Shown: positions 1 through 32,000 of the stretch, one piece after another
Position numbering within the stretch: position 1 is the stretch's first letter
Layout: the number at the start of each line of letters is the position of its first letter
From: Bacteroidota bacterium
GTDB lineage: Bacteria; Bacteroidota; Bacteroidia; Cytophagales; Cyclobacteriaceae
Direction of reading: 5' to 3'
Assembly (NCBI GenBank): GCA_018266395.1
Contig: JAFEAM010000012.1
Span: 263,786 to 295,785 of the forward strand
Length of the DNA: 32,000 nt
Made by a program: the position numbers and the translations under genes
Notes under the pieces: generated by a model
Database searches by the model: none
What the model saw: the letters and a program-made list of their open reading frames with translations, nothing else
Told to the model about the DNA's origin: nothing

Positions 1-572
1 AACAACTTTTTAATGAGAAGGCAGGCATCTACGCTGAATTCGGAAAGATCATTGTGATCGCCATGGGTAAATTCGGCGAGACCGAAAAAGGAGAGAGGAC
101 ACTGCGAACAAAATACTTTGCGGGTGATGACGAAAGGCAGATACTGCTGGACTTCAAGGCCGCACTTGAAAAGATGGATCAGTCTGTTTTGAAACTCTGT
201 GCGCACAACGGGAAAGAATTTGATTTTCCGTATTTGTGCCGTCGCATGCTGGTGAATGGAATCACCCTGCCGTCTGTTCTTAATATGTCGGGCAAGAAGA
301 ACTGGGAAGTGCCTTTCCTGGATACCATGGACATGTGGAAGTTTGGAGATTACAAACACTATACGTCCCTGGATCTGCTTACCACGCTTTTTGATATTCC
401 TTCCAGCAAAGGAGATATGGATGGATCAAAAGTGAATGAAGTTTATTATCGGGAAAACAACCTGGACAAAATAGCAGCCTATTGCTCGGCCGATGTGGTG
501 GCTGTAGCCCAGTTGTACTTACGTCTCAAAGGCGCTCCCGTGGTCATGCAACAAAACATCCTGAATAATTAA
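1..572 (+). CDS. 3'-5' exonuclease, PolB-exonuclease-like / RNase H fold (5' end outside the window)
   Basis: The frame of ORF 54..572 stays open back to position 3, so the gene is 5'-truncated by the window. DEDDy-type motifs are visible: 'HNGKEFDFPYL' (Exo II-like) and 'YCSADVVA' (Y-x3-D, Exo III-like). Confidence 0.7.
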   Translation, partial: QLFNEKAGIYAEFGKIIVIAMGKFGETEKGERTLRTKYFAGDDERQILLDFKAALEKMDQSVLKLCAHNGKEFDFPYLCRRMLVNGITLPSVLNMSGKKNWEVPFLDTMDMWKFGDYKHYTSLDLLTTLFDIPSSKGDMDGSKVNEVYYRENNLDKIAAYCSADVVAVAQLYLRLKGAPVVMQQNILNN

Positions 573-588
573 TCAGGAGCAAGACATC

Positions 589-2739
589 ATGTCCAAAAAA
601 ACATTCAAACAGCGACAGGAAAAGAAGAGGAAGGAAGAGGGAAAGTCGCTCAGGTCTGCGATGCTTCGCTTCTTCGATGAAAATCCCGGCGAGTCTTTTC
701 AGTTTCGTGAACTGGCAAAAGCACTGGGCCCCAAGAACAAGGCACTTAACAAGGAGCTTTTCAAACTGCTGGAGCAGTTGGTTGATGACGGAAAAATCCG
801 TCAACTGAACGATGGCAGTTATGCTTCCACGAGGGAAGCTGACTTGCTGGAAGGAGTGGTCGATCATGTCAATCCCCGTTTTGCCTACATCAATACCGGC
901 TCGGGCACTGACATTTATGTGAAGGCCAGAGATCTTGCAACTGCGCTCCATGGTGATACGGTTCGGATAACCATTCTTTCAAAACGTCAAGGCGAGAAAC
1001 CGGAAGGTCGCGTGGAGGAAATTGTCAAGAGAAACCGCACTCGGTTTGTCGGCAGGCTCGAGGTTTCTCCGAATCGGTTTGCTTTTGTGGTTCCGGACTT
1101 CAGGAAAATATACCAGGACTTCTTCATTTATCAGGAAAACATCGGCAAGGCGAAGAATAATGACAAGGTGCTGTTTGAGGTCACAAAGTGGGGTGACGGT
1201 GACAGGAATCCTGAGGCCAAAGTCATTGAGATCCTGGGAAAGACCGGTGAAAACGAAGCGGAGATTCACTCCATCATGGCGGAATTTGACCTGCCGTTCC
1301 GTTTCCCCCAGCAAGTGTCGCACGAAGCAGAGAGAATCAGTGGGGAAATCACCGAGGAGGAAATTCGTCGCCGTAAGGATTTTCGCGATGTTCTCACCTT
1401 CACCATCGACCCGGAGGATGCCAAAGATTTCGATGATGCGATTTCTTTTCGCAAGCTCGACCACGGTCATTTTGAAATTGGGGTTCACATCGCTGATGTA
1501 ACACACTATGTGAAGCCCGGCACTGTGCTGGATGAAGACGCATTTGACCGTGCCACATCTGTGTATCTCGTGGACCGCACGGTGCCGATGCTGCCGGAGA
1601 GGCTTTCAAATGAACTGTGTTCGCTGCGGCCGGATGAAACAAAACTGACCTTTGCGGCAGTCTTTGAAATGGACCGGCACGGAAAAGTTCATAAGGAATG
1701 GTATGGACGTACAGTCATTCATTCAGACCATCGGTTTACCTACGAACAGGCCCAGGAAGTTCTTGAGAAGGGCGAAGGGAAGTTTGGAGAGGAGCTCATT
1801 CTCCTCAATGACATTGCGCATAAATTGCGGAAGGAGCGCTTTGCACGCGGGGCTGTCAACTTTGAAACAACGGAGGTAAAATTCAAACTGGATGCAAAGG
1901 GACGTCCATTGACTGTAGTTCCTAAAGTCCGCAAGGATGCTCATAAGCTGATAGAAGAATTCATGTTGCTCGCCAACAAGGGTGTTGCCACATTCATTTA
2001 CAAGCTGAAAAAGGGGGGAGAAAGGAACACCTTCGTCTATCGGACCCACGATTTCCCCGATCCTGAGAAGGTCTCGGACTTCGCAAAATTTGCTAAGCAG
2101 TTTGGCCACCAATTGCAAACAGAGGAAAGTGCGATTTCCAGATCACTGAACAAATTGATGGATGAGATAGAAGGTAAGCCTGAGCAGAATGTCCTTCAGT
2201 CACTTGCCGTGCGTGCGATGGCCAAGGCCAAGTACACCACAGACGCCAAGGCGCATTTCGGTCTGGCGTTTGATCACTACACGCATTTCACATCGCCAAT
2301 TCGCCGTTACCCTGATATGATGGTGCATCGGCTACTGCAGCACTATCTGGACCAGGGCAAGCCCGTAAACAAGCCTGAGTATGAATCCAGATGCCTGCAT
2401 TCATCTGAACGAGAGAAACGGGCGGCAGATGCGGAGCGGGCTTCCATTAAATACAAACAGGTGGAATTCATGAGCCTTGCAGAGGACAAGGTTTATGACG
2501 GAATCATTACAGGTGTTACAGATTTCGGAATCTTTGTGGAAATCATTGAAACGAAATGCGAAGGGATGGTCAGGCTGGCAGACATGAAAGATGATTTCTA
2601 TGAATTTGAGGAACGCAACTACAGGGTAATTGGCCGCAGGAGAAAAAAGATTTACCGGTTGGGAGATGAAGTGTCAGTGAGGATCAAGAAGACAGATGTG
2701 GATCGGAGAACCATGGACCTGACTTTTGAAGACAGATGA
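589..2739 (+). CDS. rnr: ribonuclease R (RNB-family 3'-5' exoribonuclease)
   Basis: 716 aa. It has the RNB catalytic motifs 'FTIDPEDAKDFDDAIS' and 'HFTSPIRRYPD', a C-terminal S1 domain ('GIITGVTDFGIFVEI') and a Lys/Arg-rich N-terminus. Confidence 0.95.
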   Translation: MSKKTFKQRQEKKRKEEGKSLRSAMLRFFDENPGESFQFRELAKALGPKNKALNKELFKLLEQLVDDGKIRQLNDGSYASTREADLLEGVVDHVNPRFAYINTGSGTDIYVKARDLATALHGDTVRITILSKRQGEKPEGRVEEIVKRNRTRFVGRLEVSPNRFAFVVPDFRKIYQDFFIYQENIGKAKNNDKVLFEVTKWGDGDRNPEAKVIEILGKTGENEAEIHSIMAEFDLPFRFPQQVSHEAERISGEITEEEIRRRKDFRDVLTFTIDPEDAKDFDDAISFRKLDHGHFEIGVHIADVTHYVKPGTVLDEDAFDRATSVYLVDRTVPMLPERLSNELCSLRPDETKLTFAAVFEMDRHGKVHKEWYGRTVIHSDHRFTYEQAQEVLEKGEGKFGEELILLNDIAHKLRKERFARGAVNFETTEVKFKLDAKGRPLTVVPKVRKDAHKLIEEFMLLANKGVATFIYKLKKGGERNTFVYRTHDFPDPEKVSDFAKFAKQFGHQLQTEESAISRSLNKLMDEIEGKPEQNVLQSLAVRAMAKAKYTTDAKAHFGLAFDHYTHFTSPIRRYPDMMVHRLLQHYLDQGKPVNKPEYESRCLHSSEREKRAADAERASIKYKQVEFMSLAEDKVYDGIITGVTDFGIFVEIIETKCEGMVRLADMKDDFYEFEERNYRVIGRRRKKIYRLGDEVSVRIKKTDVDRRTMDLTFEDR

Positions 2740-3707
2740 AGGAGGTTAATCATTACCTGGAGCTGATTGAAACAAATATAAAAGATCAGCGGTTTGAAGG
2801 GAGTCCAGGCTCGCTCTATGAGCCTATCAAATACATTCTTTCCCTTGGGGGCAAGCGGCTGAGGCCGATGTTGACACTGTTGTCCTACACCCTCTATCGC
2901 AAGGATGTGGAGAAGGTTGTTCCCTTTGCAGTTGCGGTGGAGGCGTTTCACAACTTTACCCTCATGCATGACGATATCATGGATCAGGCGCCCTTAAGAA
3001 GGGGTAAACCAACAGTTCACGAAAAATGGAATGTGAGCACGGCCATACTGTCGGGAGATGTGATGCTCGTGAAAGTTTACGAAATGCTGTTGGGCCTGGA
3101 AGAATCCAAACTTAAGAGAGTCCTGGCCCTTTTCAATGCTTGCGCCACAGGTGTTTGCGAAGGGCAGCAATGGGATATGGTGTTTGAATCGAGAAAGAGG
3201 GTGACAGAGAAGGAGTATATCCACATGATCAGGCTGAAGACAGCTGTGCTGCTGGGATTTGCACTGGAGTTGGGGGCCGTCCTCGCCGATGCACCGAAAA
3301 AGGATGCCATCGTTCTCCGCAATGCAGGTGAGCAACTGGGCATTGGTTTCCAGCTCAAGGATGATCTTCTTGACGTTTACGCAGACAAAAAGAAATTCGG
3401 CAAGCAAGTGGGAGGTGATATCATCGCCAACAAGAAAACCTACTTGCTTATACATGCATTGCAACAGGCGCGTGGCACGGATAAAAAGGAACTCAATGAC
3501 TGGCTGCAGAAGAAAAAGTTCGACAAGCATAGGAAAGTGGCGGCAGTGACAGCGTTGTATGACCGCCTGGGGGCAAGAGAAGCTGCAGAAACCGAGGTAG
3601 CTGAATATTTTAACCGCGGTTTTGAAAGCCTGAAGAGTCTTTCATCACAAGCCAATACCACGACACTTGTCAGTTTTGCAGAGGCGTTGGCTGATCGTCA
3701 GCGCTGA
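2736..3707 (+). CDS. polyprenyl (isoprenyl) diphosphate synthase
   Basis: 323 aa with both Asp-rich motifs, 'LMHDDIMD' (first DDxxD) and 'FQLKDDLLD' (second DDxxD). The start overlaps the rnr stop (ATGA at 2736-2739). Confidence 0.9.
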   Translation: MKEVNHYLELIETNIKDQRFEGSPGSLYEPIKYILSLGGKRLRPMLTLLSYTLYRKDVEKVVPFAVAVEAFHNFTLMHDDIMDQAPLRRGKPTVHEKWNVSTAILSGDVMLVKVYEMLLGLEESKLKRVLALFNACATGVCEGQQWDMVFESRKRVTEKEYIHMIRLKTAVLLGFALELGAVLADAPKKDAIVLRNAGEQLGIGFQLKDDLLDVYADKKKFGKQVGGDIIANKKTYLLIHALQQARGTDKKELNDWLQKKKFDKHRKVAAVTALYDRLGAREAAETEVAEYFNRGFESLKSLSSQANTTTLVSFAEALADRQR

Positions 3708-4567
3708 TCCGTTTTCCTTTTATAGACGTATAACCGTGCCCGCTGTCCCTTTGCGTTTTCGCTTAAGGTAAAGTAAGCCTGACCATCAAGACCCCAGGCA
3801 ACGGCCTCACCTTGCGGCTCCTGGTCGTAGCATAAAGTTGTTGCTTCTCTTCTCAGTGTTTCGGCAATGGACTCACCATCTTTTCTTTTCCAGTAATAAA
3901 TATTGAGGTAATTCTTCACCAGTATCTCACTGCCATCCCTGGAGATATCCGCCGCCACCACATACATGAAAGGCAGTCTCGCTACCTCGCGGGCGGTCAG
4001 CGTGTCGCCTGCAAAGTCATTGTCCAGCTCATAAAGACGTGCGCGCTTCTGCACCTTCGATATCACATAGAACTTCTGGCTTATTGGGTCGCAGAACAGC
4101 GCTTCGGTATCGTGAATTTCATCCGGAAGCCGGAAAGGCAGGACAGCCACCTGACCTGTGATCAGTGTATCGCCTGGCTGTGGTTCCTTGAAGCGATAGA
4201 TTCTTTTGACAGGACAATGCCGTTGATTGTCTCCTATATCACCGACATAAATGTAATTGCCAGCTCCGGCAGGATCAGGTCCCCAGGCGATATCTTCCCA
4301 GTCCCTGTTTTTTGCTCCGGGAACATTGAATACGCGGATGGTGCGCGCATGGTCATCCAGGAGAAATACCTGTGCAGGATGACCGCTGTCGTTGTGCGAC
4401 CAGAAATAACCGGGCTGACTGGAAGCAATAAGGCCTGAAGCCTCTTCAAGGTCATGGTTCTTGTTGACGCCAAGGGGAACACCTTTTTCAAATATTGGAC
4501 TGCAATTTTGAGGCTCCCCGGTGCAGGAAATGAAAGTGAAAAGAATCAGGAAAAATCGACATGTCAT
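3698..4567 (-). CDS. hypothetical lipoprotein, beta-rich (propeller-like), function unknown
   Basis: The ORF runs 3698..4603. I chose the internal ATG at 4567 because it gives a lipoprotein signal, 'MTCRFFLILFTFISC'. The mature part is soluble and carries 'SHNDSGHP' and 'VGDIGDN'-type motifs. I recognise no confident family. Confidence 0.6.
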   Translation of the reverse strand: MTCRFFLILFTFISCTGEPQNCSPIFEKGVPLGVNKNHDLEEASGLIASSQPGYFWSHNDSGHPAQVFLLDDHARTIRVFNVPGAKNRDWEDIAWGPDPAGAGNYIYVGDIGDNQRHCPVKRIYRFKEPQPGDTLITGQVAVLPFRLPDEIHDTEALFCDPISQKFYVISKVQKRARLYELDNDFAGDTLTAREVARLPFMYVVAADISRDGSEILVKNYLNIYYWKRKDGESIAETLRREATTLCYDQEPQGEAVAWGLDGQAYFTLSENAKGQRARLYVYKRKTDQR

Positions 4568-4679
4568 GACCAGCAATTTCAATTGGAGCTTTGGATTTTC
4601 CAACCATTTGTTTTCATGCTAGATTAGAATCTTTGAAACTAAAGCTAACCTTTTCTCACCCGCTTAACCTGGCTATTAA

Positions 4680-5822
4680 ATGAATAATTTGAGACAATTC
4701 GTTATGAGAATTCTCCTTGTCATTTCGTTGATTTTGGTAACGGGGAACATTAAGGGTCAGGTTCTTGGAAGATTCTACTATAACCGGAATTGGGAACTGA
4801 CTGCAAGAGATTCTTCTGAATTTTTCAGAGTCTGCATTTTTGATACTGTGCGTAACACTTTTGCAGGCCAGATTCGCGATTTTGATAAGAATGGCAAACT
4901 GCTTATGACAGGAGCCTACAAGGGAGGTATGCGGGATGGTCATTTTATTCATTACTCTGCAAACCAACAAGTGTTATTGGAGGGTGATTACAACGGAGGA
5001 CTGAGAACCGGTACGTGGACCAAGTATTATCCTTCCGGTAAACAGATGTACCAGGTTGTTTTTGAGGCTGATAAGGCGGTCATCAAATTCTTAAATGATT
5101 CACTGGGTTCGCCCATTCTTGAAGATGGCACCGGGCACTGGAAGGAGCAATATCAAGAGTACAAGTCTCCAGATCGCATCGTTGAGGGTTACCTTAAAGA
5201 TCATGTCAGAGAAGGTGCCTGGAGTTTAAGAGATGTACGTGGAAGAATGATAAGACAGGAGCATTATAAGAACGGGTCAATGTCGGACAAGACCAACTAT
5301 GACGAGAAAGGCAAAAAAATCAATGAAATGTTTGAATCATCACATCCCATAGAAATGCTTATGGACCATTTTAAATTCAGAATAACTGAAGAACTAACCA
5401 TCGTTGAGGGCATAACGGGCGACCAATATCCTTTTCTCAAAAAGGTTCTGCCAATCGGGCAAAATGAGTTGAATAACTTGAAATCTTCTTTAAATGAAGA
5501 AATCTTTACAGTGGTTGAGTTACCTGCCGGACCATATGGCGGCATGCGAAAGTTCTATGAGACCATAGCTGCCCTGATTAAGTACCCGGAAAAGGCAAGA
5601 AGAATGCGAATTGAGGGTAAAGTATTTATAGAGTTCATTGTAAACATAGACGGATCGCTGTCAGATTTTAAGATTGTGACAGGCGTAGATCAATTGGATG
5701 AAGAAGCGCTTAGAATTATTAAGGAATATGCATCAACTCATAGATGGCTTCCTGGCCGTATGCCATCAGGCAGACCTGTAAGACAGCGTTACACACTCCC
5801 TATCATATTTAGGATTGGATAG
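4680..5822 (+). CDS. MORN/YwqK-like repeat protein with a C-terminal TonB domain
   Basis: It has a signal-like N-terminus ('MRILLVISLILVTG') and repeated G-x3-G-x-W-x-x-Y(Y)-x-x-G units, e.g. 'GLRTGTWTKYYPSGK' and 'REGAWSLRDVRGR'. The C-terminus 'PEKARRMRIEGKVFIEFIVNIDGSLSDFKIV...EEALRIIKE...WLPG' fits the TonB C-terminal domain pattern. Confidence 0.7.
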   Translation: MNNLRQFVMRILLVISLILVTGNIKGQVLGRFYYNRNWELTARDSSEFFRVCIFDTVRNTFAGQIRDFDKNGKLLMTGAYKGGMRDGHFIHYSANQQVLLEGDYNGGLRTGTWTKYYPSGKQMYQVVFEADKAVIKFLNDSLGSPILEDGTGHWKEQYQEYKSPDRIVEGYLKDHVREGAWSLRDVRGRMIRQEHYKNGSMSDKTNYDEKGKKINEMFESSHPIEMLMDHFKFRITEELTIVEGITGDQYPFLKKVLPIGQNELNNLKSSLNEEIFTVVELPAGPYGGMRKFYETIAALIKYPEKARRMRIEGKVFIEFIVNIDGSLSDFKIVTGVDQLDEEALRIIKEYASTHRWLPGRMPSGRPVRQRYTLPIIFRIG

Positions 5823-5840
5823 TTACATGAGGAGGTCTGA

Positions 5841-6875
5841 ATGAAAACTGGCACGATAGGAGTTGACGAAGAACAGGACGATGACCTGTTCGAACATTAC
5901 CGGATAGTGGTTGACCCGGGTCAAAGCCTTGTGCGCATTGACAAATTTCTTCAGGACCGCCTTCCCAATGTGACCCGGACCAAGGTGCAGGACGGCATCC
6001 ACAATGGCTTTGTCAAGGTCAATGAAAATACAATCAAGCCCAATTATAAGATACATCCCGGAGATGTGATCACCGTTTCACTCCCCGAGCCCCCGCGCGA
6101 TACGGACGTGAAACCTGAGAACCTTCCGCTCAATATCATTTACGAAGACGAACATCTGCTTGTAGTAAACAAGGAACCAGGCATGGTGGTGCACCCGGCC
6201 TTCCAGAACTGGAGCGGAACGCTGGTAAATGCTCTTGCCTATCATTTTCAAAACCTTCCGCAGATGCCCGGCAATGAAGGACGCCCTGGACTAGTCCATC
6301 GGATCGATAAAGACACGAGCGGATTGGTGGTGATCGCCAAAACTGAAACGGCCATGACCAAACTGGCCAGGCAGTTCTTTGACCACAGCATCGAGCGTAC
6401 GTATTGGGCCCTGGTATGGGGTGAGCCGGCACCGCCGGAAGGGACCATCAATGTAAATGTGGGTCGAAGCCCAAAAGACAGAAGAGTCACGGTGGCATTT
6501 CCGGATGGTGAGATGGGGCGTACTGCAATTACGCACTACAAAGTCCTGAAGAACCTCAGGTATGTCTCTCTTATTGAGTGCCGGCTTGAGACGGGACGCA
6601 CGCATCAAATCCGTGCTCACATGAAGTACCTGGGCCATCCTCTGTTTAATGATGCTGTGTATGGAGGCAATCAGGTTTTGAAAGGAACGACTTTTTCAAA
6701 GTACCGTCAGTTCGTTGAGAATTGTTTCAAGATTATGCCCCGGCAAGCGCTTCATGCCAAGACACTGGGATTCGTTCATCCCGCCACAGGGAAATTTCTC
6801 CAATTCGATTCTGAATTGCCCAAAGATTTTCTCGACGTGCTTGAGAAGTGGGAGAATTATGTGAAGTATAATTGA
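5841..6875 (+). CDS. rluD: RluA/RluD-family 23S rRNA pseudouridine synthase
   Basis: 344 aa. It has an N-terminal S4-like RNA-binding region ('RIDKFLQDRLPNVTRTKVQDGI'), the catalytic motif 'GLVHRIDKDTSGLVV' and the 'GRTHQIRAH' motif. Confidence 0.9.
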   Translation: MKTGTIGVDEEQDDDLFEHYRIVVDPGQSLVRIDKFLQDRLPNVTRTKVQDGIHNGFVKVNENTIKPNYKIHPGDVITVSLPEPPRDTDVKPENLPLNIIYEDEHLLVVNKEPGMVVHPAFQNWSGTLVNALAYHFQNLPQMPGNEGRPGLVHRIDKDTSGLVVIAKTETAMTKLARQFFDHSIERTYWALVWGEPAPPEGTINVNVGRSPKDRRVTVAFPDGEMGRTAITHYKVLKNLRYVSLIECRLETGRTHQIRAHMKYLGHPLFNDAVYGGNQVLKGTTFSKYRQFVENCFKIMPRQALHAKTLGFVHPATGKFLQFDSELPKDFLDVLEKWENYVKYN

Positions 6876-6901
6876 GAACTTCTGTTGCAGCAGGACAGCA
6901 T

Positions 6902-9328
6902 TTAGGCTGATTCAGTATGAAACACGCGCTTGACTCGTTCGCTGGTGCTGGCGAGTAATTCATATGGAATGGTGTCGATCCAGGAGGCCACCTGATCAAT
7001 GGGGAGTTGAGGTCCGAATATGATGACTTCGTCGCCTTCTTTTGCAGGAATGCCGGAGATGTCAATCATGGTCATATCCATGCAGACATTGCCAATGACC
7101 GGTGCCAGTTTTCCACCAACCAGGACCTTCCCCTTTCCCCTGCTGAAACTACGGCTGTATCCATCGGCATATCCGATGGCGATGGTGGCGAGGGTCATAT
7201 CCCTTTCAGCCCTTCCGCGCCGACCGTATCCGATCGAGTCCCCTGTCGGTATCTTTTTGATCTGGGAAATAATAGTTTTCAGGGTGGCGACCGGCATGAG
7301 CTTCTGCGTGCCTTCAACAGTGGGGTCGATGCCATACAGACCGATGCCCAATCGCACCATGTCATATTGATAATCGGGAAAACGGAGAATACCGGGAGAA
7401 TTGAGCAGATGGAGAAGCGGCTTGTAGCCCATGGCTTTTTCGATAAGGGATGCCATTCTGCTAAATCGTGATGCCTGTTCCCTTGAGAAAGCGTCATGCT
7501 CGCGAGTATCTGCTCCGGCCAGATGGGAAAAAGCAGAAACTACCTTTAGATTGGTATGAGCCCGCAGCAATTCAAGAATCTTCGGAAGCTCAGCTTCATC
7601 AAAACCCAGCCGATGCATGCCGGTATCAAGCTTAAGGTGAACTGAACATTTTCGGCCATCCAGAAAATCAACCAGTGACTTCAGCATCGCAGGACTGAAA
7701 ATTTCCGGCTCCAGGTGAAAGTCCAATAATGCCTGATACCCCTCTTCCGAAGGATTCATAACCATGATGGGCGTGGTAATGTTGTTCTTCCGCAGATCCA
7801 TGCCCTCGTCGGCGTATGCCACGCCGAGGTAATCAACGCGATGGTACTGTAAAAGACTGGCCACCTCCTCACTCCCGCTGCCGTATGCAAAAGCTTTCAC
7901 CATCGCCATTACCTTAACCCCCGGCTTCAGTTTGCTCCGAAACAGATTAAGATTGTTCACCATGGCGGTGAGATCCACCTCCATTCTCGTCCGGTGAACT
8001 TTGCGCTGAAGTCTTTCAACAATCCGCTCGAACCGAAACGGTCGTGCCCCTTTGACAAGGATCGCTTCATCTGCGAAGTTGAGGGTTGGGAGCTCTGCCA
8101 AAAAGGATTCTACGCTGCGGAAGAACTTTCCATCCGGAAACTTAGCCTGGTTTGCTGCGAGGCCGGGGCCAATGGCAATAATTCGCTGTATGCCTGCTGC
8201 AGTGATAAGTTCACCAATCCGGTCTGCAAGTGCAGAATCACTCATGCCGCTTTGAAGAATGTCTGAAAGTATGAGCGTCCTCTTTGATTTGCGTTGGGTA
8301 CGAAGAAAATTCAGGCTGATTTGAAGGCCGGCAAGATCGTTGTTATAGGAGTCATTGATAAGAAGGCAGCGGTTGATCCCTTGTTTGAGTTCCAATCTCA
8401 TGGGAACGGGTTGCAGGCCAGCCACACGTTCCTTGATCACAGCAGGCGGATATCCCAGGAGCAAAAGAAAAGCCATCACATGAAAGATATTTTCTTTTGA
8501 CGCCTCGTCAAGCAAGGACAGGTTTAGTTGAAAAGTCTTGCCGGAATACGTGATGTTAACGGCTTCCCTGGTCTCTTCGATCAGGATGTCACTTCCTGTG
8601 TGTTTCCCCCACGAGATGGAAGGGATTCCTTTTGCGCAGACCACCTCATCGATCAAATTGTGATCTTTGCAGTAGATGACTTTGGTGGCGCCTTTGAACA
8701 ACAGGGCCTTTTCTTCACACTTTTGTCTTCTGTCCTTAAACCCCTCGTCGTGTGCGCTGCCAAGATTGGTGAAGATTCCGAATGTTGGCTGAACGATGGT
8801 CTGAAGTCTCGCCATCTCGCCTGGTCTTGAAATACCTGCTTCGAAGATTGCCAACTGATGGAAAGGCTGCATCATCCAAACGGACAACGGCACTCCAATC
8901 TGGGAATTATAACTCCCAGGATTTCTTACAATCTGAAAGTCCGACGCCAGGGCCTGGTACAGCCATTCCTTGACGATGGTTTTGCCATTGCTCCCCGTAA
9001 TGCCCACCACAGGAATGCTGAACTTCTCCCTATGGTGCCTAGCTACAAGTTGGAGCGCTGTTAGTGAAGAATCAACCCGAAGCAGGTTGGCTTCTGGAAA
9101 TTCATGTACGTCAACCTCGTTCTCGACAACGAATTGCCTGATTCCTGATTGATACAGCTCATTCAGAAACGCGTGACCATCGTGCCTTTCACCCTTCATG
9201 GCAAAGAAGAGCGAACCTTCACCAACCACTGCATGGCGGCTGTCAGTAATCAGGGTCTCTACAGGCCTGTCTTGTGTTTGTTGAAGCACAGTTGCCTGAA
9301 GAAACCCGGCCAATTCACTGAACTGCAT
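6902..9328 (-). CDS. murF: bifunctional UDP-MurNAc-tripeptide:D-Ala-D-Ala ligase (MurF) / alanine racemase (Alr)
   Basis: 808 aa. The N-terminal half is a Mur ligase with the P-loop 'VVGITGSNGKT'. The C-terminal half is an alanine racemase with the PLP-Lys motif 'AMVKAFAYGSG' and 'VCMDMTMIDI'. Confidence 0.9.
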   Translation of the reverse strand: MQFSELAGFLQATVLQQTQDRPVETLITDSRHAVVGEGSLFFAMKGERHDGHAFLNELYQSGIRQFVVENEVDVHEFPEANLLRVDSSLTALQLVARHHREKFSIPVVGITGSNGKTIVKEWLYQALASDFQIVRNPGSYNSQIGVPLSVWMMQPFHQLAIFEAGISRPGEMARLQTIVQPTFGIFTNLGSAHDEGFKDRRQKCEEKALLFKGATKVIYCKDHNLIDEVVCAKGIPSISWGKHTGSDILIEETREAVNITYSGKTFQLNLSLLDEASKENIFHVMAFLLLLGYPPAVIKERVAGLQPVPMRLELKQGINRCLLINDSYNNDLAGLQISLNFLRTQRKSKRTLILSDILQSGMSDSALADRIGELITAAGIQRIIAIGPGLAANQAKFPDGKFFRSVESFLAELPTLNFADEAILVKGARPFRFERIVERLQRKVHRTRMEVDLTAMVNNLNLFRSKLKPGVKVMAMVKAFAYGSGSEEVASLLQYHRVDYLGVAYADEGMDLRKNNITTPIMVMNPSEEGYQALLDFHLEPEIFSPAMLKSLVDFLDGRKCSVHLKLDTGMHRLGFDEAELPKILELLRAHTNLKVVSAFSHLAGADTREHDAFSREQASRFSRMASLIEKAMGYKPLLHLLNSPGILRFPDYQYDMVRLGIGLYGIDPTVEGTQKLMPVATLKTIISQIKKIPTGDSIGYGRRGRAERDMTLATIAIGYADGYSRSFSRGKGKVLVGGKLAPVIGNVCMDMTMIDISGIPAKEGDEVIIFGPQLPIDQVASWIDTIPYELLASTSERVKRVFHTESA

Positions 9329-9331
9329 GAT

Positions 9332-9664
9332 CTAGAATAACCTGGAGCCGTTAGGCACCATTTTGTGGATTGATGTAAGAACCACTTTTCCATCGGAGTC
9401 CGGGAACCCGGTGGTCAATACCTCCGACTGAAAAGGGCCAATTTGCCGGGGAGGGAAGTTGACTACGCAGACTACCTGGCGTCCCGTAAGTTCTTCCGCA
9501 GAGTAATGAAAGGTGATCTGGGCGCTAGATTTCCTTATTCCCAGTTCAGGCCCAAGATCAATCCAGAGCTTAAAAGCCGGCTTTTTGGCCTCTGGGAAGG
9601 CCTCGGCCCGGACGATAGTGCCCGCACGCAAATCCACTTTTATGAAGTCATCCCAAGTAATCAT
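9332..9664 (-). CDS. tRNA-binding protein (CsaA/YgjH, EMAP-II-like OB fold)
   Basis: 110 aa. '[32 protein letters not shown]...[20 protein letters not shown]' matches the tRNA-binding domain pattern. Confidence 0.85.
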
Positions 9665-9726
9665 TTGTAGTAATCATTTATCCGAAATTTGTATATTTCG
9701 AGTCCTAAAGATCGGTCAGTCAGTCG

Positions 9727-10074
9727 ATGAAAAGAGGCATATCTGTTGTAACACTGCTGTTCCCGTTGCTTCTGCTGGGCTTCTCGGCGTTTGCGCAAGA
9801 AGAGCTGCAAGTCATTGAAACACCGGATCCATCGCACCGTGAACTCAATCTGGACGAAGATAAGACTTTGCTTTATGACCATCCCGGACACACGTCTGTC
9901 GCCAGGGACAGTATCCAGATGATACAGCGTGTAGCTCCGTCTAACCATGCCAAACCCTCCCGGCCAGAGTCAGGACGTTCCGGAAAAAAGGGAGAGGATG
10001 AAGATGCCTTGAAATTCAACTTCCTGTACTACATGCTGCAGAAGTTCAAGATGTCGGACATGATCGACCAGTAG
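9727..10074 (+). CDS. hypothetical secreted protein
   Basis: 115 aa with a clear signal peptide, 'MKRGISVVTLLFPLLLLGFSAFAQ'. The middle is low-complexity and charged, and the hydrophobic tail is 'FNFLYYMLQKFKMSDMI'. No family assigned. Confidence 0.55.
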   Translation: MKRGISVVTLLFPLLLLGFSAFAQEELQVIETPDPSHRELNLDEDKTLLYDHPGHTSVARDSIQMIQRVAPSNHAKPSRPESGRSGKKGEDEDALKFNFLYYMLQKFKMSDMIDQ

Positions 10075-10078
10075 GGTA

Positions 10079-10954
10079 TTACGGAACTTCCTTCCCTGTC
10101 ACCCATTGTAACATTTCAAACCAGTCCTGCAGATCCAGCTCTGCATTAATTGATTTCGATGCCTCTTTTATTCTGTCGGGTTGTGTAGTGCCGATGATCG
10201 GAAAAATCTGAGAAGGATGACGAAGCAGCCACGCGAGAAGCATCTGGCTGTAGGTCAGATTATACTTGGCCGCTTTGTTAAATAGCATCCTTTCATCAAC
10301 GGGCAGGACTTTCCCTCCTCCGAGCGGCGACCATGCCATAGGTGCCACGCCCATTTCCATGAGAAAATCGAGCTCTCCGTTAAACAACGGATCAACTTTC
10401 AGGAGACTGATTTCAATCTGGTTGGTGACCAGAGGGAAGGAGAGGTACCGCTGCAGCATCCTGAATTGGGACGGCATGAAATTGGAAACTCCAAAGTGAA
10501 GAACTTTTCCTGCGTCCTTTAATTGAGTGAAGGCTTCGGCCACTTCGTTCGGGTTCAGCAATGGATCAGCACGGTGAATTAGCAGCAGATCGATCCTGTC
10601 TGTCCCAAGCATCTGCAGGGAATTTTCAACGGACCAGACAATATGCTGTTTGGAAGTATCATAATGCTTGATCCATGCGGAGGGTCTTTTCTTGCTGGGG
10701 AATTTGATTCCGCATTTTGTGATGAGTTCCATCCGGTTGCGGATAGATGAGTCTTTCCTGATTACAGCGCCGAAATGCTCTTCATTACTGTGATCACCAT
10801 AGATGTCGGCATGATCAAATGAAGTAATACCTGCGTCAAGAGCTGCATGAATCAGCCGGGAGATGGTTTCCCCGGAAACAACATGCCATCGCCACGCACC
10901 CGCTACAATGCGCGAGAAAGTTGGACCGGCATGATGAAGAGGTTGACGAATCAT
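10079..10954 (-). CDS. aldo/keto reductase family oxidoreductase
   Basis: AKR pattern 'GITSFDHADIYG', 'IDLLLIHRAD', 'VLHFGVSNF'. I preferred the ATG at 10954 over the GTG at 10978. That ATG overlaps the upstream stop as TGATG. Confidence 0.85.
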   Translation of the reverse strand: MIRQPLHHAGPTFSRIVAGAWRWHVVSGETISRLIHAALDAGITSFDHADIYGDHSNEEHFGAVIRKDSSIRNRMELITKCGIKFPSKKRPSAWIKHYDTSKQHIVWSVENSLQMLGTDRIDLLLIHRADPLLNPNEVAEAFTQLKDAGKVLHFGVSNFMPSQFRMLQRYLSFPLVTNQIEISLLKVDPLFNGELDFLMEMGVAPMAWSPLGGGKVLPVDERMLFNKAAKYNLTYSQMLLAWLLRHPSQIFPIIGTTQPDRIKEASKSINAELDLQDWFEMLQWVTGKEVP

Positions 10955-11265
10955 CAACTTCCCTGGTGCTGATAGCACTTGCCCTTCTTGTTGGAGGTCA
11001 TCCGCTTGCAGCGAGTGCCATCAGATGTCTTGCCAGTGCACTGTGCAGTCTTATCCTTGAAGTGTTCTTCAGGCTTGCACACCCCGCAGGGAGTTTTGCC
11101 GGCCTTTTTAGCTGCAGCAAGCGTCATGTCTTTGGCATCACCGGACATCTTGCAGTCTGCTGTGTGGTATTTCTCACCTTTTTCAGAAGCATAAACGGTC
11201 TGACTGTAGCCTTTGACAGCCAGGCCAAGAAAGAGGACGATTGTCCAGAAAAAAACCTTTTTCAT
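10954..11265 (-). CDS. small secreted Cys-rich (putative zinc-binding) protein
   Basis: 103 aa with the signal peptide 'MKKVFFWTIVLFLGLAVKGYSQ'. Two Cys/His modules are present: H-x3-C-x21-C-x2-C and C-x9-C-x10-C-x2-H. Confidence 0.55.
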   Translation of the reverse strand: MKKVFFWTIVLFLGLAVKGYSQTVYASEKGEKYHTADCKMSGDAKDMTLAAAKKAGKTPCGVCKPEEHFKDKTAQCTGKTSDGTRCKRMTSNKKGKCYQHQGS

Positions 11266-11347
11266 GGGTTGCGATGGTCTAGTTGTCAGCTAAATTCTGA
11301 CTTTCCCCTGAGATTTGAAATCTAATTAGTGATGAGCTGCAAGATGG

Positions 11348-12670
11348 CTATCGAAGCAGTGCTCCCTTGAGTCTGAGGAGTTCGATTTCTGAGACTTTTG
11401 CGTTGTATCGGGCAGCAATCAACCGGTTATAAGCGTCTGCCAAGCTTTGTTGCGCGGTCCGCAGTTCAATGAAAGTGTTAATGCCTCTCTTGAATCCCTC
11501 CAGCATGATGGTGACGTTTTCACGCGCGAGCAGGATGGTCTCTTCTTCAATGATAAGTGTTTTTCGTGCGTTGTCGTAGTTGACGAACGCATTCTTTACC
11601 CCTACCATTACGAGGGTGCGCTGCTGCTCGTAAATGACTTTCTGCCTTTCGAGGGAAATCTTGGCCGCGCTGATCTGACGTGTCACATTCATGCCATTCA
11701 GAATGGGGACCGTTACAGACAATCCATAATTATATCCCCGTATGCGGGTGTATTTCTGTGCAGCAGGATTGACCTGAAGCATATTTTGATTCTGGTTGTA
11801 GTTGTAGGCTGAATTAAAAGCTATCACAGGAGAGCGCAGTGCCCTGGTCTCACGCAGTGCAACCTCAAATACTTCAATATTCTGTTTTGCTGAAGCCAGC
11901 TGCTGGTTGGTGTTTTCAATGTCGGTGATGATTTCATCCAAAGTCAGATGGAGATTGGTGGGAATGGTGTCGCCCACATCGTAAACTTCCGGCAAGGACA
12001 TGGCCAGGCTCCCGTTCATCTGGTCTTTAAGTTGCTGAATAAGTGTTTTTTGCGCAAGTACGGATGTGCGTATGGCATTGAGGTCGATCCTGGCCTGAAG
12101 CAATTCAGGTTTGCCTCCCGTTCCGACCTGTAATTTCCGTTCAGCCAGTTTCACACGCTCTTCACTCACCGACTGAAGTTCGCCCAGGGCCTCCAGTTGT
12201 TGCTTCTGCCTGGCAATATTGTAGTAAGTGGTCATGATGGCGGCAGCCGTGTTCATCATCTGATTTCGGACATTGATCTCGCCAAGCAAAGCGAGCTCTG
12301 TCAGTCGTTTTCTTGTCGCAAACATGCGGGTACCGTCAAAAAGCGTCCAGCTAAGTTGAACGGAACCCTGGGCATTGGTGGACTTGACACCCTCACGTAT
12401 AGTCTCTACATCTGAAAAGGTGACGTTGCGGGTATTGTTGTTGTTATTCTGATAGTTTCCCGAAGCATTCAGGGTGGGTATGAAGAGTCCGAATGCATAG
12501 CGCCGGTCATTGCCTGCCAGATCGGACGTATTTCTCAGCAACTGAACGTCATAATTCTTTTGAATTGCCGTAGACACAACTTCTTCTACGGTAACCGAAG
12601 GCTGCGCCAGTGCAGATACGGCACACAGGAGAAAGAGCAAGCAAATAAATACCTGACTAATGAACTTCAT
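11348..12670 (-). CDS. TolC-family outer-membrane efflux protein
   Basis: The ORF runs 11348..12745. The ATG at 12670 gives the signal peptide 'MKFISQVFICLLFLLCAVSALAQ'. It has two coiled-coil/beta-barrel repeats typical of outer-membrane factors, and it is the last gene of the MFP-RND-OMP operon. Confidence 0.85.
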   Translation of the reverse strand: MKFISQVFICLLFLLCAVSALAQPSVTVEEVVSTAIQKNYDVQLLRNTSDLAGNDRRYAFGLFIPTLNASGNYQNNNNNTRNVTFSDVETIREGVKSTNAQGSVQLSWTLFDGTRMFATRKRLTELALLGEINVRNQMMNTAAAIMTTYYNIARQKQQLEALGELQSVSEERVKLAERKLQVGTGGKPELLQARIDLNAIRTSVLAQKTLIQQLKDQMNGSLAMSLPEVYDVGDTIPTNLHLTLDEIITDIENTNQQLASAKQNIEVFEVALRETRALRSPVIAFNSAYNYNQNQNMLQVNPAAQKYTRIRGYNYGLSVTVPILNGMNVTRQISAAKISLERQKVIYEQQRTLVMVGVKNAFVNYDNARKTLIIEEETILLARENVTIMLEGFKRGINTFIELRTAQQSLADAYNRLIAARYNAKVSEIELLRLKGALLR

Positions 12671-15600
12671 AGGTAAGTTCTTTCTGCGGCTCCGCCATCT
12701 GCTCCTCAAAATTGATATGCTTCCTCTTTCTTGAGAGGTAAGCATACATGGCAGGAATGACGAAAAGGGTTAGAACAAGGGAGAACAGGATTCCGCCTAC
12801 AATGACAATCCCAAGCGGGATTCTGCTGGTTGAGGCATCGCCCAGCGATAATGCCAATGGAAGCGAACCCAATGCCATGGCAAGACTGGTCATAAGGATG
12901 GGACGAAGCCTAAGCCTGCTGGCTTCCAGCACTGCGTCAATCTTGTTGAGACCTTCTTCACGTTTTTTGTTTGCGAATTCCACAATGAGGATTCCATTTT
13001 TCGTCACTAGACCAATCAACATGATCATCCCGATCTCGCTGAAAATATTGAGCGTTTGCTTGAACACGAATAGCGAAAGGAAGGCGCCAAAGATGGCCAG
13101 CGGTACGGTGAACATGATAATCAGCGGATCAACAAAACTCTCAAACTGTGCTGCCAGGATGAGATAGATAAGTACCAATGCAAGAATGAAGGCGAAGGAG
13201 GTATTTCCTGAACTCTCAGCAAAGTCACGGGAAGATCCGGCTAATGAAGTGTTGAAAGTGTCATCCAATACCTTATCTGCGATCTCACGCATGGCATTGA
13301 TGCCGTCGCCAATGGTTTTGCCGGGTGCAAGACCCGCAGAAATGGTTGCAGATTTGAAGCGGTTAAAGTGATAAAGAGAAGGAGGGGTTGTGGATTCTTC
13401 GAGGGTTACCACATTATCAATGGACACAAGTTCTCCTGACGATGTCCTCACGTAAAGCCGCTTCAGATCATCAGGATCATCCCTGTCCATTCTGGTAACT
13501 TGTCCGATGACCTGATACTGCTTTCCTTCTTTGGTGAAGTACCCAAATCGCAGGTTACTGTAGGCAAGTTGCAAAGTCTGCGAGATGTCCTGTACGCTAA
13601 TGCCGAGTTGGGTGGCCTTGAGACGGTTAATCTTGACCAGTAGTTCCGGTTTGTTGAATTTTAGGTCCACATCAACACTCTGCAAGACTGGATTATCCTG
13701 GGCCATCTGCATGAATTTGGGTATCACTGACTTCAACTTTTCAAAGTCGTTATTCTGGATAACAAATTGTACCGGTTGTCCACCGCGGCGGTTCACCGCG
13801 ATGGTCTGCTCCTGGGTGATGAATACTCTTCCCTCCGAAAAGAGAGGAAGGTATTTATTGAGATCATCGACGATTTGCTGCTGAGAGCGGTTCCTGTCTT
13901 TGCGGTCAACGAGATTAACCCTTACTGATCCGGTGTTGGGTGAGCCGCTTGCACCACCAAAGGCAGGAGCTGTATTCGAAATGACCGTCCTGATTTCGGG
14001 GACGGAATCCATGACGAACTGGGTCAGCCGTTCTACATATTTGTCCATGAAATCGTAGGAGGTTCCCTCCGGGGCGATGGGATTGAGTCGCAGTTGATTC
14101 CGGTCTTCCAGTGGTGCAAGTTCCTGCTGGATGCCGATGCCGATGAAGTAGGTTCCGGTCAAACACACCGCAACGATCACCAAGGCGAGCCACCTTACTT
14201 TCATAAAACGTCCGAGGGTGTGTTTATAGAAATTCTCCATTCCTATGAAGAAGGGTTCCGTCACATGGTAGAACCAGGAGTGGCTGTGGTTTGAGCGTGT
14301 AAGTTTTACGCTTAAAACAGGAGTCAATGTGAGCGAAACGAACGAGGAGATGAGTACTGCGCCGGCCACTACAATCCCGAATTCGCGGAAAAGCCGGCCA
14401 ACAAATCCTGGAAGGAATACTACCGGCAGGAACACCACCGCAAGGGTGATTGAGGTGGAGACAACGGCAAAGAAGATTTCCTTTGATCCCTCAATGGCCG
14501 CCTGGTACTTGTTCATCCCTTTCTCCAGCTTCTTGAAAATATTCTCAGTTACCACAATACCATCATCCACCACAAGACCTGTGGCCAGGACGATGCCCAG
14601 CATGGTGAGCACGTTCACAGAAAACCCACTGAGGTACATGATGAAGAAAGTGGCAGTAAGCGATACTGGGATATCAATCAGCGGCCGGATAGCGATGATA
14701 AAGTCGCGGAAAAAGAGATAGATGATAAGAACCACTAGAACGAAGGAGATGGCCAGTGTCTCTTCCACTTCGGTGATGGCACGCTTGATAAACTTAGTCT
14801 GATCAGTCGATACATCCAGTTTGATATCGGCGGGCATTTCCTTTTGTACCTGATCAAGGCGTCTGAAAAATTCATCAGCAATCGAGACGTAATTGGCGCC
14901 AGGCAGTGGAATGATACCCAGGGCGATCATTGGCACACGGCTTTCGCGAAGGACGGATTCTTCATTTTCCGGGCCCAGAACAGCTTCTCCAATATCCCTG
15001 ATCCTGATATTCCCGGTCGAAGTGGCTTTCACGATCACGTTCTTAAAGTCTTCCTCCGTGTACAGCCTGCCAAAAGTTCTTACTGTTAATTCGGTGGCGT
15101 TGCCTGCAATTTTTCCTGATGGCAACTCAACGTTTTCACGGTTTAAGGCTTGCTGGACATCCAGCGCTGTGAGGTTGTAGGCACTCAGTCTTGAGGGATC
15201 AAGCCATATCCTCATTGCGTACTTCTTCTCACCCAGGACATTGACGCTGCTCACCCCCGGGATGGTCTGCATGCGCTCTACCAGCACATTGGTAGCATAT
15301 TCGGTTAACTGCAGTGCATTCCTTGTATTGCTTTGCACGGTCATGCTGATGATGTAGTCCGCATTGGCATCAGCCTTAAATACCACGGGAGGCGCAGTTA
15401 GATCCTGAGGAAGCAGGCGCACAGCCTGTGAAACTTTGTCCCGCACATCATTGGCGGCTGCCTCAAGGTCGACACCCAGATTGAACTCGACGTTGATGCT
15501 GCTTCGGCCCACGGAGGATGAGGAAGAGATATTGCGAATACCCGCAATGCCATTGATTGCCTTTTCCAGAGGTTCAGTGATCTGTGATTCTATGATATCT

Positions 15601-15767
15601 GCATTGGCCCCTGAGTAGGTAGTGCTCACGTTGATGTTGGGAGGGTCAATGGCAGGATAATCGCGCACACCCAAATAGGTAAATCCTATAGCTCCGAACA
15701 ATACAAGCAATATGTTCATCACGAAAGTGAGAACCGGGCGCCTGATACTGAGTTCTGAGATATTCAT
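12657..15767 (-). CDS. RND efflux transporter permease (AcrB/HAE1-like)
   Basis: 1036 aa with a 12-TM, two-large-periplasmic-loop architecture. The N-terminus 'MNISELSIRRPVLTFVMNILLVLFG' is typical. Its stop overlaps the TolC-like start by 14 nt. Confidence 0.95.
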   Translation of the reverse strand: MNISELSIRRPVLTFVMNILLVLFGAIGFTYLGVRDYPAIDPPNINVSTTYSGANADIIESQITEPLEKAINGIAGIRNISSSSSVGRSSINVEFNLGVDLEAAANDVRDKVSQAVRLLPQDLTAPPVVFKADANADYIISMTVQSNTRNALQLTEYATNVLVERMQTIPGVSSVNVLGEKKYAMRIWLDPSRLSAYNLTALDVQQALNRENVELPSGKIAGNATELTVRTFGRLYTEEDFKNVIVKATSTGNIRIRDIGEAVLGPENEESVLRESRVPMIALGIIPLPGANYVSIADEFFRRLDQVQKEMPADIKLDVSTDQTKFIKRAITEVEETLAISFVLVVLIIYLFFRDFIIAIRPLIDIPVSLTATFFIMYLSGFSVNVLTMLGIVLATGLVVDDGIVVTENIFKKLEKGMNKYQAAIEGSKEIFFAVVSTSITLAVVFLPVVFLPGFVGRLFREFGIVVAGAVLISSFVSLTLTPVLSVKLTRSNHSHSWFYHVTEPFFIGMENFYKHTLGRFMKVRWLALVIVAVCLTGTYFIGIGIQQELAPLEDRNQLRLNPIAPEGTSYDFMDKYVERLTQFVMDSVPEIRTVISNTAPAFGGASGSPNTGSVRVNLVDRKDRNRSQQQIVDDLNKYLPLFSEGRVFITQEQTIAVNRRGGQPVQFVIQNNDFEKLKSVIPKFMQMAQDNPVLQSVDVDLKFNKPELLVKINRLKATQLGISVQDISQTLQLAYSNLRFGYFTKEGKQYQVIGQVTRMDRDDPDDLKRLYVRTSSGELVSIDNVVTLEESTTPPSLYHFNRFKSATISAGLAPGKTIGDGINAMREIADKVLDDTFNTSLAGSSRDFAESSGNTSFAFILALVLIYLILAAQFESFVDPLIIMFTVPLAIFGAFLSLFVFKQTLNIFSEIGMIMLIGLVTKNGILIVEFANKKREEGLNKIDAVLEASRLRLRPILMTSLAMALGSLPLALSLGDASTSRIPLGIVIVGGILFSLVLTLFVIPAMYAYLSRKRKHINFEEQMAEPQKELTYEVH

Positions 15768-15776
15768 AAATGCTGC

Positions 15777-16829
15777 CTATTTGACAACAAGCTTGGATAT
15801 TTTCAATTTGGATCCCGGACGAATGGCCATCAAGCCTGTAGTGATCACCGTATCGCCCGGCTGAAGTCCTTTTACAATCTGTACATAGGAGGAATCCCTG
15901 ATACCTGTTTGTACAATTCTGAATGCAGCGCTATCCTTCTTCATTACGATTACGCGCTTGTTTCGCGCCTCAGGAATGATGGCCTGGCTTGGCAACATGA
16001 TCGCTGAGGAAGTTTTTCCCAGGCGAAGGTTCACCTTCGCAAAAACTCCGGGAACCAGTTCTGCATGCTTTTCCTGCACAATAGCCCGCACTTTCAAGGT
16101 TCGGGTGGTGGGCTCTATGTTGCCTTCTGTGGCCATAACAACCGCATGATGATCGAATTGACCACCATCCACACGGAAGGTAATATCATACCCTTTTGTG
16201 ATACTCTTGGCATATTTTTCAGGAACAGAGAACTCCAGTTTCAGTTTACTCACATCCCTCAGCGTCGTTATTATGTCGTTGGGTGAAAGATATGCCCCGG
16301 GACTCACGGAGCGCAAACCGATTTCACCCTCGTAAGGCGCACGGATTTCAGTCTTTGAAACGGCAATTTTTGTGGTCTGAATGTCGGCCTTCAAATTGTC
16401 CACGGCCAATGCACTCAAATCAAAATCCTGCTGACTGATACCCTGAATCTGCAACAATTCCTTTTGCCTTTCGACAGTCTTGATCGCGATCTGCAACTGA
16501 ACCTGCAACTTGCGCAGCTGAGCCTGCAGATCCTCGTCAAACAATTTGGCAAGCAGATAGCCCTTGGGAACGATGCCTCCTTCTGGAATATTCAATTGGA
16601 TAATCCGTCCGCTTACTTCAGATTTGATTTGAGTCGCTTCTGCAGCGAGCAAACTGCCTGGCACTTCCACATCTTCGCTCATGGCGCTCAATTGAACACG
16701 GAATGCTTCCACTATTATCGGACCACGGGGACGATTGCCCGGCGTCCGTTCAGACGCACCCTTTTTCTCGCAGGCAGCCAGTAGCATAAGAAATGCGAAA
16801 AAGAGCCATATGGACCGTTTCAGGGGCAT
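15777..16829 (-). CDS. RND efflux periplasmic adaptor (membrane fusion protein)
   Basis: The ORF runs 15777..16898. The ATG at 16829 gives the lipoprotein signal 'MPLKRSIWLFFAFLMLLAAC'. It has a coiled-coil hairpin plus beta-barrel pattern, and it ends 9 nt before the RND permease start. Confidence 0.9.
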   Translation of the reverse strand: MPLKRSIWLFFAFLMLLAACEKKGASERTPGNRPRGPIIVEAFRVQLSAMSEDVEVPGSLLAAEATQIKSEVSGRIIQLNIPEGGIVPKGYLLAKLFDEDLQAQLRKLQVQLQIAIKTVERQKELLQIQGISQQDFDLSALAVDNLKADIQTTKIAVSKTEIRAPYEGEIGLRSVSPGAYLSPNDIITTLRDVSKLKLEFSVPEKYAKSITKGYDITFRVDGGQFDHHAVVMATEGNIEPTTRTLKVRAIVQEKHAELVPGVFAKVNLRLGKTSSAIMLPSQAIIPEARNKRVIVMKKDSAAFRIVQTGIRDSSYVQIVKGLQPGDTVITTGLMAIRPGSKLKISKLVVK

Positions 16830-17074
16830 AAAGTGATGTTCAGGGGCGCAAATTTCTCTCCTTAACTTTAGAAATGCACATCCTGGTTGCAAATACATGC
16901 CAGGCGGTAAATGGGGATGACTTGTGGTTAAAGATCCGCTGGGCGCAGGCCTTGATTTCGTCCTTATTTGAGACTGGCCTAATTGGACAATTTGAGATGG
17001 GGAGATATTCCTAATGCACTGCCGTTGATGTTACCTGCTCTGATGATAATTCTGAAAGAACTAACAGTGTAAGA

Positions 17075-19438
17075 CTACATGGACTCGATCAGGAGTGGAG
17101 TGTCGGCCTCGTCAAGTTTGCTCGCAGGATTACTTTCATTTTCACTCTCACCTGGCGGCAGTTGATTTACTTCTTTCAATACGGTCCTTCTGGTAAGTAT
17201 CAACCATATCAGAGGCAAAACTCCGCCCGTGACAAAGATGGCGCCGCCGATGATCCTCAACCATGTGAGGGCTTGAAATGCTTTACTGTCGATAAAGGCA
17301 CTGCTTCGGGCAAACCATAATCCATGATCAAGCACAGCATTGAATTGAAGAATTCCCGCCGGGAACAAGTCAAGGAGTACCATAAGCAACAGACCGGCAT
17401 TAAGCGACCAGAAGGATAAGCTCACAATCCTGGACGGCCAACTTTCGGATCTGGACAGCAGCTGACAACAGAAAAGCATTCCGGCCAGTGAAAGGTTGCC
17501 GTACACTCCCATTAGCGCGGCGTGTCCATGATTGACGGTGAGATAAGTCCCGTGCTCAAAGTAATTCGCAATAGGAAGATTGATGATAAATCCCATTAGT
17601 CCCGCTCCAAAGAAATTCCAGAAGTTCACACCGACCAGGAAGAGAAAAACGGATGAGAAACCGAACGCATTATTTCCTCCGCGGGCAGTTTCCAATTGTA
17701 ACGGCAAACGACTGAAGCGCCAGGCCTCCAGCGTAAGCAATATCAATGGTACGACCTGTAGAGTTGAGAACACCGAGCCCAATGCCATGGTGAATACCGG
17801 TTTGGCATTCCAGTAGAAGTTATGAGAAATCCCCAGCAGTCCTGAGCCCAGAAAAAGCAGGCATGCGAGATAGATCACCCGAATGGCTGCGCGGGCACTC
17901 ACCAGTCCCATCAGGACCATGAAGTATCCGATCAGGACAGTGGTGAATACTTCAAAAAACGCTTCTGCCCACATGTGAACGACCATCCATCTCCAGAAAT
18001 CTGCAATAACAAAATTGGTATCAGGTGTGAACATGAACGCGGAGCAGAGGAGGATCAATATGCTGACGATCGAGTAAACCAACCAGTTAGGCAAGGCCCA
18101 GGGTTGATGAAGTTTCATCACCGGCCTCAGTCCCCGGTACAGGGTAAAAGCCCAAAGACAGAAGATTGCATAGAGGGTAATCTGCCAGATTTTGCCTGGT
18201 TCCAGGTATTCCCAGCCTTGATGGCCAAACCAATACCAATTGCTCCCAAAAAGCCCTTTGGGGCCACCAAAAATGCCAACCAGCCCCCCAATAACCAACA
18301 CCACGACGAGCCAGAAGATCAGGTTAACCAAGGTCTTTTGATGCCGGGGCTCCTTGGGTGAGAGCATGGGAACAACAAAAAGCGATGCGCCAATCCAACA
18401 ACCTGAAATCCATAGCAACGAAAGTTGAACATGCCAGCTCCTGGTAATTGTTACAGGTAAAACTTTTGAAATGTCTAACCCCCAGAAATTTACGAAGCCG
18501 ACAAAATCGTGTACCGTGAGAATGCCTGCAAGTACTTGCAAGCCAAAAAGCAGGATGGCGGCGTAAAAGAACTTGTATGTCGCCTTTTGCGTGTCTGTCG
18601 GATGGAATCGACTCACGCTCTCCAGTGTGAACAAAGGGCTGGCATCGCGGGTAAATGTTTCATTATCCAGTTTCTCCAGTCGCCCGTGGTAGAAAAGAAC
18701 AACGCCAAGTCCAAGAATAAGGCCGAAGGAACCTATGATGCTCCAAATGATAACCGCTTGACTTGGCGAATTGCCTGCTATCGGGTCGTAAGGCCAATTA
18801 TGTGTATAGCTGTAATCTTTGCCTGGTCTTTCAGTGCCGCACACCCACGCACTCCAGTAAAAGAATGAAGCAAGCGCCCGCAGATCGTTCTTATCGGTGA
18901 GATGGTGAGCCGGACTGAAGGAAGCTTTTGTATTGCCTGTGAAAACGCCGCTGTAGTAATCCACCAATTGTTCAGCGGCGTACACCTGGGCATCATTGAG
19001 ATTGACAGTATTGGTTCTTTCGTCAAAGTGATTCTCCTTGATTTCTTTTTTTACCCGGTTGTTGATGCCGTAGCGTTGCCAGGTCTGGTCACCAGCCTCT
19101 GTAGCTATTGACTTGAGGTAATAGTCCGCCATGAATTCAGCAACACGGTGGAGGGCATCAGCTGAAAAATCCGGACCTCGATTTGCGCCGTCCCCAAACA
19201 TGCTTCCATATTCCATCAGGGCATGTTCCTGAAATACCTGCTGGCCCTTACGTATATCAGCCTGTGTGATGACCAGGTTCTTGTCTGGCCCGGCATAGTC
19301 TGGAACCGGGGGAGCCTCCGTATAGGTATGGAGTCCAATCATGAAGACTCCGGCAATACTGATGACAAAAATGACGGTGAGAGGGATCCACCAATTCCTG
19401 GGATTGAGCAGAAAATCGATAAACCGGTAGTTTGCCAT
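17075..19438 (-). CDS. norB: quinol-type nitric-oxide reductase family protein (qNor/NorZ-like) with atypical, Nod-like active-site residues
   Basis: 787 aa from the ATG at 19438. It has an N-terminal TM helix plus a periplasmic domain of about 280 aa without CxxCH, followed by a heme-copper-oxidase core. That core carries 'RSWH', 'VVHMWAEAFFEVF' and 'VNHGHAALMG'. Unusually, the conserved His-His pair reads 'SHNFYW' and 'LEVVPL' reads 'LQVVPL' (see findings). Confidence 0.9.
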   Translation of the reverse strand: MANYRFIDFLLNPRNWWIPLTVIFVISIAGVFMIGLHTYTEAPPVPDYAGPDKNLVITQADIRKGQQVFQEHALMEYGSMFGDGANRGPDFSADALHRVAEFMADYYLKSIATEAGDQTWQRYGINNRVKKEIKENHFDERTNTVNLNDAQVYAAEQLVDYYSGVFTGNTKASFSPAHHLTDKNDLRALASFFYWSAWVCGTERPGKDYSYTHNWPYDPIAGNSPSQAVIIWSIIGSFGLILGLGVVLFYHGRLEKLDNETFTRDASPLFTLESVSRFHPTDTQKATYKFFYAAILLFGLQVLAGILTVHDFVGFVNFWGLDISKVLPVTITRSWHVQLSLLWISGCWIGASLFVVPMLSPKEPRHQKTLVNLIFWLVVVLVIGGLVGIFGGPKGLFGSNWYWFGHQGWEYLEPGKIWQITLYAIFCLWAFTLYRGLRPVMKLHQPWALPNWLVYSIVSILILLCSAFMFTPDTNFVIADFWRWMVVHMWAEAFFEVFTTVLIGYFMVLMGLVSARAAIRVIYLACLLFLGSGLLGISHNFYWNAKPVFTMALGSVFSTLQVVPLILLTLEAWRFSRLPLQLETARGGNNAFGFSSVFLFLVGVNFWNFFGAGLMGFIINLPIANYFEHGTYLTVNHGHAALMGVYGNLSLAGMLFCCQLLSRSESWPSRIVSLSFWSLNAGLLLMVLLDLFPAGILQFNAVLDHGLWFARSSAFIDSKAFQALTWLRIIGGAIFVTGGVLPLIWLILTRRTVLKEVNQLPPGESENESNPASKLDEADTPLLIESM

Positions 19439-19465
19439 GGTTTCGCTGTTTAGGGCCGTAAACCT

Positions 19466-19491
19466 AATAAAGGACAAGACAGTCCCTTATT
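19466..19491. promoter_or_regulatory. 26-bp palindromic candidate operator, AATAAAGGA-N8-TCCCTTATT
   Basis: The arms match as an inverted repeat at 8/9 positions (10/11 if extended to 19465..19492). It lies 27 nt upstream of the norB-like ATG, in the 146-bp divergent region shared with the tnaA-like gene. A near-identical copy is at 25806..25831. Confidence 0.45.
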
Positions 19492-19539
19492 ATCCTGATC
19501 ATATTGACTTAAATCAGGTGTACAGGCAACCTAATGGGA

Positions 19540-19547
19540 TATTTTTG
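19540..19547 (+). promoter_or_regulatory. possible Bacteroidota -7 promoter box (TATTTTTG = TAnnTTTG)
   Basis: This is an exact match to TAnnTTTG, 37 nt upstream of the tnaA-like ATG. I found no TTTG -33 element at the usual spacing, so support is weak. Confidence 0.3.
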
Positions 19548-19584
19548 CTACCCGGCCCATTGTCCCGGACCGGATCTAAAGATT

Positions 19585-20970
19585 ATGACGGAAAAGAAAC
19601 TAAGAACCCTGGCAGAGCCATTCAGGATCAAGATGGTGGAGCCACTCAAGATAACCACGGAAGAATACAGGGAGGAAGTACTCAAAAAGGCTGGATTTAA
19701 TCCTTTTTTGCTCAGGTCGGAGGATGTTTTTATTGACCTTCTGACGGACAGCGGTACGGGAGCCATGAGTGACCGTCAATGGGGCGGGATGATGATCGGC
19801 GATGAAAGCTATGCCGGCGCCAGAAGCTGGGAACACCTGGAGTCTGTAGTGAAGGAATTGACAGGCATGGCACATGTGCTTCCTACTCATCAGGGACGTG
19901 CCGCAGAGCGAATACTTTATGGGATACTGGGAGGCAAGGATAAAGTCTTCATCAGCAATACACACTTTGATACTACCCGCGCAAACATTGAGTTCACAGG
20001 CGCCAATGCTCTTGATATCATTCCGCCTACATCAAGAGATCCGGAAGTGGATCTCCCATTCAAAGGCAACATTGACACGGAAGAACTAGAGCGGTTGATC
20101 GTGAAGCATGGTTCTTCACAAATAGGCGCTGTGGTTATGACGGTCACAAACAATTCTTTTGGCGGTCAACCCGTAAGCATGCAGAATATGAAGGAGGTGC
20201 GTACTATTTGTGACCGCAATAAAGTATTTCTGGTTATTGACGGATGTCGCATCGCCGAGAACAGCTACTTCATTAAACATCGGGAGAATGGCTTTGCGGA
20301 TAAGACCTATGAAGAGATAGCCAAAGAGATGCTTAGACTAGGTGATGCATTCATTATGAGTGCAAAGAAGGATGGGCTGGTAAATATGGGAGGACTGCTC
20401 ACTTTAAAAGATGACGAGCTGAGCAGGAAATGCACGAACCTTCTGATTATTTCTGAAGGATTCACCACCTACGGTGGCTTGTCAGGTCGCGATATGGAGG
20501 CCATCGCCATCGGGCTGAAGGAGGTCTTCGATCCGGATTATTTACACTACCGGATCCGCAGTACTGCGTACCTGGGCGAGCATTTGCGCGCCAAGGGTGT
20601 ACCGGTGCTTTGGCCCATCGGCGGTCACGCGGTGTACATAGACGCCAAAAGACTTTATCCGAATATTCCTGTGAACGAATATCCCGGCCAGGTGCTGGTG
20701 TGTGACTTGTACGTGAAGGGAGGGATCAGGTGTGTAGAAGTGGGGAGCGTCATGTTCGGCAAATACGATGAGCGGCACCAACTGATCCCGGCTCAAAACG
20801 AACTGGTGCGGTTGGCGATTCCCCGCAGGGTATATACACAAAGTCATATCGACTATGTGCTTGATGTGTTCGATGATATTCTGGAACTGAGAAAACAGAC
20901 CCGTGGATGCCGGATCACCTATGAACCGCCTTTCCTCAGACATTTTACTTCGCAATTTGAAAGACTGTAA
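19585..20970 (+). CDS. tnaA: tryptophanase-like beta-eliminating lyase (PLP-dependent)
   Basis: The ORF runs 19534..20970, and the ATG at 19585 ('MTEKKLRTLAEPFRIKMVEP') matches the family N-terminus. The PLP-Lys motif is 'MSAKKDGLVNMGG'. Tryptophanase-type specificity positions are present: 'THFDTTR' (Asp) and C-terminal 'LRHFT' (His). Confidence 0.85.
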   Translation: MTEKKLRTLAEPFRIKMVEPLKITTEEYREEVLKKAGFNPFLLRSEDVFIDLLTDSGTGAMSDRQWGGMMIGDESYAGARSWEHLESVVKELTGMAHVLPTHQGRAAERILYGILGGKDKVFISNTHFDTTRANIEFTGANALDIIPPTSRDPEVDLPFKGNIDTEELERLIVKHGSSQIGAVVMTVTNNSFGGQPVSMQNMKEVRTICDRNKVFLVIDGCRIAENSYFIKHRENGFADKTYEEIAKEMLRLGDAFIMSAKKDGLVNMGGLLTLKDDELSRKCTNLLIISEGFTTYGGLSGRDMEAIAIGLKEVFDPDYLHYRIRSTAYLGEHLRAKGVPVLWPIGGHAVYIDAKRLYPNIPVNEYPGQVLVCDLYVKGGIRCVEVGSVMFGKYDERHQLIPAQNELVRLAIPRRVYTQSHIDYVLDVFDDILELRKQTRGCRITYEPPFLRHFTSQFERL

Positions 20971-20983
20971 ACGATAATTGACT

Positions 20984-22372
20984 ATGAAAAGAACTGTTCA
21001 GAAGAAATCATGGGCTGAGCCTTACAAGATGAAGATGGTTGAACTGCTGAATGTGACTAGCCGTCAGCAGCGGGCGAGAGCAATCAAGGATGCTGGATAC
21101 AACACTTTTCTTCTCCGGTCGGAGGATGTGTATATCGATCTGCTTACTGACAGTGGTACCAACGCCATGAGCGATCGGCAATGGTCAGCGTTTATGGTAG
21201 GTGATGAAGCTTATGCAGGGAGCGCGAGTTTCTATCGGATGGAGGCGGCCATTCAAAAACACTACGGTTACAAGTATGTCATTCCTACGCACCAGGGTCG
21301 CGGGGCAGAGAACATTTTATCCAAAGTGATGATCAAGCCGGGTGATGTGATACCGGGTAACATGTATTTCACCACTACCCGGCTCCATCAAGAACTGGCA
21401 GGCGGTAAATTTCACGATATCATAATTGATGAAGCCCACGACCCAGGGAGCGAACATCCTTTCAAGGGTAATGTTGACCTGAACAAACTGGCAGCCATCG
21501 TAAAGAAAGTGGGGGCTAAGAAGATTCCCTATGTAAGCATAGCCACCAATGTGAATATGGCGGGTGGCCAGCCAATCAGCATGAAGAACCTGAAGGAATT
21601 ACGCGCCTTCACTAAAAGGCACGGCATCAAAATTATTCACGATATGACGCGTGTAGCGGAGAATGCGTACTTCATTCAGCAAAGAGAAAAAGGTTACGAG
21701 AAAAAGAAGATACGTGACATCGTTCGGGAAATATGCGACAATACAGATGGAGCTACCATGAGTGCGAAGAAGGACGCCCTTGTGAATATTGGCGGATTCA
21801 TGGCTACCAACGACTGGAATGTGTACGAAGAAGCCCGGAACCTTGTCGTAGTCTATGAGGGTTTGCATACCTATGGCGGTTTGGCCGGCAGAGATATGGA
21901 GGCCATCGCCGTAGGAATCGGGGAAAGCCTAAACGATGAGCATCAACATGCCAGGGTGGGACAGGTGGAATACCTTGGCCATCGCATGGAGTCTTTTGGG
22001 GTCCCTATTGTGAGACCAATAGGTGGACATGGAATTTTTGTTGATGCCAAAGCTTTCCTGCCACATCTCACCCAGGATCAGTTCCCTGCTCAGACACTGG
22101 CCGCAGAGATTTTTGTTGACTCTGGCGTGCGAACTATGGAGCGGGGAATTGTCTCAGCGGGTCGCAAGCCCGATGGGACCAACTACTATCCTAAGCTCGA
22201 ACTTGTAAGGTTTACCCTGCCCAGAAGGGTTTACACGCAGGCTCATATGGACGTCGTCGCCGAATCAGCCGGATCTGTCTTTGAAAGAAGGAAGAAGATC
22301 AAAGGAATGAAAATGGTTTACGAACCAAAGTACCTGAGATTCTTTCAGGCAAGATTCGAGATGATCAAATGA
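20984..22372 (+). CDS. tpl: tyrosine phenol-lyase-like beta-eliminating lyase (PLP-dependent)
   Basis: It is very close to the remembered Citrobacter TPL sequence: 'AGYNTFLL.S.D.YIDLLTDSGTNAMSD.QW', 'GNMYFTTTRLHQE' (Thr at the phenol-binding position), PLP-Lys 'MSAKKDALVNIGG' and C-terminal 'LRFFQARF' (Phe-Phe). It starts 13 nt after the tnaA-like stop. Confidence 0.85.
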   Translation: MKRTVQKKSWAEPYKMKMVELLNVTSRQQRARAIKDAGYNTFLLRSEDVYIDLLTDSGTNAMSDRQWSAFMVGDEAYAGSASFYRMEAAIQKHYGYKYVIPTHQGRGAENILSKVMIKPGDVIPGNMYFTTTRLHQELAGGKFHDIIIDEAHDPGSEHPFKGNVDLNKLAAIVKKVGAKKIPYVSIATNVNMAGGQPISMKNLKELRAFTKRHGIKIIHDMTRVAENAYFIQQREKGYEKKKIRDIVREICDNTDGATMSAKKDALVNIGGFMATNDWNVYEEARNLVVVYEGLHTYGGLAGRDMEAIAVGIGESLNDEHQHARVGQVEYLGHRMESFGVPIVRPIGGHGIFVDAKAFLPHLTQDQFPAQTLAAEIFVDSGVRTMERGIVSAGRKPDGTNYYPKLELVRFTLPRRVYTQAHMDVVAESAGSVFERRKKIKGMKMVYEPKYLRFFQARFEMIK

Positions 22373-22399
22373 AAACACAAAAGCAAGCAGTGTGATTTT

Positions 22400-23401
22400 C
22401 TATAGCCACCCCATTTTCCTGTACCACTCTGCCGTGTGGATCAAGCCTTCCTCGAGAAGGTAGGTTGGCTTTTGTCCGGAGTCGTTCCAAAGCTCGCTGC
22501 TGTCGCACAGCCAGTTGGCACTGCTGATCTCCTTAAGTTTGTCAAGGTTAAGAAACGGCATTCTCCCGAAGGGGCGTTGAATGAATTCATTGATTCCGAC
22601 GGCCGCCTTCAGTGGTGTGAGCGGAAAACTTATGCGAAAGGTCGTTCTGCCCAAAGCCTTCCGGATAATTGCACCCAGAACCATTTTGTCATAAAACTGG
22701 CCATCCGATGCAAGATATATCGTATTCCGTCCTTTGTCTGCCAGGTGCAAAACAGATGCGGCAAGATCTTCCACATGAATCATCGAAATCATCTGACGAT
22801 GCCAGCCTAATGCTGGCTCAAAACCGCCAGCGATCATTCTGAAGAACTGAAGAAAATCCCTGTCACGCGGGCCATAAACGGCAGTCGGTCGGATAATAGT
22901 GACCGGAAAGGCACCTAATGACTCCAGATACTGCTCAGCCATCAGTTTGCTGCGTCCATAGGCAGATACTGGTTGGGGTCTGAAATCGACCTGTATGGGT
23001 TGATAAGTTGAAGGATCCCCGGGACCCATGGCTGCCAGCGAACTGATCAGTACAAACCGATCAGGTGGCTGTTGCTGTGCTGCCAGGATTCCTGCCAGGT
23101 TCCGTGTTGTTTCCACATTCACCCGTACAAAAGCCTCCTTCCGTTTTGCGTGTGTAATACCGGCATTATGGATCACATAGTTGATGCGGCCGTATTTTTC
23201 AATCAGCGCATTCATCTGCAGACTTAGCGCGGCTGGATCTTCAAGATCCAGTAACTCTACGTGAACATTTTCAGATGGAATCCACTCCCGTGAACTTGTC
23301 TTCCTCAATACCGCAATGGTTTCCCAACCCAGCTTTAGTGCCTGGTCAATAAGATGACTGCCGATGAAGCCGCTGGCGCCAGTAATGAGTACTCGTTTCA
23401 T
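22400..23401 (-). CDS. extended-SDR NAD(P)-dependent epimerase/dehydratase-family reductase (CerR-like / dehydrocapnine-reductase-like candidate)
   Basis: The ORF runs 22400..23557. The ATG at 23401 gives 'MKRVLITGASGFIGSHL' (Rossmann GxxGxxG), and the catalytic 'YGRSK' (YxxxK) is present. It is the last gene of the three-gene operon, 19 nt after the GNAT-like stop. Confidence 0.85.
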   Translation of the reverse strand: MKRVLITGASGFIGSHLIDQALKLGWETIAVLRKTSSREWIPSENVHVELLDLEDPAALSLQMNALIEKYGRINYVIHNAGITHAKRKEAFVRVNVETTRNLAGILAAQQQPPDRFVLISSLAAMGPGDPSTYQPIQVDFRPQPVSAYGRSKLMAEQYLESLGAFPVTIIRPTAVYGPRDRDFLQFFRMIAGGFEPALGWHRQMISMIHVEDLAASVLHLADKGRNTIYLASDGQFYDKMVLGAIIRKALGRTTFRISFPLTPLKAAVGINEFIQRPFGRMPFLNLDKLKEISSANWLCDSSELWNDSGQKPTYLLEEGLIHTAEWYRKMGWL

Positions 23402-23420
23402 GAACGTCGAGGTTGCCTTT

Positions 23421-24542
23421 CTACAGACTCTTGATGTAACAGCGTCTGCGCTTATGACGCCGGGCATCAAAATGATCCCAGAAAGATTGTACCAGCACGT
23501 TGTTTTCAAGTTCAGGATTAGATTCCACCTCACGAATACCAAAGGAGCGGTACGCATTCGCCACTTCTTCCATTAATACTGCGTTTACCCCTTTTCCCTG
23601 AAGATCCTTTCGAACGGCCACCAGATACAGATCGGCCACGGTATTTTTTTTCATCGCTTTCAGCAGGTGGATAAAACCGAAGGGAAAAAGTTTCCCTTTT
23701 GATTTCTGAAGTGCATCTGACAACGAAGGCATGGTTACGCCAAAGGCAGCAAGCTTTCCGTGCCTGTCAAGAATCAGGGGAACAAATGCCGGCAGGATAA
23801 ATGAGAAATATTGTTCCGTATAGTACTTGATCTGTCGATCGGTAAGGGGTACCACGCCATAAAGTTCGGCGTAGGCGGAGTTGACCAGTTCAAACAACTC
23901 TTTGGCGTATGGCAGAATGTCCTTGGCTTTCCTGGCTTTCACCACGCTGAGTCCAAAGCGTTCCCGCACTACGGCAGCCAATCTTGATACCTTTTCGGGC
24001 ATCTGTTTGGGCATTTTGATTCTGAATTCTACCCAATCAACCGCCTTGGTATAACCGAGCCGCTCCAGGTGAGCAGGGTAATAAGGGAAATTGTAGATGG
24101 TCGCTAACGTACCCACCTGGTCAAATCCCTCCACCAGCATGCCTTCGTGATCAAGGTCTGTGAAGCCAAGCGGACCATGGACGGCGGTCATGTTTTTTTC
24201 CCGGGCCCAGTCTTCTACTTTTTCAAGAAGTAATTCTACAATCTCCTGCTCGTCTTCAAAATCAAGCCAGCCGAACCTCATGTATGGGTTTTTCCACTTT
24301 TCAATGTAGGCGTGATTAAGAATGGCCGCCACTCGTCCAACAACGCTGCCATCCTTTCTAGCAAGCCAGTAACGGGCTTCACAGTAATCAAATGCCGGAT
24401 TTTTGTCCTTGCGAAGGGTATTGATCTCGTCAAAGCGGAGGGGCGGAACAAAGCAATAATTGTTCTTATAGAGAAGGTACGGGAACTCAACAAAGTCCCT
24501 TAGTTGTCGTTTAGTCTTAACTTCCTCAATGACCAGGCCCAT
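23421..24542 (-). CDS. GNAT-fold acyltransferase-like protein (candidate lipid N-acyltransferase)
   Basis: 373 aa. The C-terminal region has a GNAT motif-A-like acyl-CoA pocket, 'LVAVRKDLQGKGVNAVLMEEV'. The start overlaps the upstream alpha-oxoamine synthase stop by 17 nt. The functional call is tentative. Confidence 0.6.
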   Translation of the reverse strand: MGLVIEEVKTKRQLRDFVEFPYLLYKNNYCFVPPLRFDEINTLRKDKNPAFDYCEARYWLARKDGSVVGRVAAILNHAYIEKWKNPYMRFGWLDFEDEQEIVELLLEKVEDWAREKNMTAVHGPLGFTDLDHEGMLVEGFDQVGTLATIYNFPYYPAHLERLGYTKAVDWVEFRIKMPKQMPEKVSRLAAVVRERFGLSVVKARKAKDILPYAKELFELVNSAYAELYGVVPLTDRQIKYYTEQYFSFILPAFVPLILDRHGKLAAFGVTMPSLSDALQKSKGKLFPFGFIHLLKAMKKNTVADLYLVAVRKDLQGKGVNAVLMEEVANAYRSFGIREVESNPELENNVLVQSFWDHFDARRHKRRRCYIKSL

Positions 24543-25773
24543 GCGGTTGTAACTCCCCTACAATATCCAGTTTTTTGGCAATAACATGGATCTTGTCAAT
24601 GGCTTGTTCAATCTGTTCGCGGGTATGCGTTGCCATCAGGCTGAACCTGATGAGGGTGGCATCCTCTGCCACCGCAGGAGCTGTGATTGGATTTACAAAT
24701 ACACCTTCTTCCAGAAGTTGATTTGCGAGCATGAATGTCTTCTCATTATTGCGCACGTAGATGGGAATGATGGGTGTACATGTATTGCCGGTATCAAATC
24801 CAAGATCATGAAAAGCATGCAGGGCAAAATGGGTGTTACTCCAAAGCTGCTGGATTCTTGCCGGCTCGTGTTGAATGACCCTCAGGGCCGCAAGCGCACT
24901 GGCGGCGGCAGCAGGAGACATGCTGGCGCTGAAAATGAGTGAACGTGCCTGATGCTTAATGAAGTTGATTGTAGGCTGATCGGCTGCAATGAACCCTCCG
25001 ATGGATGCAAGTGACTTGCTGAAGGTGCCCATAATAAGATCAGTCTCATCCGTCAGACTGAAGTGTGAAGCGGTACCCCTGCCTTCAACACCGATTACAC
25101 CCAGGGAATGGGCATCATCTACCATGATGGTGGCCCCATAGTGTGCAGCGAGGCGAACCAATTCGGGCAGAGGCGCGATGTCCCCATCCATGCTGAATAT
25201 TCCATCCACGACAATCAGGATGGTTACATCCGGTTCAATGTTGCGGAGTATCCGCTCCAGAGCATTCATGTCGTTGTGACGAAATTTGACAGTACGCGCG
25301 AAGGAAAGTCTGCTGCCTTCGAGGATGCTGGCATGATCGAGCTCATCCAAGACCAGATAGTCATGCCTCCCCAGCAAACAGGGGATGGCGCCGATATTCA
25401 CCTGGAATCCGGTGCTGAAAACTACAGCAGCTTCCTTGCCCACAAATTCTGCCAATGCTTCTTCCAGTTCGATGTGTATGTCAAGGGTTCCGTTCAGAAA
25501 CCGTGAACCTGCGCACCCTGTTCCATACTTCCGGATGGCGGCAGCCGCGGCGGCTTTTACCTCAGGGTGATTAGTTAAACCGAGGTAGCTGTTGGATCCG
25601 AACATCAATACCTCCTTTCCCCCTATCCTCACCGATGTATCCTGATCTGATTCGATCACCCTGAAATATGGATACAGTTGCTGTGCCTTCAATCGTTGGG
25701 GAACGTCAAAGGCTCGTACCTTGTCATGAAGGGGATTATGTCTGCGGTTAACGGGATGGTGAGCAGTGTCCAT
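24526..25773 (-). CDS. alpha-oxoamine synthase, serine palmitoyltransferase-like (or cysteate-fatty acyltransferase-like)
   Basis: 415 aa. AOS motifs are 'GSNSYLGL', 'FSTGFQVN', 'DELDHASI', 'SMDGD', 'VDDAHSLG' and PLP-Lys 'GTFSKSLAS'. By memory, the overall pattern aligns well with Sphingomonas SPT. No biotin or threonine-degradation genes are adjacent. Confidence 0.85.
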   Translation of the reverse strand: MDTAHHPVNRRHNPLHDKVRAFDVPQRLKAQQLYPYFRVIESDQDTSVRIGGKEVLMFGSNSYLGLTNHPEVKAAAAAAIRKYGTGCAGSRFLNGTLDIHIELEEALAEFVGKEAAVVFSTGFQVNIGAIPCLLGRHDYLVLDELDHASILEGSRLSFARTVKFRHNDMNALERILRNIEPDVTILIVVDGIFSMDGDIAPLPELVRLAAHYGATIMVDDAHSLGVIGVEGRGTASHFSLTDETDLIMGTFSKSLASIGGFIAADQPTINFIKHQARSLIFSASMSPAAAASALAALRVIQHEPARIQQLWSNTHFALHAFHDLGFDTGNTCTPIIPIYVRNNEKTFMLANQLLEEGVFVNPITAPAVAEDATLIRFSLMATHTREQIEQAIDKIHVIAKKLDIVGELQPHGPGH

Positions 25774-25805
25774 TTCGGATCATCGGATCAAAAAGCAAAT
25801 AAACA

Positions 25806-25831
25806 AATAAAAGATGAAAGTATCCTTTATT
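25806..25831. promoter_or_regulatory. 26-bp palindromic candidate operator, AATAAAAGA-N8-TCCTTTATT
   Basis: The arms match as an inverted repeat at 8/9 positions. It lies 32 nt upstream of the AOS ATG (25773). It matches the norB-upstream site in 16 of 18 arm positions with the same 8-nt spacer. Confidence 0.45.
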
Positions 25832-25997
25832 ATTCAGATCGCGACACCTGGGAATAGTGGCTGAAGAGGAGTCTTTCTGCGACTGCCGGCCGTTTCCTTC
25901 GGTTGCACTCAGGAATTTAGCGGATCAGAAGCGCACTAAAATCTATTTAACTAAGTCACTTCGTAAAGGGCAGGAATGGGAATTAGCGAAACCCGCA

Positions 25998-26450
25998 TCA
26001 TCTGGATGAACGGGGGCTGTAGTTCTTCAGGTAAGCTTTTCCCTGCAGCACATCCCGGGCGGCGGACTGAATGCTGGTGTCCTTGAACACTTCTTTTAGC
26101 TTGTCTTTATAGAGTTTCACTTCGTGGTGCACAGGACAGGGAAAGGAATCGGAACATTTCTTCAGTCCAAGCGCACAGGAGCTTAACACATCATCACCAT
26201 CAATGGCCTTCACGACAGCATTGATCGGGATAGGCTTGGCTTTCGGATCCAGAAAGAAGCCGCCATTCGGTCCTTTAATGGACGAGATGATTTTCTTTCT
26301 TACAAGTGTCTGAAGAATCTTGGCGGTAAAGGGTACCGGTGAATCAATGGCACGGGCAATTTCTGGAATTCCTAGCCTGGAGCCATCTATGCTTTTCATG
26401 GCTATGAAGAGTACTGCACGGATCGCGTATTCGCAGGCCTTGGTGAACAT
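25998..26450 (-). CDS. Rrf2-family transcriptional regulator (NsrR/IscR-like, 3-Cys cluster motif)
   Basis: 150 aa. The N-terminal winged helix 'MFTKACEYAIRAVLFIA...GIPEIARAIDSPVPFTAKILQTLVRKKIISSIKGPNGGF' is typical of Rrf2 proteins. Three cysteines, C92-x6-C99-x5-C105 ('SSCALGLKKCSDSFPCPVHH'), sit where Fe-S ligands lie in NsrR/IscR. Confidence 0.9.
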   Translation of the reverse strand: MFTKACEYAIRAVLFIAMKSIDGSRLGIPEIARAIDSPVPFTAKILQTLVRKKIISSIKGPNGGFFLDPKAKPIPINAVVKAIDGDDVLSSCALGLKKCSDSFPCPVHHEVKLYKDKLKEVFKDTSIQSAARDVLQGKAYLKNYSPRSSR

Positions 26451-26667
26451 TGTTTTGTGTTTGATAGTGCCGCCCTGATACCGGAACGAACATAAAGCTA
26501 AAGAAAGGAAATGGCACTACCCCTCCTTTCAGCGGTTGGGTTTTGTTATCAATGGTATGCGTTTATTGACCACACTATACTCTCACCAATGACTAAATAG
26601 GATAATCGAAAATTGAATATTGGATATAATTTCAGCCATGAGGGCTTAACTTGTGCAATCTGGCATT

Positions 26668-27732
26668 ATGCGAATTCTGAAACCGGTCTTACTAATCTTT
26701 GCTGTAATCAATCTCCTTGTGGGAATGACCAGCGGCCTCGGTCGTATAGGTTGGACTATGCCCCTGCCCGAACTCTACGTACATCACGGTGCGATCATGG
26801 TCGGAGGTTTTCTCGGCAGCCTGATTTCATTGGAAAAGGTCATTCCATTGAAGAAGAACTTATTATATGCAGGGCCTGCGGCAGGCGTGCTCAGTATTAT
26901 TGCTTTGCTTAATGGTCGGTTTGATGTTGCCATTTGGTTGCTGATCTTTTCAAGTGCTGTCCTGATCGTGGTTTACCTGTACTATCTCATACCACATTGG
27001 GATTTCACCTTGATAGTGGCGCTGGCTGGTGCCTGTTGCCTGCTCATCGGGAACATCATCTTACTTCAGAAAAGGATGTACCCGTCTATCTACACCTGGT
27101 GGTTCGGTTTTCTTCTTCTCACCATCGTGTCTGAACGTCTCGAACTTTCCAAATTCCTCCCGGTGCCACCCCTGATGAAGAATTTGCTCAAGGTATTATT
27201 GGCGCTGTTTCTCCTCAATCTCATCAGCCCTTATTTAAACTGGAGGGGTTACTGGATTATGGGAGCGATCATGATGGCCATCAGTCTGTGGCTTCTTCGT
27301 TATGATATGATCCGCATTGGTATCCGCAAGAGCGAACTCACCCGCTTCACCGCGGTGGCGCTGTTATGCGGTTACATCGCCCTTTTTGTGGAAGGATGGT
27401 TTTTGGTAAGCCCTCCGTCAACCCTTGTATTGTACGATCTCGTTCTTCATACCTTCTTTATCGGCTTTGTGTTCATGATGATCTTTGCACATGGGCCCAT
27501 CATTCTTCCAGGTGTGCTCGGCTTTTCGGTCAAGCCTTACCATCCTGCTTTGTATGTTCCACTGATCGGACTCATTCTGTCGCTGAAATTGCGGATCATG
27601 GCAGACCTGGGATGGATCAACTATTCTTGGAGAGCGATCAGCGGCTGGATTTCGGCTGGCAGTATTCTCTTGTATTTTCTGACGATGGCCCTGACTACCC
27701 TCCTAGCGCTGCGTCATGCAAAAACTGCTTAG
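26668..27732 (+). CDS. polytopic (about 12-TM) membrane protein, unknown function, distantly NnrS-like (tentative)
   Basis: The ORF runs 26653..27732 and I preferred the ATG at 26668. It is hydrophobic throughout, with about 12 predicted helices by eye. Intramembrane His motifs are 'YVHHGAIMVGGFLGSLISLEK' and 'LHTFFIGFVFMMIFAHGPIILPG'. An internal echo is 'GGFLGSLISLEK' / 'FGFLLLTIVSERLE'. Confidence 0.7.
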   Translation: MRILKPVLLIFAVINLLVGMTSGLGRIGWTMPLPELYVHHGAIMVGGFLGSLISLEKVIPLKKNLLYAGPAAGVLSIIALLNGRFDVAIWLLIFSSAVLIVVYLYYLIPHWDFTLIVALAGACCLLIGNIILLQKRMYPSIYTWWFGFLLLTIVSERLELSKFLPVPPLMKNLLKVLLALFLLNLISPYLNWRGYWIMGAIMMAISLWLLRYDMIRIGIRKSELTRFTAVALLCGYIALFVEGWFLVSPPSTLVLYDLVLHTFFIGFVFMMIFAHGPIILPGVLGFSVKPYHPALYVPLIGLILSLKLRIMADLGWINYSWRAISGWISAGSILLYFLTMALTTLLALRHAKTA

Positions 27733-28891
27733 GGTACCGGTATTCTTCTTCTTCCTTGCGGGTTGTGTAGGATTGCTGCTTCGCTGGCAGGCGTATCGGC
27801 CGATCAACATCGACTACACCTTTTGGCTGCATGCGCATTCACATGTAATGTTCCTCGGCTGGATTTTCAACGCATTGATGGTGGGAATGATCTGGCGTTT
27901 TGTTCCCGGTGAGAAACAAGCAGGGTACAAACCTTTCCTCTGGTGGATCAACATTATGGTGACAGGAATGCTAATCTCCTTTCCGCTGCAGGGCTATGGG
28001 CTGTTTTCGATTTCCATATCCGCGTTGCATACGCTGCTTGTCCTTGCCGTCATTGTCCGTTTTTTCAGGGACACTTTTGAAAAACGAGATCAACTTCCTG
28101 TGTACGCAGCACGAATTGCGCTTGTCTTCTTTATGATTGCTTCCGCAGGCCCTTTTGTGGTCGGAACCCTGAAGGCCAATGGACTGGGTCAGTCAGACTA
28201 CTATTATCTCGCTGTCTATTACTATCTGCATTTCCAATATAATGGTGCTTTTCTGTTTGGCGTGTTTGCATTGTTGCTGGAATGGTCATCAGGTAAGGGC
28301 ATTAACCCCGACCACACGGCGCTGCGCCGGTCATGGAGGATATTATTTGTTGCTGTTTTTCCGGCTTATGTATTGACGGCCTTATGGACCAAACCCGGAC
28401 TGGCTTTTAATGCCATCGGCTTCATCGCGGGATTGATGCAGATAGTAGCGTGCTTTTATTTGCTTACAGCCATGAGCAGCGTGCCGTCGGATGCATGGCG
28501 TGCGATCTCACGCATAACCCGACGGCTGCTGACCCTTGCGATCATCAGCTTCGTCGTGAAGATCGTATTGCAATTACTGTCATCTTTTCCAGCCATTGCC
28601 CAGCTGGCTTACGAGAACCGTAACATAGTTATCGCCTATCTGCACCTGGTGTTGCTGGGCATGTTTACACTCGCGTTGATGGCATGGTACCATGAACAGC
28701 AGATCGTGAGGCTGAGAGTCTTTTGGACAGGGACCTTTGTACTGAGCTTCATCGTGCTCGAGTTGGTTCTTGTCATTTCAGGATTCACAGAAATCACATC
28801 TCTTCCTGTTCTGCTTCTGGTCACGACTGCAGGGTTGGTAATCGGACTTGGAGGTTGGGGGATGGGGATGAAGAGGGGCGGTGGTGAGTAG
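27716..28891 (+). CDS. polytopic (about 12-TM) His-rich membrane protein, unknown function
   Basis: 391 aa. The start overlaps the upstream stop by 17 nt. A recurring [W/Y]-L-H-x6-F helix motif appears three times: 'WLHAHSHVMF', 'YLHFQYNGAF' and 'YLHLVLLGMF'. Confidence 0.7.
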   Translation: MQKLLRVPVFFFFLAGCVGLLLRWQAYRPINIDYTFWLHAHSHVMFLGWIFNALMVGMIWRFVPGEKQAGYKPFLWWINIMVTGMLISFPLQGYGLFSISISALHTLLVLAVIVRFFRDTFEKRDQLPVYAARIALVFFMIASAGPFVVGTLKANGLGQSDYYYLAVYYYLHFQYNGAFLFGVFALLLEWSSGKGINPDHTALRRSWRILFVAVFPAYVLTALWTKPGLAFNAIGFIAGLMQIVACFYLLTAMSSVPSDAWRAISRITRRLLTLAIISFVVKIVLQLLSSFPAIAQLAYENRNIVIAYLHLVLLGMFTLALMAWYHEQQIVRLRVFWTGTFVLSFIVLELVLVISGFTEITSLPVLLLVTTAGLVIGLGGWGMGMKRGGGE

Positions 28892-28943
28892 TGCGGGCCT
28901 GTTTCATCTCCACAAATTGAAATTCACTAGTAAGAGACTTTTA

Positions 28944-29002
28944 AAGATCATCTTGAAGGCAAGGATTGACTGGAGAGTAGTTATAATGTGGCGGATGATC
29001 TT
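28944..29002. repeat. 9-bp perfect inverted repeat (AAGATCATC ... GATGATCTT) between the membrane-protein stop and the tRNA-Leu 3' end
   Basis: The arms are at 28944-28952 and 28994-29002, separated by 41 nt. It could be a weak bidirectional terminator or processing hairpin, but the long loop makes this uncertain. Confidence 0.3.
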
Positions 29003-29008
29003 AATCTG

Positions 29009-29094
29009 TACCCGGGACGGGAGTTGAACCCGTACAGCCATTACTGGCCACAGGATTTTAAGTCCTGCGTGTCTACCAATTCCACCACCCGGGC
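29009..29094 (-). tRNA. tRNA-Leu (anticodon UAA)
   Basis: I folded the reverse complement by hand. Acceptor GCCCGGG/CCCGGGU; D arm GUG..CAC; anticodon stem CAGGA/UCCUG with loop CUUAAAA; long variable arm GGCCAGUAAUGGCU; T arm ACGGG-UUCAACU-CCCGU; discriminator A73. CCA is not encoded. Confidence 0.9.
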
Positions 29095-29106
29095 ATGACA
29101 ATTGAC

Positions 29107-29137
29107 GATTTGTTGATTTAGTGATTTGAAGATTTGG
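29107..29137. repeat. short AAATCA-type degenerate repeat block (left copy)
   Basis: 'gatttgttgatttagtgatttgaagatttgg'. Its reverse complement shares 'tcaaatcact' and 'aaatcaacaaat' with 29568..29607, so the two blocks form an inverted pair flanking the four-helix-bundle gene. Confidence 0.5.
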
Positions 29138-29399
29138 CTTGCGCTTGAAGTCGGAGACGGACAGTCTTTTTGGAACTTGAAAATATCTTTAGCAGCTCGT
29201 CACTCTCTTTTTCGAGGGCTGCAATGTCAGAAGTTATCGTTCCTGATTTTGTCATAATCGCCATCCAGAAATTGGTTTCATCCATTTCCTCGACGATGAT
29301 ACAAAGCTTGGCGTAGAACTCTGCTTTCGACCTTGCTCTTAGTGCCGCCCGGTAATTAGCAGTTACCGAAGCCACTGAACGTAGCAATTGCCTGCCCAT
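29118..29399 (-). CDS. four-helix-bundle protein (23S rRNA intervening-sequence protein family), apparently N-terminally truncated or degraded
   Basis: 93 aa. 'GRQLLRSVASVTANYRAALRARSKAEFYAKLCIIVEEMDETNFWMAIM' fits the family core (QLxRS..S..AN..EA....S..F..KL.I...E..ET..WL). Family members are usually about 120 aa, and upstream sequence shows family-like fragments in other frames. Confidence 0.6.
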   Translation of the reverse strand: MGRQLLRSVASVTANYRAALRARSKAEFYAKLCIIVEEMDETNFWMAIMTKSGTITSDIAALEKESDELLKIFSSSKKTVRLRLQAQAKSSNH

Positions 29400-29567
29400 A
29401 AAACTTGTATCTATCCGGTAAGGAAGATCAGCAGATCATGACTTTCTATGTACGCAAATTCAGTCACAACCTCCAAATTGGTAATATTTCAAAGACCGGA
29501 AAACCTGATCATCTCAGAATGGTCTATAAACGAAGAATGATTTGAAGAGACGGCTTGTGGCAGTTTC

Positions 29568-29607
29568 CTCAAATCACTCAATCATTCAATCGACAAATCA
29601 ACAAATG
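29568..29607. repeat. short AAATCA-type degenerate repeat block (right copy)
   Basis: 'ctcaaatcactcaatcattcaatcgacaaatcaacaaatg', inverted relative to 29107..29137. Its left end also pairs with 29538..29547 ('tgatttgaag') to give a 9/10-bp hairpin with a 19-nt loop. Confidence 0.5.
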
Positions 29608-29610
29608 TCT

Positions 29611-29684
<74 letters not shown>

Positions 29685-29714
29685 TTACGGCCCTCCTGTT
29701 GCCAAAAGGGACTG

Positions 29715-29745
29715 CAAAGTTAAAACCGATTGTTAAATCTGCAAA
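29715..29745 (-). promoter_or_regulatory. Bacteroidota-type promoter for the tRNA-Gly (and probably 4HB / tRNA-Leu) transcript
   Basis: On the minus strand the sequence reads TTTG (29745-29742), then 19 nt, then TAACTTTG (29722-29715). This matches the -33 TTTG / -7 TAnnTTTG consensus. The -7 box ends 30 nt upstream of the tRNA-Gly 5' end. Confidence 0.45.
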
Positions 29746-29783
29746 TCACGATAATAGGCCGGAAAAGGTTGCAAATAGCCCAA

Positions 29784-30008
29784 TTAGTGGCAACAACCAT
29801 CCTTTTGCATGGGGGGACATTTCACACTTCCGTAAGAACAAAAGACACAGCAATCCCCCGGCTTGGGCTTCAGCAGGGTTTTACAGTGTTCACATTCATA
29901 AAAATACTGGCAAGAATCAAGGGCCATCTCTTCTTCCTTGCTGAAGCCGCAAACAGGACAAGTGATGGCAGAACGAAGAATGATGTTTTCGTTACCGACG
30001 CTTTCCAT
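29784..30008 (-). CDS. GDCCVxC-motif small cysteine-rich protein
   Basis: 74 aa with 11 Cys: 'CPVCG', 'CEHC', 'GDCCVFCSYGSVKCPP' and C-terminal 'GCCH'. The 'GDCCVFC' string matches the GDCCVxC domain name pattern. Confidence 0.7.
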   Translation of the reverse strand: MESVGNENIILRSAITCPVCGFSKEEEMALDSCQYFYECEHCKTLLKPKPGDCCVFCSYGSVKCPPMQKDGCCH

Positions 30009-30017
30009 GCTTCATTA

Positions 30018-31073
30018 CTATTTGGTCATCACCACTTGTTTGATCTTCCCATCGGTATCAAACTCCATCTTGTCGATGCAAGTGACACGGTGATCACGTC
30101 CTTCATTTGGAATGGGACGCCGGTGATAAACGATGTACCACTCATCTGTTCTGGGAACATTGATCACTGAGTTATGACCTGCGCCTGTGGCTATGTCTTT
30201 GTTGCTCTGCAAAATGGTACCGACTTTTTCAAACGGACCTGTAACCTTGTCGGCGATCGCATAAGCAACTTTGTAAGTATCGTTGGTCCATCCGCCTTCA
30301 GACCACATGAAATAGTATTTACCCTTTCGAACGAAAAGGAAAGGACCCTCGACATATCCGGCCGGTGTTATTTCCCTGAATAAGGCACCATCGTCCCAGG
30401 GAATGAACCCCGTAAAATCCACCTTTAGTTTGCCTAGGTTGCAGTGGCTCCACCCTCCATAGAACATGTAATATTGGTTGTCCCAGTCTTTGAAAACGAA
30501 TTGATCGATCGGCTGCGCCCGGTTGTAGAATTCTGCAATCAACGGTTTACCCAGGTAATCTTTATAGGGTCCCGCAGGATAATCAGCGATTGCAATGCCA
30601 ATCCCACCATGATGGTTGATGGTATTCTTCTCATCCCAGTAGGGTCCACCTGGTTGTTGTACATCGTTGGCCGAAAAGAACAGGTAATAGTGATCGTCTT
30701 TTCTGACGACCGCCGGCGCCCACATTGCCTGCCTGGCCCATTTGATTACGGAGGTGTCTAGAACATGATCATGCTTTTTCCAGTGCATCAGGTCAGAGGA
30801 GGAAAAGGCATCAAAGAACACCTGCTTTTCATAAGCAGCAGAGTAGGTGGGAAAGATCCAATATGTGCTGTCGAAGACAACTCCTTCAGGATCGGCGTAC
30901 CAGCCGTTGAAGATGGGATTGGCAGCAACACCCTTATCGTCGCTGGTGTGTTTCGGGTTACATGAAGCAAGAATAAAAAGTAGTGCGCCTGATAGAAACA
31001 AACTTTGCGCGAAAACCAGAGTGCGGTTATATTTTGTCAAAACCCGGTTTAGAGAAATTTCCAGGTGAACCAT
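30018..31073 (-). CDS. glycoside hydrolase family 43 (beta-xylosidase / alpha-L-arabinofuranosidase-like), lipoprotein
   Basis: 351 aa with a signal/lipobox, 'LFLSGALLFILASC'. GH43 motifs are 'NPIFNGWYADPEGVVF' (catalytic Asp region), 'MWAPAVVRKDDHYYLFFSAN' and 'YVEGPFLFVRKGKYYFMWSEG' (catalytic Glu). Confidence 0.85.
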   Translation of the reverse strand: MVHLEISLNRVLTKYNRTLVFAQSLFLSGALLFILASCNPKHTSDDKGVAANPIFNGWYADPEGVVFDSTYWIFPTYSAAYEKQVFFDAFSSSDLMHWKKHDHVLDTSVIKWARQAMWAPAVVRKDDHYYLFFSANDVQQPGGPYWDEKNTINHHGGIGIAIADYPAGPYKDYLGKPLIAEFYNRAQPIDQFVFKDWDNQYYMFYGGWSHCNLGKLKVDFTGFIPWDDGALFREITPAGYVEGPFLFVRKGKYYFMWSEGGWTNDTYKVAYAIADKVTGPFEKVGTILQSNKDIATGAGHNSVINVPRTDEWYIVYHRRPIPNEGRDHRVTCIDKMEFDTDGKIKQVVMTK

Positions 31074-31082
31074 CCAGCTTGA

Positions 31083-32000
31083 TCAGATGGCGACATCTTC
31101 TTCAACCGCCTCGCTTTGCTTCACGCCTTTCTGTTCATACTGCTTCCGGAGTTCAATGGCGTGTTTCCGATTCTTGGAATAGAGGACATACTTTGGAACT
31201 TCCTTCAGGTCGTGGATGAGTCCCAATGCCGCAAAAGAACGAAGGATGTAGTAGGTAATGTCGATTTCCCACCAGAAGAAACCCTGACGGGTGGAGACTT
31301 CATAATAATGGTGGTTATTGTGCCATCCTTCTCCCATAGTAAGGAGGGCCAGCCATACACTGTTCTTTGACTCGTCCCCGGTGTCATATCGGGGCTTGCC
31401 GAACTTATGCATGATCGAATTAATTGAAAATGTACCATGGTAAAGAATTACCGTGCTCAGAAAGAACCCTATGAATAGGGCAGAAAATCCATAATGACTG
31501 AACATCAGAGCGGGGCTGCCACCGTTGACCCAGGCACCCAGCGCCATGACAGTAAGGGCGAGAAGAGTTGGGGGTATGAGGTAGTACTTGTTCAGCCACC
31601 TCAGTTCAGGATACTTGGCATAGTCTCCGATAACCTTGTAGTCTGTATCCTTGAAATCAGGTCCGACGATCCAGCCCACGTGTGAGTACCAGAAACCATA
31701 GATCTTCATGCTGTGCGGATCCTTGGGCGTGTCGCTGTAGCGGTGGTGATGACGATGATGGGCGGCCCACCACAATGCACCCTTCTGCGCTGAGGTCTCA
31801 GCCATGAAGGCGATGATGAATTGAAACCAGCGTGAGGTCTTGTAGGACTTGTGTGCGAAGTAACGATGGTATCCGCCTGTAATCCAGAACATCCGGAAGA
31901 AATACAGGAAGATGCACGTCATCCAATCAAAGAAAGTAGCCCCGGTAAATAGAGCCCCAAGCGGCAACAAATGAATTGCAATGAATGCCAGTTCCTGTTT
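31083..32000 (-). CDS. acyl-CoA (delta-9-type) fatty-acid desaturase (5' end outside the window)
   Basis: The His boxes 'HRYFAH', 'HHRHHHRYSD' and 'HNNHHYY' are all present. The frame stays open from 31970 to the window edge (…KQELAFIAIHLLPLG…), so the true start lies beyond 32000. Confidence 0.9.
   Translation of the reverse strand, partial: KQELAFIAIHLLPLGALFTGATFFDWMTCIFLYFFRMFWITGGYHRYFAHKSYKTSRWFQFIIAFMAETSAQKGALWWAAHHRHHHRYSDTPKDPHSMKIYGFWYSHVGWIVGPDFKDTDYKVIGDYAKYPELRWLNKYYLIPPTLLALTVMALGAWVNGGSPALMFSHYGFSALFIGFFLSTVILYHGTFSINSIMHKFGKPRYDTGDESKNSVWLALLTMGEGWHNNHHYYEVSTRQGFFWWEIDITYYILRSFAALGLIHDLKEVPKYVLYSKNRKHAIELRKQYEQKGVKQSEAVEEDVAI

Follow-up and report, generated by a model that had tools for sequence, protein, structure and literature searches.

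A full-length member of the putative NO dismutase branch of quinol NO reductases lies behind a conserved palindromic candidate operator in a Bacteroidota genome

In the 32,000-nucleotide stretch of Bacteroidota DNA analysed here (the window), one gene probably encodes a selectively maintained, full-length member of the putative NO dismutase (NOD) clade that would consume NO and be under NO-stress control; from sequence comparison we give this reading a probability of about 0.7. By its sequence the gene is an ordinary member of an already described branch of the quinol NO reductases (qNORs), common in Bacteroidota. This branch was defined by its substituted residues (Ettwig 2012, PMC3413370; Ruff 2024, PMC11549561); a flavobacterial member was already listed in 2012 (PMC3413370), and more than half of all NODs are found in Bacteroidota (Ruff 2024, PMC11549561). 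The rarity implied by an earlier note on this DNA was thus too high, since the family is published, well populated and mostly from Bacteroidota. What is new here is a conserved palindrome at the NOD promoter, which points to a role in detoxification. The features discussed are collected in Table 1.

Table 1. Positions in the window of the NOD gene, its diagnostic residues, the candidate operators and the linked genes.
Feature	Position	Strand	Remark
NOD-clade qNOR homologue CDS	17075..19438	-	787 aa (translation); start ATG 19438, stop TAG 17077..17075; Pfam COX1 5e-50, NorB_cytochrome_c-like 1e-48
H539-N540, codons CAT AAC	17824..17819	-	N540 codon AAC 17821..17819; in GISHNFYW (536-543); counterpart of the FeB-ligating His-His pair of helix VII (Gs H559/H560)
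Q561, codon CAG	17758..17756	-	In STLQVVPL (558-565); homologous to Gs Glu581, Ax Glu559, Pa cNOR Glu280
Helix-VI motif H488-MWA-E492-AFF-E496	17951..17977	-	HMWAEAFFE (488-496); kept (alignment)
H310-D-F-V-G314	18497..18511	-	HDFVG (310-314); quinol-site His kept; Gs Glu332 to Gly
W726-L-R728-I-I-G-G732	17243..17263	-	WLRIIGG (726-732); outer quinol/electron-entry Trp and Arg (roles: PMC13087809) kept; Qi-site Asp to Gly
H336	18431..18433	-	In RSWH (333-336); low-spin haem b ligand (alignment)
H637 and H639	17528..17530 and 17522..17524	-	In VNHGH (635-639); remaining haem ligands (alignment)
Palindrome TAAAGGACAAGACAGTCCCTTA	19468..19489	.	In the 95-bp NOD/tryptophanase-like intergenic region; candidate operator
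Second palindrome copy TAAAAGATGAAAGTATCCTTTA	25808..25829	.	Upstream of the serine palmitoyltransferase gene (-), about 35 bp from its ATG at 25773
Rrf2-family regulator	25998..26450	-	Pfam Rrf2 1.9e-22; Cys92/Cys99/Cys105; candidate NO-sensing repressor for the palindrome
Tryptophanase-like gene and tyrosine phenol-lyase gene	19534..20970 and 20978..22372	+	Divergent from NOD; share the operator-bearing intergenic region
unkA and unkB	26653/26668..27732 and 27716..28891	+	Conserved Pfam-less membrane protein pair, divergent from the Rrf2 gene

The NOD protein consists of an N-terminal transmembrane helix, a cytochrome-c-like periplasmic domain (residues 51-217) and a 12-helix haem-copper oxidase core (286-734). 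No CxxCH motif occurs in the protein, so the cytochrome-c-like domain is haem-less. An identical NCBI entry (MBS1977302.1) is named 'cbb3-type cytochrome c oxidase subunit I' and JGI calls homologues 'nitric oxide reductase subunit B'; these product names, like the Pfam matches to COX1 and to the NorB cytochrome-c-like domain, would suit a canonical qNOR or a subunit of a cbb3-type oxidase. We hold this to be highly improbable. Among PDB entries the best matches were qNORs (E 1e-113 to 1e-158); NorB of cNORs scored 1e-26 to 1e-34. The matches listed at E <= 0.001 included no oxidase chain and no CcoN. The NCBIfam search returned 0 models at E 0.001, and ccoO and ccoP genes, sought within the window, were not found. 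Where a canonical qNOR has His-His, Glu581 and the Qi-site Asp, the protein reads HN, Q and G732, and the tree sets it apart from the qNOR clade (bootstrap 100%). The missing residues, the clade placement and the PDB matches refute the public annotations at the level of sequence.

The residue-by-residue comparison was made against the Geobacillus qNOR 3AYF (phmmer, E 1.5e-157, residues 17-748 against 21-762). At the non-haem metal centre, H488, E492, E496, H539, N540 and Q561 correspond to H508, E512, E516, H559, H560 and E581 of 3AYF; at the quinol site, H310, G314 and G732 correspond to H328, E332 and D746. The earlier note had seen His-Asn for the helix-VII His-His pair, Gln for the helix-VIII Glu, and an otherwise intact qNOR architecture, helix-VI motif and set of haem ligands, and all of this was borne out by alignment to solved qNORs. 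Read off at the Gs-qNOR positions that it had named, the residues are HN, Q, Gly332 and Gly746, with H328, H508 and E512 kept. Both haems, b and b3, keep their His ligands, and the non-haem metal keeps two of its three (H336, H637, H639, H488 and H539); all five residues are invariant in the clade, and the alignment also shows E571 to be retained. Misalignment, with an intact HH pair or Glu elsewhere, was ruled out: the local alignments to 3AYF and 6QQ5 have no gaps near any of the motifs, and the multiple alignment agrees.

Compared with the solved qNORs as a group (Geobacillus 3AYF, Alcaligenes 6QQ5 and Neisseria 6FWF), the query has the same fold and length, the ligands of both haems, the HxxxE...E motif of helix VI and the Trp/Arg pair of the outer quinol site. 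It differs from the Geobacillus enzyme by His560 to Asn, Glu581 to Gln, Glu332 to Gly, Asp746 to Gly and Gly565 to Ala. The Glu replaced by Q561 is the terminal proton donor in qNOR and cNOR (Glu559/Glu280; PMC6713497). These substitutions are common to the family: among the 120 nearest database homologues (64-92% identity), HN is present in at least 119, and Q and HMW[AV]EAFFE are each found in 120 of 120. Changes shared so widely are family traits rather than errors, which rules out sequencing error or chance.

More distant sequences were sampled as full-length (>=700 aa) representatives of 50%-identity clusters from the 150 best matches. Only three of the aligned representatives are of the HN/Q/no-Asp type (the query, P0121 and P0122), and the 18 full-length representatives of lower identity all read HH/E/D. 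Identity between the query and the canonical qNOR representatives in the alignment is 27-38%, and the query falls outside their clade. A DNA-motif scan of GTDB genomes for HNFYW yielded at least 82 full-length ORFs, all with Q561 and without Asp732. Two viral contigs that also matched the HN motif (L001 and L002) were rejected as 85-aa chance ORFs. In a neighbour-joining tree, a distance method (109 sequences, 740 columns, 100 bootstraps), the 92 HN sequences among the matches listed were monophyletic and separated from canonical qNORs with a bootstrap of 100%. The NOR/Nod phylogeny suggested in the earlier note thus places the query inside the His-Asn/Gln clade and outside canonical qNOR. The Bacteroidota formed a phylum-level NOD clade (bootstrap 93%), within which the query belongs to a subclade of 26 members among the matches listed (bootstrap 100%) that includes the cultured Flavisolibacter ginsengisoli DSM 18119 (63%) and Chryseolinea sp. 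H1M3-3. A sequence from a Methylomirabilota MAG (L082), our stand-in for the M. oxyfera and HdN1 sequences, fell inside the 92-member clade.

Among the matches listed, position 540 is His in 18/18 qNORs and Asn in 92/92 NOD-type sequences, the latter by construction, since these loci were picked by the HN motif itself. Position 561 is Glu in all 18 qNORs and Gln in all 92 NOD-type sequences listed, and the Qi-site Asp is present in the former 18 and absent from the latter 92. The query carries all five residues that discriminate NODs from qNORs (H213, W452, N540, A545 and Q561), and its D311-F312 pair is a NOD-wide signature.

With the NODs of M. oxyfera (DAMO_2434/2437) and HdN1 (Ettwig 2012, PMC3413370) the query shares the qNOR architecture without haem c, the monophyletic clade, the change of the third FeB His to Asn (N564 in M. 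oxyfera numbering), that of Glu to Gln and the loss of the Qi Asp. The Methylomirabilota-type sequence is about 43% identical to the query and, in contrast to its H310, has lost the His328 equivalent (E at position 310). LuxR-type regulators have been reported for M. oxyfera and HdN1, whereas the query locus has an Rrf2 regulator. The other Bacteroidota NODs (Muricauda ruestringensis, Algoriphagus, Sediminibacterium) belong to the same phylum-level clade and also frequently have an Rrf2 neighbour. Within the phylum, positions 310/314/732 read H-G...G in the query subclade and N-D/N...A in the Allomuricauda/Maribacter/Saprospiraceae type.

The quinol site is where the earlier note needs amending. 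Its two acidic residues are indeed gone, Gs E332 and D746 both being Gly (G314 and G732), but H310 and W726/R728 (Ax Trp718/Arg720) are kept; the His equivalent to Gs H328 is found in 46/92 NOD-type sequences among the matches listed, the query included. This bears on what the enzyme would make of NO. The retention of H310, W726, R728, E492, E496, E571 and the haem b ligands makes electron and proton supply possible and weakens the view that such a protein cannot reduce NO. It would thus allow for a modified NO reductase that forms N2O, receives its electrons by a non-canonical route (the outer W726/R728 site, H310 or a partner) and uses the Asn and Gln to tune the metal or the protons, which on the sequence evidence is possible but rather unlikely. 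In qNORs, by contrast, Glu581 is invariant and the Qi Asp universal, and both are replaced throughout the NOD-type sequences listed. In addition, Ax His305 and Asp724 are quinol ligands at the Qi site, and the equivalent mutants of the Persephonella qNOR are inactive (PMC13087809). That the Glu and the Asp are replaced together, and so strictly, in many phyla speaks more for an altered chemistry than for tuning. An electron-independent disproportionation of NO (2 NO to N2 + O2, or via N2O + O2) is a somewhat better candidate, which we advance tentatively. The earlier statement that dismutase activity has never been shown with a purified enzyme holds, no purification or assay of a NOD being reported in 2024 (PMC11549561) or 2026 (PMC13386854), and O2 production by M. 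oxyfera has not been tied biochemically to the NOD protein.

The loss of a metal ligand and of the catalytic Glu, in a family for none of whose members activity has been reported, could also mean an inactive relic, or a non-catalytic NO sensor or scaffold derived from qNOR. We regard this as quite improbable: full-length ORFs are kept across many phyla, the haem ligands, E492, E496, N540 and Q561 are invariant, and the fixing of one replacement in 92 of 92 sequences (among the matches listed) is not how relics behave. A conserved, dedicated promoter and operator further argues against it.

The palindrome lies upstream of NOD, its end 30 bp from the ATG, and a -7-like box of the Bacteroidetes type comes after it. 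Its 22-bp consensus is TWAAGGAY-N6-RTCCTTWA. In the window, as in 14 related loci, it overlaps the promoter of NOD, and the distance from its end to the NOD start is 26-60 bp in these 15 cases (26-40 bp in 13) among the matches listed. With at most one mismatch allowed, the window contains two such sites against 0.01 expected. In Algoriphagus aquaeductus the palindrome also stands in front of the Rrf2 gene and of a classical NO-stress gene of the YtfE/DnrN type (ScdA_N plus hemerythrin). The sharing of one palindrome by NOD, Rrf2 and ytfE-like genes in Algoriphagus suggests NO-responsive control and indicates a role in detoxification. Either a detoxifying reductase or a dismutase would go with control of this type, and detoxification was also suggested by Elbon 2024, who noted Rrf2 regulators beside Bacteroidota NODs. 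A scan for sigma-70-type promoters, which does not cover those of Bacteroidetes, gave no match.

The Rrf2 regulator is the candidate for binding this site. An Rrf2 homologue lies inside the 8-kb block around NOD in at least 27 loci and directly adjoins it in many. Comparative genomics thus ties the two genes together; in the window, however, 6.5 kb and five genes separate the regulator from NOD, and the earlier note was mistaken in placing NOD next to it and to two membrane proteins. The window Rrf2 has three cluster-type cysteines (C92, C99 and C105), as needed for an Fe-S cluster, and may work like NsrR. As in the NsrR regulons (Rodionov 2005, PMC1274295), an Rrf2-family regulator of the Fe-S type is linked to NO-handling genes, and the NOD loci also have in common with them a ytfE/dnrN-type gene, a NorB-family gene and a palindromic operator over promoters. 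The proteobacterial NsrR motif, gATGyAT-N5-ATrCATc (PMC1274295), differs from the palindrome found here, and the window protein scores 29 bits with the NsrR equivalog model NF008240, whose cut-off is 182; it is not assignable as an NsrR orthologue. With such a score and such an operator, the term 'NO-sensing' rests on context.

The direct neighbours of NOD are an RND efflux operon and the divergent tryptophanase-like/tyrosine phenol-lyase pair. The latter pairing recurs with NOD in five other loci (L057, L108, L079, L020 and L075), and a promoter/terminator scan showed no terminator-like site in the 176 bp that separate NOD from the efflux operon. Neither pmo nor alkane-oxidation genes are present in the query's context.

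The two membrane proteins that the earlier note had called unknown, unkA and unkB, belong to Pfam-less families with predicted folds resembling subunit I of haem-copper oxidases, described here for the first time. Their AF2 models are confident and find cbb3 CcoN and NorB as best PDB matches; helices II, VI and X of unkB carry invariant His. The pair has no match to NnrS or to any Pfam or NCBIfam family, a profile of unkB found no chain among PDB sequences, and unkA and unkB are not detectable paralogues of each other (BLASTP; hhalign probability 1%). Their link to NOD is associative: the pair stands beside nos clusters in three genomes, and in Algoriphagus the NOD-type operator is followed by a ytfE-like gene and then by unkB. 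The operator was sought upstream of unkA in the window and in the nos-cluster loci and was not found. That they are extremely divergent members of the superfamily working on nitrogen oxides beside NOD and clade II NosZ, for example as the electron-entry or partner module missing from NOD or NosZ, is a doubtful proposal.

Altogether, these data fit the following picture of the preferred, NO-consuming NOD. The protein is a qNOR-derived member of the haem-copper oxidase superfamily in which the sites of haems b and b3 are intact. The non-haem metal site has two His ligands and, in place of the third, Asn; the proton-donor Glu next to the metal centre is replaced by Gln, and the Asp that hydrogen-bonds quinol near haem b is absent. 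Its promoter is probably controlled through the conserved 22-bp palindrome that overlaps it. From comparative genomics, the locus-linked Fe-S Rrf2 protein most likely binds this palindrome and would release it once NO attacks the cluster. NOD would then consume NO in the nitrosative-stress response of a heterotrophic Bacteroidota bacterium, and probably does not feed an intracellular hydrocarbon or methane oxygenase.

If NOD does make O2 and N2 from NO, it would add a fourth biological source of O2 and bypass the emission of N2O. Fifteen years on, that chemistry is still a proposal, and the query joins hundreds of other NODs from Bacteroidota, several of which come from cultured strains. In its subclade, with His310, Trp726 and Arg728 in place, the lack of any electron entry should not be assumed. 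The conserved operator ties the Bacteroidota NOD to a NO-stress regulon, favours detoxification and gives a handle for induction. Strains in culture carry a NOD of this subclade with the same operator, Flavisolibacter ginsengisoli DSM 18119 among them.

Translation and a Python check verified every coordinate, motif and codon that the earlier note had given for the 787-residue ORF, hereafter the query. A longer, TTG-initiated ORF begins at 19477, within the upstream palindromic operator; because the identical protein in NCBI (MBS1977302.1, from a 363-kb contig of a Bacteroidota MAG, named 'cbb3-type cytochrome c oxidase subunit I') also has 787 residues, the ATG at 19438 is the true start. The query matches Pfam COX1 (5e-50) and the NorB cytochrome-c-like domain (1e-48) and contains RSWH(336), HMWAEAFFE(488-496), VNHGH(635-639), HDFVG(310-314) and WLRIIGG(726-732), and no CxxCH motif was found in it; judged from these features, it is a complete qNOR in architecture but lacks haem c.

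When the query was compared with PDB chains by phmmer, it aligned end to end with the qNORs of Geobacillus (Gs, 3AYF, E 1.5e-157) and Alcaligenes (Ax, 6QQ5, 2.4e-130), and the local alignments had no gaps at any of the motifs: 'vhmwaeaffevf' paired with 'IHLWVEGIFEVF', 'gllgishnfywn' with 'GVIGIGHHYYYN', 'vfstlqvvpl' with 'VFSALEVIPL', 'vhdfvgf' with 'AHYYTEP' and 'wlriigga' with 'LLVRAVPDT'. Gs residues 21-762, rebuilt from the phmmer output, were added to a 110-sequence MAFFT alignment, which gave the same query=Gs pairs: H488=H508, E492=E512, E496=E516, H539=H559, N540=H560, Q561=E581, H310=H328, G314=E332 and G732=D746. Both methods thus agree on the proposed changes of His-His to His-Asn (HN) at N540 and of Glu to Gln at Q561, and in neither did an intact His-His pair or Glu lie elsewhere.

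The definition of putative NO dismutases (NOD) given by Ettwig et al. 2012 (PMC3413370) rests on exactly these features: Asn in place of one coordinating His, Gln in place of a catalytic Glu close by, and the lack of a proper quinol site. This agreement supports the NO-dismutase-like reading of the gene. The flavobacterium Muricauda ruestringensis was already among the putative NODs of that paper. A later scan of GTDB with a NOD HMM put the spread of NOD at 16 phyla and 162 genera, Bacteroidota holding more than half of them, in four subclades (Ruff et al. 2024, PMC11549561).

Looking at the 120 nearest proteins in a collection of 5.8 billion sequences (64-92% identity; Cyclobacteriaceae, Chitinophagaceae, Sphingobacteriales, Ferruginibacter and Asinibacterium), we found G[IV]SHNFYW in at least 119 and both STLQV[VI]PL and HMW[AV]EAFFE in all 120. 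We also ran HMMER without filters against 1.84 billion representatives of 50%-identity clusters and aligned the 21 full-length proteins (at least 700 aa) among the 150 best matches. Besides the query, only two of these 21 combined HN, Gln and no Asp: P0121 (Planctomycetota MAG, 54%) and P0122 (marine, 41%). The other 19 all had His-His and Asp, with no identity above 39%, Glu at 561 in all but one, and Glu at the H639 column in two. G[IVM]xHNFYW was back-translated to DNA and looked for in a single genome of each GTDB species, which gave at least 120 loci. Among the matches listed, slightly over half were from Bacteroidota, the others from Planctomycetota (including Scalindua and Brocadiaceae), Proteobacteria, Acidobacteria, Methylomirabilota, Rokubacteria and other groups, and all 82 full-length ORFs recovered had Gln at 561 and no Asp at 732; since the loci were selected on HN, only these last two features are independent evidence. 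In two Burkholderiaceae MAGs (L115 and L011), the stop-to-stop ORFs with the NOD motif spanned 1588 and 1148 codons, which could reflect an N-terminal fusion or merely stop-poor, high-GC upstream DNA.

In a neighbour-joining tree of 109 sequences (740 columns, Kimura distances, 100 bootstraps), the 92 HN sequences were monophyletic with respect to 17 qNORs (100% bootstrap), so that the query groups with them, apart from the canonical enzymes. It fell within a 26-member Bacteroidota clade (100%), itself part of a wider Bacteroidota clade (93%) that adds the Allomuricauda/Maribacter/Saprospiraceae type. Five positions discriminate NOD from qNOR, H213 (Gs N234), W452 (L472), N540, A545 (G565) and Q561, and the query has all five; D311-F312 is an additional near-invariant NOD signature in the 110-sequence alignment.

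We then considered the quinol site. In the cryo-EM structure of Ax qNOR, the Qi-site quinol is hydrogen-bonded to His305 and Asp724, both qNOR-specific, and a second, outer site lies at Trp718/Arg720, two residues that cNOR has as well; in Persephonella qNOR, mutating the equivalents of the His, Arg and Asp abolishes activity (PMC13087809). The Qi Asp was present in 18/18 qNORs versus 0/92 NOD-type sequences. Arg728 was retained in all 89 NOD-type sequences covering that column, Trp726 in 74/92, and the quinol-site His in only 46/92, including the entire query subclade. Residues 310/314/732 read H-G-G in that subclade, N-D/N-A in the Allomuricauda type, T/I-R-G in the marine gamma/alpha type and E-x-G in Methylomirabilota and Acidobacteria. 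The loss of two acidic residues reported in the earlier note therefore holds, but the pocket is not erased in the query, since H310, Trp726 and Arg728 remain. In Ax, Glu559 (Gs E581, Pseudomonas cNorB E280) and Glu490 hold a water, Glu559 being the proposed terminal proton donor (PMC6713497); Gln at this position leaves the query one protonatable group fewer. E492, E496, the Asn of NFWN and E571 (Ax E569) are also retained.

The sequence thus shows that the query is full length, belongs to the NOD clade and keeps its haem sites intact, that its non-haem-metal site is altered (His, His and Asn, Glu492 being close by), that Gln stands in place of the proton-donor Glu and that the Qi Asp is missing. 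We put the probability that NOD carries out electron-independent NO disproportionation at roughly 0.4, because it is otherwise hard to see why the Qi Asp and the proton-donor Glu should have been lost together, without exception, in every phylum. The conserved haem b, H310, W726, R728 and inner glutamates would fit NO reduction to N2O through a non-canonical electron route, which we hold to be somewhat less likely, and we give only small weight to an inactive relic or to canonical qNOR or oxidase function.

Features of the window and their coordinates
Feature	Position	Strand	Remarks
Outer-membrane factor, RND efflux operon	11348..12745	-	TolC-like
Permease, RND efflux operon	12657..15767	-	AcrB-type
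Adaptor, RND efflux operon	15777..16898	-	downstream of NOD, same strand
NOD-clade qNOR homologue CDS, 787 aa	17075..19438	-	translation; start ATG 19438, stop TAG 17077..17075
Q561, codon CAG	17758..17756	-	verified in Python
H539-N540, codons CAT AAC	17824..17819	-	verified in Python
Palindrome, NOD copy	19468..19489	.	in 95-bp NOD/tryptophanase-like intergenic region
Tryptophanase-like gene	19534..20970	+	upstream of NOD, divergent
Tyrosine phenol-lyase gene	20978..22372	+	TIGR02618, 728 bits
SDR	22400..23557	-	ceramide-type cluster
GNAT-like gene	23421..24542	-	ceramide-type cluster
Serine palmitoyltransferase (SPT)	24526..25773	-	ceramide-type cluster; NF047600, 667 bits
Palindrome, second copy	25808..25829	.	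~35 bp upstream of SPT start
Rrf2 gene	25998..26450	-	beyond SPT; divergent from unkA/unkB
unkA, 354 aa	26668..27732	+	from ATG 26668
unkB, 391 aa	27716..28891	+	
Mur ligase domains fused to complete alanine racemase, 808-aa ORF	6902..9328	-	Pfam Mur_ligase_M + Ala_racemase_N/C
Two tRNA genes	29009..29094, 29612..29684	-	Rfam RF00005, 59 and 66 bits

As indicated in the table, the Rrf2 gene and the two membrane proteins (unkA and unkB) are not the immediate neighbours they had been taken for: NOD is flanked by a complete RND efflux operon, which begins 176 bp past its stop codon with no terminator-like site found in the gap, and by a lyase pair. The SPT, GNAT-like and SDR genes look like a bacterial ceramide synthesis cluster. 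GC content is even along the window (0.44-0.50), and the NOD gene therefore bears no mark of recent import. When window proteins were compared by tblastn with 8-kb genome blocks around other NOD genes, the neighbourhood recurred: Rrf2 in the block at 27 loci, directly beside NOD at many, the lyases in five (L057, L108, L079, L020, L075), SDR, GNAT-like and SPT in 5, 6 and 2 Bacteroidota loci (e.g. L018, L047, L049), and unkA and unkB in four each. Rrf2-type regulators are known to adjoin Bacteroidota nod (Cecembia), for which NO detoxification was suggested (Elbon et al. 2024).

The aligned upstream regions of NOD loci share a palindrome with the consensus TWAAGGAY-N6-RTCCTTWA. In the window and in 14 further loci it ends 26-60 bp 5' of the NOD start, a distance that narrows to 26-40 bp for 13 of the 14. 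A TAnnTTTG-like box of the Bacteroidetes type comes after it, so the palindrome overlaps the promoter. The window holds two sites at no more than one mismatch, versus 0.01 expected. Algoriphagus and Saprospiraceae loci have a one-base-shorter variant, TTAAGA-N8-TCTTAA. In Algoriphagus aquaeductus (L050), the palindrome lies 41 bp upstream of an Rrf2 gene and also 14 bp upstream of a gene, followed by an unkB homologue, whose ScdA_N and hemerythrin domains mark it as YtfE/DnrN type, a hallmark of nitrosative stress. In five other loci (L097, L015, L065, L010, L081), a different palindrome, TATGA-N6-TCATA, replaces the AAGGAY type ~60-75 bp upstream of NOD, so that some lineages may have a second regulator. 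The window Rrf2 has Cys92/99/105 and reaches no NCBIfam equivalog cut-off (NsrR 29 versus 182 bits), and the palindrome is unlike gATGyAT-N5-ATrCATc, the NsrR motif of Proteobacteria (PMC1274295); for these two reasons we infer an NsrR-like mode of action only and do not file it as an NsrR orthologue.

An operator-controlled promoter that responds to NO via the Rrf2 protein would thus drive NOD, within a small regulon to which the divergent lyase genes probably belong as well, since the 95-bp intergenic region with the operator is common to both. Such an NO-responsive regulon speaks for a heterotroph that removes NO under stress rather than for 'intra-aerobic' delivery of O2 to an oxygenase; the window was found to contain neither an oxygenase system nor any nir, nor or nos gene.

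unkA and unkB form a conserved adjacent pair with about a thousand 'hypothetical protein' homologues each in Bacteroidota, and neither has a Pfam or NCBIfam match. Their AF2 models, from 37-38-sequence alignments, were confident (pLDDT 93.6 and 90.5), and Foldseek against the PDB returned only haem-copper-oxidase (HCO) subunit I chains: for unkB, cbb3 CcoN 3MK7_A (TMq 0.76, E 7e-6) and NorB 3O0R_B (TMq 0.78) at 9-14% identity; for unkA, NorB 4XYD_A (E 9e-3, TMq 0.60) and cbb3 (TMq 0.69). HCOs carry haem and CuB ligands in helices II, VI and X; the invariant His of unkB (H39/H41/H43, H172 and H310) fall, by helix order, in these same helices, and a helix-VII His pair was not found in unkB. The pair adjoins a clade II nosZ cluster in 3/4 genomes examined (L125, L126, L127), and lies beside NOD, Rrf2 or ytfE-like genes in L013, L050, L097 and L040. 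On these models, unkA and unkB are a predicted HCO-like family pair, so far unannotated, linked to N-oxide genes.

Altogether, with an identical protein in NCBI and the NOD family published, the query is a routine member, correctly recognised in one more genome. What NOD does is an important question, which existing cultured carriers make no less testable than this gene does; the pieces to carry forward are the palindromic operator and the HCO-like orphan pair unkA/unkB.

Follow-up and report, generated by a model that had tools for sequence, protein, structure and literature searches.

The question raised by this locus is which lipid would be made by three adjacent genes encoding an alpha-oxoamine synthase (AOS), a GNAT-like acyltransferase and an SDR reductase, found in a 32,000-nucleotide stretch of DNA from a Bacteroidota bacterium of the Cyclobacteriaceae (the whole stretch is referred to below as the window). 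In our analysis, the genome had the look of a Chitinophagaceae-type member of the Bacteroidota. A preliminary description had recognised in them the enzyme logic of Caulobacter ceramide synthesis, with Spt, a GNAT-type bCerS and an epimerase-family CerR. This logic was corroborated in our analysis: the AOS is a Spt, the GNAT-like protein is homologous to a protein encoded at the cerS position, and the SDR is an extended one, a candidate for the CerR type. Judging from the sequence, we consider it very probable that spt-cerS-cerR constitute an operon whose products build the ceramide backbone (dihydroceramide) de novo by the bacterial, non-eukaryotic route. The pathway is already known; the operon described here is a new, compact example of it, and does not represent the sulfonolipid route.

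Organization of the locus

All three open reading frames lie on the minus strand and are tightly packed (Table 1). Their coordinates and translations agree with what had been described before, namely an overlap of 17 nt (24526-24542) between the AOS and GNAT-like genes, a gap of 19 nt (23402-23420) between the latter and the SDR gene, and the motifs quoted for each protein. Such spacing implies that the three genes are co-transcribed, and they are probably also translationally coupled. Genes for head-group enzymes were absent from the 32-kb window. In public records, the genes downstream of spt are labelled as hypothetical or in generic terms.

Table 1. Features of the spt-cerS-cerR locus (positions within the window)
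Feature	Positions	Strand	Basis or remark
spt: serine palmitoyltransferase, PLP-dependent alpha-oxoamine synthase (AOS), 415 aa	24526..25773	-	NCBIfam equivalog and similarity to S. multivorum Spt
cerS-like: tandem-GNAT N-acyltransferase (predicted), candidate bCerS, 373 aa	23421..24542	-	Homology and synteny
cerR-like: extended SDR, NAD(P)-dependent epimerase/dehydratase family, candidate ceramide (3-oxo) reductase, 333 aa	22400..23401	-	Pfam and homologues
18-bp palindrome AAGGATACTTTCATCTTT, putative operator	25810..25827	-	37 nt upstream of spt ATG
Transcription regulator of the Rrf2 family (150 aa), a candidate on the strength of association only	25998..26450	-	Pfam/NCBIfam

Proposed pathway and its relation to known systems

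In the pathway that we propose, Spt would, as its family membership suggests, use PLP-Lys253 to condense a long-chain acyl thioester with L-serine, giving 3-ketosphinganine. The tandem-GNAT protein would then N-acylate the amine, with acyl-CoA bound by its C-terminal half (QGKGVN), a role suggested by homology to the cerS-position protein and by synteny. Finally, the extended SDR would draw on NAD(P)H to reduce the 3-keto function and yield dihydroceramide; the cofactor is probably NADPH, in view of the invariant Arg33 located after strand beta-2.

Caulobacter crescentus has enzymes of these three families as well (Spt CCNA_01220, bCerS CCNA_01212 and CerR CCNA_01222), and the chemistry is presumably alike in both: a condensation on PLP, N-acylation by a GNAT-type enzyme, and reduction by an SDR of the epimerase family. 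There, however, the genes are spread over about 10 genes, whereas those of the window are contiguous and overlapping, and lack a dedicated ACP (AcpR), acyl-ACP synthetase (AasR), LptF2/G2 or head-group genes nearby. Identity to the Caulobacter-type system is only 27-37%, bCerS and CerR having been compared through Sphingomonas positional orthologues. Within the same phylum, Bacteroides fragilis and B. thetaiotaomicron (spt; cerS BF9343_4218; cerR BF9343_4240; KDSR BT_0972) have the same CFB-type Spt. Sphingolipid genes of gut Bacteroidota are dispersed, as published and as seen also in loci L071-L083, in contrast to the single operon of the window.

The reductase and the order of steps

The longest open reading frame of the SDR spans 22400..23557. 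As 20 of 20 syntenic homologues begin at an equivalent M(K)KILITGASGFIG, the likeliest start is MKRVLITGASGFIG at 23401, which gives a protein of 333 aa. It contains the motifs GASGFIG and YGRSK and matches Pfam Epimerase (PF01370, E=7.6e-32) and, weakly, NDUFA9; the glycines of G8-x-x-G11-x-x-G14, and S120/S121, Y148 and K152 of the Ser-Tyr-Lys triad, are invariant in the syntenic family. The best classical-SDR Pfam match, adh_short, covers residues 2-105 only. A classical Tsc10-like 3-ketosphinganine or 3-ketocapnine reductase (~250-280 aa) was considered and rejected, the window protein being an extended SDR.

End-to-end alignment was obtained with the Sphingomonas SDR adjoining acpR-spt, that is, in the CerR position (E=1e-16); this is a positional orthologue and not the assayed CCNA_01222 or BF9343_4240, and the identity of 28% does not clearly separate the window SDR from other extended SDRs. 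Profile comparison of the two gave a probability of 99.9% and E=4.8e-31, with generic PDB epimerases also reaching E=1e-26 against the SDR profile. The C-terminal WYRxxGxL is common to both proteins. We regard the window SDR as a candidate of the extended CerR type, whose orthology to proteobacterial CerR is supported by synteny.

The placing of acylation before reduction is borrowed from intermediates of Caulobacter and B. fragilis knockouts; in the latter, a cerS knockout accumulates 3-ketosphinganine, and a cerR knockout keto-dihydroceramide. A eukaryote-like order, in which free 3-ketosphinganine would first be reduced by the SDR and the resulting sphinganine then acylated by the GNAT, is in our opinion unlikely, yet it retains an appreciable minority chance. 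It was the original proposal for Caulobacter, bCerS was reported to accept 3-oxo-sphinganine and sphinganine alike, and a 3-ketosphinganine reductase operates in B. thetaiotaomicron. Moreover, while Caulobacter CerR was reported to be periplasmic, the window CerR-like protein has neither a signal peptide nor an N-terminal extension, which would place all three enzymes in the cytoplasm. The knockout intermediates nevertheless indicate acylation first in both organisms, and the B. thetaiotaomicron enzyme, BT_0972, is a classical 31-kDa SDR of another family, unrelated to the window reductase.

The acyltransferase and its neighbours in other genomes

The GNAT-like protein contains VRKDLQGKGVNAVLM, with a GNAT acyl-CoA motif, QGKGVN, at residues 315-320 in its C-terminal GNAT half. 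Q315, G316, G318 and N320 are invariant in close homologues, and G318 is so in the diverse set as well. Pfam Acetyltransf_1 matched residues 287-346 only, no NCBIfam model matched the 373-aa protein, and no sequence relatives of it were found in the PDB. For its AF2 model (pLDDT 84.8), the best Foldseek matches were tandem GNATs, and the protein is predicted to be one itself. Solved tandem GNATs (MshD 1ozp, clavulanate-pathway 2wpw, glucosamine N-acetyltransferase 5kf1 and MAB_4324 7q3a) have the two-GNAT architecture that is predicted here, with the CoA motif in the C-terminal half; however, they are only 12-15% identical to the window protein (TM about 0.6), and they act as acetyltransferases on small polar substrates.

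The likeness to bCerS claimed in the preliminary description was strengthened by an HMM comparison with a 390-aa N-acetyltransferase of Sphingomonas sp. CV7422, which is a positional orthologue and not the assayed CCNA_01212 or BF9343_4218. The two proteins align over 373/390 residues at 27% identity (E=7e-43), and hhalign gives a probability of 100% with E=5e-47. The Sphingomonas gene is found downstream of cerR-acpR-spt, on the far side of the LptF/LptG pair, and cerS occupies the corresponding position in Caulobacter, Hyphomonas and S. wittichii (Swit_3908). The similarity reported for CC_1154 and Swit_3908 (E-value 5e-109, 45% identity, 97% coverage) implies a protein of ~380 aa. On the basis of these comparisons, the GNAT-like protein is a candidate bacterial ceramide synthase of the CC_1154 family.

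Gene order was compared in 80 species-representative loci with a GNAT homologue. An AOS homologue was adjacent in 18 of them, an SDR homologue in 17, and both in 14; apart from these two, no neighbour of the GNAT family recurred across lineages. The order AOS-GNAT-SDR is conserved in Chitinophagaceae, Cyclobacteriaceae, Saprospiraceae, Prolixibacteraceae, Flavobacteriales and one Phycisphaerae MAG, with Flavisolibacter and a Cyclobacteriaceae MAG as examples; because it recurs in other genomes, the arrangement is not a matter of chance. In a neighbour-joining tree, the window GNAT falls into a clade of which nearly all members are linked to AOS and/or SDR. GNAT-SDR pairs without AOS are kept in L012 and L052, and relatives ~50% identical to the window protein occur in Bacteroides, Parabacteroides and Proteiniphilum. 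At ~60/80 loci, belonging to Anaerolineae, Ignavibacteriota, Spirochaetota, Clostridia and gut Bacteroidales, neither AOS nor SDR was present within 10 kb, and for this reason membership in the GNAT family alone does not prove ceramide synthase activity.

It could be argued that the GNAT-like protein has a function other than ceramide synthesis, that it belongs to a wide family of acyl- or acetyltransferases and uses another amine as substrate, and that it merely lies beside spt in some Bacteroidota. The family is indeed of great size, with 5770 representative clusters at E<=1e-3 and 777 of them at E<=1e-30, it has tandem paralogues at L060, L061, L064, L057 and L077, its closest folds are those of small-molecule acetyltransferases (glucosamine N-acetyltransferase, MshD), and spt is not nearby at most sampled loci, including those from phyla not known for sphingolipids. 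We find this improbable in view of the overlap with spt and the conserved gene order, which hold across several Bacteroidota lineages and a Phycisphaerae MAG, the full-length homology to the proteobacterial protein encoded where cerS lies, and the fact that the family has no other conserved partner. Another argument against it is that unlinked cerS has already been published for sphingolipid-producing gut Bacteroidota, and that in Cloacimonadota MAGs the Spt-like genes have neither bCerS nor CerR in their vicinity. The bCerS-like family, abundant without linked spt in Anaerolineae, Ignavibacteriota, Spirochaetota and Clostridia, may have a second, non-sphingolipid role there; alternatively, these bacteria may be unrecognised sphingolipid producers.

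The first enzyme and its substrate

The AOS carries the motifs GTFSKSLAS, which includes the PLP lysine (Lys253), and VDDAHSLG; further active-site landmarks are HASI at 147, DDAHS at 219 and FSASM at 281. It passed the cutoff of NCBIfam NF047600 SerpalmtaseCFB, the equivalog model of Bacteroidota Spt (667 bits, cutoff 640), and stayed below those of the beta-proteobacterial (394 vs 500) and alpha-proteobacterial (322 vs 670) Spt models. The crystallised SPT of Sphingobacterium multivorum (3a2b/8guh) is 58.6% identical to it over 389 columns (514 bits), with the same PLP-lysine motif and the same FSASM active-site loop. The window enzyme is longer by 14 residues at the N-terminus and by about 12 at the C-terminus, where its tail overlaps the next gene.

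Against this score of 514 bits, the solved cysteate acyltransferases 28eh and 7u7h reached 235 and 225 bits, respectively. SulA-type enzymes have a diagnostic Lys281, 30 residues past the PLP lysine, where Spt carries alanine, and the K281A mutant of SulA is 1000-fold less active. The window enzyme has Ala283 (Lys253 + 30) at this position, as does S. multivorum Spt, the register being taken from the Spt alignment and published numbering and not from a direct alignment with SulA. Since the equivalog cutoff was passed, similarity to Spt greatly exceeded that to cysteate acyltransferases, and alanine occupies the diagnostic position, the AOS is assigned on sequence grounds as a serine palmitoyltransferase of the CFB type with serine as its predicted substrate. 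The earlier opinion that the sequence cannot tell serine from cysteate should hence be abandoned.

The equal weight formerly given to a sulfonolipid (capnine/sulfobacin) pathway is lost for the same reasons. Such a pathway would require the AOS to act as a cysteate-fatty acyltransferase and the SDR as a 3-ketocapnine reductase, while the GNAT would supply the missing N-acylation of capnine, the pathway's own enzyme for this step not having been identified in the literature surveyed. The known route (cysteate synthase; CFAT/SulA/CapB; KCR/CapC) has an AOS-family first enzyme, its chemistry parallels ceramide synthesis, and sulfonolipids occur in Bacteroidota, the phylum of the host. However, the window AOS falls outside the CFAT clade, the ketocapnine reductases that have been validated belong to the classical, Tsc10-like SDRs, a class different from that of the window reductase, and are scattered in the genome, and the known sulfonolipid genes do not form a cluster, unlike those of the window. 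Nor was a cysteate-synthase-like gene present among the genes of the 32-kb window. On the whole, very little room is left for this pathway. That the AOS might be a housekeeping BioF or Kbl enzyme, and the cluster unrelated to lipids, is scarcely credible: generic AOS-family similarity gives 395 bits for TIGR00858 bioF and 389 bits for Kbl, but these are below the curated cutoffs of 426 and 460, whereas the Spt model was passed, the best solved relatives are Spt, and no biotin or threonine-degradation genes are adjacent.

A putative operator and regulator upstream of spt

A separate problem is how expression of the spt operon could be controlled. The 18-bp palindrome AAGGATACTTTCATCTTT (consensus AARGAYA-N4-TRTCYTT) scores 20.9 bits against the motif, and no other site of the 32-kb window is a strong match, the next best reaching 9.8. 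The same palindrome occurs upstream of spt in L001, L007, L009, L010 and L004, and in related loci also upstream of a conserved gene for a 605-609-aa protein, a qNor-like gene and an Rrf2 gene. The Rrf2 gene of the window is the immediate upstream neighbour of spt and has the same orientation, and its product might act on expression of the operon through the palindrome. It is possible, although we regard it only as a tentative idea, that in this lineage a single regulon, under a Fe-S-type Rrf2 repressor, takes in both ceramide synthesis and respiratory genes of the NO-reductase-like kind, the palindrome being the operator of this repressor. If so, nitrosative, redox or iron stress would switch the production of outer-membrane sphingolipids.

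The regulator itself matches Pfam Rrf2 (1.9e-22) and NCBIfam rrf2_super (82.6 bits, cutoff 73.3), and falls under the cutoffs of the NCBIfam models for IscR, NsrR, RirA and the SUF regulator. Its three Cys residues are located in the segment CALGLKKCSDSFPC. Rrf2 homologues were found 0.3-3 kb from spt also in L001, L004, L005, L007 and L009.

Organization of the operon

In agreement with the preliminary description of this DNA, the minus-strand ORFs for a PLP enzyme of the alpha-oxoamine synthase (AOS) type, a GNAT-like protein and an SDR follow one another, according to their coordinates, with a 17-nt overlap between the first two and a 19-nt gap before the third, and every peptide motif quoted there for the three genes was found in them. 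The SDR gene was taken as 333 aa long because 20 of 20 syntenic homologues begin at M(K)KILITGASGFIG, i.e. at the Rossmann motif; for the same reason the longest ORF (385 aa, reaching 23557) was rejected. The G+C content is even over the region (~0.49), and thus there is no hint of recent insertion. Scans for sigma-70 promoters and terminators gave signals at or below shuffle expectation, and the Bacteroidota -7 motif TAnnTTTG had no match upstream of spt. The closest relatives of the GNAT-like protein come from Sediminibacterium (71% identity) and from Chitinophagaceae MAGs, Hydrotalea and Flavisolibacter (65-68%), which suggests a Chitinophagaceae-like source.

Coordinates of the features discussed, in the window and in related loci (L numbers) of other genomes
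Feature	Locus	Coordinates	Strand	Remarks
AOS / spt ORF	window	24526..25773	minus	415 aa
GNAT-like ORF	window	23421..24542	minus	373 aa
SDR gene	window	22400..23401	minus	333 aa; start set by homologues
Rrf2-family gene	window	25998..26450	minus	ends 224 nt before spt
Inverted repeat	window	25806-25831		encloses the palindrome
18-bp palindrome	window	25810-25827		
Palindrome	L001	6650-6667		
Palindromes	L004	6065-6082, 11821-11838		
Palindromes	L007	4072-4089, 8714-8731		
Palindrome	L009	1846-1863		
Palindrome	L010	8609-8626		
Palindrome	L014	3560-3577		
Palindromes	L042	5515-5532, 7106-7123		
605-609-aa protein gene	L004	11945-13762		
605-609-aa protein gene	L007	4100-5929		
605-609-aa protein gene	L014	3642-5468		
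qNor-like gene	window	17075-19477	minus	800 aa
Fatty-acid-desaturase-family gene	window	31083-31970	minus	295 aa
Desaturase gene	L084	16390-17481		Sphingomonas
Paired GNAT genes	L057	10001-11119, 11190-12299		
Paired GNAT genes	L060	8834-9952, 10001-11113		
Paired GNAT genes	L061	7808-8914, 10001-11116		
Paired GNAT genes	L064	8751-9869, 10001-11119		
Paired GNAT genes	L077			
Beta-eliminating lyase genes	window	19534-20970, 20978-22372	plus	
Membrane protein genes	window	26653-27732, 27716-28891	plus	359 and 391 aa; 17-nt overlap
Mur-ligase/alanine racemase fusion	window	6902-9328	minus	808 aa
RND efflux operon	window	11348-16898	minus	

The first enzyme

It had been held that the sequence cannot tell whether serine or cysteate is the substrate of the AOS. 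We find that it discriminates between these classes, as three observations, namely the passing of an Spt equivalog model, the bit scores and one diagnostic residue, all point to serine. The enzyme scored 667 bits against NF047600, the NCBIfam equivalog of Bacteroidota Spt (cutoff 640), and remained under the cutoff of each of the BioF, Kbl, ALAS, and alpha- and beta-proteobacterial Spt models. Among solved structures its top match was the Spt of Sphingobacterium multivorum (3a2b/8guh; 514 bits, with 58.6% identity over 389 columns in a pairwise alignment), as compared with 305 bits for a Thermus-like AOS, ~275 for Sphingomonas Spt, 235 for the 'cysteate-C-fatty acyltransferase' 28eh and 225 for Alistipes SulA (7u7h). 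SulA differs from Spt by a single clear active-site residue, Lys281 (the PLP lysine + 30) in place of alanine, and its K281A mutant is ~1000-fold less active (Radka et al., PMC9304779). The operon enzyme has Lys253 as its PLP lysine and an alanine at position 283, within an FSASM loop shared with S. multivorum Spt. On bit scores and this residue, used in place of a phylogeny, the AOS is predicted to be a serine palmitoyltransferase and not a cysteate acyltransferase.

The candidate ceramide synthase

Family models say little about the GNAT-like protein: Pfam Acetyltransf_1 covers residues 287-346 only, none of the NCBIfam models matched, and a PDB sequence search with the protein alone or as a profile returned only generic C-terminal GNAT matches. 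Its AlphaFold2 model is a two-domain GNAT (pLDDT 84.8, pTM 0.84), for which the top Foldseek matches were tandem GNATs, i.e. 2wpw from the clavulanate pathway, the glucosamine N-acetyltransferase 5kf1, MAB_4324 and MshD (TM ~0.6, identity 12-15%). The family is large, with >7800 close matches and 5770 representative clusters at E<=1e-3, 777 of these at E<=1e-30. Members with a high-GC look, picked for proteobacterial names, yielded only Desulfobacterales, Acidobacteriota and Bacteroidales MAGs.

A proteobacterial comparison was reached from S. paucimobilis Spt, rebuilt from a PDB alignment, through Sphingomonas genomes to the neighbours of spt. The cerS gene lies near the LptF2/LptG2 pair, being adjacent to it in Caulobacter, within two genes in Hyphomonas, and, in S. 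wittichii, two genes past the pair on the downstream side of spt (spt Swit_3900, Lpt 3905/3906, cerS 3908; Table S2, PMC11324152). The order in Sphingomonas sp. CV7422 is cerR-like, acpR, spt, histidine kinase, LptF, LptG, two genes, and a gene for a 390-aa protein devoid of Pfam matches and named 'N-acetyltransferase' at NCBI. The GNAT-like protein aligned with it over the whole length (27% identity, E=7e-43), and a 43-sequence profile of the family matched it with a probability of 100% (E=5e-47). Such homology would be that expected of a bCerS family member, the comparison being made via a positional orthologue, cerS by its location, and not via the validated Caulobacter bCerS.

The reductase

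The SDR is of the extended type: it matches Pfam Epimerase (7.6e-32) and has both GxxGxxG (residues 8-14) and Ser120/121-Tyr148-Lys152. In Sphingomonas sp. CV7422, the gene that directly precedes acpR-spt codes for an SDR with which the window protein can be aligned over its whole length, the C-terminal WYRxxGxL included (identity 28%, E=1e-16; with the family profile, probability 99.9% and E=4.8e-31). Caulobacter CerR has been described as an NADPH-dependent epimerase/dehydrogenase with homology to NDUFA9, to which the window protein showed a weak match. Because extended SDRs form one related group, in which generic epimerases match the family profile down to E=1e-26, it is mainly SDR type and synteny that support the assignment as a putative CerR-type reductase.

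The class of this enzyme also bears on the sulfonolipid (capnine) pathway, which the preliminary description had considered equally plausible. In Chryseobacterium and Alistipes the 3-ketocapnine reductases belong to the classical Tsc10-like SDRs (~30 kDa), and their genes are scattered in the genome, away from the acyltransferase gene (PMC11211663); the 3-ketosphinganine reductase BT_0972 of B. thetaiotaomicron is also of this kind (PMC9278070). A sulfonolipid role of the operon found no support, since the AOS is Spt-like in its scores, has Ala283 in place of the SulA lysine, and is accompanied by an SDR of another class.

Conservation of the gene cluster

The AOS-GNAT-SDR order is kept in Flavisolibacter ginsenosidimutans and in a Cyclobacteriaceae MAG. 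Species-representative genomes were scanned with a 15-sequence alignment, the diverse 43-sequence one being too divergent for this use, and the best 80 of at least 599 loci were kept, with Caulobacter and B. fragilis not among them. By tblastn, an AOS homologue was adjacent in 18 of these 80, an SDR in 17 and both in 14, while the rest had neither within 10 kb. Linked loci belong to Chitinophagaceae/Sediminibacterium, Saprospiraceae, Prolixibacteraceae/Draconibacterium, Flavobacteriales, some Bacteroidales MAGs and one Phycisphaerae MAG; one Spirochaetes MAG locus is linked to an AOS only. In a neighbour-joining tree rooted with the Sphingomonas protein, the window GNAT falls in a clade whose members are almost all linked. 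Clustering of neighbouring ORFs revealed AOS and SDR as the sole partners to recur in different lineages; the rest of the conserved neighbours are lineage-specific housekeeping genes.

Unlinked GNAT genes are abundant in Ignavibacteriota, Anaerolineae, most Spirochaetota, Clostridia, Cloacimonadota, and gut Parabacteroides, Bacteroides and Proteiniphilum. They do not contradict the bCerS assignment, because the genes are reported to be unlinked in sphingolipid-producing gut Bacteroidota as well, and Cloacimonadota MAGs have Spt-like genes with bCerS or CerR not nearby (PMC11334938). Either sphingolipid genes are dispersed in these carriers, or the GNAT family has another, broader role there. 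Loci in which a bCerS-like tandem GNAT has neither spt nor cerR within 10 kb include L022-L031, L033-L041, L048, L053-L059 and L071-L083; among Clostridia, the carriers include Thermoclostridium caenicola and Paradesulfitobacterium.

Several loci hold two tandem GNAT paralogues. In Bacteroidales MAGs the spt...cerR cluster contains both copies, e.g. as AOS-GNAT-GNAT-SDR, an arrangement that suggests two N-acyltransferases of differing specificity.

The proposed pathway

Family membership and synteny show the operon to encode a predicted Spt, a bCerS-family acyltransferase and a CerR-type reductase. Of the two pathways named in the preliminary description, the ceramide one is judged right, considering the Spt equivalog, the homology to the cerS-position protein, the CerR-type SDR and synteny. 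According to published work on these families, Spt would condense serine with an acyl thioester to 3-ketosphinganine, the GNAT would N-acylate it to 3-keto-dihydroceramide, and the SDR would reduce the latter to dihydroceramide. Acylation is placed before reduction because of the intermediates that accumulate in Caulobacter and B. fragilis knockouts. The operon represents a new and compact example of a ceramide pathway already known from bacteria; unlike the Caulobacter system, it contains no AcpR or AasR genes, Lpt paralogues or head-group genes, and its reductase shows no sign of secretion.

Of the proteins of such clusters, public records name only Spt; in Flavisolibacter the GNAT orthologue is labelled 'hypothetical protein' and the SDR orthologue 'NAD-dependent epimerase/dehydratase family protein'. 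Once the operon is recognized, ceramide synthesis can be predicted for numerous Bacteroidota of soil and fresh water (Chitinophagaceae, Cyclobacteriaceae, Saprospiraceae). The published generalization that sphingolipid-producing Bacteroidota have the three genes unlinked (PMC11334938) fails for these environmental families. Apart from annotation, its value lies in being a compact, ACP-independent three-gene unit, handy as a minimal cassette with which ceramide could be made in a heterologous host and the step order tested; the regulatory lead described below is modestly novel.

A separate matter is a fatty-acid-desaturase-family gene ~5 kb upstream, the only flanking gene with an obvious lipid link. 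In L084, the Sphingomonas locus, a desaturase gene adjoins the gene at the cerS position, and a connection of the window gene with sphingolipid modification is possible.

A possible regulatory element

The gene directly upstream of spt codes for a protein which passed only the Rrf2 superfamily model, and not those of IscR, NsrR or RirA. Canonical NsrR identity was rejected (29 bits vs a cutoff of 182), and the palindrome between the two genes differs from the canonical NsrR motif, gATGyAT-N5-ATrCATc. This palindrome aligns with like elements that precede spt in L001, L007 and L009, the consensus in Chitinophagaceae-type loci being AARGAYA-N4-TRTCYTT. A regex made from these four sites, run on both strands of 1.3 Mb of loci, gave 9 matches, equal to 7 distinct sites as two were counted on both strands, vs ~1.2 in mononucleotide shuffles. 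A weight matrix revealed further palindromes, lying before spt in L010 and L004 and, in L042, before a qNor-like gene and before the Rrf2 gene; the window has exactly one strong palindrome (20.9 bits, runner-up 9.8).

In Chitinophagaceae-type loci the palindrome is a tentative candidate for the operator of the neighbouring Rrf2 regulator. In L004, L005 and L007, spt is divergent from an operon of cytochrome c, COX1/NorB-like, PTPS and Rrf2 genes, and the palindrome might serve that operon only; in the window and L010 it can serve spt alone, because there is no divergent gene. That it is a real Rrf2 operator controlling the ceramide operon seems, from the sequence comparisons, conceivable although rather doubtful. 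If real, the link would be a first lead on bacterial regulation of sphingolipid synthesis; among the papers listed in a literature search, none joined Rrf2 with sphingolipid terms.

The three new regex sites each lie just upstream of one orthologous gene for a 605-609-aa protein (N-terminus ...FHIPVMGLAYTIDSPVKVA...), which always has the palindrome before it and is absent from the window; in L007 the Rrf2 gene directly follows, and the L007 copy had no Pfam match. The qNor-like protein of the window, which resembles quinol-type NO reductases, combines COX1 with a NorB cytochrome c-like domain; it had no NCBIfam match and its gene has no palindrome upstream, and its homologues lie near the Rrf2 gene in L042, L007 and L009.

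Other genes of the window

Downstream, and convergent with the operon, lie two beta-eliminating-lyase paralogues in tandem. The nearer passed the cutoff of the tyrosine phenol-lyase equivalog (729 vs 721 bits), and the other fits only the tryptophanase subfamily model. The qNor-like gene and the RND efflux operon lie farther out. Upstream, past the Rrf2 gene and on the opposite strand, genes for two hydrophobic proteins, which appear to cross the membrane several times and matched neither Pfam nor NCBIfam models, are transcribed away from it. Elsewhere, a fusion protein joins a Mur-ligase (MurF-like) module to a complete alanine racemase. The RND operon is complete, comprising a membrane fusion protein, an AcrB-family pump and an outer-membrane factor, and in longest-ORF calls its pump and outer-membrane ORFs overlap by ~90 nt.

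Follow-up and report, generated by a model that had tools for sequence, protein, structure and literature searches.

The window analysed here, a 32,000-nucleotide stretch of Bacteroidota DNA, encodes an Rrf2-type regulator and, divergent from it, two overlapping genes for polytopic membrane proteins, called here MP1 and MP2, which are best read as representatives of two new protein families and which are both predicted to share the fold of subunit I of heme-copper oxidases. Because of this fold and of the presence of their relatives in nos and NO-stress gene clusters of many Bacteroidota, MP1 and MP2 probably belong to nitrogen-oxide metabolism as components that have been overlooked. By analogy to the NnrS protein, we favor, with modest confidence, the interpretation that the locus may constitute a cofactor-binding membrane module for N-oxide stress or respiration under the control of an NsrR-like regulator; this functional reading is based on the gene context.

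Organization of the locus

The Rrf2 regulator gene (25998..26450, minus strand, 150 aa) and the MP1 gene (26668..27732, plus strand, 354 aa) face away from each other across a promoter/operator region of the divergent type (26451..26667), and MP1 is followed by MP2 (27716..28891, plus strand, 391 aa). All three open reading frames of the preliminary description were found, and the coordinates bear out the divergent orientation of the regulator with respect to the two overlapping membrane-protein genes. The mechanically delineated ORF of MP1 begins with a GTG codon at 26653 (359 aa); since the homologs of MP1 are 352–354 aa long and the GTG extension is missing in a close relative (L002), the true start is the ATG at 26668, which agrees with the length of about 354 aa given previously. 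A quinol-dependent nitric oxide reductase (qNOR)-like gene (17075..19477, minus strand; Pfam domains COX1 and NorB_cytochrome_c-like), considered here as context only, is separated from the Rrf2 gene by 6.5 kb, the distance reported before for a NOR-like gene.

The stop of MP1 and the start of MP2 overlap by 17 nt (27716..27732, plus strand), which suggests translational coupling of the two genes, as had been proposed. Overlap of the start and the stop is the rule in the relatives: MP2 follows MP1 in this manner in 52 of 54 loci with adjacent genes, the commonest value being -17 nt, with most others between -14 and -29 nt and a few between -56 and -92 nt. Moreover, two contigs carry a natural fusion in which MP1 and MP2 are joined in frame (P0478, 776 aa). 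On the other hand, both genes are also found apart, MP1 having no MP2 next to it in 27 of 82 loci and MP2 standing without MP1 in 70 of 80, so that an obligate heterodimer cannot be assumed. The two proteins may nonetheless form a complex.

The earlier suggestion that operator-like palindromes are common to the region was not confirmed. The Rrf2-MP1 intergenic region and the region upstream of the NOR-like gene share a single 8-mer, which by our estimate is about the chance level for sequences of such lengths, and their inverted repeats are unlike in both sequence and spacing. The sole inverted repeat in 26451..26667 is GAAAGGA-N14-TCCTTTC at 26503, and a search of this region, whose 90 nt next to Rrf2 are the same in L002, revealed no recognizable operator. 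The distant Rrf2-ScdA-MP2 operons exhibit a conserved palindrome over the promoter; this flavobacterial-type palindrome was not found in the window above shuffled controls.

The Rrf2 regulator

The regulator shows a confident match to the Pfam family Rrf2 (E-value 1.9e-22, 80 bits) and possesses the Fe-S-type cysteine triad noted before (C92, C99 and C105), in the arrangement C92-x6-C99-x5-C105-P-V-H108-H109, as well as an additional C6; the Cys motif is also present in the ortholog from locus L017. In IscR, a His residue is located three residues past the last Cys, and the same arrangement is found in the window protein. The regulator resembles the NsrR/IscR type in its Rrf2 fold, in the three C-terminal cysteines and in being divergent or co-directional to NO-stress genes: its orthologs adjoin ScdA, qNOR and MP1/MP2 in L002, L005, L007, L009, L017 and L041, and more distant Rrf2 genes head the Rrf2-ScdA-MP2 operons. 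It differs from NsrR, IscR, RirA and SufR in its C-x6-C-x5-C spacing and in scoring far under the cut-offs of the respective NCBIfam equivalog models (for NsrR, NF008240, 29.2 bits versus 182); the Rrf2 superfamily model alone reaches the cut-off. It is a putative NsrR-like NO/Fe-S sensor, and NO is the signal to which it may respond.

Sequence analysis of MP1 and MP2

Neither membrane protein could be placed in a named family in the preliminary description, and the database searches led to the same result: MP1 and MP2 show no match to Pfam or NCBIfam at E≤1, and profile searches of the PDB sequences returned nothing at E≤10. MP1 has 972 homologs, every one of which is annotated as 'hypothetical'; the MP2 family is much larger (1,902 clusters at 50% identity, E≤1e-3). 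A weak similarity to DUF2871 (PF11070), a 134-position model with no function assigned, was detected in 13–17% of the MP2 relatives and not in MP2 of the window. Positions 1–97 of the model align with the first ~100 residues of these relatives, corresponding to TM1–TM3 with the HxHxH helix included; the similarity covers only one third of MP2 and all matches remain under the gathering threshold (best 22.7 bits versus 27.4).

The histidine motifs pointed out earlier, including VHHGAIMVGGF in MP1 and YLHFQYNG and YLHLVLLG in MP2, are all present. Conservation counted across 119–132 homologs identified H40, H261 and H275 as invariant in MP1 and H41, H43 and H310 as invariant in MP2, with H39 and H172 of MP2 conserved in at least 90% of sequences. 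The distribution of Lys and Arg residues indicates the N-in/C-in topology for both proteins, and the conserved His, Met and Tyr residues are grouped in the periplasmic half of the membrane. In MP1, H39, H40 and M44 (TM2) together with Y256, D257 and H261 (TM10) are located on the periplasmic side, and E56, K57, E156-R157-x-E159 and H275 on the cytoplasmic side. In MP2, the motif H39-x-H41-x-H43-x-M45 (TM2), H105 (TM4), the Y168/Y170/H172/Y175/N176 group (TM6) and H310 (TM10) are all in the periplasmic half, and a conserved Glu is present on TM11.

Predicted fold

The AlphaFold (AF2) models of MP1 (pLDDT 93.5, pTM 0.92) and MP2 (pLDDT 95.5, pTM 0.93) exhibit 12 transmembrane helices each according to DSSP, in support of the number originally predicted. 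Foldseek matched MP1 to NorB (3o0r_B), CcoN and subunit I of the ba3 oxidase (probability 1.0, query-normalized TM-score 0.57–0.71) and MP2 to CcoN, COX1 and NorB (E-values down to 4.8e-6, query-normalized TM-score 0.70–0.76, ~460 columns). For both proteins, all top PDB matches (probability ~1.0) are NorB, CcoN, qNOR or COX1 chains, and the alignments reach ~440–500 columns, i.e. the entire length. An unrelated transporter family, the outcome that would speak against the preliminary proposal, did not emerge: Foldseek gave no high-probability match of MP1 or MP2 to a transporter fold, VMAT and GltTk appearing only with low probability.

The predicted similarity to heme-copper oxidase subunit I (COX1/CcoN/NorB/qNOR, PF00115) comprises the 12-helix fold aligned end to end, the N-in/C-in topology, conserved His residues on TM2 and TM10 (and, in MP2, also on TM6), and the periplasmic half of the membrane as the place where the oxidases hold their haems and where the conserved His, Met and Tyr of MP1 and MP2 are found. 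In contrast to the oxidases, MP1 and MP2 are ~100 residues shorter, and no counterpart of the partner subunits (subunit II, NorC, CcoO) is encoded beside them. The Pfam COX1 profile matches neither protein of the window, but detects 6 of 100 diverse MP2 relatives weakly (best E-value 9.5e-5), a faint trace of the relationship at the sequence level; hhalign against the qNOR alignment gave nothing significant. The canonical metal-ligand histidines of the oxidases are six: one on TM2, one on TM6, the His-His pair on TM7 and the H-x-H motif on TM10. As far as can be assigned by helix number, this set is incomplete in both proteins and the CuB/FeB His pair is absent. By the same assignment, MP2 has conserved His on TM2, TM6 and TM10, with one TM10 His only and L220-S221 in place of the TM7 His-His, and MP1 has no His on TM6 or TM7 and two TM10 histidines 14 residues apart. 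The equivalence of the conserved histidines to the oxidase haem ligands is therefore approximate, being derived from helix numbering and not from residue-level superposition.

Genomic neighborhood

The analysis of 81 MP1 loci (the window included) revealed at least one nos gene in 47, NosZ in 42 and NosD in 40, compared with qNOR in 14–16, Crp/Fnr in 14 and ScdA in 11. The strongest association of MP1 is with clade II nitrous-oxide-reductase clusters and not with NOR, a link that escaped the preliminary description. In Cytophagales, MP1, mostly together with MP2, is located directly upstream of cytC-nosZ-nosB-nosL-nosDFY on the same strand; in another arrangement MP1(-MP2) lies on the same strand 6–53 nt past nosY and now and then overlaps it. 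The window itself contains no nos, nir or ScdA genes; the nos association of its MP1-MP2 pair is via homologs in other genomes only.

For MP2, 80 independent metagenome loci (28–45% identity) were inspected, in which ScdA was found 26 times, cytochrome c 23, Rrf2 20, NosZ 17 and NOR 8 times. Over the two sets, the co-occurrence with Rrf2 and N-oxide genes called for by the preliminary proposal is strong. The recurrent order is Rrf2>ScdA>MP2>hemerythrin; MP2 also occurs beside NosZ and Nod-like qNOR, and NirK and SCO1 genes adjoin its relatives. Among single loci, L085 exhibits Rrf2>MP2 and L086 a gene with a multicopper-oxidase domain (possibly NirK-like) followed by redoxin, cytC and MP2. Further genes recurring near MP1 or MP2 encode a Cu P-type ATPase of the FixI/CcoI type (9 loci), SCO1/SenC (12 loci), NosL/NosD and HemN. 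The qNOR-like protein of the window (17075–19477) carries putative NO-dismutase (Nod) substitutions, a signature described in PMC3413370, with 'SHN' in TM7 and 'STLQV' in TM8 in all 12 aligned relatives; in 16 other loci, a gene of this type is located no more than 10 kb from MP1.

Comparison with NnrS and nos accessory proteins

NnrS, a membrane protein that putatively contains haem and copper, occurs in NsrR, NnrR, DNR and NorR regulons. It has 12 TM helices and, together with dnrN/ScdA, belongs to the core of the NsrR, NnrR and DNR regulons (PMC1274295). The likeness to NnrS proposed in the preliminary description stood at the level of a short TM2 motif, but homology was undetectable. Thus, H41-S-H43-V-M45-F-L-G48-W49 of MP2 reproduces the spacing of the NnrS consensus H-x-H-x-M-x-x-G-F/W (W-H-A-H-E-M-L-F-G-F in TM2), and H40-x3-M44-x2-G47-F48 of MP1 corresponds to a part of it, in both cases as a motif without statistical support. 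In the consensus lines of NnrS, MP1 and MP2 alike, one of the late helices contains H-x4-G. Pfam NnrS (PF05940) did not match MP1 or MP2 at E≤1, and hhalign against the NnrS alignment gave a probability <1%. Membership in the NnrS family was not supported: the profile threshold is not reached, the lone Pfam match among 121 MP1 relatives (E-value 1.2e-3; none among 119 MP2 relatives) lends no support, and the MP1 relative scoring best with a local NnrS profile (P0112) was aligned with its histidines out of register.

A resemblance exists in size (~400 aa, polytopic, with 12 TM helices in NnrS according to the literature) and in gene neighborhood. NnrS genes are located beside or co-regulated with nsrR, dnrN/ScdA and nir/nor/nos (PMC1274295), and the relatives of MP1 and MP2 are likewise surrounded by Rrf2, Crp/Fnr, ScdA, NOR, NirK and nos genes, a parallel that concerns the neighborhood only. 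NnrS differs in its signatures, e.g. GHTGR, which are absent from MP1 and MP2, in being one protein instead of two distinct co-encoded ones, and in its occurrence mainly in Proteobacteria, as opposed to Bacteroidota. A solved structure of NnrS was sought and none exists. As the biochemical function of NnrS is itself poorly understood, 'NnrS-like' denotes a role more than a mechanism.

With NosB, NosR and NosGH the two proteins share the membrane-integral character, the location within nos clusters and the unsettled function, but unlike them MP1 and MP2 occur also outside nos clusters. NosB, which is essential in Wolinella, is described as a polytopic, as yet uncharacterized membrane protein (PMC9697520). 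The identity of MP1 or MP2 with NosB was ruled out: NosB has ~190 aa, contains the LNHYIGM and YGHN motifs, which they lack, and is a separate gene (neighbor cluster 3) of the same clusters. NosR contains flavin and Fe-S domains, which are missing from MP1 and MP2.

Predicted function

According to the favored NnrS-analogous interpretation, the Rrf2 protein would carry an iron-sulfur cluster, as NsrR does, and damage of this cluster by NO would release the divergent promoter, from which the translationally coupled MP1 and MP2 would be expressed. The two proteins would most likely act jointly as a heteromer, each binding a cofactor in that half of the membrane which faces the periplasm, most plausibly haem b via the TM2 and TM10 histidines and possibly a metal in addition. 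They might then handle or buffer NO at the membrane, in analogy to NnrS in proteobacteria, and in this way keep the NO-sensitive enzymes encoded in these clusters functional, namely NosZ, Fe-S enzymes and Nod/qNOR. What the analysis established is the gene structure, the predicted fold, the conservation of residues, the topology, the association with neighboring genes and the existence of the fusion protein, whereas NO sensing by the Rrf2 protein, complex formation, cofactor binding and NnrS-like protection are inferred.

Alternatively, MP1 and MP2 could be functional, unrecognized branches of the heme-copper oxidase fold that take a direct part in N-oxide chemistry or in the associated energy coupling. 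We regard this as unlikely. In one version, the pair could supply electrons to clade II NosZ of Cytophagales, or maintain it, as the missing membrane partner that functionally replaces NosR/NosGH; in the other, it could be a new haem-based NO-converting enzyme alongside the Nod-like qNOR. Both versions are allowed by the fold, the conserved periplasm-side His, Tyr, Met and Glu residues, the existence of the fusion and the location within an operon with nosZ.

The narrower proposal that MP1 and MP2 serve as a membrane quinol dehydrogenase or other redox link to the small cytochrome c of the cluster and from there to clade II NosZ, in place of NosR/NosGH, which are missing from these Bacteroidota clusters, appears to us distinctly unlikely. 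The position of MP1(-MP2) in line with cytC-nosZ-nosB-nosL-nosDFY agrees with it, NosR- or NosGH-like genes were not found among the recurrent neighbors, the oxidase/qNOR fold is able to bind haems and quinol, and knowledge of the clade II systems, in their electron route as well as their accessory proteins, is incomplete (PMC9697520). However, most of the larger MP2 family is located in Rrf2-ScdA-hemerythrin stress operons, where there is no reductase to be supplied, the window has neither a nos gene nor a nearby cytochrome c gene, linked enzymes of the qNOR/Nod type should need no external donor complex (PMC3413370), and flavobacterial nos clusters have been described without MP1/MP2-like genes.

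Rather improbable is a delivery role, in which MP1 and/or MP2 would transport copper (or haem) for periplasmic or membrane N-oxide reductases or incorporate it into them, like the assembly factors NosL, SCO1 or those of the CcoA type. The periplasm-facing HHxxxM (MP1) and HxHxHxM (MP2) clusters would suit such a role, as would the recurrent Cu P-type ATPase, SCO1/SenC, NosL/NosD and HemN neighbors, but the Cu-ATPase and HemN genes may belong to a general low-oxygen island, Rrf2-ScdA-MP2 operons without a cuproenzyme are frequent, and the fold is not that of any known metal transporter, the high-probability Foldseek matches being redox enzymes only.

Still less probable is that MP2, with or without MP1, is an active, strongly diverged member of the heme-copper oxidases that reduces or otherwise converts NO at a haem and a non-canonical metal/Tyr site. 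The complete 12-helix fold, the invariant TM2, TM6 and TM10 histidines, the dense cluster of conserved Tyr on TM6, the TM11 Glu and the consistent location of the genes beside NO-handling genes could be accommodated, as could the weak COX1 matches of some MP2 relatives. Against it, the TM7 His-His and a second TM10 histidine, which define the binuclear center, are missing, there is no significant profile similarity to qNOR, and in many of these genomes a NOR/Nod-type enzyme is already encoded next to MP2.

Finally, an accidental adjacency of the regulator to membrane proteins or transporters of a generic kind that have nothing to do with N-oxides is very improbable: the absence of nos, nir and ScdA genes from the window and of any N-oxide gene within 7 kb in 23 of the 81 MP1 loci (many of them short contigs) would agree with it, but Foldseek returned only low-probability transporter matches, and N-oxide genes dominate two independently anchored sets of loci, compared with an estimated chance rate of roughly 0.3% for a single-copy gene to fall within 7 kb.

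Gene organization and family status of MP1 and MP2

The two membrane proteins are encoded on the plus strand, MP1 (354 aa) at 26668–27732 and MP2 (391 aa) at 27716–28891 with an overlap of 17 nt, while the 150-aa Rrf2 regulator (Pfam Rrf2, E-value 1.9e-22) is encoded divergently at 25998–26450 on the minus strand; the three ORFs, the length of MP1, the overlap and every histidine motif quoted in the preliminary description were confirmed. A mechanical ORF call extends MP1 to a GTG codon at 26653 (359 aa), but the ATG at 26668 is the assigned start, because the homologs are 352–354 aa long and the 93%-identical relative from the comparison locus L002 lacks the upstream extension. Besides housekeeping genes, the remainder of the window encodes an RND efflux operon, a qNOR-like protein, a tandem pair of beta-eliminating lyases, an epimerase, a GNAT protein, an aminotransferase and a GH43 protein, along with two tRNAs. 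Annotation of the whole window revealed no nos, nir or scdA genes, and an Rfam scan of the 25–30 kb region identified the two tRNAs and nothing else.

As had been claimed, neither membrane protein could be placed in a named family: there was no match to Pfam or NCBIfam at E≤1, and the profiles of both retrieved nothing from the PDB sequences at E≤10. About a thousand homologs of each were found in a set of 5.8 billion proteins, mostly from Cyclobacteriaceae, Chryseolinea and Ohtaekwangia and from some Flavobacteriaceae MAGs, and every named homolog in the databases searched is labelled "hypothetical protein". MP1 was found in 142 species-level genomes. The MP2 profile, searched against 1.84 billion representatives, retrieved 1,902 clusters (defined at 50% identity) at E≤1e-3 and 969 at E≤1e-30, therefore MP2 is a member of a large family. 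The possibility that MP1 and MP2 are paralogs was ruled out (BLASTP returned no hits and the hhalign probability was 1.6%). A full-text literature search found no paper that names either protein, although absence there is not proof of absence. We rate MP1 and MP2 as two new families of putative NO-regulon membrane heme/metal proteins built on an oxidase scaffold.

Genomic neighborhood

For MP1, neighbors within 7 kb were clustered in 81 loci, i.e. the window and 80 loci of species-representative genomes (Cytophagales-type or unclassified Bacteroidota and one "uncultured bacterium"), and the clusters were named from Pfam matches and from the NosB motifs that PMC9697520 gives. Any nos gene was found in 47 of the 81 loci (NosZ in 42, NosB/NosL and NosD in 40 each, NosF in 31, NosY in 23), accompanied by a small cytochrome c (38), a fasciclin (18), an unnamed 605-aa protein (18), a qNOR-like protein (14–16), Crp/Fnr and HemN (14 each), a truncated globin (13), a class II RNR (12), ScdA (11) and a FixI-type Cu-ATPase (9), with Rrf2 within 10 kb in 9 loci. 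Two orders dominate, both on a single strand with short gaps: MP1-MP2-(HemN)-cytC-(Fas1)-NosZ-NosB-NosL-NosD-NosF-NosY, and NosD-NosF-NosY-MP1(-MP2), after which a convergent qNOR lies. Published descriptions of the Bacteroidota nos cluster name only nosZ, nosB, nosL and nosDFY. The layout of the window, with Rrf2 divergent from MP1-MP2 and a qNOR nearby, is seen again in L002, L005 and L009. Carriers that can be cultured include Chryseolinea serpens DSM 24574, Ohtaekwangia kribbensis, Chryseotalea sanaruensis and Dawidia soli (loci L060, L056, L041 and L075).

The Chryseolinea chromosome OZ245870.1 (loci L032 and L050) carries two separate nos clusters, one with MP1 alone (qNOR-ScdA-MP1-cytC-Fas1-NosZ) and the other with both genes (MP1-MP2-cytC-NosZ...). 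The ~605-aa protein, which has no Pfam match and adjoins qNOR, MP1 and Rrf2 (e.g. L044:4879–6696, minus strand), was found at 18 loci from genomes and 6 from metagenomes and is an uncharacterised member of the same islands. A subgroup with MP1 but without MP2 (L010, L012, L014, L015, L016, L023) has a different conserved context, comprising an FKBP-like gene, a PEBP-like protein of ~170 aa and an FdhD-like gene; no N-oxide genes occur there within 7 kb of MP1, thus MP1 is not always located in nos/NO islands. In the window a tRNA block, tRNA-Leu(TAA) and tRNA-Gly(GCC) at 29008–29684 on either side of a gene for a 23S-rRNA-intervening-sequence-type protein (29118–29399), stands where most relatives have nos genes after MP2, and tRNA-Gly is adjoined by a Cys-rich ORF of 74 aa (29784–30008, minus strand) with CPVC, CEHC and GDCCVFC motifs and no Pfam match.

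For MP2, 80 metagenome loci with relatives at 28–45% identity were analyzed. Any N-oxide gene was found in 48 of them, many of the contigs being only 2–5 kb long; ScdA occurs in 26, cytochrome c in 23, Rrf2 in 20, NosZ in 17, Crp/Fnr and MP1 in 10 each, and NOR in 8. The co-occurrence of these proteins with Rrf2 and N-oxide genes, proposed earlier as a check, was thus found for both MP1 and MP2. The order Rrf2-ScdA-MP2-hemerythrin is repeated (e.g. L141, L145, L147, L156, L157), with hemerythrin missing or elsewhere in L143, L160 and L128. Several MP2 loci adjoin NirK-cytochrome c fusions, an FGE-sulfatase-domain protein or SCO1/SenC; L085 has Rrf2-MP2 next to a cytochrome c, and L086 has a multicopper-oxidase-domain (possibly NirK-like) gene followed by a redoxin, cytC and MP2.

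In 55 of 82 loci the MP1 gene is followed by MP2, and stop and start overlap in nearly all of these. The relative P0478 (776 aa; L083:2200–4530), found on two contigs, is a natural in-frame MP1-MP2 fusion: its residues 4–347 match the MP1 profile (E-value 3e-100) and residues 364–758 match MP2 (3e-82), and its gene comes after those of a Crp-family regulator and a cupin and adjoins genes of a NAD-reducing [NiFe]-hydrogenase. MP1 is found alone after nosY in many loci and MP2 alone in most stress operons, which argues against an obligate pair; where both are encoded, they are likely to form a heteromer.

The clade II N2O reducers of Bacteroidota act as a sink of the greenhouse gas nitrous oxide, and only part of their accessory machinery and electron supply is known. 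MP1 and MP2, located inside nos clusters and NO-stress operons, are candidates for protecting NosZ against NO, for supplying electrons or for handling cofactors. A module that feeds electrons to NosZ, which the many cytochrome c and NosZ neighbors would suit, is an improbable role in our estimation. Delivery of copper or heme, which one might consider given the HemN, Cu-ATPase and SCO1/SenC neighbors, appears more doubtful still.

Predicted fold and conserved residues

AlphaFold2 models, calculated from alignments of 121 (MP1) and 119 (MP2) sequences, are confident (MP1: pLDDT 93.5, pTM 0.92; MP2: pLDDT 95.5, pTM 0.93) and contain twelve long helices in each protein. Foldseek searches of the PDB identified, with probability ~1.0, exclusively subunit I chains of the heme-copper oxidase superfamily (MP1: NorB 3o0r_B, CcoN 6xkw_n, 9g6b_A and 3mk7, and ba3 subunit I, TMq 0.57–0.71; MP2: CcoN, COX1, bo3, aa3, NorB and qNOR, TMq 0.70–0.76, E-values down to 4.8e-6). 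The alignments cover ~440–500 columns, therefore the twelve helices are paired in order and not in a rotated register. Both proteins have N-in/C-in topology according to the K/R distribution in loops, as do the heme-copper oxidases. A weak sequence echo of this fold is the match of 6 of 100 diverse MP2 relatives to Pfam COX1 (best 9.5e-5); DUF2871, matched by 13–17% of MP2 relatives, covers only the first ~100 residues. Sequence homology of MP1 and MP2 to the qNOR of the window was not significant, and two weak registers (TM1-3 on TM9-11, and TM7-8 on TM7-8) are mutually inconsistent; the end-to-end structural alignments of the models favor the in-register reading.

Conserved polar residues of MP2 fall in the periplasmic half, namely H39, H41, H43 and M45 (TM2), H105 (TM4), Y163, Y168, Y170, H172, Y175 and N176 (TM6), K282 and Q286 (end of TM9), R302, Y308 and H310 (TM10) and E349 (TM11), with none in the cytoplasmic half; H41, H43, Y94 and H310 are invariant in an alignment of 132 sequences at 26–40% identity. 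In MP1 they are distributed over both the periplasmic (R26, H39, H40, M44, Y256, D257, H261, R309) and the cytoplasmic half (E56, K57, E156, R157, E159, W208, R211, D213, M271, H275). In the oxidases TM2 and TM10 hold the low-spin heme. Compared with the canonical oxidase ligands, and matched by helix number only, MP1 and MP2 retain histidines on TM2 and TM10, and MP2 one on TM6 too, while the CuB/FeB site is retained in neither; at the site of the oxidase TM7 His-His pair MP2 has a conserved Y218-x-L220-S221-x-x-W224. A new catalytic enzyme on this scaffold is hence, in our judgment, the least plausible of the three functional alternatives. A transporter unrelated to the oxidases, in a locus that is coincidental, is effectively excluded by the fold and the gene context.

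Comparison with NnrS and the proposed function

The preliminary description had noted a resemblance to NnrS. An NnrS profile of 28 sequences was built from S. meliloti pSymA nnrS (L082:15126–16337), confirmed as PF05940 via its homologs; when it was compared with the profiles of MP1 and MP2, a diverse one among them, no result was significant, with sensitivity limited since the NnrS profile is shallow (at least 64% identity). The best-scoring MP1 relative in a local NnrS profile search (P0112) aligned NnrS TM1-2 with MP1 TM8-9, leaving the histidines unmatched, and a PDB search found no solved NnrS structure. A motif does fit the earlier impression, though without statistical support: the NnrS consensus W-H-A-H-E-M-L-F-G-F and MP2 H41-S-H43-V-M45-F-L-G48-W49 are identically spaced, the MP1 counterpart is H40-x3-M44-x2-G47-F48, and H-x4-G on a late helix is common to all three. 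Such sharing supports the view that these proteins may work like NnrS, not that they are its members. The neighbors of MP2 (Rrf2, ScdA, N-oxide genes) are those that accompany NnrS and DnrN in the proteobacterial NsrR, NnrR and DNR regulons (PMC1274295).

The best-supported reading of the locus is that an NsrR-like Rrf2 protein would act as the switch for MP1 and MP2, which would be cofactor-binding membrane proteins of oxidase fold in which the active site is degenerate, serving a role analogous to that of NnrS in N-oxide stress and respiration. The MP2 family appears to be the Bacteroidota counterpart of the poorly understood NnrS, and one characterised member could frame the whole class of NO-responsive membrane proteins structurally, on the oxidase fold.

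The qNOR-like gene

In the product of the qNOR-like gene (17075–19477, minus strand), TM7 reads "ISHNFYWN", with His-Asn in place of His-His, and TM8 has Gln in "STLQV"; all 12 aligned relatives agree. His-to-Asn and Glu-to-Gln replacements have been described in putative NO dismutases (Nod), one of them from the flavobacterium Muricauda (PMC3413370). The changes appear to be those of Nod, therefore the MP1-linked NOR genes in these Cytophagales may be of the Nod type. Divergent from this gene are the tandem lyase paralogs (tryptophanase/tyrosine phenol-lyase family; 19534–22372, plus strand); the same pair directly adjoins MP1 in several other genomes (also L002, L059, L072 and L073), which suggests that it is a part of the same island.

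The regulator and putative operators

The Rrf2 protein passes only the NCBIfam Rrf2 superfamily model and scores far below the cut-offs of the IscR, NsrR, RirA and SufR equivalogs. Its cysteines are at positions 6, 92, 99 and 105, followed by H108-H109, in agreement with the triad C92, C99, C105 described earlier; an NsrR-like role is supported by the triad and by orthologs that repeatedly occupy the same islands.

Inspection by eye revealed a 16-bp palindrome, AGGATAAATTTGTCCT, kept before distant Rrf2-ScdA-MP2(-hemerythrin) operons, upstream of Rrf2 in L128, L141, L143, L147, L151, L156, L157, L158, L160 and L022, which belong to one clade only. A TAnnTTTG box, the Bacteroidota -7 element, follows ~25 nt downstream of the palindrome, which is a candidate NsrR-type operator; together with the genes concerned it provides a candidate NsrR-type regulon in Bacteroidota. 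In the window no occurrence of this palindrome rises above shuffled controls, and a dyad-count motif search of 26 Rrf2 upstream regions yielded nothing general. The suggestion that palindromes are shared in the region was not confirmed: when the sequence upstream of NOR was compared with that between Rrf2 and MP1 by k-mers and inverted repeats, the two had nothing in common beyond chance. A promoter/terminator scan, whose consensus is ill-suited to Bacteroidota, remained at the level of shuffled controls. Over the 90 nt nearest to Rrf2 (26476–26565) the intergenic region is 100% identical in L002, while the MP1-proximal half diverges; this conserved block has no Rfam match and includes GAAAGGA-N14-TCCTTTC.
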